64,000 nt of DNA from Spirochaetota bacterium (GCA_965205605.1 CBDBHE010000006.1:1-64000), one strand, 5' to 3'; positions 1 through 64,000 are shown, counted from the first letter of the stretch. The notes: generated by a model from the sequence alone, not told the origin. Numbers and translations are program-made.

Positions 1-362
1 CTTTGGTGAAAATGCTTATGGGGGACCGTTAAGCTAGGATAAGAAATGAGTTGTTCAGCGAAAAAAATAATATCCAAATCAATAATCCTAGGTCCTTTTT
101 TAATTTTTTTAATACTTTTCATTTGTTTTTCGATACGTTGTAAAAAATTGAGACAATCGAGAGGGGTAAGAGAAGTCATCGCTTCTAGACAACAGTTATA
201 AAAATAATTTTGATTGAAATAGTCGGTTGGAGAGGTCCAGTAAAGAGATGAGATCTTTAAAATAGATATTTTTAGTTTTAAAAGAGAGAGAGCTTTTTCA
301 ATATTTTCTCGAGGATTATTTAGGTTGCTGCCTAGTGACAAGATAAGGCGTTGTTTTTTCAT
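1..362 (-). CDS. folK: 2-amino-4-hydroxy-6-hydroxymethyldihydropteridine diphosphokinase (partial, runs off the window)
   Basis: Manual translation from ATG at 362: MKKQRLILSLGSNLNNPRENIEKA...SSLYWTSP...KKGPRIIDLDIIFF...LTVPH; HPPK motifs LSLGSN, GPRxIDLDI and L(T)VPH. Confidence 0.92.
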   Translation of the reverse strand, partial: MKKQRLILSLGSNLNNPRENIEKALSLLKLKISILKISSLYWTSPTDYFNQNYFYNCCLEAMTSLTPLDCLNFLQRIEKQMKSIKKIKKGPRIIDLDIIFFAEQLISYPSLTVPHKHFHQ

Positions 363-369
363 AGGTGGT

Positions 370-1455
370 TTAGATTTCTTTGAAAATAGCTCTTTTGTAA
401 TAAAATTTTAAGATACCTCTTGCGTTATAACCTTTTTCGGCCATGGTTTTTGCTCCCCATTGACAAAGCCCTACCCCGTGTCCGTATCCTTTTCCTTTGA
501 AGATAAAATGCTCACCTTGTTTTTGGATTGAAAAGAAAAGTGATTTGATCTCTTTAGGGCCTGCTTGTAGACGAAATTCATTTCCTTTTAAAGTAATTTT
601 TTTTGATGATTTTAAAATCAAGTCTACTGTTTGAGCTCGTTTTGAGCGAGAGTATTTTGAAATACGAATGTGTTTTAAATCACTTGGAACGGGTAAATAT
701 TTTTGTAGTTTAGAAGAGAGAGTTTGTTTACTAATAGAGACTTTCCAATGATAGTTAGGATGTGTTGTGCAATAGTGACAGCGAATATTTTGAAAATAAG
801 GAGGTGGTTTTTTATTTTGGGACCATACTTCGTTGACGCGAGCTGTGAGACCACCGCAGGTAGCGTGAAAAAAAGAAATAATCGGCTTGTTTTTTGCTGT
901 TAAGATTTTATTTTTGGTTTTGGCAATATTTTTTTTAAAGTTTTCATTAATATGGTAACTTCCATAAAATACTTGAGCTTGTGTGGTTGAAACGAGATGA
1001 TAAGGTTTATCTTTATTTTTTTCCATTAAATGGTATGCATAAGAACGAGCAGCAACTGCTTGAGCTTGAATAGCTGCATCAGGCCATGTTGGAGAAATTT
1101 CACCAATCAGTACTCCACATAAGTAATCTTCTATGAGCAATTTATTAATGATTAAAAAGTTTTTATTTTGTTTTAAAATTTTAAAGTCTCCAGTATAATT
1201 TTTTCCTTTAATGGTCACTTTATTTTTTGTTCTAAAGTAAGAGCGATTTGATTTAAAAGAGAGCCCTTTTCCTTCAAAATTGACTTGGTTATCGCTTAGC
1301 TTTACTTGCAAAACATCTTTGTTTAAGGATTTTGCAGATCCTTTGTAAATCATGACTTGGATTTGTTTAGGTTTTTTTAAACTACTTCCTTTTAAAGAGA
1401 GAGGATTAAGAAGACAAAGAAGAGTTAAAGTTAAATAAAGAAGGTTGTTTTTCAT
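370..1455 (-). CDS. SpoIID/LytB domain protein (lytic transglycosylase-like)
   Basis: EDYLCGVLIGEI...AQAVAARSYA, FHATCGG and GKGYGHGVGLCQWGA motifs; N-terminal signal peptide. Confidence 0.9.
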   Translation of the reverse strand: MKNNLLYLTLTLLCLLNPLSLKGSSLKKPKQIQVMIYKGSAKSLNKDVLQVKLSDNQVNFEGKGLSFKSNRSYFRTKNKVTIKGKNYTGDFKILKQNKNFLIINKLLIEDYLCGVLIGEISPTWPDAAIQAQAVAARSYAYHLMEKNKDKPYHLVSTTQAQVFYGSYHINENFKKNIAKTKNKILTAKNKPIISFFHATCGGLTARVNEVWSQNKKPPPYFQNIRCHYCTTHPNYHWKVSISKQTLSSKLQKYLPVPSDLKHIRISKYSRSKRAQTVDLILKSSKKITLKGNEFRLQAGPKEIKSLFFSIQKQGEHFIFKGKGYGHGVGLCQWGAKTMAEKGYNARGILKFYYKRAIFKEI

Positions 1456-2440
1456 AAGATATTTTTAAATATTTAAATGCTTTAGGAGTAGCGAGACGTC
1501 CTTTTGAAGTTCTTTTAATTAAACCGATTTGGATGAGATAGGTTTCGTACATATCTTCAATGGTTCTAGAGTCTTCTCCTATAGCAGTTGATAGGTTTTC
1601 AATTCCAACAGGCCCACCATTAAATTGTTTGATGATAACACTTAAAATACGTCGGTCCATATTATCGAGTCCATTTTCATCAATTTGCATTTTTTTTAAG
1701 GCATAATCAGCGACTTGTTTATTAATTATTTTTTTTTTAGAAACTTGTGCAAAATCTCTCACTCGTTTTAAGATTCGATTTAAAATTCGAGGCGTCCCTC
1801 GACTACGCTTTGAGATTTCTTCAATTCCCGACTGATCAATTAAAATTGAAAAATAGTCAGCGTTATTTTTACAAATCTGCTTTAAGTCTTTCACTTGATA
1901 AAACTCAAATTGATTCACAATTCCAAAACGACTAATTAGAGGTTGTGTTAGCGCTCCAGCGCGAGTTGTTGCTCCAATTAAGGTGAATTGTGGCAAAGTA
2001 ATTCGCACACTTTTAGCGGTGCTTCCTTGCCCTAAATTAATATCAATCGTGTAGTCTTCCATCGCAGAATAAAGCACTTCTTCAACAATCGGTTTTAAAC
2101 GATGAATCTCATCAATAAAAAGCACGTCCTTTTCTTTAAGCCCACTTAATAAAGAAGCCATATCACCTGTCTTTTCAATAATAGGAGCCGAACTCAAACG
2201 AATGTTCGTCTTCATTTCTTTTGCTATAATAGAAGCTAGTGTCGTTTTCCCCAGACCAGGAGGCCCACTTAAAAGAATATGATCAATGGGTTCATTTCTT
2301 TCTAGAGCTGCTTTAATATAGACCTTCATATTAGATTTAATCATTTCTTGGCCGATGAAATTTTCTAGAAATTTAGGTCTAAGTGAAAGTAACTGACTAT
2401 CTTCTTGTTGTACTTGAGGGTTACTGATTCGTTCGATCAA
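1406..2440 (-). CDS. ruvB: Holliday junction branch migration helicase RuvB
   Basis: LRPKFLENFIGQ, GPPGLGKTT, LFIDEIHRL, FTLIGATTRAG, RGTPRI, GGPVG. Confidence 0.97.
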   Translation of the reverse strand: MIERISNPQVQQEDSQLLSLRPKFLENFIGQEMIKSNMKVYIKAALERNEPIDHILLSGPPGLGKTTLASIIAKEMKTNIRLSSAPIIEKTGDMASLLSGLKEKDVLFIDEIHRLKPIVEEVLYSAMEDYTIDINLGQGSTAKSVRITLPQFTLIGATTRAGALTQPLISRFGIVNQFEFYQVKDLKQICKNNADYFSILIDQSGIEEISKRSRGTPRILNRILKRVRDFAQVSKKKIINKQVADYALKKMQIDENGLDNMDRRILSVIIKQFNGGPVGIENLSTAIGEDSRTIEDMYETYLIQIGLIKRTSKGRLATPKAFKYLKISYEKQPSLFNFNSSLSS

Positions 2441-2680
2441 TGCGATACCTATTTTTTTATTATAAAAACAAAGATTGTTTATTTTATTTTATCATTTTCA
2501 CGTCAGTATTTCGAAACTTTATATTAAAAAAATAAAAATTGATTGTAAAATTAAAACTTTACAAGTCCTTTAAGGATGTAAAATTGTTTTTTTTTTATTT
2601 TTTTAAAGTAAACCATCTTTCTTTTAAATCAAAACATGTTTTATGTATCAAAGTCTTTAAAATGATTTGGGAGAAGAAGC

Positions 2681-4069
2681 TTGTTGACAGTTGAAAAAAT
2701 AGGGGGCTCATCAATGCTTTGTTTTGATGAGGTTCTCTCTAATATTATTTTAAGAAAAAATAAACTTTCAAGTCCTTATGATCGTGTTTTTGTGGTTTCT
2801 GCTTATGGTGGGGTCACCAATGAGCTTTTAGAATACAAAAAAAATAAACAAGCAGGGATTTATACTTATTTTGCCCAAGGTCAAGATTATAAAAAATATA
2901 TGGATGTCCTTCTAAAAAAACTTAAAGGTATTAATAAAAAGCTTGTTTCTTTAGGCCTTGATTTAAATCAAGCCAATGAGTTTATTGAAAAACGTTTTGA
3001 GCAATCAAAGGTTTATTTAGAAAATATGAAAGGGGTGCTTTCTTCAGGATATATCTTAAAAGAAAGATTACTTTTAGTTTCTAGAGAAATTCTCGCTTCG
3101 ATAGGAGAAACGCATTCGGCTTTTAATACAGTCAATATTATTCAAAACTGTGGGTTTAAATCCATCTTTGTTGATTTAAGTGGAGCCTATGATTCTAGAG
3201 CACTTAGCATTAATGAACGGATTGAAGAGTCCGTAAAAGATTTAAAAATTGATCAGTGTATCCCTGTTTTGACAGGCTATACCAAAGGAGCTGAAGGAAT
3301 TATGAGAGAGTTTGATAGGGGGTACTCGGAAGTGACGTTTAGTAAGGTAGCCACTATTTTAAAAGCAACCGAAGCCATTATTCATAAAGAATATCACTTG
3401 TCTTCAGCAGACCCTAACATTGTAGGAGAAAAAAACTCAATCCCTGTTTGTTTTACCAATTTTGATGTAGCCGATCAACTCGCTGATTTGGGAATGGAAG
3501 CAATTCATCCAAAAGCTTCCAAACCACTTGAATTAGCAGGCATTAAGATTCGAGTTAAAAATACTTTTGATCCAATGCATTCTGGGACGCTGATCACTAA
3601 AGATTATCTCAATGAAGACTCTCAAGTAGAAATCATCGCAGGGACTAATGAAGTAAGTGTTTTAGAAATTCATGATTCTCTTATGGTGGGGCAGTTTGGT
3701 TTTGACTATGGTATTTTGGAGGTTTTTAAAAGATATTCTAAAAATTATCTTTTAAAAGCTTCTAATGCCAATACTATTACGCATCTTTTAGTTGATAAAG
3801 ATATGCAAGATCAAGTCTTTTTAGAAGAACTTAAAAAAAAGTATGATTCAGTTATGGTCAAAAAAGTAGCCATTGTTTGTGCCATTGGCTCTAATATCGC
3901 CAAGCCGGGTATTTTACAAAAAGCAACGGGTGCTTTGGCAAAGGCAAATATTAATGTTAATTGTCTTTCTCAAACGTTACGTCAAGTAAACATTCAGTTT
4001 GTCATTGAAAGAAAAGATTATCAAAAAGCCGTTAAAGTCCTCAATGAAAGCTTATGTCTAAAAAGATAG
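2681..4069 (+). CDS. ask: Aspartate kinase, Ask_Ect (ectoine-associated) type
   Basis: TVEKIGGSSM, VVSAYGGVT, FDRGYSEVTFS, AIIHKEYHLSSADP, C-terminal ACT domains; TTG start. Confidence 0.9.
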   Translation: MLTVEKIGGSSMLCFDEVLSNIILRKNKLSSPYDRVFVVSAYGGVTNELLEYKKNKQAGIYTYFAQGQDYKKYMDVLLKKLKGINKKLVSLGLDLNQANEFIEKRFEQSKVYLENMKGVLSSGYILKERLLLVSREILASIGETHSAFNTVNIIQNCGFKSIFVDLSGAYDSRALSINERIEESVKDLKIDQCIPVLTGYTKGAEGIMREFDRGYSEVTFSKVATILKATEAIIHKEYHLSSADPNIVGEKNSIPVCFTNFDVADQLADLGMEAIHPKASKPLELAGIKIRVKNTFDPMHSGTLITKDYLNEDSQVEIIAGTNEVSVLEIHDSLMVGQFGFDYGILEVFKRYSKNYLLKASNANTITHLLVDKDMQDQVFLEELKKKYDSVMVKKVAIVCAIGSNIAKPGILQKATGALAKANINVNCLSQTLRQVNIQFVIERKDYQKAVKVLNESLCLKR

Positions 4070-4079
4070 ATAATGTCTT

Positions 4080-5090
4080 TTATTTATAAGATAATTTATA
4101 AATTTGATTCATTAGAGTATTATTCCAAGCCACGCAAATAGATAAAAACAAAGCTGTTTTTACTTCAAAACGACTAATTTTACTTTGGAAGGTTTTTTCA
4201 AAAGTTTGTTTTTTAAGAAGCCTTAAAGTACGAGTTGCTAAAAAAAGAGAAAGAAGACAAAAAATTCGTTTTCTTAGGTGCCAAAAAGGAATGGCTTTAA
4301 TGTAGCTTAAGGCTTTATTAAGGTAGTTTTGTGTTTTTTCAAGGAAGCAAAGCATCACTTTTTCAGAAGCTTTCGGAAAGGTGTGATTATAAAAATCTTT
4401 CAGAGGGAGGTTTTCTTTTTCAAAGAGGGTTTTTGGGATGTAACACCAATGACGTTTTTGATCTTTTAAGAAATCTTTGGCGATATTAATACGCTGAAGC
4501 CCTTGACCAAAATCAATTTGATATTTATCTAAGAGAGCTTGTTTTTTAGGATTTTTAATGGTTTTTTTAAAAATATTGGTAATGAGTTTCCCAACAGTAC
4601 CGGCAACATAATAACAGTATTGATAAAGTTCTTTTTCTGTGTTGAGGTGAGCATTTTTTGGGTATTTTTTGATAAAAGCGATCATCCCCTTTGCCATTTC
4701 TTTAATCGGTTTTTGAATAGCTTTTCGATAAGTGATATTTTGTTGGTAGTAAACAAAAAGTAAGTCATGAGCACGTTCTAAGAGAATTTTTTCTGCTTTT
4801 TGAGCCTTAATTCTTTTAAGACGGGTAGACCAAGCTTTAATCATGCTTGAATGATGATTCTTTTCTTCTATTAAAAGAATAAATTCTTCTAAAAAAATTT
4901 TTTTTTGTTTAATAGTAAGATTTTGGGCATCTTCAATCGTATCTAAAACTCGGCAAATAAGATAAGAAACTAAGATGATCCAATATTCTTCATTTTTTAA
5001 GAAGTGAATATTTAAAGCAAATGTCCGACTGACATCATTTAAGATAAAACGACAAAAAAGATAAGGATCAGAAGGAAAAGATAGAGGCAT
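4080..5090 (-). CDS. Squalene/phytoene synthase family protein (farnesyl-diphosphate farnesyltransferase-like)
   Basis: VSRTFALNI, YLICRVLDTIED, YCYYVAGTVG, FGQGLQRINIAKD; start placed at ATG 5090 because ATG 5108 overlaps tRNA-Glu. Confidence 0.88.
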   Translation of the reverse strand: MPLSFPSDPYLFCRFILNDVSRTFALNIHFLKNEEYWIILVSYLICRVLDTIEDAQNLTIKQKKIFLEEFILLIEEKNHHSSMIKAWSTRLKRIKAQKAEKILLERAHDLLFVYYQQNITYRKAIQKPIKEMAKGMIAFIKKYPKNAHLNTEKELYQYCYYVAGTVGKLITNIFKKTIKNPKKQALLDKYQIDFGQGLQRINIAKDFLKDQKRHWCYIPKTLFEKENLPLKDFYNHTFPKASEKVMLCFLEKTQNYLNKALSYIKAIPFWHLRKRIFCLLSLFLATRTLRLLKKQTFEKTFQSKISRFEVKTALFLSICVAWNNTLMNQIYKLSYK

Positions 5091-5105
5091 TGTTTTAAAA
5101 AAAAT

Positions 5106-5177
5106 CATCTCCAGGGGGAATCGAACCCCCGTTGCTGGGATGAAAACCCAGTGTCCTAACCACTAGACGATGGAGAC
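5106..5177 (-). tRNA. tRNA-Glu (TTC)
   Basis: Cloverleaf GTCTCCA...CTGGG-TT TTC AT-CCCAG...GGTTCGATTC...TGGAGAT-G; CCA not encoded. Confidence 0.96.
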
Positions 5178-5199
5178 TTAAAAACTTTAGTTTTTAAAA

Positions 5200-5272
5200 T
5201 GAGCCGCGATGGATTCGAACCATCGACCCACGCCTTAAAAGGGCGTTGCTCTACCAACTGAGCTAGCGGCCC
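5200..5272 (-). tRNA. tRNA-Lys (TTT)
   Basis: GGGCCGC TAGCTCAGTTGGTAGAGC...ACGCC-CT TTT AA-GGCGT...GGTTCGAATCC...GCGGCTC-A; CCA not encoded. Confidence 0.97.
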
Positions 5273-5286
5273 AAAATTTGACTATA

Positions 5287-5315
5287 ACACTAATATATTT
5301 TATTTAATTTGTCAA
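5287..5315 (-). promoter_or_regulatory. Sigma70-type promoter of the tRNA-Lys/tRNA-Glu pair
   Basis: Minus strand TTGACA (5315-5310), 17-nt spacer, TAGTGT (5292-5287), about 15 nt upstream of tRNA-Lys. Confidence 0.6.
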
Positions 5316-5371
5316 CTTTATCTTTATTTTATAAATTCTTTTTAAATAGTTTAAAACTATAATTCTTTTTT

Positions 5372-7390
5372 TTAAAAATATTCATGAAAATCATCTTTAA
5401 TAAATCGTTCCCTTAAAAAACTTTTTTTTTCACTTTTTGAATAAAAAGAATCGTTTTGAGCATTTGAAAAATCTAAAATTTTTAAATGCTTCTCATTAAT
5501 GTCTTCAATGAATCTTGATACTTTTAGCGTTCGTATATGGCCCATAATCACCCTCCTTTGGCTACAAGAGAGAAACAGTTTCTCTTCAGATCTTGTCATC
5601 GCGACATAAAATAATCTTCTTTCTTCTCTTAATTGATCTAATTTATTAAATGTGAGTAAATGAGGAAAGGCTTCTTCTTCTAAATTAACAATAAACACAA
5701 TGGGAAACTCTAAGCCTTTTGCATTGTGAACGGTCATTAAAGAAACTCCTTTTTCTTTTTTTTTTTCATCCGTATTTAATCGAAGTGCAATTTCTTCAGC
5801 AAAATTGTTTACTGAAAGGTTAGATTGATTGTTTTCAAAAGCTTTGGCAGTTTCTAAAAAACTGACTAAATTACCGATTCGTTGGTCACTTTCAAAAAGA
5901 TCGTCTAACTGTTTATAATGCTCTAAAAGACCTGACTTTTTGAGAAGAGTGTTAATAAAAGAAAAAACATTTTCTATTTTAGCAAGATTTGAAAGCTCTA
6001 AAATAATTTTTTTAAATCCTAAAAGAGATGTTTTTGCTTTTTGCTTTAATGATTTTAAGAAAGATAGCTCTTCTAAAATTTCCAGGATGGATAAATTTTT
6101 TGCTCCCATATAGCGAATGACTTTTTCAATTGTTACCACCCCGATTCCTCTAGGAGGAAAGTTGATGACTCTTAGAAGAGAAGGAATGTTTTTTGGATTA
6201 AGAGAAAGATTAAGATAGGCGATGAGCTCTTTAATTTCTTTTCTTTGAAAAAATTTGACACTTCCGATAATCTGGTAAGGAATTTGCATTTTTAAAAGTA
6301 AGTCTTCATAAGGTTTAGTTTGATAATTAGTTCTAAAAAAAATCGCAATATTTTGTGGATGTTGGTTTTGTAACATCATTTTTTTGATTTTCTCAGCAAC
6401 AAATATCGCTTCTTCTGCTGCAGTAGAAAATAAATAAAACTCAGGTAAATCTCCTTTTTTTTTTTTAGTAAACAGTTTTTTTTGATAAATTTCTGTATTG
6501 TGTTTGATAATATCATTAGCAACTGATAAAATCGATTGAGTCGAGCGATAATTTTCTTCTAATTTGATAAGCTGTACATTAGGGTATTTTTTCTCAAAGT
6601 TTAAGATATTTTCAATATTAGCTCCTCTAAAGCTATAAATAGACTGAGCATCATCTCCAACGGCTGTTAAAATACTATCTTTTTTTTCAAACCATTCAAT
6701 CAATTTTTCTTGAGCAACGTTGGTGTCTTGGTATTCATCAATGAGGACATGTTGCCAATTTTTTAAGAAATTTTGACAATTTTGATGCTCTTTTAAAAGT
6801 AAAATAGGTAAGGTAATTAAATCATCAAAATCAACTAAATTATGAGCATTCAAATAAATCTGATAAGTTTTGTATTCCTTCAAAGCATCAAAAGAAAGTT
6901 CAGAAGTTCGATACAAATCAAAAAGTTTCTCTTCGTCAAAGGGATAAAGAAAGTGATTTTTCCAAGAAGAAATTGTTTTTAAAAATATTTTTTGTTCTCT
7001 TTCTCCAGTTTGATATTTTTTTGTTATTTCTTTGATGATTTTTTTTTGATCTTGGTCATCAATAATGGTGAAATTTTTATCATAGCCTTTCATTTGACCA
7101 ATGAAAAGACGAAGAAAATAAGCCCCAAAAGCATGGAAAGTTTTAATGTTAAACTCAGTGGGTTTTACAGAAGGTAAAAAAGGCTTGATACGTTCTCTCA
7201 TTTCTGCAGCAGCTTTATTAGTAAAGGTAATGGCTAAAATATTTTTAGGAGATATTTTTTCAGTAAGATAAATATATTTATTGGCAATGACTCGTGTTTT
7301 CCCTGATCCTGCTCCTGCTAAAACCAAGACATGGTTTTGGGTTGTTTTTACAGCTCTTTCTTGAGCTGGATTTAAAGAATGAGCGCTCAT
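5372..7390 (-). CDS. pcrA: ATP-dependent DNA helicase UvrD/PcrA
   Basis: LAGAGSGKT, TFTNKAAAEM, IDEYQDTN, VGDDAQSIYSFRGA, LEENYRS, TVHNAKGLEF, EERRLFYVAMTR. Confidence 0.93.
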   Translation of the reverse strand: MSAHSLNPAQERAVKTTQNHVLVLAGAGSGKTRVIANKYIYLTEKISPKNILAITFTNKAAAEMRERIKPFLPSVKPTEFNIKTFHAFGAYFLRLFIGQMKGYDKNFTIIDDQDQKKIIKEITKKYQTGEREQKIFLKTISSWKNHFLYPFDEEKLFDLYRTSELSFDALKEYKTYQIYLNAHNLVDFDDLITLPILLLKEHQNCQNFLKNWQHVLIDEYQDTNVAQEKLIEWFEKKDSILTAVGDDAQSIYSFRGANIENILNFEKKYPNVQLIKLEENYRSTQSILSVANDIIKHNTEIYQKKLFTKKKKGDLPEFYLFSTAAEEAIFVAEKIKKMMLQNQHPQNIAIFFRTNYQTKPYEDLLLKMQIPYQIIGSVKFFQRKEIKELIAYLNLSLNPKNIPSLLRVINFPPRGIGVVTIEKVIRYMGAKNLSILEILEELSFLKSLKQKAKTSLLGFKKIILELSNLAKIENVFSFINTLLKKSGLLEHYKQLDDLFESDQRIGNLVSFLETAKAFENNQSNLSVNNFAEEIALRLNTDEKKKEKGVSLMTVHNAKGLEFPIVFIVNLEEEAFPHLLTFNKLDQLREERRLFYVAMTRSEEKLFLSCSQRRVIMGHIRTLKVSRFIEDINEKHLKILDFSNAQNDSFYSKSEKKSFLRERFIKDDFHEYF

Positions 7391-7400
7391 ACTCGTTTTT

Positions 7401-8519
7401 TTAAAAAGATTTTTTTATAAAAAAAGAATCATCAATATACACTTCTACAAAACCACGACCAATTGTTTTATAAGGGAGTTTGACTTGTTTGCCTTGAGGA
7501 ATGGCTTCTTTTAAAATTTTTCTTTTTTCTTTTTTATCGGTTACAAAAAGTTCGACAGTTTTTGTTTGCTTTTTTTCTTTTTCTTCTTGCTTTCCTGGAA
7601 CATTGATTTTGATTGCACGTAAAATAGGAAAGGCACTCAAATCATTTAAAGACTTGTTTAAATCTAATTTAAGACCGACTTCAAAAGTAATCGTACTGCC
7701 TTTTTGAAGTTTACTTCCAGGTTTGACACTTTGAAGAAAAATTTTATTAGCTAGTTCTTCATCATCAGAATATTGTTTTTTTATTTTCACATCGATCCCA
7801 AAACTTTCAATCTCTTTTACAATATTTTCATAACTAAGCCATCGGTAGTTTTCAACAATAAAATGTTCTCCACTAGGACCTTTACTAGTTAAAAATAAGA
7901 TATTTTCTGTTCCTTTAAGGATGCTCGCTTGCTTTGGAGTATGCTCTATAATTTTCCCTTTAGGAACTTTTTTTGAAAATTGTTTGATTTCTGATATTTT
8001 CAGAGGATTTTCTGAAATAGAAAACATCTTTAAAAGCAATTCTCTTGCTTCTAGTAAAGATTTGCCTTCAAAATTGGGCATGATACCGATATCTTTTCCT
8101 CTACTGACGGTAATGAGAATAGTCCTTTTTTCTTTAACAATCGTACCAGAGTTTGGTTTCTGAGCAATGATGTGATAAGTGGGGATTGTTTTAGAGTGTT
8201 TTTCATAAATATAAACTCTTAGCTTCTTGTCTTGCAATTCTTTTAAAACTTCGATGACATTCATTCCAAGAAAATTAGGTAAATGTATTTTTTTAGGAGA
8301 TCGCAAAACAATAATAAAAGTAATCCCAAAAATAATCGTAAAAAAACAAAGGCTAAAAACAAAAAATCGAATCAATTTTCGAATATTAATCATTTCATTT
8401 GATTCTAAAGTAAAGATATCTTTGAGCCAAAGAATAAACGTTTGGATTTCTCTAGATATTTTTAATTGATAGTAAAAAAGCTTGAATTTCTTAATAAAAT
8501 TTTTTATTTTTTTTTTCAA
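7401..8519 (-). CDS. PASTA domain-containing membrane protein (about 3 PASTA repeats, no kinase domain)
   Basis: One TM segment followed by repeats LPNFLG...IIAQKPNSGT...VSRG, MPNFEG...IIEHTP and QSVKPGS. Confidence 0.85.
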   Translation of the reverse strand: MKKKIKNFIKKFKLFYYQLKISREIQTFILWLKDIFTLESNEMINIRKLIRFFVFSLCFFTIIFGITFIIVLRSPKKIHLPNFLGMNVIEVLKELQDKKLRVYIYEKHSKTIPTYHIIAQKPNSGTIVKEKRTILITVSRGKDIGIMPNFEGKSLLEARELLLKMFSISENPLKISEIKQFSKKVPKGKIIEHTPKQASILKGTENILFLTSKGPSGEHFIVENYRWLSYENIVKEIESFGIDVKIKKQYSDDEELANKIFLQSVKPGSKLQKGSTITFEVGLKLDLNKSLNDLSAFPILRAIKINVPGKQEEKEKKQTKTVELFVTDKKEKRKILKEAIPQGKQVKLPYKTIGRGFVEVYIDDSFFIKKSF

Positions 8520-8663
8520 AAGAATTTAATTTTTAACTTAATAGATAACATTAAAAAAATGTTTTTTTTCTATCCTATCATTTAAGCATTTGCTTTGACA
8601 ACTTTATGCTATGATTAAGGTGAAATTTTAATCTTCAATAATTAAAAATTCCAATAAAAAAAA

Positions 8664-10286
8664 ATGTTTTTTAGTTATTTCAGTAGAATTTTTATTTTTT
8701 TATCATTATTTATAGGGCTATTTTATTATTTTTTCTTTCCAAAAATAGAAGGTTTTTTTTCTTTAAAAAAAGAATGGGTTTTGATTTTAACGTTAATTCA
8801 AATTATACCGTATTTTTTTACCATAGCCGTTTATTTTGTTTTTTTAAAAAACCGTTATATTAAAACTAAAACGTTTATTAATAATATTAAACCTTTTATT
8901 GTTATTTTTCTTATTGCTTTAGGGAGTGCTCTTTGTCTTCAATTTTATTTTTCTGAAAAAATTATTTTAAGTGAGCTCAGTGAAAAGTTGCAACAACAAG
9001 AAAAAGAATTCATTAAAAATATTGCTCAGAAAAAAAATTTAGATAAAGGAATTGCTCTCTATCATCAAGATACAGTTGATTCTTTAAGAAAAGCGCTTGT
9101 TATTTTTCAGTTAGCTCATAAAAACTTTCCCTCAGAGATTCGAATAGAAAAATATTTAATCAAAACAAAGCTTGCTTTAGAAAAAAGGCATTCTTCTCTT
9201 TCGACTCAAATTTCCTTCCTAGAAAAAAAAGTGGTTGAAGCTAGGAATAAAAAAAATTATCTTCAAGCTATTGAATATTATCAAAAACTTTTAAATCTTT
9301 ACCCTATTAAAAAAGAATACTTTTTAATTCGAAAACAATATCAAGATAGTTTAGATTTTTGTTCAAAACAAAGACAAGACCCACAAAAAAATCTTACAGA
9401 AGCACAAATCAATCAACAATCTCTAAACAATCTTTTAGTCAAATTAAAAGAAAAGCTCAATAAAAAAGAAATGTTACGAGAAGCTTATTTAGAAGCTAAG
9501 AAAATTTTCATTCACTATGAAAATAATCATGAAATAAAAAGTATTTATTATCGTCTTTATGAAGAAGTTCAAACAAGAGATTTTTTTCTTTCAGAATTTT
9601 TTAATTTTCTTCAATATTCAACGCCTACTTTAGTTTATACAAATAGTTTTTTACAATTGGGTAAAGATTCTTTTTTAAAAGCAAAAAAAATTTATCTTTT
9701 AAAAAATAAAATTTATTTTAAAGGTTTTTTTTATAAATCTCCTAGTCAGGATTATAGTGCCTCTTATGCCAAATTATATCGAGATCATTTATTTTTAAAA
9801 AATCAAGATAATAAAATAGCCGAAAAAATAAAAAGCCCTTTACTTTTAGCAGAAACTTATAAACATGTGTTTTTATTTTCAAGCGATACAAGAAAAAATT
9901 TATTTGTTTTCTTAGATCCTTTGTCGTTATACCAAGTTAAAAAAACAGCCACAGAGCATTTACGTTATCATTCATATTTTTTTAATATGCTTTTCTTACA
10001 TCAATTAATATTTCCTTTCTTTTGCTTTTTTTTATTTTTTCTAATGAGTTATTATTCTGCTAGACACTCGGCTTTGCTTAAATATTCGCATCAAGGATTT
10101 TTCTTTTCTTTGTTTTTTTCTTCATTTTGGGCTTTTGTTTATTTATTTTTGATTTATTTTTTTAGTTTTATTTCTTTTTTATATCAACCTATTATTGGAT
10201 TGGTTGTTGTTTTTATTTTAATTTTCATCGGATTTTTCTTTGTTTTTATGAAAATATTTCAATTAGATATGATTCGAAAGCTGTAA
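8664..10286 (+). CDS. Hypothetical polytopic membrane protein with central helical/TPR-like domain
   Basis: 540-aa ORF; about 3 N-terminal and 3 C-terminal hydrophobic segments; TPR-like NYLQAIEYYQKLLNLYP. Confidence 0.7.
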   Translation: MFFSYFSRIFIFLSLFIGLFYYFFFPKIEGFFSLKKEWVLILTLIQIIPYFFTIAVYFVFLKNRYIKTKTFINNIKPFIVIFLIALGSALCLQFYFSEKIILSELSEKLQQQEKEFIKNIAQKKNLDKGIALYHQDTVDSLRKALVIFQLAHKNFPSEIRIEKYLIKTKLALEKRHSSLSTQISFLEKKVVEARNKKNYLQAIEYYQKLLNLYPIKKEYFLIRKQYQDSLDFCSKQRQDPQKNLTEAQINQQSLNNLLVKLKEKLNKKEMLREAYLEAKKIFIHYENNHEIKSIYYRLYEEVQTRDFFLSEFFNFLQYSTPTLVYTNSFLQLGKDSFLKAKKIYLLKNKIYFKGFFYKSPSQDYSASYAKLYRDHLFLKNQDNKIAEKIKSPLLLAETYKHVFLFSSDTRKNLFVFLDPLSLYQVKKTATEHLRYHSYFFNMLFLHQLIFPFFCFFLFFLMSYYSARHSALLKYSHQGFFFSLFFSSFWAFVYLFLIYFFSFISFLYQPIIGLVVVFILIFIGFFFVFMKIFQLDMIRKL

Positions 10287-10341
10287 TCATTTTTTTCATT
10301 CTTAACAAAAAAAAAATATATTTTTTGAGAGTATTAAATGA

Positions 10342-11144
10342 GTGAATAAAACAAAACGAATCTTCATCTTACAAAATGGCTTATTGAAGCGAAGTCTCAT
10401 GGGATCACTAAGGAAAATATTTTAAAAGAGCTTTTAATTTTAGAAAAAACATTTCTTCGAGACCTTAAAGAATTAGATGACACCATTTCTTTTTTTAAAT
10501 CTCATTATGATAAAGACCAAGCAGGGCTTTATGGTCAATTAAATTTTCCTTTAAAACAAAAAAGACAATCAGAAGTTTCTTTTGTTTTTGAAGGTCAAGT
10601 TAATATTTTTAAAAATGGTTGGTATTGATAATCGTCAATTTGAAGGGACTTATTATTTTAATTTTAGAAATAAAACAGAAGTACTTTTATTTAAGTATGA
10701 GTTTGAAATTTTACTTAATTCTATTTTAAGTGAATCTTTAGTTGCTTTTTTATATAAAATAAAGAACGTCTTGGACTTCCTTTATTTTTTTATTATTACA
10801 TACAGTGAGGATTGGTATTTTGTTTTGACGTGAGTAAAGGAATGACTGTAAAGTTTTGAGTCGATCTTATAGATCAAGTTTTGGTTCAACTTTTAAAAAA
10901 AATTGATCTTGATAAAGCTTTGATTAGAAAAGAAAAAAAGAAAGCCTTTGAAATGATTCAAAAAGCTCAAAATGTTTTTGTTGACTTAAGTTATCGAGGA
11001 TCTCTTTTAATTCAATTAAGATTTTTATACCCTATTGAATACCTTAAAAAAAACTTTTCAGTTATTAATGTAAAAGTCTCTTGTTTGTTGAAGAAGCGTC
11101 GAGCATCTTGTAAAAACGGCACAATTCTTTTTATTTTATTTTAA
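10342..11144 (+). pseudogene. Decayed HTH-WYL domain transcriptional regulator (YafY/PafC-like)
   Basis: Pieces in different frames: VNKTKRIFILQ / KWLIEAKSHGITKENILKELLILEKTFLRDLKEL (HTH) ... KERLGLPLFFYYY / SEDWYF / FDVSKGMTVKF*VDLIDQV (WYL); several frameshifts and a TGA at 10857. Confidence 0.68.
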
Positions 11145-11149
11145 AAAGT

Positions 11150-12661
11150 TTAAAGGGCTTGGGGGTTTGCCGAAGGAAATTTTGCATCGACTTCCTTGTA
11201 CCAATCTTTAAGCATAGAACGAAGTTCATTTGCTTTTTCAGGCATTTTTTTTGAAAGATCATTTTTTTCTGAAAGGTCTTCTTTTAAGTTGTAAAGCTCT
11301 ATTTGGTTGTCTTCAAAAAATTCGATTAGTTTAAAATCACCTAGCCGAATTGCAGCTCCTGGGCTCCCTCCTTGATTTCCATAATGAGGGTAATGCCAGT
11401 AAATTGCTTTTCGTTTTAAACCTGACTCACCTTTGAATAAAGGGACTAAACTAAGCCCATCTTGATGTTGTTTTTCATTGGGTTTAATGCCTGCCATTTC
11501 TAAAATTGTAGGATAAAAGTCAGTACTGGTTACTGGAACAGAACATGTACCCCCTTGTTTTGATTTCCCAGGCCATTTAATAAGCATTGGTTCTCGGATA
11601 CCTCCTTCATAAAGCCAACCTTTGCCTCCTCTTAAAGGAAGGTTAGAAGTCGGAACTTTAGAAGTTAGTTTAGGAACGTTAACAGCTACAGCTTCTGGGT
11701 TTCCATCTACGACATTGAGTCCTCCATTATCAGACATTAAAATAATGACAGTGTTGTCTTCAAGACCGGATTTTTTTAAGGCTTGTAACACTTTTCCGAC
11801 AGCTAAGTCAACCGATTCTACCATTGCCGCATACACCGCATGGTCTTGTATGATTCGAGTGATGGCTTTGCCTTCTTTTCCAAATTTAGATCTTTGATAA
11901 TTAAGAGCCGCTGCTTTTGCTTTATATTTTTCAACGCGCTCTTTTGGAGCCATTAAAGGAGTGTGAACGGAATAAAACGAGAGATATGCTAAGAAAGGTT
12001 TATTTTTATTTTTTTTGATAAAAGAAGCGGTTTCTTGAGCTAAACGATCGGTTAAATATTCCCCATCAGGGCCATTTTTCATTCTTGGGTTTTCATAAGG
12101 TGAAAAATACTTATTGCCTGTATAGGGAGCACCTGTTTTCCATCCTCCAATATTAATATCAAACCCTTGATGTTTTGGCCAATGAGTTTCGTCTTTTCCC
12201 AAATGCCATTTTCCTGCAAAAAAAGTTTTGTAGCCTTTTTCTTGTAAAGCTTCAGCAATGGTTTTTTCTTCCAATGGCATGTAAGGAATGTATTTGGCAG
12301 GCAAAAGAGGTTTGTTTTTAGTCCAATGATTTTTTATTTTTTCTCCTTGAGGTTGAGGGGCCCCAAACCAATCAGTTGTATCCATTCTAGCGGGGTATTT
12401 TCCCGTCATAATACTTGCTCTTGTTGGACTACAAACTGGACAAGCCGCATACGCATCTGTAAATCGAGTGCTTTCTTTGGCTAATTTATCGATATGGGGT
12501 GTTTCATAAAAAGTGCTTCCATAAGCGCCTAAATCAGTCCACCCTAAGTCGTCGACTAAAAAAAACACAAAATTAGTTTTTTGACTTCCTTTTGTGCAAG
12601 AATAAATAATAAAAAGACTAAGAACATAACTAATAAAAAGAATTTTTTTTAAAAATTTCAT
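11150..12661 (-). CDS. Formylglycine-dependent sulfatase (S1 family), probable lipoprotein
   Basis: VDDLGW, CSPTRASIMTGKY (CxPxR), GKWHLG, SDNGG, GKGWLYEGGIR; lipobox-like IIYSC. Confidence 0.95.
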   Translation of the reverse strand: MKFLKKILFISYVLSLFIIYSCTKGSQKTNFVFFLVDDLGWTDLGAYGSTFYETPHIDKLAKESTRFTDAYAACPVCSPTRASIMTGKYPARMDTTDWFGAPQPQGEKIKNHWTKNKPLLPAKYIPYMPLEEKTIAEALQEKGYKTFFAGKWHLGKDETHWPKHQGFDINIGGWKTGAPYTGNKYFSPYENPRMKNGPDGEYLTDRLAQETASFIKKNKNKPFLAYLSFYSVHTPLMAPKERVEKYKAKAAALNYQRSKFGKEGKAITRIIQDHAVYAAMVESVDLAVGKVLQALKKSGLEDNTVIILMSDNGGLNVVDGNPEAVAVNVPKLTSKVPTSNLPLRGGKGWLYEGGIREPMLIKWPGKSKQGGTCSVPVTSTDFYPTILEMAGIKPNEKQHQDGLSLVPLFKGESGLKRKAIYWHYPHYGNQGGSPGAAIRLGDFKLIEFFEDNQIELYNLKEDLSEKNDLSKKMPEKANELRSMLKDWYKEVDAKFPSANPQAL

Positions 12662-12789
12662 TTTGGCCCCCGTGTGTTCAAAATTTGATTCTATTATAAA
12701 ATAAAAAAGATTTTTTTCAACTAAATTTTATTTAAAGAGAGTATGATTTATTGCACATCTCAATAAGATGTTTTTATGTAAGAAAAATA

Positions 12790-13950
12790 ATGCCTTCAAA
12801 TCATGATCAATCTTTAATTATTTCTGTTTTAAAAGAAACTTATTTAGAAGAAAAAAGAGCTTGCTTAGATCCGCAGTCCATTAAAAAAATCAAACAAATT
12901 TTCAAATGGCAAATTTTAGTCGAAAACAATCTAGGTGAAGGGTGTTTTTCTTCTAATAAAGCGTATGAGAAAGTAGGCGCTAAGATAGAAAAAAAAAGAG
13001 AAACTCTTTTAAAAAAAGGAGATGTTGTTTTAACTTTAAATCGATTAAATCTTACAGAAATGGCTTTAATGAAGCAAGGGGCTATTTATATTAGTTTGCT
13101 TGATATTTTTAATTCACCTCAAAGCTTGGTGAAGCAACTCAATAAAAAAAAAATTACCGCTATTGCAATGGAGCTTATTCCTAGGTCAACGAAAGCTCAA
13201 AAGTTTGATGTGCTTAGCTCACAAGCTTCTTTAGCTGGGTATGCAGCGGTGATGCTTGCTTCAAATTATTTAAGAAAAGTGTTTCCTATGATGACAACCC
13301 CTGCAGGGACGATTAATCCTTCTAGAGTTTTTGTGATCGGAGCTGGAGTGGCTGGACTACAAGCCATTGCAACAGCAAAAAGATTAGGGGCACGTGTAGA
13401 AGCTTATGATACTAGAGAAATCGCTACTGAACAAATCGAATCTCTTGGAGCTAAAGCAGTCAAAATTAATGTAGGAAAAACAGAACAAACTTCTCAAGGA
13501 TATGCCAAAAAAATGACTCAAAATCAACTTTTGAAACAAAAACAACTTTTAACAAAATATATTTCTTTAGCAGATGTCGTCATTACTACCGCTAAAGTTT
13601 TTGGGAAAAAAGCTCCAAAAATTATTGATCGAAAAATGATTGATCAAATGAGAGCAGGTAGCGTTATCGTTGATTTGGCCATGGATACAGGAGGGAATGT
13701 AGAAGGGAGCAAAAAAGGTGAAGTCATCCAAAGTAAAAATGGTGTTTTTTTGATTGGTAAGTCTTCTATAGAAGGGATGATCTCCATTCATAGTTCTCAA
13801 GTTTATGCCGCTAACATTACTAGTTTATTAATTGATTTTTCAGATCAACAAACAGGGGAAATTAAAATCGATCTTAATGACCCTATTTTATCAGAATGTG
13901 TTGTCACTTATGGAGGAAAAACAATCAGTCCTTTTGTGACAAGGAGTTAA
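12790..13950 (+). CDS. pntA: NAD(P) transhydrogenase subunit alpha, part 1 (domain I)
   Basis: PRSTKAQKFDVLSSQASLAGY, GAGVAGLQAIATAKRLGA, DLAMDTGGNVE; ATG 12790 preferred over the upstream TTG. Confidence 0.95.
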   Translation: MPSNHDQSLIISVLKETYLEEKRACLDPQSIKKIKQIFKWQILVENNLGEGCFSSNKAYEKVGAKIEKKRETLLKKGDVVLTLNRLNLTEMALMKQGAIYISLLDIFNSPQSLVKQLNKKKITAIAMELIPRSTKAQKFDVLSSQASLAGYAAVMLASNYLRKVFPMMTTPAGTINPSRVFVIGAGVAGLQAIATAKRLGARVEAYDTREIATEQIESLGAKAVKINVGKTEQTSQGYAKKMTQNQLLKQKQLLTKYISLADVVITTAKVFGKKAPKIIDRKMIDQMRAGSVIVDLAMDTGGNVEGSKKGEVIQSKNGVFLIGKSSIEGMISIHSSQVYAANITSLLIDFSDQQTGEIKIDLNDPILSECVVTYGGKTISPFVTRS

Positions 13951-13977
13951 TCTTAACCATCGCTTAGGTTTTTTATT

Positions 13978-14286
13978 ATGGAATATCTTGTCTTATTAGT
14001 TTTTATTTTTATGCTAACTTCTTTTTTAGGGTTTGAGCTAATTTCTAAAGTCCCATCAAAATTACATACCCCTTTGATGTCAGGAAGCAATGCGATATCA
14101 GGCATTACTCTCATTAGTGCATTTACTTTAGTGGTGGGGGCTACGTTTGTTCAAGGAGAAAAATTACAAATCATTTTAGGGGTTTTAGCTGTAATTTTTG
14201 CTTGTATCAATGTCGTAGGTGGGTATTTGGTGACGGATCGAATGCTTTCAATGTTTAAGAGAAAGGAACAAAAAAATAAAAAATGA
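13978..14286 (+). CDS. pntA: NAD(P) transhydrogenase subunit alpha, part 2 (membrane)
   Basis: VPSKLHTPLMSGSNAISG, INVVGGYLVTDRMLSMF. Confidence 0.95.
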   Translation: MEYLVLLVFIFMLTSFLGFELISKVPSKLHTPLMSGSNAISGITLISAFTLVVGATFVQGEKLQIILGVLAVIFACINVVGGYLVTDRMLSMFKRKEQKNKK

Positions 14287-15677
14287 ATTTAGATTTTTTA
14301 GTAAAAATAGCTTATATTGTTGCTTCTATTTTTTTTATTGTAGGACTTAAAATGCTATCTTCTCCGGTGGTTGCTAGGAGAGGCAATTTGTTCTCTGCTT
14401 TTGGGATGCTCATCGCCATTGTAGCGACACTTATCAATGAAGAAATTTTAAATTATCAGTGGCTTCTTTTTTCTTTAATTACAGGGAGTTTAATAGGGGT
14501 TTTGGCTTCTAGACTGATTGTGATGACTCGAATGCCAGAGCTAGTTGCGTTGTTTAACGGTTTTGGAGGAGTGGCTAGTTTTTTAGTAGGTTGGGTAGAA
14601 TTTATCAAGCCTGGGGAAGTCAGCACTTTTGGTCTTTTTATTATTCCGATGGCTGTCTTTGTTGGGGGGGTTACTTTTTCAGGTTCTCTTGTTGCCTGGG
14701 GAAAATTAGGGGGAGTGTTTTCATCAAAGCCGATTGTTTTTTTAGGCCAAAGGTTTTTTAATGTTTTTTTTATTGGGACCGTTATTTTTTGTATTTTTTT
14801 AATAGGGGAGCAATCTTTTTTAATTGAAAACATTCCTTTTTCGCAAGAAAAGGTTTTATTGCTCTTAAGTATTGTTTCTTTTTTATTAGGTATTTTTGCA
14901 GTCATTTCTATTGGGGGAGCAGACATGCCCGTTGTGATTGCACTTTTAAATGCGTATTCAGGTTTAGCGGCTTGTTTAGTGGGGTTTTTAATTAATAATA
15001 TTTTACTTATTGTGGCAGGATCTCTTGTTGGGACAAGTGGTTTAATTTTGACTAATATCATGTGTAAGGCAATGAATCGTTCTATTTTCAATGTGCTTTT
15101 TAGTGCTTTTGGGTCTGCTACAAGTGGGGGGAGTAAAGGGGAAAAACAAGATGTCAAGCCAATCAATCCAGCGGATGCTTTTTTAATTTTAGAAGCAGCT
15201 CAAAATGTGGTGATTGTCCCAGGGTATGGGATGGCAACCGCTCAAGCTCAAAACGCTGTTAAGGAGTTAAGCGACTTATTAGAAGATAATCATTGTGATG
15301 TCAATTTTGCTATTCACCCTGTAGCAGGAAGAATGCCAGGGCATATGAATGTCTTACTTGCTGAGGCGAATGTGCCTTATGAAAAGCTAAAAGAAATGGA
15401 TGAAATCAACCCAACGATGCCTACAGTAGACGTGGTGCTTCTTATTGGAGCTAATGATGTCGTCAACCCTAAAGCGTATGAAGATGAACAAAGCCCTATT
15501 TATGGAATGCCTGTTATTAAGGCAGAACAAGCAAAAACGGTCTTTGTTTTAAAGCGTTCGATGGGGTCTGGATTTTCAGGAATTGAAAATCCACTGTTTT
15601 TTAAAGAAAATACAAGAATGCTTTTTGGAGATGCGAAGGCCTCCATTCAAGCATTGATTAATGAGTTTAAAAGTTAA
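14283..15677 (+). CDS. pntB: NAD(P) transhydrogenase subunit beta
   Basis: MPELVALFNGFGG, GGADMPVVIALLNAYSG, HPVAGRMPGHMNVLLAEA, GANDVVNP. Confidence 0.97.
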   Translation: MNLDFLVKIAYIVASIFFIVGLKMLSSPVVARRGNLFSAFGMLIAIVATLINEEILNYQWLLFSLITGSLIGVLASRLIVMTRMPELVALFNGFGGVASFLVGWVEFIKPGEVSTFGLFIIPMAVFVGGVTFSGSLVAWGKLGGVFSSKPIVFLGQRFFNVFFIGTVIFCIFLIGEQSFLIENIPFSQEKVLLLLSIVSFLLGIFAVISIGGADMPVVIALLNAYSGLAACLVGFLINNILLIVAGSLVGTSGLILTNIMCKAMNRSIFNVLFSAFGSATSGGSKGEKQDVKPINPADAFLILEAAQNVVIVPGYGMATAQAQNAVKELSDLLEDNHCDVNFAIHPVAGRMPGHMNVLLAEANVPYEKLKEMDEINPTMPTVDVVLLIGANDVVNPKAYEDEQSPIYGMPVIKAEQAKTVFVLKRSMGSGFSGIENPLFFKENTRMLFGDAKASIQALINEFKS

Positions 15678-15765
15678 TCTTTGGTTTTTTTTTAATATTA
15701 GTTGCAGAGACTATTTTTGAGAGGACCTCAAGTCGACCGTATTGTTGCCTAAAAAAATGGGTAAT

Positions 15766-15794
15766 TTGCTAAATTAATTGTATTCTTTTATAAT
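15766..15794 (+). promoter_or_regulatory. Putative sigma70 promoter of the radical SAM gene
   Basis: TTGCTA (15766), 17-nt spacer, TATAAT (15789-15794). Confidence 0.5.
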
Positions 15795-15843
15795 ATAAAA
15801 ATAAGAATCTATTAAAAATGGTAAACAAATTTTTTTTTAAACA

Positions 15844-17397
15844 TTGAAGATAAAAAAAATTGCTATTATTTACCCTCCTTTTAAGAAAGGAGGTGATTAC
15901 CCCCTTCTTAGTCAAAATAGACATTTGAAGTTTTCAGCTTCGTTTGAAGTCCGTATTTTCCCTGTTATTTTAGCAACGATGGCAACACAGATTAAACAAA
16001 AAGGTTATGAAGTTTTATGGCTTGATGGGATTAATGAACGCTTAGAGATGAATGAGTTTGAACAAATTCTTAAAGAATTTTCTCCTGACATGATTGTCAT
16101 GGACACCAAGGCCCCTGTTATTAAAATGCACTGGGCGTATTCAAAACACTTAAAAACAATGTTTAAAGGAGTTAAAACGGTTCTTTTGGGAGATCATGTT
16201 TCTCATCTTCCTGCAGAAAGTTTTGATTATACAAAATCAATTGATTATACGATACAGGGGGGTTATTATGATTTCATTGTCCCAGAGCTCATTGATGCTT
16301 TAAATGGGAAAGGAGAGATGCCAGGGAATGTCTATTGGAAAGGTGGTAAAACAGGTAAACAAAAGGCTTATGATCAAAAAGATGTGCCTGTCATTGACCG
16401 TAATCTAACAAAAAGTGAGATTTATCATGAAGCTTATTTACTACCTACGGCTGCTTATGTAATGAGTGGTAGAGGGTGTGGAGCTCCTGGAGGAAAGGCA
16501 GGAGTTTGTACTTTTTGTGTTTGGCAGTACACGCTTTGGAAGCTTAATCCGCAGCTTAGACCGGTTAAAAATTTTGTTGATGAAATAGAGGACTTGGTTA
16601 AAAATCATGGGGTAAGGGAAATCTTTGATGATAATGATTCGGGGTTTATTTATGATAGAAAATGGACTCAAGAGTTTTACGAAGAAATGAAACAACGAAA
16701 GCTACTTGGGAAAATTTTAATTTCAGCTAATTGTCGATCAGACACTTTAGATGAGGACTTTTGTAAGTTGCTGAAAAAATGTGGGTTTCGGCTTCTTAAA
16801 ATTGGTATCGAAGCGGGCAATGATGAAACGCTAAGAAAAATTGGTAAAATGGAATCTATGAAAGTCCTCTATGATGGAGTGTATGCTGCTAAAAAAGCAG
16901 GGCTTGTTGTTTTTCTTACCAATATGGTTGGGTATCCCTGGCAAACAGAACAAGAAGTCGCCCAACAATATCAACATGTCAAAAAGCTCATGCTTTATAA
17001 AACTCGTTTTGGTGATAGTATGCAAGCATCTGTCGTAGTGCCTTATCCTGGGACCCCTCTTTTTAGGCAAGCTCAGAAAAATGATTGGTTTGCTGTAAAG
17101 GTAGATGATTATAATGATTATGATATGGATAAACCAGTGATGAAAACTCAAATTAGGACTGATTATTGGGTACGTAAATTTTGGAGAGTGCAGTGGCACC
17201 CTTGGTTTCTTTTTAAGTCTTTCATTACGATGCGTTCTTGGCATGATTTCAAGCTTGCTTGGACAGGGGTCAAGTCTCTCATGGGTCACACTAAGGATTA
17301 TCAAGAAACAGAAGCAGAACGTAAAGAAAAGGAAGTTTTTTTTAAAACTTACAAGGAGAAAAATAAAATAAACAATCAAAAAAAAGTAATGGTTTAA
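15844..17397 (+). CDS. B12-binding domain radical SAM protein
   Basis: N-terminal cobalamin-binding-like domain; SGRGCGAPGGKAGVCTFC; FDDND; KIGIEAG; PYPGTPLF. Confidence 0.9.
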   Translation: MKIKKIAIIYPPFKKGGDYPLLSQNRHLKFSASFEVRIFPVILATMATQIKQKGYEVLWLDGINERLEMNEFEQILKEFSPDMIVMDTKAPVIKMHWAYSKHLKTMFKGVKTVLLGDHVSHLPAESFDYTKSIDYTIQGGYYDFIVPELIDALNGKGEMPGNVYWKGGKTGKQKAYDQKDVPVIDRNLTKSEIYHEAYLLPTAAYVMSGRGCGAPGGKAGVCTFCVWQYTLWKLNPQLRPVKNFVDEIEDLVKNHGVREIFDDNDSGFIYDRKWTQEFYEEMKQRKLLGKILISANCRSDTLDEDFCKLLKKCGFRLLKIGIEAGNDETLRKIGKMESMKVLYDGVYAAKKAGLVVFLTNMVGYPWQTEQEVAQQYQHVKKLMLYKTRFGDSMQASVVVPYPGTPLFRQAQKNDWFAVKVDDYNDYDMDKPVMKTQIRTDYWVRKFWRVQWHPWFLFKSFITMRSWHDFKLAWTGVKSLMGHTKDYQETEAERKEKEVFFKTYKEKNKINNQKKVMV

Positions 17398-17505
17398 AAT
17401 ATTAAATTAAATTAAATTAAAGTTGCAATAGAGTGTAATAAATGATATTGTATAATTTACACACCTTAAATCAATATTAGAGCATTATAATAGGAGAAAA
17501 AAAAT

Positions 17506-20043
17506 ATGAATTTTAATCGTAGAAATTTTTTAAAAACAACTACTATCAGTAGTGGTCTTTTATTATTACCATTTAGTTTAGAAAAAAAATTATGGGGACT
17601 GGAGTCTTCGGGGTCTTTACTTAAAGACAAACAAGCCTTTTTGGATAAGTTAAGACTTGGGTTTTCAAAAACTGGCCATCGAGGGTGGGAAGTAAAGAAG
17701 CTTATAAAAAAAGGCCTTAAATCTCTTAATAAAGAAGTCAGCAAAGAGGGGACATTAATAGGAAAACCAATCGAAGAAAAAAGTCTCCCAACGTATTGTA
17801 GGTATGCTTGGGCCCTTTCTAAATTATCAAAAGGAAAAAATGAGAGTGATGGAGAGATTTATGGGGTAGTAAAGAAAAAGATTTATAACATGGTTATAAA
17901 CATTCATAGGCTAGAAACAGCAAAGCCCAATAGTTATAAACGTTTTCATTTTTCGTGTTTTGCCATACCGAATACTTTTGTTAATGTGTATTTTTATAAT
18001 TTTAAAGATATGGTTGGAGTAGAGAAAGGGACCATAAAAGACCCCTTAATCGTAAAAGGACACGACGTAATTGTCGAACTAGCAAAGCAGGCTTGGACAC
18101 AACCGTATAGGAATGATGAAACTGATAAAAATCCATTCCAAATTGCTCGTTTTAAAGGGCATGTTTGGTGGGTAACGGCTAATGCTATCACTTATAGGCC
18201 TGTCTATCCAGTTGCAGTTGCTTTAAATTCTATTGTTGGTATTGATGTATTGGTGGAGGTCTGTAATAGAGCCATTGATTTTCTTTACCCAGGAAACAAA
18301 AAAGACCCATTTTGGGAGGAAGGGTTTACCTCTGATGGTCTTGGATGGGGACATGGCACTCAAAATTATACATTTGGTTACCCTGCACAAGGGGTTCAGG
18401 CACTACTTGACATGAAAAAAAATTTCCTCAATTCACCTTGGGATAAAGGAAGTCGTGAACAAACTAGAACTAATGTGAAAATATTTTACGTACTCAAAGC
18501 TTTTGTACGTGGATCTCAGTGGATGAGGTACAAGGGTTTCATACACCCAGTAACAGGACGTAATTGTAAACAATATGTTGAGCCAAAAGCTAGAGATGCT
18601 TCTAAAAGTAAATTTGTTGGTATACTTAAAAATATATTAAATCATTTTGTAGATTATCTCCCTTCGGTTATTAAAGATAAACAAAAATTTGGAGTGTATG
18701 AAAAAGAAATATTAGATTTAAAAAAAGAAATGAAAAGTAAAACAGGTGTTTTTATGGATGATTATAAAGGTGTTTATACAGGAACAAAATATTTTTGGTG
18801 CAATGACCTGATGATTCGTAAAAGTAGAAATTTTTACTGTACCATTAATATGGCTTCATCAAGAGTGAGTGGTATTGAGTTTGGGTCTGATGATAAAAAT
18901 CAAAATGATATGTATCATTATCATTCTGCAGCTGGTTCGACTTTTTTTTCTAAGGAAGGTTATGAAGCCTGCCATGCTCTTGGGGGCCATAATCTTACTG
19001 CTTTACCAGGGGTGACGGCTAAACGTGGGGAAAATAGTGACATTTTTAGTATCACTACTTGGAAGGGTTTTAATAGTTTCCACAACTTTTGTGGTGGCAC
19101 GGGGTTACGTGGGCGTAATGCATGTTGTGGTTTTATCCAAGAGTTTAATCCAGGGAATGAAAAAATTGAAAGCCTACCTGAGGTTGTAATGGGCGTGTAT
19201 GTGAAGAAAGGTTATTTTATTTTTGATGACATGATGCTTGCTTTAGGGACTGGCATTAAATTAACCTCATCTGGATCTAACAAATTCCCGATATGCACAA
19301 CGGTCGAAACTGCTTATTTTGAAAACCCAATAACCGTTACAGAAAATGGGAAATCAAAAACTTACGATACAACAAAAAAAAATAACGTTAATTTTGTTTT
19401 AAAGAAAAGTAAAACAGATGCCCTCAATTGGATCGAGCAAGAAAATAAATTTGCGTATGCTCCCCTCAGTAAACATAACAAGAGTGCTGTAGAGGTGGAA
19501 ATTGGTGATCGAAAAACGATTTGGAACAGACAAAGTTATCCAAATCAGAAGAAAAAAAACTTACCTAAAAATATGAACGTTCTTGATATTCGTATTAATC
19601 ACGGCAAGAGCCCATTTAAGGGCGGATATGCGTATTTAGTCTATATGGGTGATAAAAAAGCTTCTCAGTCATTTAAAACATCCCCTATACAAGTCATTTC
19701 TAATAGCAGTAAAGTACAAGCGGCTTTGTATTCTAATGGAAAAAATAGTCAAGTGGTACAGGCTGTTTTTTATAAAAGTTCTACTTTAGAAATCACAAAA
19801 GATTTTAAAATAAAAGCTACTATGCCATGTATTTTTACGTTTGAAGAGGAAAATGGTAGTGTGAAAGTGACTTTGTGTGATCCCCTATTCGATGTTTCTT
19901 TAAAGTCTATAAAAATTTCAATAACAAAGCCAATTGAAGGCAAAGCGGTTAAGAAGAAAAAAAAATGGTATGAAATCAACCTAAAGAGTGCTAGAAAGCC
20001 TTATGTAGGTCGACCAGTGAGTGCAAATTTCAAATTAGTTTAG
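17506..20043 (+). CDS. Tat-exported polysaccharide lyase family 8 (hyaluronate/chondroitin lyase-like)
   Basis: Tat motif NRRNFLK; DGLGWGHGTQNYTFGY (His-x8-Tyr), VTGR, LPGVT, INHGKSPFKGGYAYLVY and VISNSSKVQAA typical of PL8. Confidence 0.85.
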   Translation: MNFNRRNFLKTTTISSGLLLLPFSLEKKLWGLESSGSLLKDKQAFLDKLRLGFSKTGHRGWEVKKLIKKGLKSLNKEVSKEGTLIGKPIEEKSLPTYCRYAWALSKLSKGKNESDGEIYGVVKKKIYNMVINIHRLETAKPNSYKRFHFSCFAIPNTFVNVYFYNFKDMVGVEKGTIKDPLIVKGHDVIVELAKQAWTQPYRNDETDKNPFQIARFKGHVWWVTANAITYRPVYPVAVALNSIVGIDVLVEVCNRAIDFLYPGNKKDPFWEEGFTSDGLGWGHGTQNYTFGYPAQGVQALLDMKKNFLNSPWDKGSREQTRTNVKIFYVLKAFVRGSQWMRYKGFIHPVTGRNCKQYVEPKARDASKSKFVGILKNILNHFVDYLPSVIKDKQKFGVYEKEILDLKKEMKSKTGVFMDDYKGVYTGTKYFWCNDLMIRKSRNFYCTINMASSRVSGIEFGSDDKNQNDMYHYHSAAGSTFFSKEGYEACHALGGHNLTALPGVTAKRGENSDIFSITTWKGFNSFHNFCGGTGLRGRNACCGFIQEFNPGNEKIESLPEVVMGVYVKKGYFIFDDMMLALGTGIKLTSSGSNKFPICTTVETAYFENPITVTENGKSKTYDTTKKNNVNFVLKKSKTDALNWIEQENKFAYAPLSKHNKSAVEVEIGDRKTIWNRQSYPNQKKKNLPKNMNVLDIRINHGKSPFKGGYAYLVYMGDKKASQSFKTSPIQVISNSSKVQAALYSNGKNSQVVQAVFYKSSTLEITKDFKIKATMPCIFTFEEENGSVKVTLCDPLFDVSLKSIKISITKPIEGKAVKKKKKWYEINLKSARKPYVGRPVSANFKLV

Positions 20044-20227
20044 AAAAAGAAAAAGAAGAACGTTTCCTGGTGGTTTTTTTCTATTGTTGATGAAGGACTT
20101 GCTAAAAGTATAATTTAGAAAATCCTAACTAGACTATATAGACACTTATCATAGACACTTAATTTGTCAGAGGAAACTTGTTTTTTTTTAAAAATAAAAT
20201 AATTAAATTTTTTGGAAAATAGATAAA

Positions 20228-20682
20228 AAATTGAAGTGGGAAGTACTCAAGTCAACCCAAGGAGCTTATTATGCGTTATAATAGTAGGTTTATAAAAAGT
20301 TTTGTGTAAAAAGCATAATAGATGTGTAGGATTACAAATTGGCAGTTTAGACATTATTAATTTTCATTCTTATGGTAGCAAAATAAAAATACAAGGAAAT
20401 ATTGAAAGGATCTCTAAAATAAATAAAAATAAGCGTCCTTTAATTTGCACTGAATCTATGTCACTTACGTGGTCTATTTTTCAAAAAATTACTTCTGTAT
20501 CTTTAAACAAAATAAAATTGATGCTATCAATTGAGAGCTTGTAAGTGGAAAAAATCAGACGATCTATTCTTGGTCTTCTGAGAACAAAATCGAATTCATT
20601 AAATTTTTAGAAAAAATGAGGCCCTTTCAAACAAGAAGAAATTGATTTTATTAAAAAAATAACCAAAAAGAAAAAATTTTGA
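20228..20682 (+). pseudogene. Remnant of a GH5-like glycoside hydrolase (C-terminal part)
   Basis: Fragments across frames: KW..QVNP, DIINFHSYG, KRPLICTESM, KIDAIN*ELVSGKNQTIYSW, QEEIDFIKKIT; collinear with a recalled GH5-like pattern DIITFHNY..GRPLICTEYM..AINWGLV.GKTQTIYPW. Confidence 0.65.
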
Positions 20683-20742
20683 CTATTTTAATCTTTCTTA
20701 TTTAAAAGAAAAGAGTATACTACTTTGAGGGATTTATAAACC

Positions 20743-21093
20743 ATGCCTATAAGTGAAAATCAATCTTTAGAGATTATAAAATTAACTCAAAATGCTATCG
20801 CTGAAGTTAAAAGAAGGTTGCAAGAAAGCAAAAGAGAAGGATTTGGGCTTCGTCTTGGTGTAAAGGGAGGGGGTTGTTCGGGTTTATCTTATGTGATCGA
20901 TCTGGGGGGAAAAAAAGAAAATGATCGGGTGATTACAGATTATGGTTTTAATATTTACATTGATCCTAAAAGTTCTCTTTATTTAAAAGATACAGAGCTT
21001 GATTATCAAGGAGGTTTTATGGATAGTGGGTTTAAATTTCAAAATCCAAATGCTTCTAATACTTGTGGTTGTGGGGAATCATTTTCTGTTTAG
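20743..21093 (+). CDS. A-type Fe-S cluster carrier (IscA/ErpA/SufA; HesB family)
   Basis: LRLGVKGGGCSGLSY, FQNPNASNTCGCGESF. Confidence 0.95.
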   Translation: MPISENQSLEIIKLTQNAIAEVKRRLQESKREGFGLRLGVKGGGCSGLSYVIDLGGKKENDRVITDYGFNIYIDPKSSLYLKDTELDYQGGFMDSGFKFQNPNASNTCGCGESFSV

Positions 21094-21158
21094 ATTTAAT
21101 TAATCTATTATTTGTTTTTTCAAATTATTGTTTCATTTATTATCCTTAATTTTCATTT

Positions 21159-22847
21159 ATGAAAATAACTTCATTGTCTATTTTAGAGCAAATTAACCAA
21201 GTCAGACAAGATAAAGGCTTTTTTGACTTAAGTGAAAGCCATGGGGTATTAATCCTCAAAGGAAAAGACTGCCGTTCTTTTCTTAACGCCCTTTCAAGCA
21301 ACAATATTGTCTCCCTTAAACAAGGTCAGGGACAATACAATGCTTTTTTAACTAAGACTTCCCAAGTACTTTTTTTGTTTCATGTTTACTTTTTAAAGAT
21401 AGAAAAACAAGAAGAAACGTTGTTTCTTTTTTCTGATAAAGAGCAAATTGAAGCTATCACCTCTTATTTAAAAGAAAATCTTTTTTTAGAAGATGTTTCA
21501 TTTATAAATTTTTTTTTTATTATTCAAGCGATAGAAGGGCCCAACTCAAAAAAATGGATTGAGAATCACTTTAAGATTTCGATTGCTTCAACGAGTAGTT
21601 TTTTGATCAAAAAATTTAATTTTCTAAAAGAAGAGATGTATTTATTGTCGTATTCAATGAGGCAAAAAGAAGGATGGGTTGTTTTAAGAAAGTCTTTTGA
21701 GAAAAAAGAATTGGAAGGCTTTTTTTTTGACTCTGCTTGTTTGGAATGTCTTCGGATTGAATCGGGGGTAATTTCTTTTAAAAAAGACATTGATCAAAAA
21801 ACACTTGCTCTTGAACTTCCTCAAAGCGAGGCTTTTATTGCCGATCAGAAGGGATGTTACCCAGGTCAAGAAACAATTGCGCGCGTAAAGAGTCGAGGAG
21901 GAGTCATGGCAAGAAAGCTAATGGGGCTTTTACTCCCAAAACAAGCTTTTTTTAAAGAGCAAGAAGCTTTAATGGTTCTTGGTAAAAAAATAGGTTTTAT
22001 TTCAAGTTTTTCGTATTCGTCTTTATTTGAAAAAAATGTGGCTTTTGCTTATCTTTCTCGTGATTATTTAAATCAAAAAATACTACGACTTGCTAAGGAA
22101 AAAGAAACTATTTTGGTTGAAATTGTGGAACTACCTTTTGTTGATCAAGGTAATGAAGCACAGTTGCTTTGGAAAGATTTTTTTGAGTTAGGACTGAGGT
22201 GTTATTATAAAAGTGAGTATACTTTAGCAAAAAAATGGTATGAAAAAGCGATTGAAGTTAGCCCCAAATCTATTGAAGTTGTTGAAGCACTTGCGGTTTT
22301 GGAGGAAAAATTAGGTGATTTTAAACAAGCGATTGCTCTTAATAAAAAGTTTGCTCAAATAGATCCAATGGCTGTTATGGCACATACCAATTTATCGCGT
22401 CTTTATATGAAAATAGGGCTCATTGATGAAGCAGAAAAAGAAAAAGGAAAAGCGACCCTTTTAGGATTTAAAGCATCAGCCAATCAAGTTAGGCAAAAAA
22501 AAGATGAAGCTTTTTTCAAAAAACAACAACAAGAAAATGAAGAAAAAAAAATTAATATGTTTCAACAAGTCCTCTCTTTAGATGGGAATGATGAGATTGC
22601 TCATTTTGGTCTTGGCAAGATTTTTTATGATCAAAAAAAATTTAAACAAGCCATTTTTCATTTAGAAAAAGTTATTACGATTAAACCTATGTATTCGATT
22701 GCTTACCTCTTTTTAGGTAAAGCTTACTTGCCTTTGGGAGATAAGCAAAAAGCTAGGGATGCTTTTGAAAAAGGAATTAAAGTTGCAGAAACTAATAGAG
22801 ACTTAATGCCGCTAAATGCAATGAATCAAGAAATAAACTTATTTTAA
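21159..22847 (+). CDS. YgfZ/Iba57 folate-binding Fe-S maturation protein fused to C-terminal TPR repeats
   Basis: GcvT-like N-terminus (LKGKDCRSFLNALSSN), signature KGCYPGQETIAR, then about 230 aa of TPR repeats. Confidence 0.88.
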   Translation: MKITSLSILEQINQVRQDKGFFDLSESHGVLILKGKDCRSFLNALSSNNIVSLKQGQGQYNAFLTKTSQVLFLFHVYFLKIEKQEETLFLFSDKEQIEAITSYLKENLFLEDVSFINFFFIIQAIEGPNSKKWIENHFKISIASTSSFLIKKFNFLKEEMYLLSYSMRQKEGWVVLRKSFEKKELEGFFFDSACLECLRIESGVISFKKDIDQKTLALELPQSEAFIADQKGCYPGQETIARVKSRGGVMARKLMGLLLPKQAFFKEQEALMVLGKKIGFISSFSYSSLFEKNVAFAYLSRDYLNQKILRLAKEKETILVEIVELPFVDQGNEAQLLWKDFFELGLRCYYKSEYTLAKKWYEKAIEVSPKSIEVVEALAVLEEKLGDFKQAIALNKKFAQIDPMAVMAHTNLSRLYMKIGLIDEAEKEKGKATLLGFKASANQVRQKKDEAFFKKQQQENEEKKINMFQQVLSLDGNDEIAHFGLGKIFYDQKKFKQAIFHLEKVITIKPMYSIAYLFLGKAYLPLGDKQKARDAFEKGIKVAETNRDLMPLNAMNQEINLF

Positions 22848-23212
22848 TCTTTTTTATACCAGACTTTAAAATCATTAACTTCTTTTAAAGTTTGATTCCA
22901 ATCACCTTTAAATGATAAAGCTCTATCATCAATAAAGATATCGGCCATTGGTTTGCCAAAGCCCCATATTTTATCATAAGGGATTTGATTTTTTTCTAAC
23001 CATTCTTTCATTTGTTTTTGTTGATCGATACCTCCTTTTTTATGAAATATTTTATTAGAACGGGTACTAAAAATATAAATTTTATGACCTAATTCTTTAA
23101 GTTTTGTTAAGGATTCTTTAGTTCCTTGTACGGTTTCATCGTAAATTTCACCTCCATTCCATCCTTTAGAATAGCGATGAATCACTCCATCAAAGTCAAC
23201 AGCAATCACCAT
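22844..23212 (-). CDS. Small capless HAD-superfamily hydrolase-like protein
   Basis: IAVDFDGVI (motif I), IFSTR (motif II), KPMADIFIDDRA (motifs III/IV). Confidence 0.75.
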   Translation of the reverse strand: MVIAVDFDGVIHRYSKGWNGGEIYDETVQGTKESLTKLKELGHKIYIFSTRSNKIFHKKGGIDQQKQMKEWLEKNQIPYDKIWGFGKPMADIFIDDRALSFKGDWNQTLKEVNDFKVWYKKD

Positions 23213-23345
23213 TTTATAATTTCCTTTTAAGTAAAAAATAAAGTTATAGAAATAGATTTATTAATATAATATTTTATATTATAATGCTTTTATATAGTAA
23301 TAAAGGGTTGCTTTATTAGATAAAAATTATTTTTAGTCAAAATTA

Positions 23346-24590
23346 ATGAAAAATCTTGTGAATTTAGAGATAAAAGATAGAGCTGTTTTTGAAACGATTC
23401 AAAAAGAAGAACAGCGTCAAGAGGAGACGATTGAGCTGATAGCTTCTGAAAACGCGACTTCAAAGTCAGTGATGAAAGCACAAGGTTCAGTTTTTACCAA
23501 TAAATACGCAGAAGGATATCCTACTAAGCGCTATTATGGCGGATGTGTGTATGCTGATGAAATCGAAGAGATCGCTATTGAAAGAGCAAAACAGCTTTTT
23601 GGAGCCGAAGCCGCGAATGTACAGCCGCATTCAGGTAGTCAAGCCAATATGGCTGTTTATTTAGCTGAGTTAAAACCAGGTGATAAAGTCATGGGGATGA
23701 GTCTTAATGAAGGAGGGCATTTAACTCATGGGGCGAGTGTTAATTTTAGTGGCAAGCTGTTTGAATCTGTTTTTTATGGTGTTGATGCTCATACAGGGTA
23801 TATTGATTATGGCAAAGTTTTTGATTTAGCAAAAAAAGAAACCCCTAAACTGATTATAGCAGGAGCAAGTGCTTATTCTCGTATCATTGATTTTAAAAAA
23901 TTTAGAGAAATAGCAGATGCGGTTAATGCTACATTGGTAGTGGATATGGCTCATATTAGTGGATTAGTTGCAGCTGGAGTGCATCCTTCGCCGGTTTTGT
24001 ATGCTGATTATGTGACGACGACGACTCATAAAACTTTAAGAGGCCCTAGAGGGGGAATGATTTTGTGTTCAAAAGATAAAATTAAAAAAATCAATTCTTT
24101 GATTTTCCCTGGAATACAAGGGGGGCCTTTAATGCACGTCATTGCCGCCAAAGCAATTTGTTTAAAGGAAGCGATGGAAGATTCTTTTAAAGAATATCAA
24201 ACAAAAGTCATTGAAAATGCAAGAATTCTTTCGGAAGCTCTTTTACAAAAAGGATTTGATATTATTAGTGGTGGCACAGACAATCATTTGATTTTACTTA
24301 GTTTAGTTAATAAAAACATTACAGGCAAAGCCCTTGAAAATGCTTTGGATAAAGCAAATATTACCCTTAATAAAAATGCCATTCCTAATGATCCTCAATC
24401 TCCTTTTGTTACAAGTGGAGTTAGAATTGGCACCCCAACCGTCACAACAAGAGAAATGGGAAAAAATGAAATGTATTTTATTGCTGATTGTATTAATAAT
24501 ATTGTCGATAATATGGAAGATGAAATGGTTATTAATTTAGTGAAAGAAAAAGTAATAAGCCTTACAAAGGAATATCCTCTTTATAGATAG
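23346..24590 (+). CDS. glyA: Serine hydroxymethyltransferase
   Basis: [46 protein letters not shown]. Confidence 0.98.
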
Positions 24591-24599
24591 TAATTTAAG

Positions 24600-25826
24600 A
24601 TGTCTAATGTCCAACTAGCTTTTACCAAATTTAGGCCAAACTCTTTTATTACAATAGAAGATAAAGTCGAATCAGAATATTTTTTCATTATTCAAAATGG
24701 AAAAGTGATTGTTTCTAAAAAAGGCTTTAATACGAGGTCTTCTAGCCAAGCAAGGATTTTAACTAAAGGAGACTTTTTTGGAGTGGTGGGGGCGATGACA
24801 GGGCACCCTAGAATGGAAACAAGTAAGGCAATTGATAATGTTTCTTTGATTTTAGTTAAAAAAAATCAATTTGGTTTTTTAATTGAAAAAAATACTCCTT
24901 TGGCAATGAAAATCATTCGCTCTTTTTCAAAAGAACTTAGAATGTACGACACGGTTTTGGCTGAAAAAACGACAAAAGAAGATCATAAAGAAACGCCTGA
25001 TGTGATGTTTTTTAGTGCAGAGTATTATTATAAAAAGAAAAAATATAAAGCGGCTATTTATCAATATTCTCAATATGTTAAATATTTTCCTAATAGGGCA
25101 CATGTGAATAAATCTAGAGAACGACTCCTTGAAATCGGTGGGGAAGGTTATAAATCTAAAGAAGGTTTTGAGCGTATTTATCAAGATGGTGAAGTCCTCT
25201 TTAGTGAAGGAGAGCCAGGAAACGAACTTTTTATCATTCAAAAAGGTAGTGTTAAAATTACAAAAATTATAGGAGATCAAGAAATCTTAATTGCGGTTTT
25301 AAATTCAGGAGATATTTTAGGAGAGATGGCTTTGCTTGATGATAAAGCACGTGTTGCAACAGCTATTTCTTTTAGTCTATCAAGAGTCACCGTTGTTAAT
25401 AAAGATAATTTTAATAAAGTTGTCATTCAAAATCCTACTTTAGCAACCAATCTTATTGTTTCTTTAAGTGAAAGAGTTTGGACGGTGTATAAGCAGATTG
25501 CCAATTTGATTTATATAGACCCTCTGGCTAGATTTTATGACACCCTTTTAACCCAGCTAATGAAACATCACATACCCATTAAACCTCAAACTTCTTACAC
25601 TTTTCCTTTCGGTATCGAAGACTTGGTTAAAATGGTGGGTTTTTCTAGAGAAGAAGCAGAAAAGCCTTTACAAAGTTTACTTAAAAATAAAAATATTTCT
25701 ATAAAAGAAAATCAAATTAAATGTGAAGATTCCTTTGAAGTTCAAAGAGAAGTTGATTTTGCTTTTAGAAACCAGATTAGACTTAATAAATTAGATGCTA
25801 ATAAAAAGCATCAAAATATTATTTAG
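24600..25826 (+). CDS. Crp/Fnr-family protein with two cyclic-nucleotide-binding domains and an internal TPR-like segment
   Basis: FFIIQNGKV...GDFFGVV...PRMET and LFIIQKGSV...GDILGEMALL...ARVATA; YKAAIYQYSQYVKYFP between them. Confidence 0.8.
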   Translation: MSNVQLAFTKFRPNSFITIEDKVESEYFFIIQNGKVIVSKKGFNTRSSSQARILTKGDFFGVVGAMTGHPRMETSKAIDNVSLILVKKNQFGFLIEKNTPLAMKIIRSFSKELRMYDTVLAEKTTKEDHKETPDVMFFSAEYYYKKKKYKAAIYQYSQYVKYFPNRAHVNKSRERLLEIGGEGYKSKEGFERIYQDGEVLFSEGEPGNELFIIQKGSVKITKIIGDQEILIAVLNSGDILGEMALLDDKARVATAISFSLSRVTVVNKDNFNKVVIQNPTLATNLIVSLSERVWTVYKQIANLIYIDPLARFYDTLLTQLMKHHIPIKPQTSYTFPFGIEDLVKMVGFSREEAEKPLQSLLKNKNISIKENQIKCEDSFEVQREVDFAFRNQIRLNKLDANKKHQNII

Positions 25827-25877
25827 CATTTCTCTTAACTTTTTTAGAAGTTTCATTTAGTTTTCTTACTAAGCTTA

Positions 25878-27656
25878 TTGATGAATTCTTTGAAAAATGT
25901 TTTTATACTAACTGCCTCTAGTGCTAAATATGGCTTAGGTCATTTTAAAAGAAGCCTTTTTTTACAAGATCAAATCATTCATTCAAAACTGATTCTTTAC
26001 CAAAGTCCTTCTCCTTCTCCTTCTTTTACTAACTTTAATAATTATCATAAAATTGTCAATTATTTAGTCAAACAAAATTGTCGAATTTTAATTCTTGATA
26101 AAAGAGAGAGCCCCTTTTTTTTTCTTAAAGCTCTAAAAAAAAACGAAATTATAACCATTGCTTTTGATAGCCAAGGAAAAGAAACTTTTTTTTATGACTA
26201 TCTTATTACAACCTTTCCTTCTTTAAAAGATGACTTGCAAACTAATTTACATGGTAGTACTTATTTAAACTTAAACTTAAACCTTTCCTCTTCTTTGAAA
26301 CCAAAAAAAAAGAAGCCAAATCAACTTTTAATTTATTTAGGATCAACGACTTCTTTTTTTTATCTTTTAAAAATTGTTTTTCATCTCAAATCTATTTTAA
26401 AATCTGATTCTGCTACAAATATTATTATTGTTGTAAAAGGGTCTTCAATTTTTTTTATTAGGGCTATTTTTAAATTATTTTTTTTTCATAAAGCATCTAT
26501 TTCTTTTTCGTTTATAAAACCAACAAATTCTTTTAAAGACCTTCTTAGGCAATCTAGTTTACTTATTTGCCATTATGGTTTTTGTGTTTTTGAAGCGTTA
26601 CATTTTCAAGTGCCTTTTGTTTTAGTGGATCCTACTAGTTATCATAAGAAACTTTCAAAAAAACATTTTAAAGATTTTATAGCAAATAAAAAAAACATTA
26701 ATCGAAAAGATACTAATAAGCTTTTAAAAGTTTATAAAAGCAGGTTTTCTTTAGGGGATAGATTTGAGGTTTTAATTAAGGTGATCAATGAGTTTAAAAA
26801 AGAAACAACATCTACTAAATGCCCTATTTGTTTTAAAGAAGGTTTGGTTATTATGAGAAGAAGCTGGATGAATTTACACTTGTGTCGATTTTGTGATTAT
26901 GAATATATGCGTATTTTTGGATTTAAGAAGGTTTTGAAAATAGAAGAAATGGATTATGGGAATGATTATTTTTTAAGTGAATATGAAAAGAATTATGGGA
27001 AAACGTATGTAAAAGATAAGCAAAATATTATTAACCTTTCTAGAGGAAGAGTTAAAACTTTAAGTAATTTTTTGAAAGAAACAAAAAATAAGACACTTTT
27101 AGAAATAGGGTGTGCTTATGGGTATTTTTTGGATGTGGTTAAGGAAGAGGCTTTTTTTCAAACAGAGGGGGTGGAGATTTCAAAACATGCTGCCTTGATT
27201 GCTAGTAAAAAACACCTTGTTTATAGGGATGATTTTTTATCAGTTAAGCTGGATAAGAAAGTGTATGATGTGATTGTTTTGTGGTTTGTGATTGAGCATT
27301 TTATGAAGGTTGATAAAGTAATTGAAAAAATGAGTCAATTACAAAAAAAAGGAGGATTGATTGGGCTTTCGACTCCTAATGGGAGAGGGTTTTCAGCTCG
27401 GTTTAATCGAAATGATTTTTTAAAAAATTCACCCGTAGATCATTATCATATTTTTAGTAAGAAAAGCCTTGAGAGAATTTTTAAAAAACATGGATATCGT
27501 TTTTTAAAGCTAGAAACAACAGGGATTCATTATAAACGATTTAGAAATCGTTTATATTTTTTAAGCTGGTTTATTTCTAAAAAAAGGTACTTTTTTTTTG
27601 CTAAGAAGTTTAATTTAGGAGATACCAATAATTTTTATTTTATCAAAAACAAATAG
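25878..27656 (+). CDS. PseG/SpsG-like glycosyltransferase-fold domain fused to a Zn-ribbon class I SAM methyltransferase
   Basis: N-terminal GLGHFKRS; CPIC...CRFC; LLEIGCAYGYF; YDVIVLWFVIEH; STPNG. Confidence 0.75.
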   Translation: MMNSLKNVFILTASSAKYGLGHFKRSLFLQDQIIHSKLILYQSPSPSPSFTNFNNYHKIVNYLVKQNCRILILDKRESPFFFLKALKKNEIITIAFDSQGKETFFYDYLITTFPSLKDDLQTNLHGSTYLNLNLNLSSSLKPKKKKPNQLLIYLGSTTSFFYLLKIVFHLKSILKSDSATNIIIVVKGSSIFFIRAIFKLFFFHKASISFSFIKPTNSFKDLLRQSSLLICHYGFCVFEALHFQVPFVLVDPTSYHKKLSKKHFKDFIANKKNINRKDTNKLLKVYKSRFSLGDRFEVLIKVINEFKKETTSTKCPICFKEGLVIMRRSWMNLHLCRFCDYEYMRIFGFKKVLKIEEMDYGNDYFLSEYEKNYGKTYVKDKQNIINLSRGRVKTLSNFLKETKNKTLLEIGCAYGYFLDVVKEEAFFQTEGVEISKHAALIASKKHLVYRDDFLSVKLDKKVYDVIVLWFVIEHFMKVDKVIEKMSQLQKKGGLIGLSTPNGRGFSARFNRNDFLKNSPVDHYHIFSKKSLERIFKKHGYRFLKLETTGIHYKRFRNRLYFLSWFISKKRYFFFAKKFNLGDTNNFYFIKNK

Positions 27657-27672
27657 TCTTTTTTATGTCCAG

Positions 27673-27957
27673 CTATTCAATAACAGCAGGGACGACGATA
27701 TGACCTGATTGAAAATTGGGAGCTAATTTTTTTACGATTTCATTAGAAGGTTTTTTGGTTTTTATTTTATCTTCTCGATTGATACTGACGGCTTGTGAAA
27801 TAGGATCAATAGGGGGTAAGTTGGAAATATCGATTTGGTTAATTTTTTCGATAAAGCTAATAATTGAATTTAAATTATTTAATAATTTTTTTTCTTCTTG
27901 TGGATTTAAATTAATTTTTGCGAGTTGTTGTAATTTTTTTATTGTTTCTTGATTCAT
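27673..27957 (-). CDS. gatC: Asp/Glu-tRNA amidotransferase subunit C
   Basis: IKKLQQLAKINL...REDKI...APNFQSGHIVVPAVIE. Confidence 0.9.
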   Translation of the reverse strand: MNQETIKKLQQLAKINLNPQEEKKLLNNLNSIISFIEKINQIDISNLPPIDPISQAVSINREDKIKTKKPSNEIVKKLAPNFQSGHIVVPAVIE

Positions 27958-27969
27958 GTTTATTTTCCT

Positions 27970-28926
27970 TTATTGTTCATAAAATTCTATTTCTTGACCG
28001 ATTTTTATTTTTGTGTTATCAAACCTTTTAATAATTTTTGCTTTTGAAAGATTTTTTGAAAGAATTCTTTGGATTTCAATAATAGCAACTTCTTTTTCTT
28101 TGTTACCATAATATTCATTTGTTTCTTGGTCAATAATAGGTTTACTTTTTTGATAAATGGTAAACTGTTGTCCTATAAAAAGGTTATTATTTTTTCCTAA
28201 ATTAATATAAACCGTCTCTTTATCTAAATCAACAACTTTTCCAAAATTGATAGAAGAGTTTTTTTGATTGTTTTGTTTTTTTCCTTGAAAAAAATCGTCG
28301 ACGATTTGATCTAAGGCTTCACTACAAGCTCCACCAATAATTGAGGTGTAAAATTGATCTGAATTCATGTCAATTTTTTTTTCTAATTGATTTATAATAC
28401 TTACATCTCCTATATCTCCTGGACTACCAGGTCCTCCGAGTAAAGCAATCCCTATGTTATGATTTTGAATGATTTTTTCAGCAATTTTAGGAGTACTTGT
28501 TGCTACATTTGTTTTACTTAATATTTCATATTCAATGTTGCAAACAGCGGTGTAATTATCCCAACCCCCTATTCCATACGAAGTGATACTAAATCTTGTG
28601 ATTTCAAATTTTTTAATTGTCCCTATTAAAATAAGATTAGCTTGAGCATTTGTTCTTGCATAATTTAAAATTTTTTTCTTTTGTTTGATCGTAAATCCTA
28701 TTTTTTTTTTATTAGGAAAATTTTTTCGAATAATGGTTATTTTGCTTTTTTTTCTTAACTTTTGAGCTAATTTTTTGGTTAATTGTTCTTTAATTTTCCA
28801 AGATCCCCTGTAGCCACTTTGGTCTCCTAGATTAAAAAGTAAAAGTTTTTTTTCTAAGGCGAAAGATTGTTTTGGAAATGTGAATAAAACAAAGCAAAAA
28901 ATAAAAAGTTTTATATTGTTTTTCAT
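27970..28926 (-). CDS. Exported protein with CsgG/TolB-N-like core and FlgT C-terminal-like domain
   Basis: Signal peptide; ANLILIGTIKKF; GKVVDLDKETVYINLGKNNNLFIGQQFTIY...IIDQETNE. Confidence 0.6.
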   Translation of the reverse strand: MKNNIKLFIFCFVLFTFPKQSFALEKKLLLFNLGDQSGYRGSWKIKEQLTKKLAQKLRKKSKITIIRKNFPNKKKIGFTIKQKKKILNYARTNAQANLILIGTIKKFEITRFSITSYGIGGWDNYTAVCNIEYEILSKTNVATSTPKIAEKIIQNHNIGIALLGGPGSPGDIGDVSIINQLEKKIDMNSDQFYTSIIGGACSEALDQIVDDFFQGKKQNNQKNSSINFGKVVDLDKETVYINLGKNNNLFIGQQFTIYQKSKPIIDQETNEYYGNKEKEVAIIEIQRILSKNLSKAKIIKRFDNTKIKIGQEIEFYEQ

Positions 28927-28932
28927 GAGAAA

Positions 28933-29946
28933 TTATTTTGAATAATAAAACATTTTATCAAGACTTTTTTTGGCTTTTTTAATTGTTTTAGAATCTAAAG
29001 TAATTAGATCTTGTGGGTTTGGGTTTTTAAGGACTCTTAAAATATCTTGTAGTGAATTAGATTTCATATAGCGACACATGTTACATGTCCCTATAAACTC
29101 TTTTTTTTTCATTTCGACTTGCATGCGAGAGGTTAGACCACATTCACTAAGAATAAAAAACTGTTTATCATTAGAGTTTTTAACATAATTTAGCATTTGA
29201 GAAGTACTGCCATTAAAATCGGAGTTTTTAATAATTTTTTCGTTACACTCTGGATGAGAAACTACTTTTAAACGCGGATATTTTCTTTTCAGAGCGATGA
29301 TTTCTTTTTGATCATAAGCTTCGTGGACATAACAAGAGCCATTATAAAGGCGAATTTCTTTTTTAATTCCTTTTTTTTTTATTTCTTCGATAATATTTTT
29401 TCCCATTAAATAGTCGGGCAAAAAGAATATTTTTTTACTTGGGACTTTTTCAATAATCTTGTAAACATTCGAAGAGGTTACGGTGATATCACAATGCGCT
29501 TTAATATCAGCGGTGGTATTGATGTAGCAAATAAAGGTGTAATCAGGGTATTTTTTTTTTAAAAGACGAATTTCTTTCACACTAATTGAATCAGCTAAAG
29601 AACACCCATTAAGAGTGCTTGGTACTAAAACTGTTTTTTTAGGATTTAAGATTTTTGCTGTCTCGGCCATAAACTTCACAGCAGCAAACACAATTATTTT
29701 TGCTTTTGTTTTTTTTGCATCAACACTTAATTTGTAAGAATCTCCCACAAAATCAGCTATCCCATAAACAATTTCAGGAGCCACGTAAGAGTGCGCTAAA
29801 ACGACCGCTTGTTTCTCTCTTTTGAGTTTATTAATTTCATTAATAAGCACCATATATTCTTCGCATTTCTCTTTTGAATACAAACAAGGAGCTGTTTGGC
29901 GACTTACTTTTTGGAGGGTTTGGAATAATTGTGTTTTTGTTAACAT
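28933..29946 (-). CDS. nadA: Quinolinate synthase A
   Basis: LAHSYV, GDSYKL, FMAETAKILNP, GCSLAD, YINTTA, CYVHE, HPEC, CRYMK. Confidence 0.95.
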   Translation of the reverse strand: MLTKTQLFQTLQKVSRQTAPCLYSKEKCEEYMVLINEINKLKREKQAVVLAHSYVAPEIVYGIADFVGDSYKLSVDAKKTKAKIIVFAAVKFMAETAKILNPKKTVLVPSTLNGCSLADSISVKEIRLLKKKYPDYTFICYINTTADIKAHCDITVTSSNVYKIIEKVPSKKIFFLPDYLMGKNIIEEIKKKGIKKEIRLYNGSCYVHEAYDQKEIIALKRKYPRLKVVSHPECNEKIIKNSDFNGSTSQMLNYVKNSNDKQFFILSECGLTSRMQVEMKKKEFIGTCNMCRYMKSNSLQDILRVLKNPNPQDLITLDSKTIKKAKKSLDKMFYYSK

Positions 29947-29966
29947 GGGAAATCTCTTTTATTAAA

Positions 29967-31229
29967 TTATATTGTATTTTTTTTGGTTCTTAAAGCTTTT
30001 TCTCGTTCTAAAACAGAGGGGTGAGAATAATAAAAGAGACTATAAAAAGGATGTGGCTTTGGGTTGGAAAGATTTTTTTCACTTAAAATATATAAGGTTT
30101 CGATAAGGGCTTTGGGAGTTTTTAATATTTTGGTAGCAAAAGCATCGGCTTCATATTCATTTTTTCTAGAAAAAAAATTGATGAAAGGGGACAATAAGAA
30201 AGAAGCTACTTGAAAAATTAGAATAAAAATAATAAAAGTACTTGCAAAATGACCCTGGGGCAAATTAAATGAAGAGTTAAAAATAGAATGAAACGTTAAG
30301 TAATCAAGAACATAAAACATTAAAAACCCTAAAAATATTGAAACAAAAAGAGATTTTATAAGATGTTTTTTTTTATAATGACCGATTTCGTGAGCTAAAA
30401 CAGCCTCTACTTGAGAAGGGTTTAATTGCTTTAAAAGGGTATCAAAGAAAACAATGCGTTTGTATTTTCCCATGCCTGTAAAAAAAGCATTGGAATGGGT
30501 TGATCGCTTTGAGCCATCCATGGCTAAAATTTCTTTAGAATGAAAATGGCTTTTTTCAGCAAGAGTGAGCAGCCTTTTTTTAAGAGGACCTTTTTGTAGA
30601 GGAGTTAGTTTGTTAAAAAGAGGCAAAATGATCTTTGGGAAAATTAGCTGAAGGATAAATTGAAACAAGCAGACCAAGATAAAAGCAAACACCCACCAAT
30701 AAGCTTCTAAAGCATTTAATAAACTCATCACTCCTATCAAAAGAGGATACATCAAAATCACAGAGAGAAAAAAACCTTTGAGTTTGTCTTTGATCCAAAG
30801 AAAAAGCGTTGTTTGATTAAAACCAAAAGTACCTTCTATTTTAAAGGTTTTATAAATCTCAAAAGGCATCCCTATTATTTGATACATCATAAAAAAAGCA
30901 AAAACAAAAGCAGCATTAAGCCAAGGAGCATCATTTTTTATAGGTCCCGACTCAAAAAAAAATTGATAGTAAATCCCTAAAAAACCACTGTTTAAAAGTA
31001 TCATTAAAACCACCATATCAAAGACAATTTCTAATTGATAAAAATTACTTTTTACTTTAGTGTATAATTTTGTTTTTTTTTCGATATTGAGATGGTCTTT
31101 CGTTTTTTTTTTTGAGTTTGGTATAAGGGTTGTTTTTTGTAAGTAAGCAAGATTGAGTTTTTCAAGTAATAATTCAAGGCTTTTTTTAAGAATAATAAGC
31201 GTATTAATACCAATTAGTACAAAGTTCAT
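29967..31229 (-). CDS. Ste24-like M48 family zinc metallopeptidase
   Basis: DGSKRSTHSNAFFTG, AVLAHEIGH, SRKNEYEADAF, YSHPSVLER; several TM segments. Confidence 0.93.
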   Translation of the reverse strand: MNFVLIGINTLIILKKSLELLLEKLNLAYLQKTTLIPNSKKKTKDHLNIEKKTKLYTKVKSNFYQLEIVFDMVVLMILLNSGFLGIYYQFFFESGPIKNDAPWLNAAFVFAFFMMYQIIGMPFEIYKTFKIEGTFGFNQTTLFLWIKDKLKGFFLSVILMYPLLIGVMSLLNALEAYWWVFAFILVCLFQFILQLIFPKIILPLFNKLTPLQKGPLKKRLLTLAEKSHFHSKEILAMDGSKRSTHSNAFFTGMGKYKRIVFFDTLLKQLNPSQVEAVLAHEIGHYKKKHLIKSLFVSIFLGFLMFYVLDYLTFHSIFNSSFNLPQGHFASTFIIFILIFQVASFLLSPFINFFSRKNEYEADAFATKILKTPKALIETLYILSEKNLSNPKPHPFYSLFYYSHPSVLEREKALRTKKNTI

Positions 31230-31410
31230 TTAGATGATTAGTTTGAGTGGTAAAATTAAGAGAATATTTTATTTTTGGAAAAATTATTTTTCATTAAATA
31301 TGATATTATAATATAAATCTTTTAATTGAAAGAAGCAAAGCGTTGATGAAGAGTCTTGCTTTATTTATTTTTAATATTAGTTCTTTGATTTTAATTATAG
31401 GGACAAATAA

Positions 31411-34251
31411 ATGGTATTTAAAAAATATTACTTTTTAATTTTTGTTTTATTTTTAATTGTGGGTGTTTCTTCTTTTTTTTTCAAACAAGCTTTCTTACAA
31501 GAAAGCAAAATTAATCTTAAAAATTTTTATAATAATACGTATTATTACGAGCTACCTAATGGGATGGAAGTTATTTTAAAAAAAACAACTAAAGCTCCCT
31601 TAACAGCGATTCACTTTAGAGTTAAAACAGGATCGATTCATGAAGAAGGTTATTATGGTTCAGGGCTATCGCATTTTTTTGAGCATTCTCTTTTTTTGGG
31701 AAGTGAGAAGCATCCTAAAAAAGATTCTTTTTCAGAAAAGATTGAAAGTTATGGTGGAGCCAATGTTAATGCATATACGACTTATGATCATACAGCTTAT
31801 TATTTCACGATTTTATCAAAATATACCACAGAAGGTTTAAAAGCAATTGAAGATTTAGTGTTTCATCCTCTCTTTCCCCCTCAAGAAGTGAAAAATGAAA
31901 TAGGAAGTGTTTTAAGTGAAATGGAAATGAGAGAGGATCAAGTGGATTATTATTTCAATGAGTTTGTGAGTCGATTTCTTTTTAAAAAACTTCCGTATAA
32001 GTATCCTGTGATTGGATTTCGAGAACGTTTTAGTCGTTTATCCCCTAAAGAGCTTTTAGAGTATTACTATAAAAGATATAAACCTAATAATATGATTTTA
32101 TCAGTTGTAGGCGATTTTGATTTGTCACAAATATTGGGAGTGATTGAAAAGGTTTTTTCACCACAGGAAAAGGGTGTCATTGATGAAATAGCTTATGAAG
32201 CTGAAGAAAAATGGAGTTTTCAGCGTGCTGAAACAAGTCATGCAAAAGCAAATTTTGTTCGTTTTTCATTAATATGGCAAACGGTTTCATATAAGGACAA
32301 GAAAATGTATCCTTTAGATGTTTTGGCGTATCTTTTGGGTTCGGGGAAGGGGAGCTTACTTTATGAGAAGCTTAAAGATGAGCTTAAATTAATTGAAGAT
32401 ATTTCAGCTTTTTCGTGGACGCCTAAAGAAAATGGTATTTTTGATATTTCTTTTTCTTTACCGGTGCTTAAAAGTAGAAATGAAATTAAGGAGCGAATTG
32501 ATCAGATTCAACTTGTTGTTGAAAACATGCTTAAAAATCTTTCAGTAAAAGCAATTGAAAAACATCGTTTAGAATCAGTTAAAAGAAGAATTCTTTTAAA
32601 CTTCATTGATAGTAGAGAAACTGTCATGGGGATGGCGATGGGTTTGGCAGAATCGGTAATGATGAAAGGGGGTAAGTTGAATCAAGATGAAATTTATCTT
32701 TCTAAGATTAATGGAGTGAAGAAAAAAGATATTATACGGGTTGCTAAAGAGTTTTTAAAACCTCATAAAATGAAAATTGCTATTTTAATGCCAGAAAAAT
32801 TTTCTAAACCAACTCCTCTTTATGCTAATTCGATTTTGGATAAGGCTAATTTAGGACGTTTTCCAATTAAAGTCAATCATTTGAAAAAAGAGCAAAAAGC
32901 TTCAAAGTCTAAATGGACTAATGTCCAAAAATTAAAGCAAGTCTTAAAAAAAAATACTATCAAATCTGATCATAAAAAACCACGCATTGCTTCTAAAAAA
33001 GTTTTAAAAAATGGGCTCAAGCTTCTTTTCTGCGAAGATAAAGAGCTTCCTAAAGTTGAGCTAATTATTGCTTCTTTAGGGGGTCTTGCTTTTGAAGAAG
33101 AGCCTATTTTAAATGGAAGTTTTAATCTTTTAACGCAACTTTTTATGACTTCTAATTCAAAGTATTCTAGAAAAGAGCTTATTTATAAACTCAAGCAGCA
33201 TGGGATTAGTTTGCAACCCTTCTCAGGTAAAAACTTTTTTGGTCTTAAGCTTAGTTTTTTAAAAGATAAAACTAGCATAGCTTCAAAGCTTTTAAAAGCA
33301 ATTTTGCTTGAAGAAAATTATTTTGAAGAAGATTTTATAAGAGAAAAAGAAGAAGTTCTTTTTGATTTAGAATCTCAAAAAGAAAATGGATGGGTGGTTT
33401 CTCGAGATAAATTTAGAGAAATTTTTTTTAAAGGAACAGTTTATGAAAAAAATCCAGAAGGGACTCAAAAAATTGTTGAAAAAATAAAATTAGAAGATCT
33501 GAAAAACCTTAAAAAACAATTTTTATACTCAAAAAATATGATTGTTTCTATTTATGGAGATATTCATTTTAAAGAAATTAAAAAATATTTTTCTTGGCTA
33601 GAAGCATTAAAACTTTCTTCAGCTATCAATGAAAAAAAGATTGTTTTGCAAGATATTTCATATGAAAAAACAAAGAGCCCTATTGTTACAAAACAAAAAG
33701 GATTTAGACAATCTTTTTTTAGAATGGGTTTTAGAGCTCCCGTGATAGGTGATCAAGATAGTATTAAATTTAAAGTGCTTGAAGGGTATCTTTCAGGAAT
33801 GGGGGGGCCTCTTTTTAAATTAAGAAGCGCTCCTTTTAAAAATAAAAATGGGGGACGTGCTTATCAATTAGGGGTTTTTTATGATGAAAACAAAGATTAT
33901 GGAGCGTTAATTTTTTACGCAGCTCTCCGTCATGAAGCAAGAAAAGAATATTCTTGGTTAATCCAATCTTTTTTAAAAGAAATTGAAGCTCTTAAAACGA
34001 CCCCTTTAACTCCCGACCAACTTAGAAGAGCAAAGCTTTCTGTGATTGGAGACGAAATGATAGCTTCACAAAGAATTGCAACTAAAGCTTTTCAAGAGAC
34101 CCTTTATGAACTTTATGGGTATGATTATTCTTTTTATGCTGATGAGCTTGATGAAATTGATCTTGTGACGGCTGAAGATATTTTAAGAGTAGCTCGTAAG
34201 TATTTAGAAAAAAATCGTTTTATGGTGCATGTTCTTTTGGGAGAAGAATGA
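31411..34251 (+). CDS. M16 family (insulinase/PqqL-like) zinc peptidase, two-domain, N-terminal signal/anchor
   Basis: LPNGMEV, SGLSHFFEH (HxxEH), NAYTTYDHTAYY; second M16 half beginning LKNGLKL. Confidence 0.92.
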   Translation: MVFKKYYFLIFVLFLIVGVSSFFFKQAFLQESKINLKNFYNNTYYYELPNGMEVILKKTTKAPLTAIHFRVKTGSIHEEGYYGSGLSHFFEHSLFLGSEKHPKKDSFSEKIESYGGANVNAYTTYDHTAYYFTILSKYTTEGLKAIEDLVFHPLFPPQEVKNEIGSVLSEMEMREDQVDYYFNEFVSRFLFKKLPYKYPVIGFRERFSRLSPKELLEYYYKRYKPNNMILSVVGDFDLSQILGVIEKVFSPQEKGVIDEIAYEAEEKWSFQRAETSHAKANFVRFSLIWQTVSYKDKKMYPLDVLAYLLGSGKGSLLYEKLKDELKLIEDISAFSWTPKENGIFDISFSLPVLKSRNEIKERIDQIQLVVENMLKNLSVKAIEKHRLESVKRRILLNFIDSRETVMGMAMGLAESVMMKGGKLNQDEIYLSKINGVKKKDIIRVAKEFLKPHKMKIAILMPEKFSKPTPLYANSILDKANLGRFPIKVNHLKKEQKASKSKWTNVQKLKQVLKKNTIKSDHKKPRIASKKVLKNGLKLLFCEDKELPKVELIIASLGGLAFEEEPILNGSFNLLTQLFMTSNSKYSRKELIYKLKQHGISLQPFSGKNFFGLKLSFLKDKTSIASKLLKAILLEENYFEEDFIREKEEVLFDLESQKENGWVVSRDKFREIFFKGTVYEKNPEGTQKIVEKIKLEDLKNLKKQFLYSKNMIVSIYGDIHFKEIKKYFSWLEALKLSSAINEKKIVLQDISYEKTKSPIVTKQKGFRQSFFRMGFRAPVIGDQDSIKFKVLEGYLSGMGGPLFKLRSAPFKNKNGGRAYQLGVFYDENKDYGALIFYAALRHEARKEYSWLIQSFLKEIEALKTTPLTPDQLRRAKLSVIGDEMIASQRIATKAFQETLYELYGYDYSFYADELDEIDLVTAEDILRVARKYLEKNRFMVHVLLGEE

Positions 34252-35723
34252 AAAATAGATTGACAAACATGCTTTTAAAAAATTGGATTTTTTCTAAAAG
34301 ACCAGACCTTTCCTTGGCTATTTGTATTGGTATTTTTAGTATTTTTTTTTATACGCTTAATTTAACGCCTTCTATTTCTGCAGGAGATAATGGTGAACTT
34401 ACAACAGCGATGCATTTTCTTGGTGTTGCTCATGCACCGGGGTATCCGCTGCATTCTCTTATTGGGAAGATAGCAACGTTTATTCCCATCCACAATGTTG
34501 CTTGGAGAGCTAATTTTTTTTCTGCCATTTGTGGGGGGTTGACTCTTTTTTTTGCAACGCTTGTTTATATACGACTATTAATATTAGTCAAAGTGCTTAA
34601 ACGGTATGTGTTTATTAGTGCTGCAGTGGCAGCTTTGGCATTCATGCTTTCAGAAACCTTTTGGGGACAAGCGATTATTTGTGAAGTTTATACGATGTCT
34701 TCCATTTTTTATCCTCTTTTATTTTTAATTCTTCTTAGGTGGTATGAAGCTGTAGTTGGAAATAAAGAAAAAAAATACCCTTATTTTGGAGAAAATTATT
34801 TGTTAGCTTTTAGTTTTCTTTTTGGGGTTGCACTTTGTGGTCATCAAACGATCATCTTAATTGAAGTTTTTGTTGGTTGTTTTGTTTTATATGGTCTTTT
34901 AAAGCATGTGATTTTACAGAGGAAACTTTCTACTAGACAATTGTATATTGGGATGGGGTATCTTGGATTTGTTTGCTTGGTTTTTTTAATGGCTTGGATT
35001 TTTTATTATTTATATATTATGAGGCTTAAATCAAATCTTTATTTTGAAGATCATCTTAATGTCAAAATAGGACTTGGTGTTTTTGTTTCTTTAAATTTAG
35101 TGTTATTTTTTTATTACTTTTTTTTCAGATTTTTTGCTTCTGATTTATTAAACCCACATAATTCACTACAAAAGCTTTCTTTTTTATTAATTAAAATGTT
35201 TGTTTTTCTTTATCTTGGTTTTGCGATTTATCTTTATATGATTATTAGAAGTCATGGTAATCCGCCTATTAATTGGATGGGCATTAGCGAAGCAGAAAGT
35301 TTTTGGGGGAAATTAAGTAAATTTTTTAATGCCCTTCACAGGAAGCAATTTGGAAATACAGGAAAGATTCCTTTTAGTCTTCATAATTTCGTTTGGCAAA
35401 TTAAGATTTTAATTTTTAATATTCATGGGAGTCAATTTACGATATCGTTTTTTTTATTAGCCCTGGGAGGACTTTTAAAACTTTATTTACGTTCTACTTT
35501 TTGGTTTTGGTTTCTTTTAATAATGGTCATTAGTTATAATCTTCAGTTGACACTTTTTCTTCGGTTTGACTTTAACGATAAGGATATTTTTTTTGTTAAA
35601 GTTTTTTATATTTTCTCTTATTTTACTTTTTCAATTTTCATTGCGTTTGGAATCAGCTGGTTTTTGGAAGCTTTAGAAAAAGGAATTTCTTTTTTTAAAA
35701 AAGAAAAAAAAATTAAAGGTTAA
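34248..35723 (+). CDS. DUF2723 / TMEM260-like GT-C membrane glycosyltransferase, N-terminal membrane part
   Basis: GDNGELTTAMHFLGVAHAPGYPL, FWGQAIICEVY, YLYMIIRS..PPINW; many TM segments. Confidence 0.85.
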   Translation: MKNRLTNMLLKNWIFSKRPDLSLAICIGIFSIFFYTLNLTPSISAGDNGELTTAMHFLGVAHAPGYPLHSLIGKIATFIPIHNVAWRANFFSAICGGLTLFFATLVYIRLLILVKVLKRYVFISAAVAALAFMLSETFWGQAIICEVYTMSSIFYPLLFLILLRWYEAVVGNKEKKYPYFGENYLLAFSFLFGVALCGHQTIILIEVFVGCFVLYGLLKHVILQRKLSTRQLYIGMGYLGFVCLVFLMAWIFYYLYIMRLKSNLYFEDHLNVKIGLGVFVSLNLVLFFYYFFFRFFASDLLNPHNSLQKLSFLLIKMFVFLYLGFAIYLYMIIRSHGNPPINWMGISEAESFWGKLSKFFNALHRKQFGNTGKIPFSLHNFVWQIKILIFNIHGSQFTISFFLLALGGLLKLYLRSTFWFWFLLIMVISYNLQLTLFLRFDFNDKDIFFVKVFYIFSYFTFSIFIAFGISWFLEALEKGISFFKKEKKIKG

Positions 35724-35732
35724 TTTTAAGCG

Positions 35733-37721
35733 ATGTTTTCTTCTAAAGTTTTATCTAGTGTTTTGGGGGGATGTTTTTTCTTCTTTTTGCTATTTGGTTT
35801 GGGAGATGGTTTTAATAAGAAGTATTCACAAATGATCATGTGGTATAAAAGTAAAGATAAAAATGATAATTCTAAAAATTGGGCTTGTCATAATTATGCA
35901 CATAATCTCATGATGACAGCAGAACCAAATGCTATTTTTATGACAGAAGGAGGTGATAATCAAGTTTTTTCACTTCTATACTTTTCTTATGTTGAGAAAA
36001 AAAGACCAGATATTGATTTTTATGATCAAAAAGGAAATGTTTTTCCAAGACTTTATGGAGATTTGATGAATGTGTTTTTTTATGATTTAGAAATCATTCG
36101 AGCGCTTAGAGATTTTCAACTTTATTCAACAGCACGACCTGTTTATCTAACTTGGAAAAGAGATGGCATTGAAAAAATTAGCTCGATAGGATTGCAAAAA
36201 ATTTATGAAAATACAGCTAAAAAAGCACAGCTTAATCGATCTTTTGTAGGAAAAAAATATGATTTAACAACCCTTGATAAAATTGAACAAGAAGTCGACA
36301 CCATGGTCCCTAAAGCAACTTTTGATATGAGATTTAAAAATGGAGACCTTATTAGTCAATTTGATATGAAAGAAAAAGGCCCTTGGTTTTTTAAAAATTA
36401 TGGACTCCTTTATAAGCTAGTGCCTCTTCGTTATAGTATTTTAGAAGCTTTGAAAAATAAAAAACAAGCTTCTTATTTTCAAATTGTTACTTACATTAAT
36501 CAGGTCTTTGATTTCCCCATTACTGTTTTAGAGTTAACAAAACAAGTTAAATTATTAGAGGCAGAAGGTTATATTAGTGAAAATGGAAGTCAAGTTTTTC
36601 TTCTTAAAAGTAGAAAAGATCCTTTTAATGAAAATTACTGGCAATTGTATAAAAAAGATTTTACTAATGTGGCAAATGCAAATCAATGGGATTATTTAAC
36701 TCGAGAAATTTTTTATAATTATTTTATTAATGAAGCAAGTGATTTACTTGAAAAGAAAAAAATTTTAGCTTTAGAAAAATCTACCTTACTTGGTGACTTG
36801 GTACTTACTTTGGACAAGCAAATAGAAACCCTTTATCAATCAGCTTGTCATTATGCTCATAACGTAAAATCTGCTTTTTACTTTTATGCTCGTTTTGCTT
36901 TAGATCAAGGTAATCTTAAAAAATCAACTTCTCTTTTTTCTAATTGCGCTAATGTGGATTATAATTTTTATGATCCGTATTTAACCATTTCAAAGTTATA
37001 TTTACAAAAGTCTTTATCAAGCCCTTTAGAAGACGAACAAAAATATTTATTGATTGCCCAAGAAAATGTTCAAGAAGCTAAGAAAATTTACCAAACAAAA
37101 GCCAAGGTACAAGGAACCCTTAAAAATATTGAAGAAGAAAAAAAGTATCAAGCCATCAAAGCCTTAGACCAACAAATCTCTAACTTTATACAGATCCCTA
37201 GAAAATCTCTTAATCAATTGATTAAAAATGCAAAACAAGGAGAGATAAAAGATCTAGAAACTCTTTTTATTGCTTATCAAAAACGAGCTGATTTTTTTCA
37301 AGCCAATAAAACTATTAATCAAATTTTACAAAAAAAACCTTTTAATATTCATTATACTTTAATGGCATATAACTTTTTTATCCAATATGATACTTTAAGA
37401 GGGATTGCTTTTTTAGAAAAAGTGGTCGCCAATTATGACTTTTACAAAGGAAAAAAACCTTCTATTTTTGATTTTCAAGAACGTTGTGCTTCAGACTATC
37501 TAAAACAAGCTGAAAGTAGTCTCAATAATCAAAATTATAAACAAGCTCTTTATTTTTATCGTCGCTCTCTTTATTATATGAACCTTTTTAAACAATTCAC
37601 TTTTGATCAGAAAACTAACCCATCACTTAGAAAACGAATTATTACTATAGAACGAACCGAACGTTTAGTTGAAGATCGGATTAAAAAAATAGAATCATTA
37701 TTATCAGAAAAAAAATTATAA
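35733..37721 (+). CDS. DUF2723/TMEM260-like C-terminal periplasmic part with TPR-like helices
   Basis: YAHNLMMTAEPNAIFMTEGGDNQVFSLLY...VEKKRPDI, a block normally found in the C-terminal half of DUF2723 proteins; one N-terminal TM. Confidence 0.75.
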   Translation: MFSSKVLSSVLGGCFFFFLLFGLGDGFNKKYSQMIMWYKSKDKNDNSKNWACHNYAHNLMMTAEPNAIFMTEGGDNQVFSLLYFSYVEKKRPDIDFYDQKGNVFPRLYGDLMNVFFYDLEIIRALRDFQLYSTARPVYLTWKRDGIEKISSIGLQKIYENTAKKAQLNRSFVGKKYDLTTLDKIEQEVDTMVPKATFDMRFKNGDLISQFDMKEKGPWFFKNYGLLYKLVPLRYSILEALKNKKQASYFQIVTYINQVFDFPITVLELTKQVKLLEAEGYISENGSQVFLLKSRKDPFNENYWQLYKKDFTNVANANQWDYLTREIFYNYFINEASDLLEKKKILALEKSTLLGDLVLTLDKQIETLYQSACHYAHNVKSAFYFYARFALDQGNLKKSTSLFSNCANVDYNFYDPYLTISKLYLQKSLSSPLEDEQKYLLIAQENVQEAKKIYQTKAKVQGTLKNIEEEKKYQAIKALDQQISNFIQIPRKSLNQLIKNAKQGEIKDLETLFIAYQKRADFFQANKTINQILQKKPFNIHYTLMAYNFFIQYDTLRGIAFLEKVVANYDFYKGKKPSIFDFQERCASDYLKQAESSLNNQNYKQALYFYRRSLYYMNLFKQFTFDQKTNPSLRKRIITIERTERLVEDRIKKIESLLSEKKL

Positions 37722-39587
37722 ATGAGCCTTTTATTTAAAGTTTTTTTTTATAGTTATCTTTTTTTAAGTATTTTTTTATTCGCTCAAGATAAAGGTTATT
37801 TAGAACTCAAACGTCTTTTTGAAAAAAGTCTTTATAATGAAGCTTATGATCGAGCTAATTATTATTTTGATGAACAAAAAAATGATTTTAGATTTCGAAA
37901 ACTTTATTTTGAAATTTTGCTAAAAAAAAAGCTATTTGACAAAGCTTTAGTAGAATTAGAATGGTTAGAAAAAATTGAAAAAACAACAGATACTTTTTAT
38001 TTAAGAGCTCTTTATTACTTTAATATTGGAGATCTAGTAAAGTCAGAAACTTTTTGTAAAAAAGTTCTTTTTTATAATAAGAGAAATATTCAAGCGATGT
38101 TGCTTTTAATTAAGATCAATAAAGAAAAAAAATACGACACCGTTGTTGAAAACCTTTTAGAAACTATTGAAACCATTGATCCAGAAAATGAAGAATTTCT
38201 TTTTGAAAAAGGGATTATTAGCCTTGATAAGGATTTAAAAAATTTTAAGTTAACGCTTAAAAAAATGCAGCAACATTACCCTGAATCTCACAAGTATTTT
38301 TATATGGAAGCTCGTTTTTCTCAAAAAGAAAAAGATTTTGAAAAAGCACTTTCTTGGATTAATAAAGCTATTTATTATCAGGCCAATAATCACCAATATA
38401 TTAATCTTAAATCTGAGGTGCTTTTTAAATTAAAAAAGTATGAATTCTTAATTAATTTCATTTTATCTAATAAGGATAAAGAGCCTTATGATTACTATCG
38501 GTTGGCGTTTCTTTATTATATGAAGACAAGAAAAAATCTTTGGAAAGTTGATAATTTGGATTATTTAGAAGTCAATATTTTGTCTATCATTAATCAGTGC
38601 CTTAATTTAAACGCTACTTTAGAAATTCCTAGGCGATTTGGAGAAATTATGGCTATTTCAAATACTTCTTTTAGATCTGAGGTTAGAAAAATTTTTACTC
38701 CTTACCATTATGAAAGAGCTAAATTTTTTCATAGTAAAGGATATTATGCGATGGCAAGATTTGAATATATTAAACTAATTCACCTCTTGCCACAAGAAGT
38801 AAAATATCGAAAAGAATACGCCTTGCTTTTAAAGGATCAAGGGCTGTATGCTTCTTATTTAAATCAGCTTGAGGTTGTTAAATTTTTGGAGAAGAAAGAA
38901 GATTACAAATTGGATACAAAAATTGGGCTACTTAAACGTAAGTTGAAAAATTCCCTTCATGTTAAAGAAAGCATTAAAAATGAAACTAGAAAAAAATTTA
39001 AAACAAGAATTTTATTTATTGCTCCAGATGAAGATATTTCTTTAGAAAATCCTCTTTATTTAGCTATTTATCATAATTTATTACTAGATACTTTTAAATT
39101 AGTTATTAAGTTTGATGTGGCATCGTGTTATTTTAAAGATTTTGAAAAAGAAATTTTGGAAAAAAGATATGATTTTTATGTTCGTTATTCTTTTCAGTTT
39201 AAAGAAGATAGAGTGGGAGTTGATTTTAATATTTTTGATGTTAATACTAGAAAAAAACTTTATCAGCATCAAATTTTTTCTTCTGGAAATGATAAGCTTT
39301 TTCAACTTAATTTTTCAGCTAAAAAATACTTTGATTCGATTATTTCTTTAAGGGGCAATGTTTTAAAAACAAAAGCAAATGGAGAGATTATTATTTCTTT
39401 AGGAATTTTAGATGGGCTTAAAAAAGATCAAGAAGTTTTGATTAAAAAAAACGATAGGACTTTTGTTGCTAAAGCGAAAGTAGTAATTCTTGATGAAAAT
39501 ATTGCAATGCTTGAATTGCTCGACAAAAGTAAAATTAATTTTATTAGAACTGGCTTTGTTATTGAAGAAAGTAAGAAAAAAAAATAA
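37722..39587 (+). CDS. Exported TPR protein with FlgT-C-like C-terminal domain
   Basis: Signal peptide, multiple TPR-like helices, C-terminal GNVLKTKANGEIIISLGILDGLKKDQ. Confidence 0.7.
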   Translation: MSLLFKVFFYSYLFLSIFLFAQDKGYLELKRLFEKSLYNEAYDRANYYFDEQKNDFRFRKLYFEILLKKKLFDKALVELEWLEKIEKTTDTFYLRALYYFNIGDLVKSETFCKKVLFYNKRNIQAMLLLIKINKEKKYDTVVENLLETIETIDPENEEFLFEKGIISLDKDLKNFKLTLKKMQQHYPESHKYFYMEARFSQKEKDFEKALSWINKAIYYQANNHQYINLKSEVLFKLKKYEFLINFILSNKDKEPYDYYRLAFLYYMKTRKNLWKVDNLDYLEVNILSIINQCLNLNATLEIPRRFGEIMAISNTSFRSEVRKIFTPYHYERAKFFHSKGYYAMARFEYIKLIHLLPQEVKYRKEYALLLKDQGLYASYLNQLEVVKFLEKKEDYKLDTKIGLLKRKLKNSLHVKESIKNETRKKFKTRILFIAPDEDISLENPLYLAIYHNLLLDTFKLVIKFDVASCYFKDFEKEILEKRYDFYVRYSFQFKEDRVGVDFNIFDVNTRKKLYQHQIFSSGNDKLFQLNFSAKKYFDSIISLRGNVLKTKANGEIIISLGILDGLKKDQEVLIKKNDRTFVAKAKVVILDENIAMLELLDKSKINFIRTGFVIEESKKKK

Positions 39588-40461
39588 CTTTTTTTTAAAA
39601 ATATTTTTTATTTCTTTTTTATTTCTTTTTTATTCTTTTGTTTATGGAAAACAAACCAATTACTATGGAATTGTTGTTTTAAAAAAAAGTAAACTTGAAG
39701 GAAAGGTTTTTGCTTTTAATCAACAAACATTACAGACTATTTTACTTAAAGAAAATGAAAATGTTTTGCCTTTTGGATCTTATGAAATCACGTCTTCTTT
39801 AAAAAGCTATCAAGATTTTAAAACTAATTTGATTCTTTCTAAAGATGACTTTAGAATTACCGTTTCTATTGATTATCGTTTAAATCCGTTTACTCTTAAT
39901 TTTAAAGGACTTGTAAGAAAGAGCGAGTTTTATTTTAATAAAAAGTATGTCACTACTTTTAAATCTCCCCAAGTAACACTTTCTAATATAGAAGGAGGAA
40001 AGCATCGTATTTTTTTAAAAAAGGGAGATTTATTTTATTATAAAACAATTGATTCCAAAGGGGCATCTACTATTACCATCAAAGATCCTGTGATGAATCA
40101 ATTACAATATAAGGCCTTACTGGCGTCATTAATGGGAATGATTCCTGGTTGTAATTTGTTTTTGCATTTGCCTCAGTCTTCACTTGAATATTTAATTCCG
40201 ACTTCTTTACTTTTTTATACAGGAGTTTTTTTAAAACTGAGTTTAAATCATATGAATGTTTTATTGCTTTCTCCTTATAATGATTCGATTAGAGATGATG
40301 CTTTTAATTGGATGATTATTTTATCTTCTATTTTTCATGTTCTTTTTGTTTATAATGGGACAGTGCAAGACTATAAAATGATTAAAAAAGATTACTTGCC
40401 TGTAAATGAACAAGGATTGATTTTATCTATAAAAGGGTTGTATTATAGTTATTATTTTTAG
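39562..40461 (+). CDS. Hypothetical exported/membrane protein with PEGA-like beta domains
   Basis: LPFGSYEITSSLKSYQDF and NIEGGKHRIFLKK resemble PEGA repeats; C-terminal hydrophobic helices; start uncertain (TTG 39562 or 39490). Confidence 0.5.
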   Translation: MKKVRKKNNFFLKIFFISFLFLFYSFVYGKQTNYYGIVVLKKSKLEGKVFAFNQQTLQTILLKENENVLPFGSYEITSSLKSYQDFKTNLILSKDDFRITVSIDYRLNPFTLNFKGLVRKSEFYFNKKYVTTFKSPQVTLSNIEGGKHRIFLKKGDLFYYKTIDSKGASTITIKDPVMNQLQYKALLASLMGMIPGCNLFLHLPQSSLEYLIPTSLLFYTGVFLKLSLNHMNVLLLSPYNDSIRDDAFNWMIILSSIFHVLFVYNGTVQDYKMIKKDYLPVNEQGLILSIKGLYYSYYF

Positions 40462-43400
40462 AAAAGAATTTTTCCTTTAATGGAAAAATCAAAACCCATT
40501 TGAATATAATCATCTTCTCTTAAATAATTTTCTTGCCAGTTAGCATTGTTATTATAAGGGATTTTTAAATAAGCTTGAAAAGAATTAGCAACAAACTCAG
40601 AAATAACAGCAAGAACAAAAGAAGTTTCAAAAGAAAAGTTTTCAGTTACTTTATAAATATTTAAAAAAGTTGCTTTTGTTAGCCAATTTCTTACGATTTT
40701 ACTATTATTGGGATTTGTGAATAAAGAAAGATTTTTTCTACCGATGGCATTAGGTTGATCGTTAGGAGAGACTTTGCCGTCTTCTAAAAGCGTTGAACGA
40801 TTGACAAAGGGAAGGTCATAATCATAAAAAGTAAAATCAAAGCTAAGTCTTTTGGAAGAATTAGGAGGTAGGGAAAATAGATTAAAAAATTTTGTAGGAT
40901 TTTTGTTTTCCCAAGAAAAAGCAAGTCTAAAAGAATGCGTTCTTTTAATAAGGTCGGTGGGATCTTTTCCAAAATCATTGATATCTGAAAAAAAATAAAT
41001 ATTTTCTAATTCTCCTAAATTAAGTGTTTCTTCTGTCTTTAGGGTTGAGTCAGTAGATTTAATTTCATGATAGGGACCTATTCCCAGATAAGGCAAATAA
41101 TGAGTTTTGCCTTGTGTGTCATTATATCGATAACGAAGAGCATAATAAGTTTCTGTTTGATCAAAAATATAAGCACTTTGAATATTGACATGTTTGATTA
41201 ATTGATAATTATTATTAAGAGTAAATTTATATTTTTTGATCAAACTTTTTTCGTTAAAATCTTTGTTTTCATTAAACTCTAATGCGGCACTAAAATTAAT
41301 CGATCGTTCAAAATCTTTTGCTTTAGGGATCCATTTTCTACTGATATAATGACTAAGAGATTGAAAACGTTTTTCTAATTTTAAAGAACGATTTTGTTTT
41401 TGATAAATAATCCAATTTGTTTTTCTTGTTTCTAAGCTTCCAGAATATAAAAACTGACTTGGTAAGTAATCTTTTAAAATAGGGATTCTTGATAAATTCA
41501 TTTCCATACGAAATGATTCATTATGGCTGACTGTAGAACTAAACTCAGAATGAGACGTAAATTGAGAAATATGTTCAGTGCCACTAAAAGAAGGTTTTTT
41601 ACTTCTATAATTAATACTGCTATCAATCTCTTTAGAAGCCCAAAAACGATGTGCGTTTAAAAAAGAAAGTCGATTTCTTTCATCATTTTTTAATTTTCCT
41701 ATAAAGGGACTGATCACTGCATAAGCTAAATCGTTTAAAAACCAAAAATCAAAATAAGGAAAATAAAGAGCGGTGCTTCTTATTTTTTCAAAATAAGCTA
41801 ATTGTTGTTCTTCTCCTTTAAGGCCAATGCTTAAATCTGAAAAATTATCTTCAATTCCTTTCCAAAGTTTTTTTTCACTTGAAGAGAGATCATTTTCTTT
41901 TAAATCTAAAACATTATTTTCTAAAAGAGAAAGCCTTCTAGAAAAATTAAGTCGAAGCGATTTGAATAAATGATTTTTGAAAATAATAGGTAATGTAAGA
42001 TTTAGATTTAGTGTATTTTGAATGTTTTTATATTTTTGTTCGTCTTGATAAAAATCAACTAATTGATCACTATAATCGATGAGTAGTTTTTTTTCTTTAG
42101 AAGAATAATTATTTTGATTGGTTTGATAGAGTATAAACTCACTACTTAAGAAATCAGTTGTTGTTTTTCTAAAATTGTTTTCTGCATACGAATAAGAAAT
42201 AGATGCATTAAAACTAGATAAAAGAGGAGTATTAAAAATATAAACAGGGTTTAGATAAGAAAAAGTAATAGAATAATTTCTTTTTTTTGAAAGATATTTT
42301 GATTGATCTTCTATAAAAGGGTTACTAAAAATACTCGAAAACTCAGACCAATAAAATTCGTACCATTGGAGTTCGATGGATTCTTTTTCATAAAGGGAGG
42401 CGATTTTTTCTAAATCAAGTTTAGAAATATTAGTACTTAAAAGATTGTGTTGATCTTCTATTGTATAACGGAAATCAAGTCTAAATTTTTCAATGCCAAG
42501 AGTCGTTGAAATGGATTGTCTTTGGTAGAAGCTATATTCTAATTCTTCTAGGAGATTTCTTTTTTCATCAATTGAATCTGAAATATTTGGAAATTTTTCT
42601 AAAATAGGAAATCGTTTTTTATTTGAATTTTCGTCTAGGAGTTCTACAGGGTGGAAGAAAGGGTCTTGAGTGTTATAAAAAACAACTTCGTTAATATCAA
42701 CATTTTTTTTTAAAAGAGCTATTTTATTAAAAGTAGTGGCTATTTTGTATTCTTGATCAATGAATAAATCGGGAGTAAAATTAAATTTTTTTGATTCCCC
42801 TAAACTATAAGTTTTAACACTAATTTCATTTAAGTCTAAAGAATATTCTCGATTAATAACATTAGAGCTTAACGTCACAAAGCCAAGGTTTCGAGTTTTA
42901 TTATAACTGGCGGTATGTTGGATGGTGGGTATTATTAGATTATCTTTTAGATCAAGTTGAAAACTAAATCCAGTTAAATCTCTGTGAGTTAACGTTTGAT
43001 TTTCTTTAGGGAGAAAAGATTCTCTATATTCAGAGACATCGTAATCTTTTGATTTATTAAAAGAAAATCTAAGTCTATCTAGAATTTTTGTCTGAAGATT
43101 GAAAGAAGATAGTTCTTGTTGATTTCTGTTGGCTTGTTGATCAAGCGTACTAAAGCCAAGACCTTCGTGGCGATATTTAAAACTTGATTGGGTTTCACTA
43201 ATGATATTACGCTGTCGATATTGTAAAGGTTCATTTTGTTTGTAAGTAAGACCAAAGCGATAGGCATGACCGAAAAAAATTTCACTGTTATCCACATGAA
43301 ATTCATTTAACCAAAAACGTCCTGTTGCATTTTGCCCTTTAGAATCCACCCCTATTAAAAAATAACTTACTTCATAAAGGCTCGGGTTTCCTATTTTTCG

Positions 43401-46400
43401 AATTGTATAATCATCAAAATCTACATTTTCTAACTTTCCTTCATCTCGATTTCCTTCGTTTTTCACCTCTAAAGAGCTTTTCGAAAGCAGAAAATAATGG
43501 TCGTCTCTATAAGCAACTCTATTCATGAATTGTTGTTCTTGGTAGTCTTTTCCTCTTAGTTTTATATTTAGTTCGTGCCATTTATTTTGATTATTTCCAT
43601 TACTTTCTCCGATATTTTTAAAAGGAATTCGGAGTTCAAAATAGTTGTTTGGATTATCTCCAAATTGGTAAACAAGTTCTTCATTTCCAGAAGAGTAATC
43701 CACAGGATAAAAATATAATTTAAAATCTTTATAATAAGATAAATTAAGAGTTCTCTCTCCCTTTGCTTCATAGCGTTCTACCCAGGCAAAGCGTCCATCT
43801 ATACTATTGCTAATATTTTTATTTTCAACTCCATTTAAGTTATATTCGATATTTTGAGCTTGTTCAGTGAGGGTTTCAAATTCACGACTTAGCAAATTCC
43901 CATGCAGTCTTTCATAAGCCCTACGATATGCTTTTGAGAGGTGGTTTTTGTTGTAAAAATCATCTTGTTTAGTATTAATAGTTGAAAACAAAAACTGTCT
44001 TGGTGTAATCACTTCATTATTATCGACTTTAGCCTGCTGCCAAGTCGTGCCTTTAAAGCGAATGCTATCAATCACCACACGTCCTTTATTAAAAGCAGAG
44101 TTTGTAATTTCTAAAAAATTAAGTCGTAAATGCGTGACTTTAGTAAGACTATTATTAGTAACAAGATTCCTAAGAGGAACGGTGATTTTGATATATCGCT
44201 CTTTTTGAAACACGTCTGTTGAAGAACTATTGTTGTCTAAAATTTCATAAAAAGCTCTATTGGTATTAAAAGTATTTAAATTAAGCCCTTGGTCACTAAT
44301 GTACTCAGAATTAAACAGAAGAAAGTAATTTGTTGGGTTTTGACCTAATTCTGAACTAGGATAATTTATAATTTGTTCTTGAGAACTTGTTAAAGTGTCA
44401 AGTTGACCGTTTTGGTTTAAATCTTCTGTATCTTTTCGACCATTTCCTTCTGCAATATCATTTGGACTATTCCATCCTTTGTCACCGGCTCCTAATTTTG
44501 TTTCAATAGTATTAAAAATAGGAGATTTATTATAATTAAAAGTAAAACCATCAGCATCACTAATAAAATTTTCTTCATCCAGCTGACCATCTAAGTCAAA
44601 GTCTTCATTCAAATTGCCAATATCAATTGAAAACCCAAGTACTTTTGGATTATCTTCTAAATTCCCACTATTATCTGTTGTAGGAAGAAGTTTATAAATG
44701 ATTTCGATGGTGTTATAGCGTTTAAAATCACTAGATCTACCTACAAATTGAGCTCTGGTAATAAAAGAAACATAGCCATTAGAAGGACTTGTCGTTGCAT
44801 GAGAGGCTTCGAAATCATAATCAAAAACTAAAGAACTTTGATAGGGATAAAGTGTTCTACTTAAATGCCCTTCACTAACAACTTGATAAGGACCAGGCCT
44901 CACATTAAAAGGTCTAAAGTTGACATCTTGACGATAAATAAGGCCATTGGCATTATTGGCTCGCATAGCTTGTTCATTGTTTAAAGTAAACTCAATAGGC
45001 ACTTTATTGTCTGGATTTAAAAAAGAATATTCTGAAAAATCAATGTAATAACTTTTTCCAAGAGAACGATTTGCTAATGTTTCTAGCTGTGGGTTGGCTG
45101 TTAAATAATAACTATGATGATTCCCTGGAAAAGAAAAAGTTAAATCATCGCCTTCAACTGTATTAATGATTGCTTTTCCATTATTATTTGGGTTGTAAAT
45201 AGAAAAAGCATATTCACCATCTAAAATCAGAGAAGATTTATTAAGACGACGGCGTTGAAACATGCTAATTAAATCAATAGAAGTATCAATGTCACCTACT
45301 AACTGACTGGTTGATTCAAAACCTATTTGAGGAGCATTTAAACTGGCTTGGCCTAAAGAACCCGCTAAAGTCATACCGATATAATTTTCTTCTCCTCTAA
45401 ATTTCCAATCCATTCTTGCTGCTGCGATGGCTTTTTGAAGAGATGAACCAAAAGGTCGATATTCATAATAAACTTTTAATTTATTTCCTCTATACAATTC
45501 TTCTCCTTTATTAAAAAAAATTCTTCCAAAACTAGTAACGGTATATTTTTTTTTTTCTAATAGCTGATTATCTTTATAAATAATTACAGATTCAGGAATA
45601 ATATTAAAGCGTTCTAAATCAATATAATTTTTGTATTGTGTTTTATAGTTTAATTCAAGGTTAATGCGATTGTTATTTTCTGCATTTGGTTCTTTTACAG
45701 AATACATATTGGCATAATAGGCACTTTGTCTTGTAAAAACGGCTTGATCTTCAAAATAAAAATAACCTTTATTAAGGCTTATTTTACTATCACCATAAAT
45801 ATCAAAAGTATGATTAAAGGTCCCTCTCCACTCACTAGGATCAATTTTGATATTATTGTTATCTGTAATGAGTATCTTTAAACTTTCTATTTCAATGGAT
45901 TTTTCAATACGGTACCGATTTCTAAGTTCATAATAATTAGTAATATCTCTATCACCTAATTGTTCATCGGAGACAAAAATAATCACAAAGTTTGTTAAAG
46001 TATCACTTAAGTTTTGTCTATGATGAATTGTATAACTAGGGCCAAAAAAGTAACTAGCGTTTGTCCCTGTTGTCGAACGATAAGCTCCATTTGTTTGTTG
46101 AAAATTATAAAATAAAAGCGTGTGACCTTCTGGTTTACTTTTTTTGTGTTCAAAAACCCCCATATCATTTTCAATTTCATAACTTGCTTCACTGAGCTTT
46201 TTAAAATAACGACTGCCATTAATAATACCATCTCCATTGATATTACTAATGACTAAAAAAGCTTGAGAATAATTATCAGAATCTGTAATTTCTTCGTAAT
46301 AGTGAGCTTCATTAATATTACGATCAGGTAATTGAAAATATCTATTTTTAATATAATCAATGTCTCTTATGGTTTTTTGTTCTTTGCTTTCGATTGTAAA

Positions 46401-47315
46401 TTCTTTGACTTCTGAAACCCCTGCCGATAAGCTTAAAGAAGATTCAAAACTAAAAGGCCCTTTTTTCCCTTGAAGTAAAACACCAAATCCTTCTTTTTGA
46501 AGCCCTCCTGCTGTAATAAATTCAGATTTTGACCTAACGTTTAAATCAATTTGTCCAAACTTAATTTTTTTCAAAAGCTCATCATTATCTCCTACATACT
46601 CAATACGATAAGTATTCCTTCTATTTCGACTATTATGATTAACCTCTAGCTCTATTTTTCTTCCTATTTTTCCTTTGAGGTTTAAAATTAAGTTTTGATC
46701 GGCTGTGAGCCCATTACCAATTAAAGTAGGATCTAAAAAAGGCTCTTGAATTAGAGGGTTAAGACCTGTGAAGAAATCTTGAAAAATATATTGATAGGCG
46801 TAATTTCTTTTTTGTCGTTCTGAAGGGATGAGTTTGTTAATATACTGTGAAAACCCATAACGAAAACTAATATCTTGATTTCCAAATAAGCGTAAGCTTG
46901 TTTCAATATCTTCAAAAGAAAGCCCTAAATTTAATCCTTTTTTTTCTGTTTCATTTTTCCCTTCTCTTTCTCTTTGAATTTTTTTTAGTAACCATTTTGC
47001 TTCTTTATCATAAGTGATCAAGTGATCTCCAAAAAAATCTTCTCCGTATTTATAATAATCTTTTAAATAAAGATTTAAAATGATAGCTCTTAAATAGGTG
47101 CTTTCTTCACTAAGTTGGTCTAAAGAACTGTAATCAAGATTAGTGTAGATATAAAAGTTTTTATTAATTTCTTTTTCATTATTTTCCAGATTATTTTGGC
47201 TTAACTCTAAGAGCTTGTCTTCTAAAAGACTTGGGAAATCATAAATCTCTTCACTATAAATATAAACAAAAAATAAGAAGAAAATTAAAATAATTCTTCT
47301 TAAAAATGAGAACAA
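40458..47315 (-). CDS. Very large outer membrane protein, SprA/Sov-like (type IX secretion translocon homolog)
   Basis: 2285 aa with signal peptide; LNLKGKIG...RIEYVGDNDELLKKIKFGQI, TEDLNQNGQLD, LSYYKDFKLYFY and GRFWLNEFHV resemble SprA blocks; ends in Phe (FSIKGKILF). Confidence 0.72.
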   Translation of the reverse strand: MFSFLRRIILIFFLFFVYIYSEEIYDFPSLLEDKLLELSQNNLENNEKEINKNFYIYTNLDYSSLDQLSEESTYLRAIILNLYLKDYYKYGEDFFGDHLITYDKEAKWLLKKIQREREGKNETEKKGLNLGLSFEDIETSLRLFGNQDISFRYGFSQYINKLIPSERQKRNYAYQYIFQDFFTGLNPLIQEPFLDPTLIGNGLTADQNLILNLKGKIGRKIELEVNHNSRNRRNTYRIEYVGDNDELLKKIKFGQIDLNVRSKSEFITAGGLQKEGFGVLLQGKKGPFSFESSLSLSAGVSEVKEFTIESKEQKTIRDIDYIKNRYFQLPDRNINEAHYYEEITDSDNYSQAFLVISNINGDGIINGSRYFKKLSEASYEIENDMGVFEHKKSKPEGHTLLFYNFQQTNGAYRSTTGTNASYFFGPSYTIHHRQNLSDTLTNFVIIFVSDEQLGDRDITNYYELRNRYRIEKSIEIESLKILITDNNNIKIDPSEWRGTFNHTFDIYGDSKISLNKGYFYFEDQAVFTRQSAYYANMYSVKEPNAENNNRINLELNYKTQYKNYIDLERFNIIPESVIIYKDNQLLEKKKYTVTSFGRIFFNKGEELYRGNKLKVYYEYRPFGSSLQKAIAAARMDWKFRGEENYIGMTLAGSLGQASLNAPQIGFESTSQLVGDIDTSIDLISMFQRRRLNKSSLILDGEYAFSIYNPNNNGKAIINTVEGDDLTFSFPGNHHSYYLTANPQLETLANRSLGKSYYIDFSEYSFLNPDNKVPIEFTLNNEQAMRANNANGLIYRQDVNFRPFNVRPGPYQVVSEGHLSRTLYPYQSSLVFDYDFEASHATTSPSNGYVSFITRAQFVGRSSDFKRYNTIEIIYKLLPTTDNSGNLEDNPKVLGFSIDIGNLNEDFDLDGQLDEENFISDADGFTFNYNKSPIFNTIETKLGAGDKGWNSPNDIAEGNGRKDTEDLNQNGQLDTLTSSQEQIINYPSSELGQNPTNYFLLFNSEYISDQGLNLNTFNTNRAFYEILDNNSSSTDVFQKERYIKITVPLRNLVTNNSLTKVTHLRLNFLEITNSAFNKGRVVIDSIRFKGTTWQQAKVDNNEVITPRQFLFSTINTKQDDFYNKNHLSKAYRRAYERLHGNLLSREFETLTEQAQNIEYNLNGVENKNISNSIDGRFAWVERYEAKGERTLNLSYYKDFKLYFYPVDYSSGNEELVYQFGDNPNNYFELRIPFKNIGESNGNNQNKWHELNIKLRGKDYQEQQFMNRVAYRDDHYFLLSKSSLEVKNEGNRDEGKLENVDFDDYTIRKIGNPSLYEVSYFLIGVDSKGQNATGRFWLNEFHVDNSEIFFGHAYRFGLTYKQNEPLQYRQRNIISETQSSFKYRHEGLGFSTLDQQANRNQQELSSFNLQTKILDRLRFSFNKSKDYDVSEYRESFLPKENQTLTHRDLTGFSFQLDLKDNLIIPTIQHTASYNKTRNLGFVTLSSNVINREYSLDLNEISVKTYSLGESKKFNFTPDLFIDQEYKIATTFNKIALLKKNVDINEVVFYNTQDPFFHPVELLDENSNKKRFPILEKFPNISDSIDEKRNLLEELEYSFYQRQSISTTLGIEKFRLDFRYTIEDQHNLLSTNISKLDLEKIASLYEKESIELQWYEFYWSEFSSIFSNPFIEDQSKYLSKKRNYSITFSYLNPVYIFNTPLLSSFNASISYSYAENNFRKTTTDFLSSEFILYQTNQNNYSSKEKKLLIDYSDQLVDFYQDEQKYKNIQNTLNLNLTLPIIFKNHLFKSLRLNFSRRLSLLENNVLDLKENDLSSSEKKLWKGIEDNFSDLSIGLKGEEQQLAYFEKIRSTALYFPYFDFWFLNDLAYAVISPFIGKLKNDERNRLSFLNAHRFWASKEIDSSINYRSKKPSFSGTEHISQFTSHSEFSSTVSHNESFRMEMNLSRIPILKDYLPSQFLYSGSLETRKTNWIIYQKQNRSLKLEKRFQSLSHYISRKWIPKAKDFERSINFSAALEFNENKDFNEKSLIKKYKFTLNNNYQLIKHVNIQSAYIFDQTETYYALRYRYNDTQGKTHYLPYLGIGPYHEIKSTDSTLKTEETLNLGELENIYFFSDINDFGKDPTDLIKRTHSFRLAFSWENKNPTKFFNLFSLPPNSSKRLSFDFTFYDYDLPFVNRSTLLEDGKVSPNDQPNAIGRKNLSLFTNPNNSKIVRNWLTKATFLNIYKVTENFSFETSFVLAVISEFVANSFQAYLKIPYNNNANWQENYLREDDYIQMGFDFSIKGKILF

Positions 47316-47342
47316 GGGGATTAATTTAGATGAATTGTTTTT

Positions 47343-49118
47343 TTATTTAAGGCTTCTAATATCATTATAGAAAACAAATACAAATAAGCAAATCAAAAAT
47401 ATAAGCCCACAAATATGGATTACGTTTAAAATTTCTTGCTTAATAGGTTTTCTTCGAAAAAGTTCGTATAAAAGTATGATAAAATGTCCCCCATCAACAA
47501 CAGGAATAGGTAACATATTCACAATGGCAAGACTAACTCCTATTTTAGCAAAAAGTAAAATAAAATAGGCCAGTCCTTTATTTTCAGCAACATAATAAGA
47601 AACTTCAAAAATTCTAATAGGTCCCCCTAGCATTTTCACAGACATCTTTCCTGTAATCAGTCTTTGTAAAAAAGTATAAACTTCTTTTAATTCGTCACCT
47701 GTCTTTCCAAACGCTTTGTATAAAGAGGTGCCAAGGGAATAACGAATAATTTTATTTTCTTCTTTTAATTTAACAAGATGACCTTTTTCTTTTAAATCAA
47801 GTATTAATTTTGAAATTGAAACAACTTTAGGTTTCCCTCTTCTTACGATGACAAAATCAACGATGGTTTCTTTAATTTTTGTTTTTAAAATTTGATCCCC
47901 TACTTTAAGACCTTCACCTAATTTTGAAAGGGAAGGATTTAAATAGCTAACTTGGTTGGCTTTTTCCTTAAAGGTGATAGAATGAGAAATCCCAAGAAAA
48001 TACCTTTCTTTATTAGAATCAAATTGAGGGGTTAAAGTTAAATTGGTAATAATATCCTCTCTTTTAATAGAGAGGATAATGGGTTTATTTGCTTGGATTT
48101 TTTTAGAAGATTGGTTTAGATCTTCCCATCCTTTAATAACTTCTCCGTTAAAAGAAAGAATTTCATCCCCATTTTTAAACCCTGCTTTTTCAGCGGCTCC
48201 ATTAGGAAGCACATCGATGATGGCTTTTAACATATAGCCTTTTGAAAAGATTTTTTCAGCAGGAATGATTGTCTTTTGAATGACAATTTGGTTTTCTTTT
48301 CTAACAAATAAGGTTACTTGTTTGTTAGGGTTATTGTAAATGAGATCGTAAATACCGTAAGGAGTTTGCCTAGTGAGGTTAGCAGTGGGGATGTGTGCTT
48401 TAATAATTTCTCCTTGTGTTATAAGAGAGTTTGAAACATCATTTTTTTGATGAATAATGGCAGCACTATAAGGCAAAATTCCTAATTGAGGAGGAAGATC
48501 ATTTTTTTGATTTATTTTTTTAAGCTTTGTTTTAAAAGTAAGGTTTTTATCAAGTCGTTTAACCCCAAGCACCACTTCTTTAGAAGTATCTTTAATAAAA
48601 GCAACTTCTGTTAAGATTTCTTCCCAAGTTTCTACTTTTTTATCATTGATATGAGTGACTTCATCTCTTAGCTGAACCCCACTGTTATTAATAGGAAAAG
48701 AAGGCATAAAACCACCTACTTTATTGGTTGTAAACGGAACTCCGATTTTAAAAGCAATTACAATTAAAAAATAAGCGAAAATGAGGTTCATAATCACCCC
48801 TGCAGTCACAATAAAAATTCTTTGTAAAGGAGTTTTGGATAAATAATGACCTTCTTCAAAGAGATTTTTTTTTGTTTTTTTGGTATTACGTTTAGGAAGA
48901 TCTTCTTGGCCTAGCATTTCAACATAGCCCCCGATAGGCAGTAGGGCAATAATGTAATCAGTCCCTTTTTTGTCTGTATACAGATGCAGGATTTTAGGTC
49001 CCATGCCAATAGCAAATGTTTTTACTTTTACTCCCACTATTCTAGCAGCTAAAAAATGACCTAGCTCGTGAACAAAAATAGTTAAAGTAAACCCAATTAG
49101 AATCATTAAAACAATCAT
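47343..49118 (-). CDS. rseP: RIP metalloprotease RseP (M50) with PDZ domains
   Basis: FVHELGHF, LPIGGYVEM, AGVIMN, NMLPIPVVDGG. Confidence 0.95.
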   Translation of the reverse strand: MIVLMILIGFTLTIFVHELGHFLAARIVGVKVKTFAIGMGPKILHLYTDKKGTDYIIALLPIGGYVEMLGQEDLPKRNTKKTKKNLFEEGHYLSKTPLQRIFIVTAGVIMNLIFAYFLIVIAFKIGVPFTTNKVGGFMPSFPINNSGVQLRDEVTHINDKKVETWEEILTEVAFIKDTSKEVVLGVKRLDKNLTFKTKLKKINQKNDLPPQLGILPYSAAIIHQKNDVSNSLITQGEIIKAHIPTANLTRQTPYGIYDLIYNNPNKQVTLFVRKENQIVIQKTIIPAEKIFSKGYMLKAIIDVLPNGAAEKAGFKNGDEILSFNGEVIKGWEDLNQSSKKIQANKPIILSIKREDIITNLTLTPQFDSNKERYFLGISHSITFKEKANQVSYLNPSLSKLGEGLKVGDQILKTKIKETIVDFVIVRRGKPKVVSISKLILDLKEKGHLVKLKEENKIIRYSLGTSLYKAFGKTGDELKEVYTFLQRLITGKMSVKMLGGPIRIFEVSYYVAENKGLAYFILLFAKIGVSLAIVNMLPIPVVDGGHFIILLYELFRRKPIKQEILNVIHICGLIFLICLFVFVFYNDIRSLK

Positions 49119-49160
49119 TTTATTTTTCCTTAACTTTTGTATTGTATCACTAAAATAGTT

Positions 49161-50296
49161 TTAATGCTTTGAGATAATTCCTTTTTTTATTTCTTTATCT
49201 AAAGTAATAATGTCTTTTAAAGTCATGTTATTTTTGATAGGGTAGGTTGAAACAGCTTCATAAACAATTGAATAAATTTCTTTAAAAGTTATCTTTTTAA
49301 GTAAAAAAAGATTGACAGCTGCTTCATTAGCTGCATTTAAAATTGCGTTACAAGAGCCTCCTTTTTTTCCAGATTCAAAAGCAAGTTTGAGTAAAGGAAA
49401 TTGCTTTAAATTAGTTTTAAAAAACTGAAGTGATGCCACTTCCCAAAGCTTAAAAGATGGTAAAGACGATGGGTATAGGTGGGGATAGGTTAGGGCGTTT
49501 TGAATGGGTATCTTCATATCACGATGTCCTATTTGAGCGTAAAGTTCACCTTCGATAGTTTCAATAAAAGAATGAACAATTGATTGAGGATGAATAATGG
49601 TTTCTATTTTTTCATAAGGCAGATTAAAAAGGTAATGTGCTTCAATAATTTCTAGCCCTTTATTCATCATCGTTGCTGAATCAATTGAAATTTTTTTCCC
49701 CATTTTCCAAGTAGGATGATTTAAAGCTTGCTCAACACTTGGGTTTTTGATATTTTGATTAAAAAAAGGACCTCCAGAAGCGGTTAGAATTACTTTTTTC
49801 AAGTTTTTTTTTTCTAAGTTTTTAAGCATCATAAAAATAGCAGAATGTTCACTATCAATCGGCAAAAGTTTGATTTTTTTTTTTTTGCTTTTTGAATGAC
49901 TAAATCTCCTGCCATCACAAGCGTTTCTTTATTGGCTAAAGCGATATCAGCTTTTTTTTCAATGGCTAATAGAGTTGGTTCTAAACCCACACTGCCAACA
50001 ACGGCATTAATAAGGAGTTGGAAAGAGCTTTCTAAAACAGCTTCTTGGATGTTATTTTTAATTAATATTTTGGGGAATTCTTTTTTAATTTCTTGATAAG
50101 CTTTTTCATTATCAATGCAGATAATTTCAGGGTTTAAAAGATTAATTTGTTTTTTTAATAGGTTTTTGTTTGTATGGGCACTAAGACCTACTATTTTATA
50201 TTTAGGGGTTTTTTCTAGGTGGTTTAAGTGTTGGATGGTTGCAATTGTATTGGTGCCAATAGAGCCAGTGCTACCTAAAATAAAAACACGTTTCAT
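49161..50296 (-). CDS. dxr: 1-deoxy-D-xylulose 5-phosphate reductoisomerase, interrupted by a frameshift at an A13 tract
   Basis: 5' ORF has LGSTGSIG and LANKETLV; 3' ORF has LPIDSEHSAIF, LTASGGPF and HPTWKMGKKISIDSATMMNKGLE; the frames switch at T13 (49874-49886). Confidence 0.93.
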
Positions 50297-50312
50297 TTTT
50301 TAAAATGAACGG

Positions 50313-50903
50313 TTATTCAATTAAAGAACGATGGAATAAAGCTTTTTTTAAAGTAATTTCATCAATATATTCTAATTCTGTTCCTATTGGGATGCCAATA
50401 GCAATACGACTAAGTTTGATTTTTTTGTCTTTAAACTTACTTCTTATGATTTTAATAGTTGCTTCGGCTTCGATTGTTTGTTCTAAAGCAAAAATGACTT
50501 CATCAACGGGGTAAGTGAGACGTTTTAGTAGGGTATTAATGGATATATCTTGTTCATTAATATCATTGATAGGTGAAATAAGCCCACCTAAGACATGATA
50601 AAGACCTAAATAAGCATGCGCTCTTTCTATGTTAAGGGCATCTTGAATGCTCTTAACAACACAAATACTTTTCTTGCTTCTCTTTGACGAAGTGCAAATT
50701 TTACAAGGTTTTTGCTCAGAAATGAGCCCGCAAATATGACAACGAACGGTTTTTTCAATAAAGTCTTCAATGGATTGTGTGAGTAGCTTGACTTCTCGTT
50801 TGTTGGATTCTAAAAGATAAAAAGCAATATTTTCCGCTGATTTTTTTCCGATAGAAGGCAGTCTTTTTAAAGCTTGAATCACATTATTAAAGCTGGAAGC
50901 CAT
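50313..50903 (-). CDS. recR: Recombination protein RecR
   Basis: LPSIGKKSA, CHIC...CKIC zinc finger, YHVLGGLISP, RIAIGIPIG. Confidence 0.95.
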   Translation of the reverse strand: MASSFNNVIQALKRLPSIGKKSAENIAFYLLESNKREVKLLTQSIEDFIEKTVRCHICGLISEQKPCKICTSSKRSKKSICVVKSIQDALNIERAHAYLGLYHVLGGLISPINDINEQDISINTLLKRLTYPVDEVIFALEQTIEAEATIKIIRSKFKDKKIKLSRIAIGIPIGTELEYIDEITLKKALFHRSLIE

Positions 50904-50916
50904 TAAAAAATTCTAA

Positions 50917-51234
50917 TTAAAAAGAAGGAAGGTCAGGAATATTGAATCCTTTTGTAAGGCCTTGAAGTCCACTTTTTGCTTCTTCGTCTGCTTTGGCAAT
51001 AGCACTATTATAGGCAGAAACAATTAGATCTTCTAAAACTTCAACTTCCTTAGGATCCACAACTTCTTTACTAATTTTAATTTTTTTTGCTTCTTTTTTC
51101 CCATTGATAGTAACCGTAACTAAATCGCCACCTGAAGAAGCTGAAAACTCTTTATTCTCTAGTTTTTGTTGTGCTTTTAGCATTTCTTGTTGTAATTTTT
51201 GAGCTTGTTTTAACATATTGTTCATTTGATTCAT
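50917..51234 (-). CDS. ebfC: YbaB/EbfC family nucleoid-associated protein
   Basis: MLKQAQKLQ...SSGGDLVTVTING...LEDLIVSAYN; lies between dnaX and recR. Confidence 0.93.
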   Translation of the reverse strand: MNQMNNMLKQAQKLQQEMLKAQQKLENKEFSASSGGDLVTVTINGKKEAKKIKISKEVVDPKEVEVLEDLIVSAYNSAIAKADEEAKSGLQGLTKGFNIPDLPSF

Positions 51235-51268
51235 TTTTTTTTAAAAACCTCTTTTTTGGGTACAATTC

Positions 51269-52726
51269 TTATTCTTCTGTAATAGAACCATTGAAAATTT
51301 CAGCAGCCTGTTCTGCACTTGATTTAAAAGATCCTTCTTTAAGAAAAATTTTATTTATTGTATCATTTCCTTTCTTTTTTATCTTATCGAATAAAAGATT
51401 TTTAAATTGTTCCCAAATTTTTTTATTCAATTTATTTTTAATTGTTGAAAATGTAAGTGTTTGTTTATTAAAATCTTTTAATACAATCGTTTGTTTTAAA
51501 TCTTTCATTGATGGGTTTTGTTTTTCAATTTCGTCAATAAAGCCATTGATATCTTCTTTAGATAAAACGTCTTCTTGTTTTTCAAGATTTTTTGCAAAAG
51601 CGAGCAAGTCTGTTTTAAGTTGTTCTGGAGTAATAAGGGTCCGATAGCGATGAAGTTTGATTAGAAAAAATTGAATCATTATCTTTTCACTGATGGTTGT
51701 TTTGAGTTCTTTTAAAAACTCAAAGCAAATATCATTTAATAAAAATAGTTCTTCGACTTCAAAATAGTCTTTAATTTCTTTTAAAAAAACAATGTGTTCT
51801 TCACTTACTTCTAAAAGATTGGGGTCTTCTAAGCCTTCTTTAAGATAAAGAATGGTTGAAAAACATTCGATGAGTTCATAAAGAAATAATTGAATATCTT
51901 TGCCTTCTTCTAAAAGAGCAGAAACAATTTGCTTTGTATGCGTTATTTTATTTTCAAATAGAGAATGAATAAATTTTTTTTTAATCTCTAACTCTGTTTT
52001 TCCAAGAAGAGCAATTGTTTTTTTTTCACTTAAATGCCCTTGGCAATAAGCAATCACTTGATCGAGAATATTTTGAGCATCTCTCATGGATCCATTTCCT
52101 CCTTGAGCAATGTGAAAAAGACTTTCTTTATCATAGGTGATTTTTTCTGCTGCTAAAATAGCTTTCAGTTGGGATTCAAGGGTTTTAATGTCAAACGCTT
52201 TAAAAGCATAATGCTGGCAACGAGAGCGAATCGTTACAGGGACCTTGTGACTTTCTGTTGTACAAAAAATAAAAATCACTTTAAAAGGAGGTTCTTCAAG
52301 AGATTTTAAAAGTGCATTAAAAGCTTCTATGGTCAACATATGCACTTCATCAATAACAAAAATACGATATTTCCCTTCAGGAGATGAATACTGCAGGCTT
52401 TCATTAAGTTCTCTTATTTGGTTGATGCCCCTATTAGAAGCACCATCAATTTCTTTATAGTTAATGGAAGTATTAAGGTGGACTTCTTGACAAAAACTGC
52501 AAATGTTACAAGGTTTTTCAGTAGGAGCATCAGTGCAATTAAGCGCTTTAGCAAGGATCCGTGACATCGTTGTTTTTCCTACCCCTCTTGGTCCTGAAAA
52601 AAGGTAAGATTGAGAAATCTTCTTTTTTAAAATTGCGTTTTTAAGTGTAAGAGTGACATGTTTTTGACCTAAGACTTCATTAAAATTTTGAGGTCTCCAT
52701 TTTCTAGCTGTAATTAAATAGCCCAT
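51269..52726 (-). CDS. dnaX: DNA polymerase III subunit gamma/tau
   Basis: ARKWRPQNF, GPRGVGKTT, IDEVHML, AFNALLKSLEEPP, SRCQ, GSMRDA. Confidence 0.96.
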   Translation of the reverse strand: MGYLITARKWRPQNFNEVLGQKHVTLTLKNAILKKKISQSYLFSGPRGVGKTTMSRILAKALNCTDAPTEKPCNICSFCQEVHLNTSINYKEIDGASNRGINQIRELNESLQYSSPEGKYRIFVIDEVHMLTIEAFNALLKSLEEPPFKVIFIFCTTESHKVPVTIRSRCQHYAFKAFDIKTLESQLKAILAAEKITYDKESLFHIAQGGNGSMRDAQNILDQVIAYCQGHLSEKKTIALLGKTELEIKKKFIHSLFENKITHTKQIVSALLEEGKDIQLFLYELIECFSTILYLKEGLEDPNLLEVSEEHIVFLKEIKDYFEVEELFLLNDICFEFLKELKTTISEKIMIQFFLIKLHRYRTLITPEQLKTDLLAFAKNLEKQEDVLSKEDINGFIDEIEKQNPSMKDLKQTIVLKDFNKQTLTFSTIKNKLNKKIWEQFKNLLFDKIKKKGNDTINKIFLKEGSFKSSAEQAAEIFNGSITEE

Positions 52727-52750
52727 AGATAATCTTCTTTTAAAAAAAGG

Positions 52751-52865
52751 TCCCCTGTAAAGAACGATAATCTTTTCACCTTAACAAATCATCTTCCGCT
52801 GCTGTCTTCCGACCCTGACGGCTTGAGATGATTTTTAATCGAAAAGCATCCCTCTTCACAGGAGT
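52751..52865 (-). ncRNA. ffs: Signal recognition particle 4.5S RNA
   Basis: Minus strand CCG-TCAGG-GTC-GGAA-GAC-AGCAG-CGG (SRP domain IV) inside a long hairpin (CTCCTGTGAAGA...TCTTTACAGGGG); typical position upstream of dnaX. Confidence 0.9.
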
Positions 52866-52974
52866 TTTAGTTATTTCTATTAATAGAATTTAATCTATTT
52901 TATCATTTCATTAAAGACATTTAATTTTTTTTTAAAATTAAAAAAAAGAAGATTTAGAAAAATTTAATGAGTTT

Positions 52975-53697
52975 TTAAGCTTCTTTTAATAAAGAAAGCA
53001 TGTCTTTGACGGCTTTTTGCATTCCGACTAAAACCGATCGGCTAATAATCGAATGCCCAATATTAAACTCATAAATCGATTTTATTTTTTTTACAAGAGG
53101 AAGGATATTAAAATAAGTTAACCCATGCCCGGCATTAACCACTAGACCCAATTTATGAGCTAAAGCACTAGCAGTAATGAGTTTTTCTAATTGTTCATTT
53201 CGTTTTGGGCCTAAAGGAGCCTGTGCATAAGGACCGGTGTGAAGTTCGATTTGGTTGGCTTTACAAAAAGAACAAACTTGGATTTCTTCTTGGGTAGGAT
53301 CAATAAAGATAGAAACTTGGATGCCTGCTTGCTTAAGTTTTGGGATTGCTTTTTCAAGAGAGTTTTGATGGGTACTTGCTAAAAACCCACTTTCTGTTGT
53401 AATCTCTTGCCTTTTTTCTGGAACAAGACAAATAGAATCAGGTTTTAGCTCAAGAGCAAAATCAACAAGATCTTCTCTAAGAGCCATTTCAAGATTTAAC
53501 TTAGTTCTAATTTTTTTTCTAAGTTCATAAACATCTTGTTTTTTGATATGTCGTTCATCTTCTCTAAGGTGGACAGTGATGCTATGGCAACCGGCGATTT
53601 CTGCAAGAAATGCAGCTTGAATAGGGTCAGGTTCGATTGCTTTTCTAGCTTCTCTTATCGTGGCTACATGGTCAATATTAACTCCTAAATAAGCCAT
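52975..53697 (-). CDS. pdxJ: Pyridoxine 5'-phosphate synthase
   Basis: LGVNIDHVATIR, TVHLREDERHI, LVPEKRQEITTE, IELHTG, NAGHGL, NIGHSI. Confidence 0.97.
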   Translation of the reverse strand: MAYLGVNIDHVATIREARKAIEPDPIQAAFLAEIAGCHSITVHLREDERHIKKQDVYELRKKIRTKLNLEMALREDLVDFALELKPDSICLVPEKRQEITTESGFLASTHQNSLEKAIPKLKQAGIQVSIFIDPTQEEIQVCSFCKANQIELHTGPYAQAPLGPKRNEQLEKLITASALAHKLGLVVNAGHGLTYFNILPLVKKIKSIYEFNIGHSIISRSVLVGMQKAVKDMLSLLKEA

Positions 53698-54734
53698 TAA
53701 TTTTCCTTGGGTATTTCTTGATTTTCAGATTCTTTTTTTTCAATGATGTTTAAAGTAATCTCAGTAGGTTCATAGGAAAATATTTGCCAATTTCTAGGTT
53801 TGATAAGATCTACTTTGATGTTATAAGTCCCTCCTTGATTAACTTCTTTTAAATTAGCAATGGATAGAATTCGAATGTTTTTTAAAGAAAGATTTTCTTC
53901 TTCTTTTTTTTGATTGGTTGAAATCTGATACTTGATGTTAGAAACAAAAAGTGGTTCTTGGTCTAAAACTTGTAAACTTTCTTTTAAGTTAATAATTTTA
54001 ATGGGAATATTACTTGGAAAAATACTTTCTTTAGATATTGAATGAATATGTACTTTTACTTTATATTTTTTATCTTTTTGAAATTGGACTAAAGAACTAA
54101 CATTTTTATTAATAAAAATTTCAAACTCTTTAGGGGCTTCAAGATTTTTAATTGAAATAGGCTCTGTTTTAAGACTGACAATAGAGCTTAAAATTTCTTT
54201 AGGTCCTTTAATTCTTACTTTACTAGGAGAAACTTTATAATCAACAATAGAAAATCCTTTTTTAGGAGATGAGATAAACTCAGGTTCTAAATCTACATAT
54301 TTGATACTTGCAATAGAAAGCTTAATATTGATTTCAGCAGGACTAACTCTAGTGATTTTAATATTGCTTGGAATTTTTCCTTTAATAATAGGTTTATAGT
54401 AATACATTCCTTCTTTTTTTTCTTTCATTTGGATATGGGCTTTTAATAAATTGTTGTCAAATGTTTCAATACTAGCTTTTGTGCCACTTAAATAAAAATT
54501 GACACTTTTAGGAGTTTCACTAGCGATAAAAAGTCCTTTAGGATTTGAAATTTCTAAAGGCACAGAGACTGTTTTTTCAGTAATATTACTCATTTCAAAA
54601 TAAATAAAAATACCAAAAGTAACTAATAAAGAAATAATTTTTTTTCTAATGTTTTTTTTAAAAAAGTTCGTAAAATTTTTTTTTATTTTCTTTTGTTTTG
54701 TAATAGGTAAAAATTTTTTCTTAAAAAATTTCAT
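53697..54734 (-). CDS. cdaR: CdaR/YbbR-like diadenylate cyclase regulator
   Basis: Single TM then YbbR-like repeats (VSPAEINI, VSPSKVRIKGP); directly downstream of cdaA. Confidence 0.82.
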   Translation of the reverse strand: MKFFKKKFLPITKQKKIKKNFTNFFKKNIRKKIISLLVTFGIFIYFEMSNITEKTVSVPLEISNPKGLFIASETPKSVNFYLSGTKASIETFDNNLLKAHIQMKEKKEGMYYYKPIIKGKIPSNIKITRVSPAEINIKLSIASIKYVDLEPEFISSPKKGFSIVDYKVSPSKVRIKGPKEILSSIVSLKTEPISIKNLEAPKEFEIFINKNVSSLVQFQKDKKYKVKVHIHSISKESIFPSNIPIKIINLKESLQVLDQEPLFVSNIKYQISTNQKKEEENLSLKNIRILSIANLKEVNQGGTYNIKVDLIKPRNWQIFSYEPTEITLNIIEKKESENQEIPKEN

Positions 54735-55522
54735 TCTTTTTCCCCTCGATTAAAAAAAGTATCGAGTTTTTTTTTAAGTTCATTTATGGTAATATTTAGA
54801 AAAATTTTGGAATCTTTAGCTAAAGAAATATTACCTGTTTCTTCACTTGTAATAATGATAAAAGCATCCGAAAGCTCACTCAGTCCCAAAGCAGATCGAT
54901 GCCTTGTTCCATAAGTTTTTTTGATATCGCTTGATGAAGATAAATTAGCAATAAAACAAGCCGCTGCAACAATTTCACTTTGCTTAATGACAACAGCTCC
55001 ATCATGAAGAGGAGATTTTTTTTGAAAAATCGCAATTAATAAGTTTTTATTTAAATTAGCATTTAGCAAACTACCTGTGTCAATAATATTTTGAAGAGAA
55101 TCATTGCCTTTAATAATCATCAAAGACCCTATTTTTTTTTTAGAAAAATAAGACGTCACTTCTAAAATTTTACTTAGCTGTCCTTCTTGTTTTTTTAAAA
55201 TTTTTCGAATGAAAAAAGTCTTTTTACCAATCGTATATAAACTTTTTCTAATTTCAGAAGGAAATAAAATAACAAAAGAAATAAGCATCGGAGAAACTAC
55301 TTTTTCTAAAATAGCTTTTAATGTATCTAGTTCGAAATAGGCTGCTAAAATCGTTGCTAATAAAATAAGACCAAATCCTTGTAAAACAGGAAACACCCTT
55401 GTTTTAGAAACTGATTTATAGATATAGTAAATAATTAAATAAACAATCAGAATATCAACAACGTCAATAAAACTAAAGTCTTCAAAGAAAAAAGGAAATT
55501 TCGTTTGATAAGTCACCATCAT
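54731..55522 (-). CDS. cdaA: Membrane diadenylate cyclase CdaA/DacA
   Basis: Three N-terminal TMs; SPLHDGAVV, GTRHRSALG, SEETGNIS. Confidence 0.94.
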   Translation of the reverse strand: MMVTYQTKFPFFFEDFSFIDVVDILIVYLIIYYIYKSVSKTRVFPVLQGFGLILLATILAAYFELDTLKAILEKVVSPMLISFVILFPSEIRKSLYTIGKKTFFIRKILKKQEGQLSKILEVTSYFSKKKIGSLMIIKGNDSLQNIIDTGSLLNANLNKNLLIAIFQKKSPLHDGAVVIKQSEIVAAACFIANLSSSSDIKKTYGTRHRSALGLSELSDAFIIITSEETGNISLAKDSKIFLNITINELKKKLDTFFNRGEKE

Positions 55523-56376
55523 TAATTTGCTATCGCCCCTTGATACCCTTTAATACTATCTCTTATTTCTTCACTATGATGGACTCTTATGATATCACAC
55601 CCATTATTAATAGCGGCTAAATGAAATCCAATATTACCAAAAAGACAGTCTTGGATTTTTTTTTGAGTCAGCTCTTGGATTACTTTTTTCATCGAAGCCC
55701 CTATTAAGACAGGAAAGCCTAAAGATTTTAATTTTTTTATTTGTTTGACTAAAATGATATTATGCTCTTTAGTTTTTCCAAAACCGATTCCAGGATCAAT
55801 AATAATTTGTTCTCTTCTTGCTCCTAATTTTTTTATTAATTTTACTTTTTCTCTTAAGTATTGCAGCACTTCTTTTAAAACATCATTATAATGAGGGTTT
55901 TTTTGCATAAGAAGGGGGATGCCTTTTTTATGCATTAAAATAATAGGTGTTTTTAATTTACAAGCCAGAGATAACATTTCATTATTCGAAGCATCTCCAG
56001 ATGAAATATCATTAATCATATCGGCCCCAGCTTCGATTGCTTTTTTGGCAACATCTACTTTAGTGGTGTCGATAGAGATCAAGATATTTTTAAGTTTTTT
56101 TTTAATAAGTTTAATGATGGGAATGACTCTTTTGATTTCGACTTGTTCACTGATTCCTTTTGAAAAAGGTCGTGTTGATTCTCCGCCGATGTCCAAAATA
56201 GCCACTTGTGATTTTTGGGCTTTAGTCACTTTTTTTAGGATTTTTTTTTCGTTTAAATACTTTCCTCCATCATAAAACGAATCAGGAGTAACGTTGATAA
56301 TTTCCATAATAGCAGGAGTTTTTATAAAAAATCTTGAAGTATCTTTTAAAGTTAGAAAAAAGCCTTTTTGATTCAT
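55522..56376 (-). CDS. folP: Dihydropteroate synthase
   Basis: INVTPDSFYDGG, DIGGESTRP, ISIDT, INDIS, DPGIGFGK, IIRVH. Confidence 0.95.
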   Translation of the reverse strand: MNQKGFFLTLKDTSRFFIKTPAIMEIINVTPDSFYDGGKYLNEKKILKKVTKAQKSQVAILDIGGESTRPFSKGISEQVEIKRVIPIIKLIKKKLKNILISIDTTKVDVAKKAIEAGADMINDISSGDASNNEMLSLACKLKTPIILMHKKGIPLLMQKNPHYNDVLKEVLQYLREKVKLIKKLGARREQIIIDPGIGFGKTKEHNIILVKQIKKLKSLGFPVLIGASMKKVIQELTQKKIQDCLFGNIGFHLAAINNGCDIIRVHHSEEIRDSIKGYQGAIAN

Positions 56377-57536
56377 TGAAACACAATTTCTTTTTCTTGA
56401 TGAGTAATGGTTAATTTGTTTTTATTTGCTTTTTCAGTATGACCGATGATTTTGGAATCAATGTGATAGTCTTTTGCAATTGTTTGTATTTCTGTAGCAG
56501 TTTTTTCAGTTGTATAAATTTCCATTCGGTGACCACAATTAAAGGTTTTAAACATTTCTTCATGGTTAATTGTTTTAGAAAGCAATTTAAAAATAGGAGG
56601 AAAATCAAAAAGGTTGTTTTTAATATAATGGATGTTTTTTGAAAATTTAAGACATTTAGTTAATCCCCCTCCTGTACAATGAATGATGCCAAAAATATCT
56701 TTTTTAAATAGAGGTAATACTTTTTTAAATAAAGGTAAATAAGTGCGTGTTGGAGATAGTAGCGCTTTACCAATTGTTAAAGCACTACTAGGAGTCGCAT
56801 CACTTACTTGATACTTTCCACAATAAACTAAGTCTTTTGGAAGATTTTCATCATAAGTTTCAGGGTATTTTTCTCGATATATTTTTGATAAAAGCTCGTG
56901 TCTTGCTAGGGTAAGCCCATTAGAAGCAATCCCGGAGTTTTCTTCTTTTTCATAAGTTGTTTTTCCAAAAGAAGCCAGTCCTAAAATAACAAGATTGCTT
57001 TCAATATGATTAGGATTGATAAAATCTTTTTTTTTGACTTGAGTACAAGACGTAGCATCAAGAACAAGGGTTTTAACCACGTCTCCTATATCAGCTGTTT
57101 CTCCTCCTGTCAGTGATAGGGTAAAGCCTTTTTTGTTTAAAGCTTCAATAAATTCTTGCATGCCTTCTAGGAGGTTTTGAAGGATTTCTTTTGGGATACG
57201 CTCTTTATGCCTTCCTATGGTATTGGAAAAATAAATTTTGTCAAAAACACCCGAGCAAATAAGATCATCGGTGTTCATGACAATGGCATCTTGAGCTAAG
57301 GTTCTAAAAACTGAAAGGTCGCCAGTTTCTTTCCAGTATAAATAAGCTAAAGAAGATTTGCTACCTGTCCCATCGGCATGCATCATAAAAATATCTTTAT
57401 TATCATGGCTAAAAATATTTTTAAATCCGTTACAAAACGCACCTGGATAAAGACCTTTTTCTAAATTTTGAGTTGCCTCTTCGACTTCTTTTTTATCGTT
57501 TGAAACCCCTCTTTTAGCGTATGAATGAAAGTTCAC
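56373..57536 (-). CDS. purM: Phosphoribosylformylglycinamidine cyclo-ligase (AIR synthase), long form
   Basis: RGVS...GLYPGAFC, MHADGTGSKS, GGETAD, SNGLTLARH, LSPTRTY, HCTGGG, FNCGHRME. Confidence 0.9.
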   Translation of the reverse strand: MNFHSYAKRGVSNDKKEVEEATQNLEKGLYPGAFCNGFKNIFSHDNKDIFMMHADGTGSKSSLAYLYWKETGDLSVFRTLAQDAIVMNTDDLICSGVFDKIYFSNTIGRHKERIPKEILQNLLEGMQEFIEALNKKGFTLSLTGGETADIGDVVKTLVLDATSCTQVKKKDFINPNHIESNLVILGLASFGKTTYEKEENSGIASNGLTLARHELLSKIYREKYPETYDENLPKDLVYCGKYQVSDATPSSALTIGKALLSPTRTYLPLFKKVLPLFKKDIFGIIHCTGGGLTKCLKFSKNIHYIKNNLFDFPPIFKLLSKTINHEEMFKTFNCGHRMEIYTTEKTATEIQTIAKDYHIDSKIIGHTEKANKNKLTITHQEKEIVFQ

Positions 57537-57547
57537 TGGAATGTTTT

Positions 57548-57582
57548 ATTATAGCATTATCTCAAGTTTTGAGATGAATGCT
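57548..57582 (-). promoter_or_regulatory. Extended -10 promoter of purM overlapped by an inverted repeat
   Basis: Minus strand TG-c-TATAAT (57556-57548), 11 nt from the GTG start; inverted repeat AGCATT-ATCTCAA-gtt-TTGAGAT-g-AATGCT at 57553-57582. Confidence 0.5.
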
Positions 57583-57663
57583 TTGTGGTTTATTGTTGCG
57601 TTATCAAAAAAAATATTTTCATTAATATTTTTTAATATTACAATCAGTACTTTCCTTATGTTT

Positions 57664-57753
57664 GGAGTGATGTCTGAGTGGTCGAAGGAGCACGCTTGGA
57701 AAGCGTGTGTGCCTTAAGTGGTACCGAGGGTTCGAATCCCTCTCGCTCCGCCA
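57664..57753 (+). tRNA. tRNA-Ser (GGA)
   Basis: GGAGTGA...CACGC-TT GGA AA-GCGTG, long variable arm, GGTTCGAATCC, TCGCTCC-G-CCA. Confidence 0.97.
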
Positions 57754-57810
57754 TTAAACAATCTGTTTTAAACAACCTGTTTTATTTTTTGATTTCAAAA
57801 ATAAAAAAAA

Positions 57811-57840
57811 ATTTGAAAAATCGCAATTTGAAAAATCGCA
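57811..57840. repeat. Exact tandem duplication of the 15-mer ATTTGAAAAATCGCA
   Basis: Copies at 57811-57825 and 57826-57840. Confidence 0.85.
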
Positions 57841-58084
57841 TTTGTATGACTTTGAAGCTTGAAAGATAAAATTTATGATTTTCTAAAAAAAATCATAAAT
57901 CCATTAAGGTGTAAAGCATTGAAAGCTAAGAAATTTTTTTATTTTTGAAATCATATAAAATTATTTTTATTAGTATAATATTATGAAAATAAGTATTAAG
58001 ATTTCTTGCTTTCAGTTTTTAAAAAAATTATTTACTTGATAATGATTTATTTGGTTATTACAAGATAAAAATAGGAGTTAGTTT

Positions 58085-58906
58085 ATGAAAGAAAAAAAAA
58101 CAGCCTTAGTAACAGGAGCTTCATCAGGAATGGGAAAGGATTTTGTTAAAGCTTTGTTAAAAGAAGGTTATCTTGTTTATGGGGTTGCTCGTCGTGTGGA
58201 AAAGATGAAGGACATCAAAAAAGCTGGAGCGATCACCCTTAAAATGGATATTACAAAAGACCAAGAAATTAAAGAAGTAGTTTCAACAATTGAAAAAAAA
58301 CATGGGGGGTTAGATGTTTTGGTTAATAATGCGGGTTATGGTTTGTATGGGTCGGTTGAAGAGGTAACGATTAAAGAAGCTCGTTATCAGTTTGAGGTCA
58401 ATTTGTTTGGTTTAGCTCGTTTGACCCAATTATTACTTCCGGGGATGCGTCATAAAAAATCGGGAAAAATCATTAATATTTCTTCTATTGGAGCTAAGAT
58501 TTATGGCTCTTTAGGAGCTTGGTATTATGGAACGAAACATGCTTTAGAAGGGTGGTCCAATGTTCTTCGAGTTGAAGTCAAGCAATTTGGGATTCAAGTG
58601 GTGATTATTGAGCCTGGGTTGATTGCAACTGGATTTGGTGATGCTATGAAGAATTCTGTAATGAGTACCTCTGGAAAAGGCCCTTATAAACATTTAGCTG
58701 AAAAAGTGGCAAAATCTTTTGAGAGACTTGGTAAAATTGGTTCAAAACCAACCGTGATTACCAATTTGGTGATTAAAGCAGTACGGGCTAAAAATCCAAA
58801 AATACGTTATATTGGTGGAAAATTTGCTAAATCTTTTTTATTTTTACGCAGATATCTTAGCGATCGACTCTTTGATAAACTCATTTATATGTCCGATAAG
58901 AGTTAA
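58085..58906 (+). CDS. Short-chain dehydrogenase/reductase
   Basis: TGASSGMG, NNAGYG, YYGTK (YxxxK), IEPG. Confidence 0.95.
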   Translation: MKEKKTALVTGASSGMGKDFVKALLKEGYLVYGVARRVEKMKDIKKAGAITLKMDITKDQEIKEVVSTIEKKHGGLDVLVNNAGYGLYGSVEEVTIKEARYQFEVNLFGLARLTQLLLPGMRHKKSGKIINISSIGAKIYGSLGAWYYGTKHALEGWSNVLRVEVKQFGIQVVIIEPGLIATGFGDAMKNSVMSTSGKGPYKHLAEKVAKSFERLGKIGSKPTVITNLVIKAVRAKNPKIRYIGGKFAKSFLFLRRYLSDRLFDKLIYMSDKS

Positions 58907-58989
58907 AAATAAGGTAAAAATGCTTCTTTAGATTTCGTTTTTTATCAACGAAAGCTTGTATTTAAATTGTAAAAAATAGGAAAAAAAAA

Positions 58990-59202
58990 GTGTATCAAGC
59001 AACCCAGTTTAGAAGTTTTATTAAAACATTTTCTTGGCGTATTTTAGCGACTATGACGACAATTAGCTTAGTTTATTTTTTTACAAATGAATTAGAAGTT
59101 GCTGCAACCATAGGAGGCATTGAAATCATTGTTAAAATGATTTTGTATTATTTTCACGAAAGAGCTTGGAATAAAATTTCTTTAGGGAAAAAGACAAGTT
59201 AG
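58990..59202 (+). CDS. DUF2061 family small membrane protein
   Basis: RSFIKTFSWRILAT...KMILYYFHERAW. Confidence 0.88.
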   Translation: MYQATQFRSFIKTFSWRILATMTTISLVYFFTNELEVAATIGGIEIIVKMILYYFHERAWNKISLGKKTS

Positions 59203-59217
59203 ATAAGGCTTTAAAAA

Positions 59218-60213
59218 TCAAGGCAAGGTTATTTCTAATAACTTTGCCTTTTGATGAGTTGTTTTTTCTAAAGAAAGTTTTATTTTTTGTAAACTTGCAG
59301 GAATAAGAACAACTTCTCCATAGTTTAGAGATTCTTTATCATTTTCTAAAGACAACACGCATTTGTTTTCAACGTTTATTAAAATCTTAAAAGAATCCAG
59401 GTTTTCATAGTTTCTTTCTACTGTATTTTCTATTGTGATTAAAGAAGTGTTAAAATACGGACAAGAGACGATTGGGGTTGTTGGAGTGTTTTGAGGATGA
59501 TAATCAATTTCTTTGTTTGTTGATTTTTGAAAATCAATGGCTTGTAAAGCAAGCTTTGTGTGCAGCTCTCTTTTTTTACCATTTTTGTTCACCCGATCCC
59601 AATCATAAATACGATAAGTGATATCAGAAGCTTGTTGGATTTCGGCTAGTAAAATTTTTCCTCCAATGGCGTGAACTTTTCCTGCAGGTAAGAAGAAAAC
59701 ATTTCCTTTTTTAACAGGCACTTGATTTAAAATAGAAAGCAATGTTTTTTCTTTTAAATGTTTAAGGTAAGTTTCTTTGGATATTTTTTGATTAAACCCA
59801 TAGATAATCCTAGCATTTTTTTCTGCTTGTAAAATATACCACATTTCTGTTTTACCAAAGGATTGGTGTGCTTTAAGTGCTAAGTTGTCATTTGGATGGA
59901 GTTGGATCGAAAGATCACTTTTAGCATCAATAAATTTAATTAATAAAGGAAACGTATCACCATAAACTTCATAAGCTTTTTTTCCTAGAAGACTAGATTG
60001 ATATTTTCTAATCGCCTTTTTTAAAGAAGTTCCTTTGAGAAACCCATTAGTGATCATTGAAATTTCTTTTCCAAATCCGGTGATTTCCCAAGATTCTCCA
60101 CATTGTTTTAAAGAAGAAGTATCTTTTTTAAGAATGGTTTTAATTTTATCTCCTCCCCATATGGTTTCTTTAAAAATGGGTTGGAATTTTAATGGATAGT
60201 TTATTAAAGTCAT
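59218..60213 (-). CDS. manA: Mannose-6-phosphate isomerase, type I
   Basis: IWGG, GESWE, FPLLIKFIDA..DLSIQLHP, GKTEMWY, HAIG, EIQQASDITYRIYDW. Confidence 0.93.
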   Translation of the reverse strand: MTLINYPLKFQPIFKETIWGGDKIKTILKKDTSSLKQCGESWEITGFGKEISMITNGFLKGTSLKKAIRKYQSSLLGKKAYEVYGDTFPLLIKFIDAKSDLSIQLHPNDNLALKAHQSFGKTEMWYILQAEKNARIIYGFNQKISKETYLKHLKEKTLLSILNQVPVKKGNVFFLPAGKVHAIGGKILLAEIQQASDITYRIYDWDRVNKNGKKRELHTKLALQAIDFQKSTNKEIDYHPQNTPTTPIVSCPYFNTSLITIENTVERNYENLDSFKILINVENKCVLSLENDKESLNYGEVVLIPASLQKIKLSLEKTTHQKAKLLEITLP

Positions 60214-60277
60214 TGGCTTTAGTGTCTTTAAATTTATTTTATATTAAAATGATCATGTTAAGGGGGATTATTTTTTT

Positions 60278-60961
60278 ATGAATAATCTTTTTCAAGTGAT
60301 TTATCAAGAAGCTTGTCATCTTTATAAAAAAAAAAAGTATGAGCAAGCAGAAGTTGTTTTAATAAAGCTTTTTCAAAATAACCCTAAAGAAGTTTGTATC
60401 CATTATATGTTGGCAGTTGTCATGATTCGTTTAAAAAGGGATAGAAAAAGAATTTTTGGGCATTTAAAAAATATTCTTCATTTACAAGGCTCGTCTTCTT
60501 TTGTGAATCGCTCTCGTTTACTTTTGGGTTATTTATCGATTGAAGAAAATGAGTTTAATTTAGCTAAAGATTATTTAAATCCATTGAAAGATCATGTTTC
60601 TAAAAAAAAAAATCCTTATTCGTTTTTGGCTTATATTGCTTACAAGGAAAATGAATATAAGCAAGCAAAAACGTATTATGAAAAATCGTTACAAATTGAT
60701 ACTGATAATCCCAATACTTTGAATGCACTGGGGTATTTGTATCTGGAAATGGGTCAAGAAAATAAAGCAGAAGAATATCTTTTAAAAGCTTTAAAAAAAA
60801 ATGAGAGTCATTATGCTTATCTTGATAGTGTAGGGTGGTTTTACTTTCTTAAAAAACAATTTTCTAAAGCGATTCATTATTTAACAAAGTCATTTGAAAC
60901 TAAACCCCTTGAAATCACTAAAAAGCATTTAGAAATAGCCAAAAAAGCGAGTTTTAAATGA
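60278..60961 (+). CDS. TPR protein
   Basis: Repeats such as YKQAKTYYEKSLQIDTDNPNTLNALGYLY and AYLDSVGW. Confidence 0.85.
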   Translation: MNNLFQVIYQEACHLYKKKKYEQAEVVLIKLFQNNPKEVCIHYMLAVVMIRLKRDRKRIFGHLKNILHLQGSSSFVNRSRLLLGYLSIEENEFNLAKDYLNPLKDHVSKKKNPYSFLAYIAYKENEYKQAKTYYEKSLQIDTDNPNTLNALGYLYLEMGQENKAEEYLLKALKKNESHYAYLDSVGWFYFLKKQFSKAIHYLTKSFETKPLEITKKHLEIAKKASFK

Positions 60962-61626
60962 GAGGGTGGTTACTTTGTTTTTTTTTGGGAGGGTTTGTTT
61001 TTTCTTGTTTGAGAAATGAACAGAAAATTTATCAAGAAGCGGTGAATTTTTTGCTTAAAGAAGATATCAAATCTTTAAATCAGGCGGTTAAAAAATATGA
61101 TGAAACGATTCGATATACCTTACTAGCTTTAGATGGGAAATATAAGGCTTACAAAGTTTTAGGGATGAAACTTTTAGAGCATAAAATGTATTTAGAAGCG
61201 TCTAAAGCCTTTAATTTAGCGAGAAAAATTGATCCCACGGGTCCTAATATTCATTATTATTTAGGGCTTTGTTATGCTAATTATGCAGAAGTCATTTTTG
61301 ATGAACGAAGAAAATATATTGACTTGGCTGAAAAAGCCTATCAAGCTGGACTGAAACAAGATAAAAATAATGCCATTATTTATTATGCTCTTGGGGTGTT
61401 GACTGGGTTTCTTAAAAAAGATCTTGATGAAGGGATTAGGTTGCTTGAAATTGCAAAAACAAAAGAACCGAATGATTTGAGTATTTTATTTGCGTGTGCT
61501 AATCTATATTATCAAAAAGGATTTAAAGAAATTGCTAGGGGTTATTATCAAAAAATTATGCAAATAGCCCCTAAAAAATCAGAAAAGTGGCAAAAAGCAA
61601 AATCTAATTTGGAGGATCTTTTTTAA
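60958..61626 (+). CDS. TPR protein, probable lipoprotein
   Basis: Lipobox-like FVFSC; TPR repeats (HYYLGLCY, YYALGVL). Confidence 0.8.
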   Translation: MRGWLLCFFLGGFVFSCLRNEQKIYQEAVNFLLKEDIKSLNQAVKKYDETIRYTLLALDGKYKAYKVLGMKLLEHKMYLEASKAFNLARKIDPTGPNIHYYLGLCYANYAEVIFDERRKYIDLAEKAYQAGLKQDKNNAIIYYALGVLTGFLKKDLDEGIRLLEIAKTKEPNDLSILFACANLYYQKGFKEIARGYYQKIMQIAPKKSEKWQKAKSNLEDLF

Positions 61627-61632
61627 AAAACA

Positions 61633-62739
61633 ATGATTTCTTCTTATGATCCTGTAAAAACAATTAGTTTAACGTGTTCTAAGACGTTGAAAGGTAAAGC
61701 GCTTAATTTATTGGCAAAACAATTGGGGGGATATGATCGAGTTTTGTCTTTAAGTGATCAAGAAATTACAAAATGGTTAAAAGAATTTAAAAAAGATTTT
61801 GAAGGCAAAGAGGTTCTTTATGAAAAAGGTAAGGTTATTTTCAAACAATGTAAGGAGCAGGGAATTAAGATTCTTTTTATAGAAGACTCATTGTATCCTA
61901 GTCGTCTTAAACAAATTTATAATCCGCCTTTAGTGCTTTATTATAAAGGAGCGTTTTCTACAAAGCTTTTGTGTTTAGAGCAAAAGACGGTTTCAGTTGT
62001 AGGGACTCGAAAACCTCATAAAGATACTTTGAAAAAAACAAAAGAGTGGTGTTTTCATTTATCAAAGTTAGGCTTTCATATTATTTCAGGGATGGCTTTA
62101 GGGATTGATGCGTTTTCTCACTTGGGAGCTTTAGAAGGGGTTAATGGGGGGACTACAGCTGTTTTAGGTAGTGGAGTTGATTTTGTTTACCCTTATGGTA
62201 ATCTTCCTTTATATCGTCAAATTTTAGACAAAGGCGGAACCATTCTTTCTGAATATCCTCCAAAAACAAAGCCTAAAAGATATTATTTTCCTTTTAGAAA
62301 TCGTATTATTAGTGGGCTTTCGGATGTGCTTATTATGATGCAAGCGGGGGCTAAAAGCGGGGCTTTAATTACAGCGAGGTATTCTTTAGAAAATAATAGA
62401 GATATTCTTGTTTACAAAGGGGAGTTTAATTCGTCATTATTTGAGGGAAATCAAAATTTAATTAAAGAAGGGGCTAAATCGATTTATTCTTTAGGAGATT
62501 TATTACGATACTTTAATTGTGATGAGGTTCTTTCTTTTGAAGCAGTAGAAATGACTGATGTTGAAAAAAAAATCATGGCAACCCTTTGTGGTAAAAAATC
62601 TAAAGATTTAACAACCCTTTCAAAAACACTGATGATAAAATCAGAAGACCTTGTGGGACATTTATTACATTTGATTTTAAAAGGAATGGTTGAAGAGCTT
62701 CCTGGTAAAAGATATTTTAAAAAAAATCCTTATCATTAA
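61633..62739 (+). CDS. dprA: DNA-processing protein DprA/Smf
   Basis: YPSRLKQIYNPP, VVGTR, ISGMALGID, FPFRNRIISGLS, SGALITA. Confidence 0.95.
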   Translation: MISSYDPVKTISLTCSKTLKGKALNLLAKQLGGYDRVLSLSDQEITKWLKEFKKDFEGKEVLYEKGKVIFKQCKEQGIKILFIEDSLYPSRLKQIYNPPLVLYYKGAFSTKLLCLEQKTVSVVGTRKPHKDTLKKTKEWCFHLSKLGFHIISGMALGIDAFSHLGALEGVNGGTTAVLGSGVDFVYPYGNLPLYRQILDKGGTILSEYPPKTKPKRYYFPFRNRIISGLSDVLIMMQAGAKSGALITARYSLENNRDILVYKGEFNSSLFEGNQNLIKEGAKSIYSLGDLLRYFNCDEVLSFEAVEMTDVEKKIMATLCGKKSKDLTTLSKTLMIKSEDLVGHLLHLILKGMVEELPGKRYFKKNPYH

Positions 62740-62742
62740 TTA

Positions 62743-63675
62743 GTGGCTAAAGTAAAGAAACGATCAATGGATGATTTAAAAAAAATTTTCAATTGCTATT
62801 TAAGCTACTTAAAGATAGAAAGAAATTATTCTCTCAACACAGTTGAAGCTTATAAAAAAGATGTTTTGCGATTTACAACTTTTTTACCTAAAGAGTTTCA
62901 TTTGTATACTAGAGAAGATATTCGTTTTTATTTAAGAAATTTAAAAAAAAAAAAAAAATCTAATAGTTCGATTATTCGAAATATTTCAAGTCTTAAAAAT
63001 TTTTTTTCTTTTTTAACAAAATATTCTTTAATGAATTATAGTCCCATGACTGCTATGAGTCGTTATAAGAAAAAAAAAAACCTTCCTTGTTTTTTGTATC
63101 AAAATCAATTGGTGGATCTTTTGGACTCTTTTCCAAAGGAAACGTATCTAGATGAAAGAAATCGAATTATTTTTGAAGCCCTTTATGGTTTGGGAATAAG
63201 AATTTCAGAACTTTCTAAAATTGGAGAAGGAGATATTTGTTTTGAAACAAAGATGATTAAAATTAATGGGAAGGGAAGAAAAATACGTTTTTTACCTTTA
63301 ACCGAAAGGCTCTTTACAGTTTTTAAAAATTTTATTAAAATTAAAAATAAAGCTTTAGATAAAATTTTTAAATCTAATGAAAAATTATTTTTAAATCATA
63401 AAGGACAAACATTGTCGATTAGAGGGATTCGTTTTTTATTTTATAAAATGGTATTAAAACATTCGGCTTTTTTAAAGATTTCTCCTCATGCGCTTAGGCA
63501 TTCTTTGGCAACGCATCTTTTAGAAAACGATTGTGATATTAAAAAAGTACAAGAAATTTTAGGGCATAGCTCACTGAGCTCGACACAAGTGTACATGCAC
63601 CTCTCTAAAAGCCAATTGAAGAAAAAATATTTAACTCACCACCCTCTTTCTATAAAAAAAAAGGCAATGTTTTGA
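62743..63675 (+). CDS. xerC: Tyrosine recombinase XerC/XerD
   Basis: Catalytic residues intact: GIRISEL, GKGRK, HALRHS, LGHS, TQVY; lies between dprA and hslV. Confidence 0.88.
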
Positions 63676-64000
63676 AAAGAAACCAAAATACTTTTTATGG
63701 GACAACGATTGTTTGTGTAAGGAGGTCTAAGAAAGTTGCCATAGCGGGAGATGGACAAGTAACACTTGGTAATAGTGTGATTAAAGGTAATGCTAAAAAA
63801 ATTAGAAAACTTTATAATGGGACCGTCATTAGTGGTTTTGCTGGAGCAGTAGCGGATGCACTTAGCTTGTATGAGAGGGTAGAGAAGAAATTAGAATCTT
63901 TAAATGGAGATCTTTTGGCCGCTTGTGTAGAGCTTGCTAAAGATTGGAGGATGGATAAATACCTTAGAAAACTTGAAGCGATGATTATTTTAGCGGATAA
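63672..64000 (+). CDS. hslV: ATP-dependent protease subunit HslV (partial, runs off the window)
   Basis: Manual translation from TTG 63672: ...[24 protein letters not shown]...GFAGAVADA...[16 protein letters not shown]. Confidence 0.95.

Follow-up and report, generated by a model that had tools for sequence, protein, structure and literature searches.

A strongly diverged SprA/Sov-like protein, predicted to form a giant outer-membrane beta-barrel, in a genome that looks spirochaetal

By profile and fold, the 2285 amino acid product of a single open reading frame (ORF) in the window (the whole 64-kb stretch of DNA analysed here) is a true and very distant homologue of SprA/Sov, and we regard this conclusion as solid. 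PDB profile matches, hhalign, and Foldseek all support it, as a first-pass annotation had proposed. SprA of Flavobacterium johnsoniae (Fjoh_1653; PDB 6H3I/6H3J, 8GL6/8GL8) and Sov of Porphyromonas gingivalis are the outer-membrane translocon of the T9SS (type IX secretion system), a barrel of 36 strands. We consider it probable that the ORF product is a highly diverged superfamily member, acting as a protein-conducting outer-membrane channel of a spirochaete cell. The features discussed below are as follows:

40458..47315, minus strand: SprA/Sov-like gene, predicted giant outer-membrane beta-barrel protein of 2285 amino acids (ORF, translation, profiles, hhalign, Foldseek)
47253..47315, minus strand: signal-peptide-like N-terminus, residues 1-21, FSFLRRIILIFFLFFVYIYS then EE (read from the translation)
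46326..46718, minus strand: conserved block 1, residues ~200-330, including LKGKIGRKIE...YRIEYVGDNDELLKKIKFGQI; aligns to SprA 155-329
about 46545-46688, minus strand: LNLKGKIG...RIEYVGDNDELLKKIKFGQI, residues ~210-257 (translation)
45075..45755, minus strand: conserved block 2, residues ~521-747 (approximate, from profile positions); aligns to SprA 641-887
44397..44618, minus strand: two acidic motifs, G..NEDFDLDGQLDEE and GNGRKDTEDLNQNGQLD, residues 900-973 (invariant columns in the alignment)
residues 904-915, minus strand: EDFDLDGQLDEE (translation)
44397-44429, minus strand: TEDLNQNGQLD, residues 963-973 (translation)
43116..43766, minus strand: conserved block 3, residues ~1184-1400, including LSYYKDFKLYFY and GRFWLNEFHV; aligns to SprA 1350-1562
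residues ~1192-1203, minus strand: LSYYKDFKLYFY (translation)
about 43293-43322, minus strand: GRFWLNEFHV, residues ~1332-1341 (translation)
40461..43328, minus strand: strand-rich C-terminal region, residues ~1330-2285, with Phe at its end (AF2 model, Foldseek)
47343..49118, minus strand: rseP (site-2 protease, M50 and PDZ); TIGR00054 275.5 bits against a cut-off of 147.55, Pfam Peptidase_M50
49161..50296, minus strand: dxr, as two overlapping ORFs, 49829-50296 and 49161-49865 (N- and C-terminal parts of the Dxr model)
50313..52726, minus strand: recR, ebfC/ybaB and dnaX, which open the same-strand run (TIGR00615, TIGR00103 and NF004046, above cut-offs)

The ORF begins with a TTG codon; its translation starts M/L-FSFLRRIILIFFLFFVYIYS-EE and ends in KGKILF. 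The N-terminus (RRIILIFFLFFVYIYS) looks like a signal peptide, and residues 2-18 are helical (H2-18) in the AF2 model. The protein has the signal peptide and the C-terminal aromatic residue of an exported outer-membrane protein, both as read from the translation, and at least 90% of 26 family sequences keep the terminal residue, F2285. The GC content of the DNA that carries the frame is ~29%, and the frame is far beyond chance because it stays open for 6.9 kb in such DNA. ORF and translation, with the signal-peptide-like start, confirm one intact exported protein of 2285 amino acids with Phe at its end, and all of the sequence blocks quoted by the first-pass annotation occur in the translation about where it had placed them. 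Three of them (LKGKIG...KFGQ, YYK..K.Y.Y, and GrfW.NE) fall within the profile alignments to F. johnsoniae SprA.

Within the family, conservation is highest in the region of the two acidic motifs, which served as patterns in our search for related loci. Nine residues are invariant in the 26 sequences (G900, E904, D905, E915, G923, N958, D962, E964, and D965), and the counterparts in the canonical SprA consensus read GEISEDILKDG and PDxEDINQDNTLNE. One may speculate that these motifs bind calcium.

Scanned directly against Pfam and NCBIfam at E <= 10, the window protein yields only noise (Raftlin, 0.028; VC1465, 0.18). Pfam SprA_N (PF14349) and TIGR04189, the models with which the earlier reading was to be checked, give no match to the protein itself even at this threshold, and phmmer against the PDB finds nothing. 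Comparison of profiles with SprA succeeded. A profile of the window protein and seven relatives has SprA (6h3i/6h3j) as its sole significant PDB match (E = 4.3e-22, in three collinear stretches), and a profile of 26 family sequences reaches SprA at E = 4.4e-70, covering residues 3-2018 of 2403. In the first of these two alignments, the top-scoring stretch against SprA is conserved block 2 (37.3 bits). With hhalign, the profile of the window clade matches that of 10 canonical Bacteroidota SprA sequences with a probability of 99.91% (E = 1.9e-34, 1066 columns, ~17% identity within the aligned parts), starting at residue 200 of the window protein, in conserved block 1. The broader family profile matches at 100% (E = 1.1e-71) and reaches column 1901 of 2474. 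In the reverse search, the family profile finds proteins annotated as "cell surface protein SprA" from Bacteroidaceae, Chitinophagales, and Flavobacterium. TIGR04189 itself is matched directly by three of the five window-clade proteins tested (P0005, P0006, and P0280; 87.3, 101.8, and 109.7 bits, E from 4e-25 to 7e-32), all below the cut-off of 200; another clade relative, P0004, has no score. At the level of profile alignment, homology to SprA is shown to span at least residues ~200-1400.

We predicted the structure as two overlapping AF2 halves, residues 1-1200 (pLDDT 71.2) and residues 1086-2285 (pLDDT 71.7). In Foldseek, the top four PDB matches of the N-terminal half are SprA chains (E from 6.7e-31 to 4.2e-19), and the next match follows at E = 1.7e-4 with a probability of 0.14. 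The same four chains come first for the C-terminal half (E from 1.7e-14 to 3.3e-11), followed by RagA/SusC, TonB-dependent transporters, and MtrB, which are barrels of 22-26 strands; the importer barrels, at E >= 7e-5, trail SprA by about nine orders of magnitude. The C-terminal model contains 25 strands of 12-25 residues between model residues 245 and 1199, and this strand-rich region would supply most of the predicted barrel wall. The models thus show both halves of the protein as predicted to fold like SprA. The first-pass annotation had proposed looking for a very large barrel to compare with SprA: SprA is the best match of both halves, but with TM-scores of no more than 0.24-0.37 and a pLDDT of ~71, and neither model contains the full barrel.

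The window protein and SprA are alike in size class (2285 and 2403 amino acids), in the signal peptide (read from the translation in the window protein), in three collinear blocks, and in the acidic motifs, and both modelled halves of the window protein have SprA as their best PDB match. They differ in sequence, with ~17% identity in the aligned parts and no match of the window protein to SprA_N and TIGR04189, and in host, SprA belonging to Bacteroidota/FCB and the window apparently to Spirochaetota. SprA has 36 strands, is capped on its extracellular side, and opens laterally, whereas the window protein is known from half-models; of SprA's partners PorV, Plug, PPI, SprE, and SkpA, no counterpart was identified for it. 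If the protein is a SprA-type channel, Sec would export it and BAM would insert it, and its one chain would form a barrel with well over 30 strands that carries an extracellular cap. It would then conduct proteins across the outer membrane of a Brevinematia-like spirochaete, as SprA does, and a smaller outer-membrane barrel encoded elsewhere would probably work with it. For family members outside Bacteroidota generally, function is something that we infer from homology alone.

What is the host? The best named matches of the window's RuvB are from "Spirochaetota bacterium" (67% and 60% identity), and the named relatives of the SprA-like protein are from "Spirochaetes bacterium" and "Brevinematia bacterium" metagenome-assembled genomes (MAGs), all of these labels being the submitters' own. 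As the first-pass annotation had suspected, the host looks like a member of Spirochaetota, and these signals lie outside the published T9SS host range (Bacteroidota/FCB). The protein is conserved in seven relatives (24-87% identity), and in relatives of 32-87% identity the conservation runs from end to end, with lengths of 2261-2324 amino acids. Its close relatives are P0003-P0007, P0280, and P0281.

This diverged SprA-like family is also found in MAGs of Elusimicrobiota, Aerophobetes, Firestonebacteria, and Cloacimonadota, under labels that include Elusimicrobia, Endomicrobiia, Aerophobetes, and Firestonebacteria. A search of genome contigs with the motif patterns gave 30 related loci (L001-L030), the best of them 25% identical. 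The unannotated SprA-like proteins of these loci (from Spirochaetia, Brevinematales, Elusimicrobia, Aerophobetes, and Firestonebacteria) share 16-25% identity, architecture, and motifs with the window protein; they are shorter (1550-1940 amino acids against 2261-2324 in the window clade), the extra length of the window clade lying mainly in the C-terminal third, and their neighbours differ from those in the window. Among the non-Cloacimonadota locus proteins tested, 11 of 15 match TIGR04189 at a sub-threshold 111-194 bits. The Cloacimonadota SprA proteins (L011 and L022) join the window protein in a common family alignment with the invariant motifs, and they have housekeeping surroundings, with coaX, peptidases, and lptFG nearby. 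In contrast to the window protein, which has no score, they reach 510.6 and 464.2 bits with TIGR04189 (cut-off 200), and they group with Elusimicrobiota-type sequences in a clade of their own (SH-aLRT 100). Among metagenome-derived proteins, the family comprises 5845 clusters at 50% identity (E <= 1e-3; canonical SprA is included in the count). Two of the unannotated SprA-like proteins, P0008 and P0009, are named "hypothetical protein" in NCBI.

In the window, gene calls agree with the first-pass annotation that the SprA-like gene is the last of a dnaX-ebfC-recR-dxr-rseP run. The rseP gene lies directly upstream, with 27 nt between its stop and the start of the SprA-like ORF, and the two are probably co-transcribed; the operon is deduced from spacing only, because promoter and terminator sites in a scan of 39000-53500 are no commoner than in shuffled sequence. 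The convergent neighbour on the other side (39490-40461, 323 amino acids) belongs to no Pfam or NCBIfam family and has no counterpart in the related loci. In E. coli-type operons, the gene for BamA/Omp85 comes after rseP, and the window likewise has an outer-membrane barrel gene directly after rseP. However, neither Pfam nor NCBIfam finds the POTRA repeats or the 16-strand Omp85 barrel domain of BamA/Omp85 in the window protein, whose fold and sequence point to SprA, and the position is not kept in the related loci. The notion of a conserved slot after rseP finds no support in distant relatives: by tblastn, the window's RseP has a counterpart in none of the 30 related loci, so adjacency to rseP is not conserved among relatives of <= 25% identity, and Peptidase_M50 is absent among the 65 neighbours scanned around related SprA-like genes.

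Could the protein be a translocon whose T9SS is complete but diverged, with the other genes elsewhere in the genome? This would extend T9SS to Spirochaetota; we hold it to be possible, on the doubtful side. Pfam and NCBIfam scans found no T9SS family among the 46 other window ORFs scanned. The 64 kb contain no PorV/PorQ, GldK/L/M/N, PorU/Z, PorP, or CTD-bearing protein, and CTD models had no match in the ORFs scanned with NCBIfam (27 ORFs) or Pfam, in line with the earlier reading, which had recognised no porK/L/M/N, porV, or porU homologs here. The lack of PorV-type, motor, sortase, and CTD genes speaks against a complete system, but a gap in 64 kb carries little weight: the published T9SS model treats sprA as a "loner", a gene found scattered, according to a statement in PMC4793230. 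Support comes from two loci with a PorV/PorQ-family gene above the cut-off of 90 at 1-4 kb from the SprA-like gene, L018 (Aerophobetes, 212 bits) and L019 (Elusimicrobia, 144 bits); in L018, a protein with a T9SS-type CTD-like end also lies beside the gene. These neighbours argue that the wider family may work with T9SS-type partners. Sub-threshold PorV-like genes occur in L006 and L014, and a section of 10.1101/2025.01.03.631275 annotates a PorV/PorQ-family barrel in the spirochaete Brachyspira pilosicoli. On the other hand, no GldL/M motor gene or GldN was seen in the 30 loci, and the sole match to the GldK model, a 1420 amino acid L019 protein, was rejected as GldK: the match comes from a generic FGE-sulfatase domain, here joined to a kinase, and its 120 bits fall short of the cut-off of 350. 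The surveys, in the passages concerned, report no T9SS beyond Bacteroidota/FCB (PMC4793230; PMC11285876). Another L019 ORF (16483-21348), considered as a second SprA paralogue, encodes a beta-propeller repeat protein.

Just as tentatively, the protein may be a stand-alone or minimal SprA-type channel, perhaps with one small barrel partner, that operates without the GldKLMN motor and the PorU/PorZ attachment complex, which is how the first-pass annotation came to suggest a T9SS-independent or ancestral channel. The genomic contexts, which are of a housekeeping kind, favour this: the gene follows rseP in the window, and of the 30 related loci, 7 have it beside lptF/lptG and 8 before comF. So does the divergence of the clade, which is such that curated SprA models miss the window protein. 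Furthermore, in six of the nine spirochaete-labelled loci (L001-L003, L007, L012, and L028), only an unrelated porin-like exported protein directly follows the SprA-like gene. We considered whether this protein could stand in for PorV and rejected the idea: Pfam, NCBIfam, and PDB-profile searches find no match to it, and its hhalign probability against two PorV-like proteins is 0.1-0.2%. Its ESM-Atlas look-alikes (porin-like and DUF5723 clusters, TM 0.81-0.83) suggest a barrel, which we take as a lead, and it has no counterpart in the window. Against a channel without a motor, known SprA requires proton-motive force, delivered by the motor, for substrate release, as a passage of PMC10994853 has it; the PorV/PorQ and CTD neighbours in L018 and L019 point the other way as well, and the absence of partners covers just 64 kb of this genome.

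It is improbable that a SprA-type barrel has left protein secretion for a different role in the envelope, for example in taking up large substrates or in handling LPS, lipoproteins, or outer-membrane proteins. The linkage to rseP in the window would fit such a role, as would the linkage to lptF/lptG seen in Elusimicrobiota, in Firestonebacteria, in a single unclassified MAG, and, at 3 kb, in Cloacimonadota L011. Yet the lptFG loci are largely one clade, and gene order may reflect lineage history. After SprA, the C-terminal half resembles importer barrels in fold, but these fall far below SprA, as noted, and the protein lacks Plug/TonB-box as well as Omp85/POTRA domains; in Pfam, it has no match to Plug/TonB_dep_Rec, the plug and 22-strand receptor barrel of TonB-dependent/SusC proteins. 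That the gene has no function, as a relic in decay or an artefact of assembly, is very improbable: the adjacent dxr does carry a frameshift at a homopolymer (an A13 run at about 49873-49885, near the split), which implies that the assembly or the genome does carry breaks, but the 6.9-kb frame is intact in AT-rich DNA, the relatives are conserved from end to end, and the C-terminal Phe is kept.

According to statements in PMC11285876 and PMC4793230, T9SS and its translocon occur only in Bacteroidota and perhaps in further FCB phyla, the T9SS genes being "absent from other bacterial phyla". In open-access papers and bioRxiv preprints, we found no report of SprA homologues in spirochaete-type organisms, Elusimicrobia, Endomicrobiia, Aerophobetes, or Firestonebacteria. 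A clear SprA homologue in a spirochaete-type genome widens where SprA-type export should be sought, and current curated SprA models miss whole clades. It is a rather speculative proposal, and one that we would sooner doubt than adopt, that SprA-type translocons are old and widespread in diderms (Spirochaetota, Elusimicrobiota, Aerophobetes, and Firestonebacteria) rather than an FCB invention, that they are often paired with a PorV/FadL-like barrel, and that in the Brevinematia-like clade the translocon is a housekeeping envelope gene without a GldKLMN motor. If so, a SprA-type channel could be the missing route for surface proteins in some spirochaetes. For spirochaete lineages about which little is known, the protein described here offers a specific candidate for outer-membrane protein export.

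A minor observation concerns M16 peptidases. The 936 amino acid neighbours of the SprA-like gene in L001, L002, and L005, considered as counterparts of the window's M16 peptidase, were rejected, since these are IleRS and DNA polymerase I. A linkage to M16 peptidases would involve at most two independent lineages, the window included, and so is possibly a coincidence; in the Cloacimonadota loci L011 and L016, M16 peptidases of 930-952 amino acids lie three to four genes after sprA.

The large open reading frame (ORF) at 40458-47315 on the minus strand is uninterrupted, starts with TTG and has 2285 codons; the DNA around it has about 28-31% G+C. As read from the translation, the N-terminus of the product resembles a signal peptide (FSFLRRIILIFFLFFVYIYS, then EE), and its last residues are ...KGKILF. 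The first-pass annotation had taken it for a relative of SprA/Sov, the outer-membrane translocon of Bacteroidota's type IX secretion system (T9SS), and all of the peptide blocks that it quoted are found in this translation about where it had placed them. The ORF starts 27 nt after the end of rseP; downstream, a 323-codon ORF on the opposite strand converges on it, with ends overlapping by 4 bases. The neighboring genes are:

47343-49118, minus strand: rseP, directly upstream of the SprA-like ORF on the same strand
49161-50296, minus strand: dxr, upstream, in two pieces
further upstream, minus strand: recR, ebfC/ybaB and dnaX, in the same strand run
31411-40461, plus strand: same-strand run converging on the SprA-like gene (4-base overlap), with a 946-aa M16 peptidase, a TMEM260-like putative protein O-mannosyltransferase, a 662-aa protein, a 621-aa TPR protein and a 323-aa protein without family

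The dxr gene is read as two overlapping ORFs (155 and 234 aa) that correspond to the N- and C-terminal parts of Dxr models. The break lies near 49873-49885, with a run of 13 A at the junction. It could be a homopolymer error of sequencing or assembly that shifts the frame, or else the gene itself is broken or prone to slippage there.

Single-sequence searches do not connect the window protein with SprA. It has no match, even at E ≤ 10, in Pfam (including SprA_N) or NCBIfam (including TIGR04189, "T9SS outer membrane translocon Sov/SprA," cut-off 200 bits), and phmmer finds no match among all PDB sequences. A word-indexed protein search returned only seven relatives (87%, 48%, 37%, 33%, 33%, 25% and 24% identity). 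Two have names; they are hypothetical proteins of "Spirochaetes bacterium" and "Brevinematia bacterium" metagenome-assembled genomes (MAGs). The profile of these eight sequences matches Flavobacterium johnsoniae SprA (6h3i/6h3j) at E = 4.3e-22 in three collinear stretches, which hold the peptide blocks noticed earlier; all non-SprA matches in PDB have E ≥ 0.38. GTDB representatives, one genome per species, were also scanned with a sequence pattern; of 234 matches, 31 were confirmed, in 30 related loci, the closest at 25% identity to the window protein. When the profile is enlarged with 19 proteins from these loci, SprA is matched at E = 4.4e-70 (240 bits; SprA residues 3-2018 of 2403), and proteins named "cell surface protein SprA" by their sources are recovered from Bacteroidaceae, Chitinophagales and Flavobacterium. 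Profile-profile comparison (hhalign) with 10 canonical SprA sequences gives 99.91% probability for the clade of the window protein and its closest relatives (E = 1.9e-34; 1066 aligned columns; window residues approximately 200-1400 against SprA columns 191-1558), and 100% for the broader family (E = 1.1e-71, up to column 1901 of 2474). Three of five proteins tested from this clade match TIGR04189 directly below its cut-off (P0005, 87.3 bits; P0006, 101.8; P0280, 109.7), while P0004 and the window protein do not match. The proposed identity is thus borne out by the family profiles, although both SprA_N and TIGR04189 miss the window protein itself.

Because the protein is too long to predict whole, we modelled it with family alignments as two overlapping halves. 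For residues 1-1200 (pLDDT 71.2, pTM 0.48), the four best PDB matches are the SprA chains 8gl6_A, 8gl8_A, 6h3i_A and 6h3j_A (E = 6.7e-31 to 4.2e-19, probability 1.0), and the fifth falls to E = 1.7e-4, probability 0.14. For residues 1086-2285 (pLDDT 71.7, pTM 0.56), the model has 25 strands of 12-25 residues each between model residues 245 and 1199. The same four chains again match best (E = 1.7e-14 to 3.3e-11); behind them come barrels of RagA/SusC, TonB-dependent and MtrB type (E ≥ 7e-5) and one neuraminidase (6e-5). TM-scores to SprA are low (0.24-0.37), which is to be expected when each model covers half of one huge barrel and is of moderate confidence. A SprA-like fold is thus supported by both predicted halves, whereas the strand number of the giant barrel, its cap and its lateral opening are putative.

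By submitters' record titles, the 30 loci comprise nine Spirochaetota, seven Elusimicrobiota/Endomicrobiia, six Cloacimonadota, four Aerophobetes, one Firestonebacteria, two "Clostridia" MAGs and one unclassified; the one "Clostridia" protein in our tree (L009) groups with Aerophobetes. Among 17 locus proteins scanned with TIGR04189, two pass the cut-off, both from Cloacimonadota (L011, 510.6 bits; L022, 464.2 bits), 11 have significant sub-threshold matches (111-194 bits), and four, all spirochaete (L004, L007, L012, L028), have none. SprA_N is present in 4 of 21. With a profile of the conserved core (1200 residues), an exhaustive search returned 5845 clusters at E ≤ 1e-3, of which 1718 reach E ≤ 1e-30; most of the best 150 are 1550-2100 residues long. 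A quick maximum-likelihood tree, built from 26 full-length sequences, recovers the window clade as monophyletic (six rows, SH-aLRT 100) and sets it apart from a clade of Cloacimonadota and Elusimicrobiota-type sequences; the deeper forks are partly unresolved, with many long branches and an arbitrary root.

Are the partners of SprA encoded nearby? Apart from the SprA-like gene, 46 window ORFs were scanned (Pfam/NCBIfam), and none matches a T9SS family, in agreement with the initial impression. Since sprA has been modelled as a scattered "loner" gene of T9SS (PMC4793230), the lack of partners within 64 kb lends little support to the first-pass suggestion that this may be a T9SS-independent or ancestral export channel. 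The SprA-like genes of the related loci have housekeeping genes around them, which vary with lineage. The LPS-export permease genes lptF/lptG lie beside the SprA-like gene in six loci (L006, L010, L014, L015, L017, L025) and 3 kb off in a seventh (L011), in Elusimicrobiota-type, Firestonebacteria and Cloacimonadota sequences. A comF-like gene follows in eight loci, and coaX lies upstream in five Cloacimonadota loci. M16 peptidases (930-952 aa) also occur a few genes after sprA in the Cloacimonadota loci L011 and L016. In E. coli, rseP is followed by bamA, and the first-pass annotation had placed our gene in this bamA slot; the idea is weak, as rseP is found near the SprA-like gene in none of the 30 distant loci.

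Two loci carry T9SS-type neighbors. In Aerophobetes L018 (gene set at 56-9787), two further genes follow the SprA-like gene within 4.3 kb. One encodes a 626-aa Ig-domain protein; over approximately its last 95 residues it resembles the PorZ model's C-terminal domain (E = 2.3e-16) and, with scores below cut-off, CHU_C and Por_Secre_tail of Pfam. The second encodes a PorV/PorQ family protein (212.2 bits, cut-off 90). In Elusimicrobia L019 (gene set at 8327-15866), a PorV/PorQ family gene (144.1 bits, above cut-off) begins 1 kb downstream of the SprA-like one. By their predicted products, both loci have T9SS-type gene sets although they lie outside the FCB phyla, and their PorV/PorQ and C-terminal sorting-domain (CTD) neighbors show that some non-FCB SprA-like members, at least, keep T9SS-type company. 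Beyond lptFG, L006 (48.6 bits) and L014 (55.9 bits) encode PorV-family proteins that score below the cut-off. Just upstream of the L019 gene (3861-8123, minus strand) lies a 1420-aa fusion in which TPR repeats and a Ser/Thr kinase are joined to a C-terminal FGE-sulfatase domain; this last domain scores a sub-threshold 120 bits against the GldK/PorK model (cut-off 350).

In six of the nine spirochaete-labelled loci, the gene directly after the SprA-like one encodes an exported protein of 364-462 aa (L001:13211-14425, L002:12216-13427, L003:8022-9116, L012:12666-14054, L028:13347-14723, L007:13225-13830). These proteins form two weakly related families, and all four complete copies end in Phe. 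They have no Pfam, NCBIfam or PDB family match and no detected sequence relation to PorV; in the ESM Atlas one falls among porin-like and DUF5723-type barrels. They are candidate partner barrels of the SprA-like protein. The 64-kb window has no counterpart of these, of PorV/PorQ or of the CTD-like protein.

The best-supported reading is that the window protein represents a strongly diverged barrel of the SprA/Sov superfamily, as the profiles show and the half-models support. It is most likely a protein-conducting outer-membrane channel, with transport deduced wholly by homology. Flavobacterium SprA is described as a 36-strand barrel, capped outside, whose lateral opening is the PorV docking site, with substrate release powered by an inner-membrane motor (PMC10994853). 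Abby et al. reported T9SS for 60 out of 97 Bacteroidetes genomes and for no clade besides Bacteroidetes (PMC4793230); a later paper extends it at most to other FCB phyla and calls it "absent from other bacterial phyla" (PMC11285876). Subscription journals aside, a search of the full-text literature yielded no account of a SprA homologue from Spirochaetota, Elusimicrobiota, Aerophobetes or Firestonebacteria. The finding, with function assigned by homology, is of real interest for secretion-system specialists.

The host is likely a member of Spirochaetota, perhaps Brevinematia-like, in keeping with the spirochaete-like organism first supposed. This rests on the names of the SprA-like protein's relatives, on RuvB, whose best named matches are "Spirochaetota bacterium" proteins (67% and 60% identity, then Clostridia at 60%), and on two small TPR proteins (60278-61626, plus strand). 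The latter have weak similarity (≤49 bits, cut-off 300) to the C-terminal part of FlcA, a collar protein of the spirochaete periplasmic flagellum, which is a faint hint of spirochaete affiliation.

Elsewhere in the window we find:

11150-12661, minus strand: sulfatase (family match)
17506-20043, plus strand: polysaccharide lyase family 8 protein (chondroitinase-AC and hyaluronate-lyase-like matches far below cut-off)
4080-5108, minus strand: squalene/phytoene-synthase family protein (family match)
15844-17397, plus strand: B12-binding radical SAM protein (best match hopanoid-associated HpnJ, far below cut-off)

Scans for a T9SS C-terminal domain were negative for both the sulfatase and the lyase. 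By their family matches, this pair would suggest glycosaminoglycan use, i.e., an animal-associated lifestyle, and the other two proteins may take part in isoprenoid lipid modification. An unusual fusion at 21159-22847 (plus strand) joins an aminomethyltransferase (GcvT/YgfZ-like) folate-binding domain to C-terminal TPR repeats.
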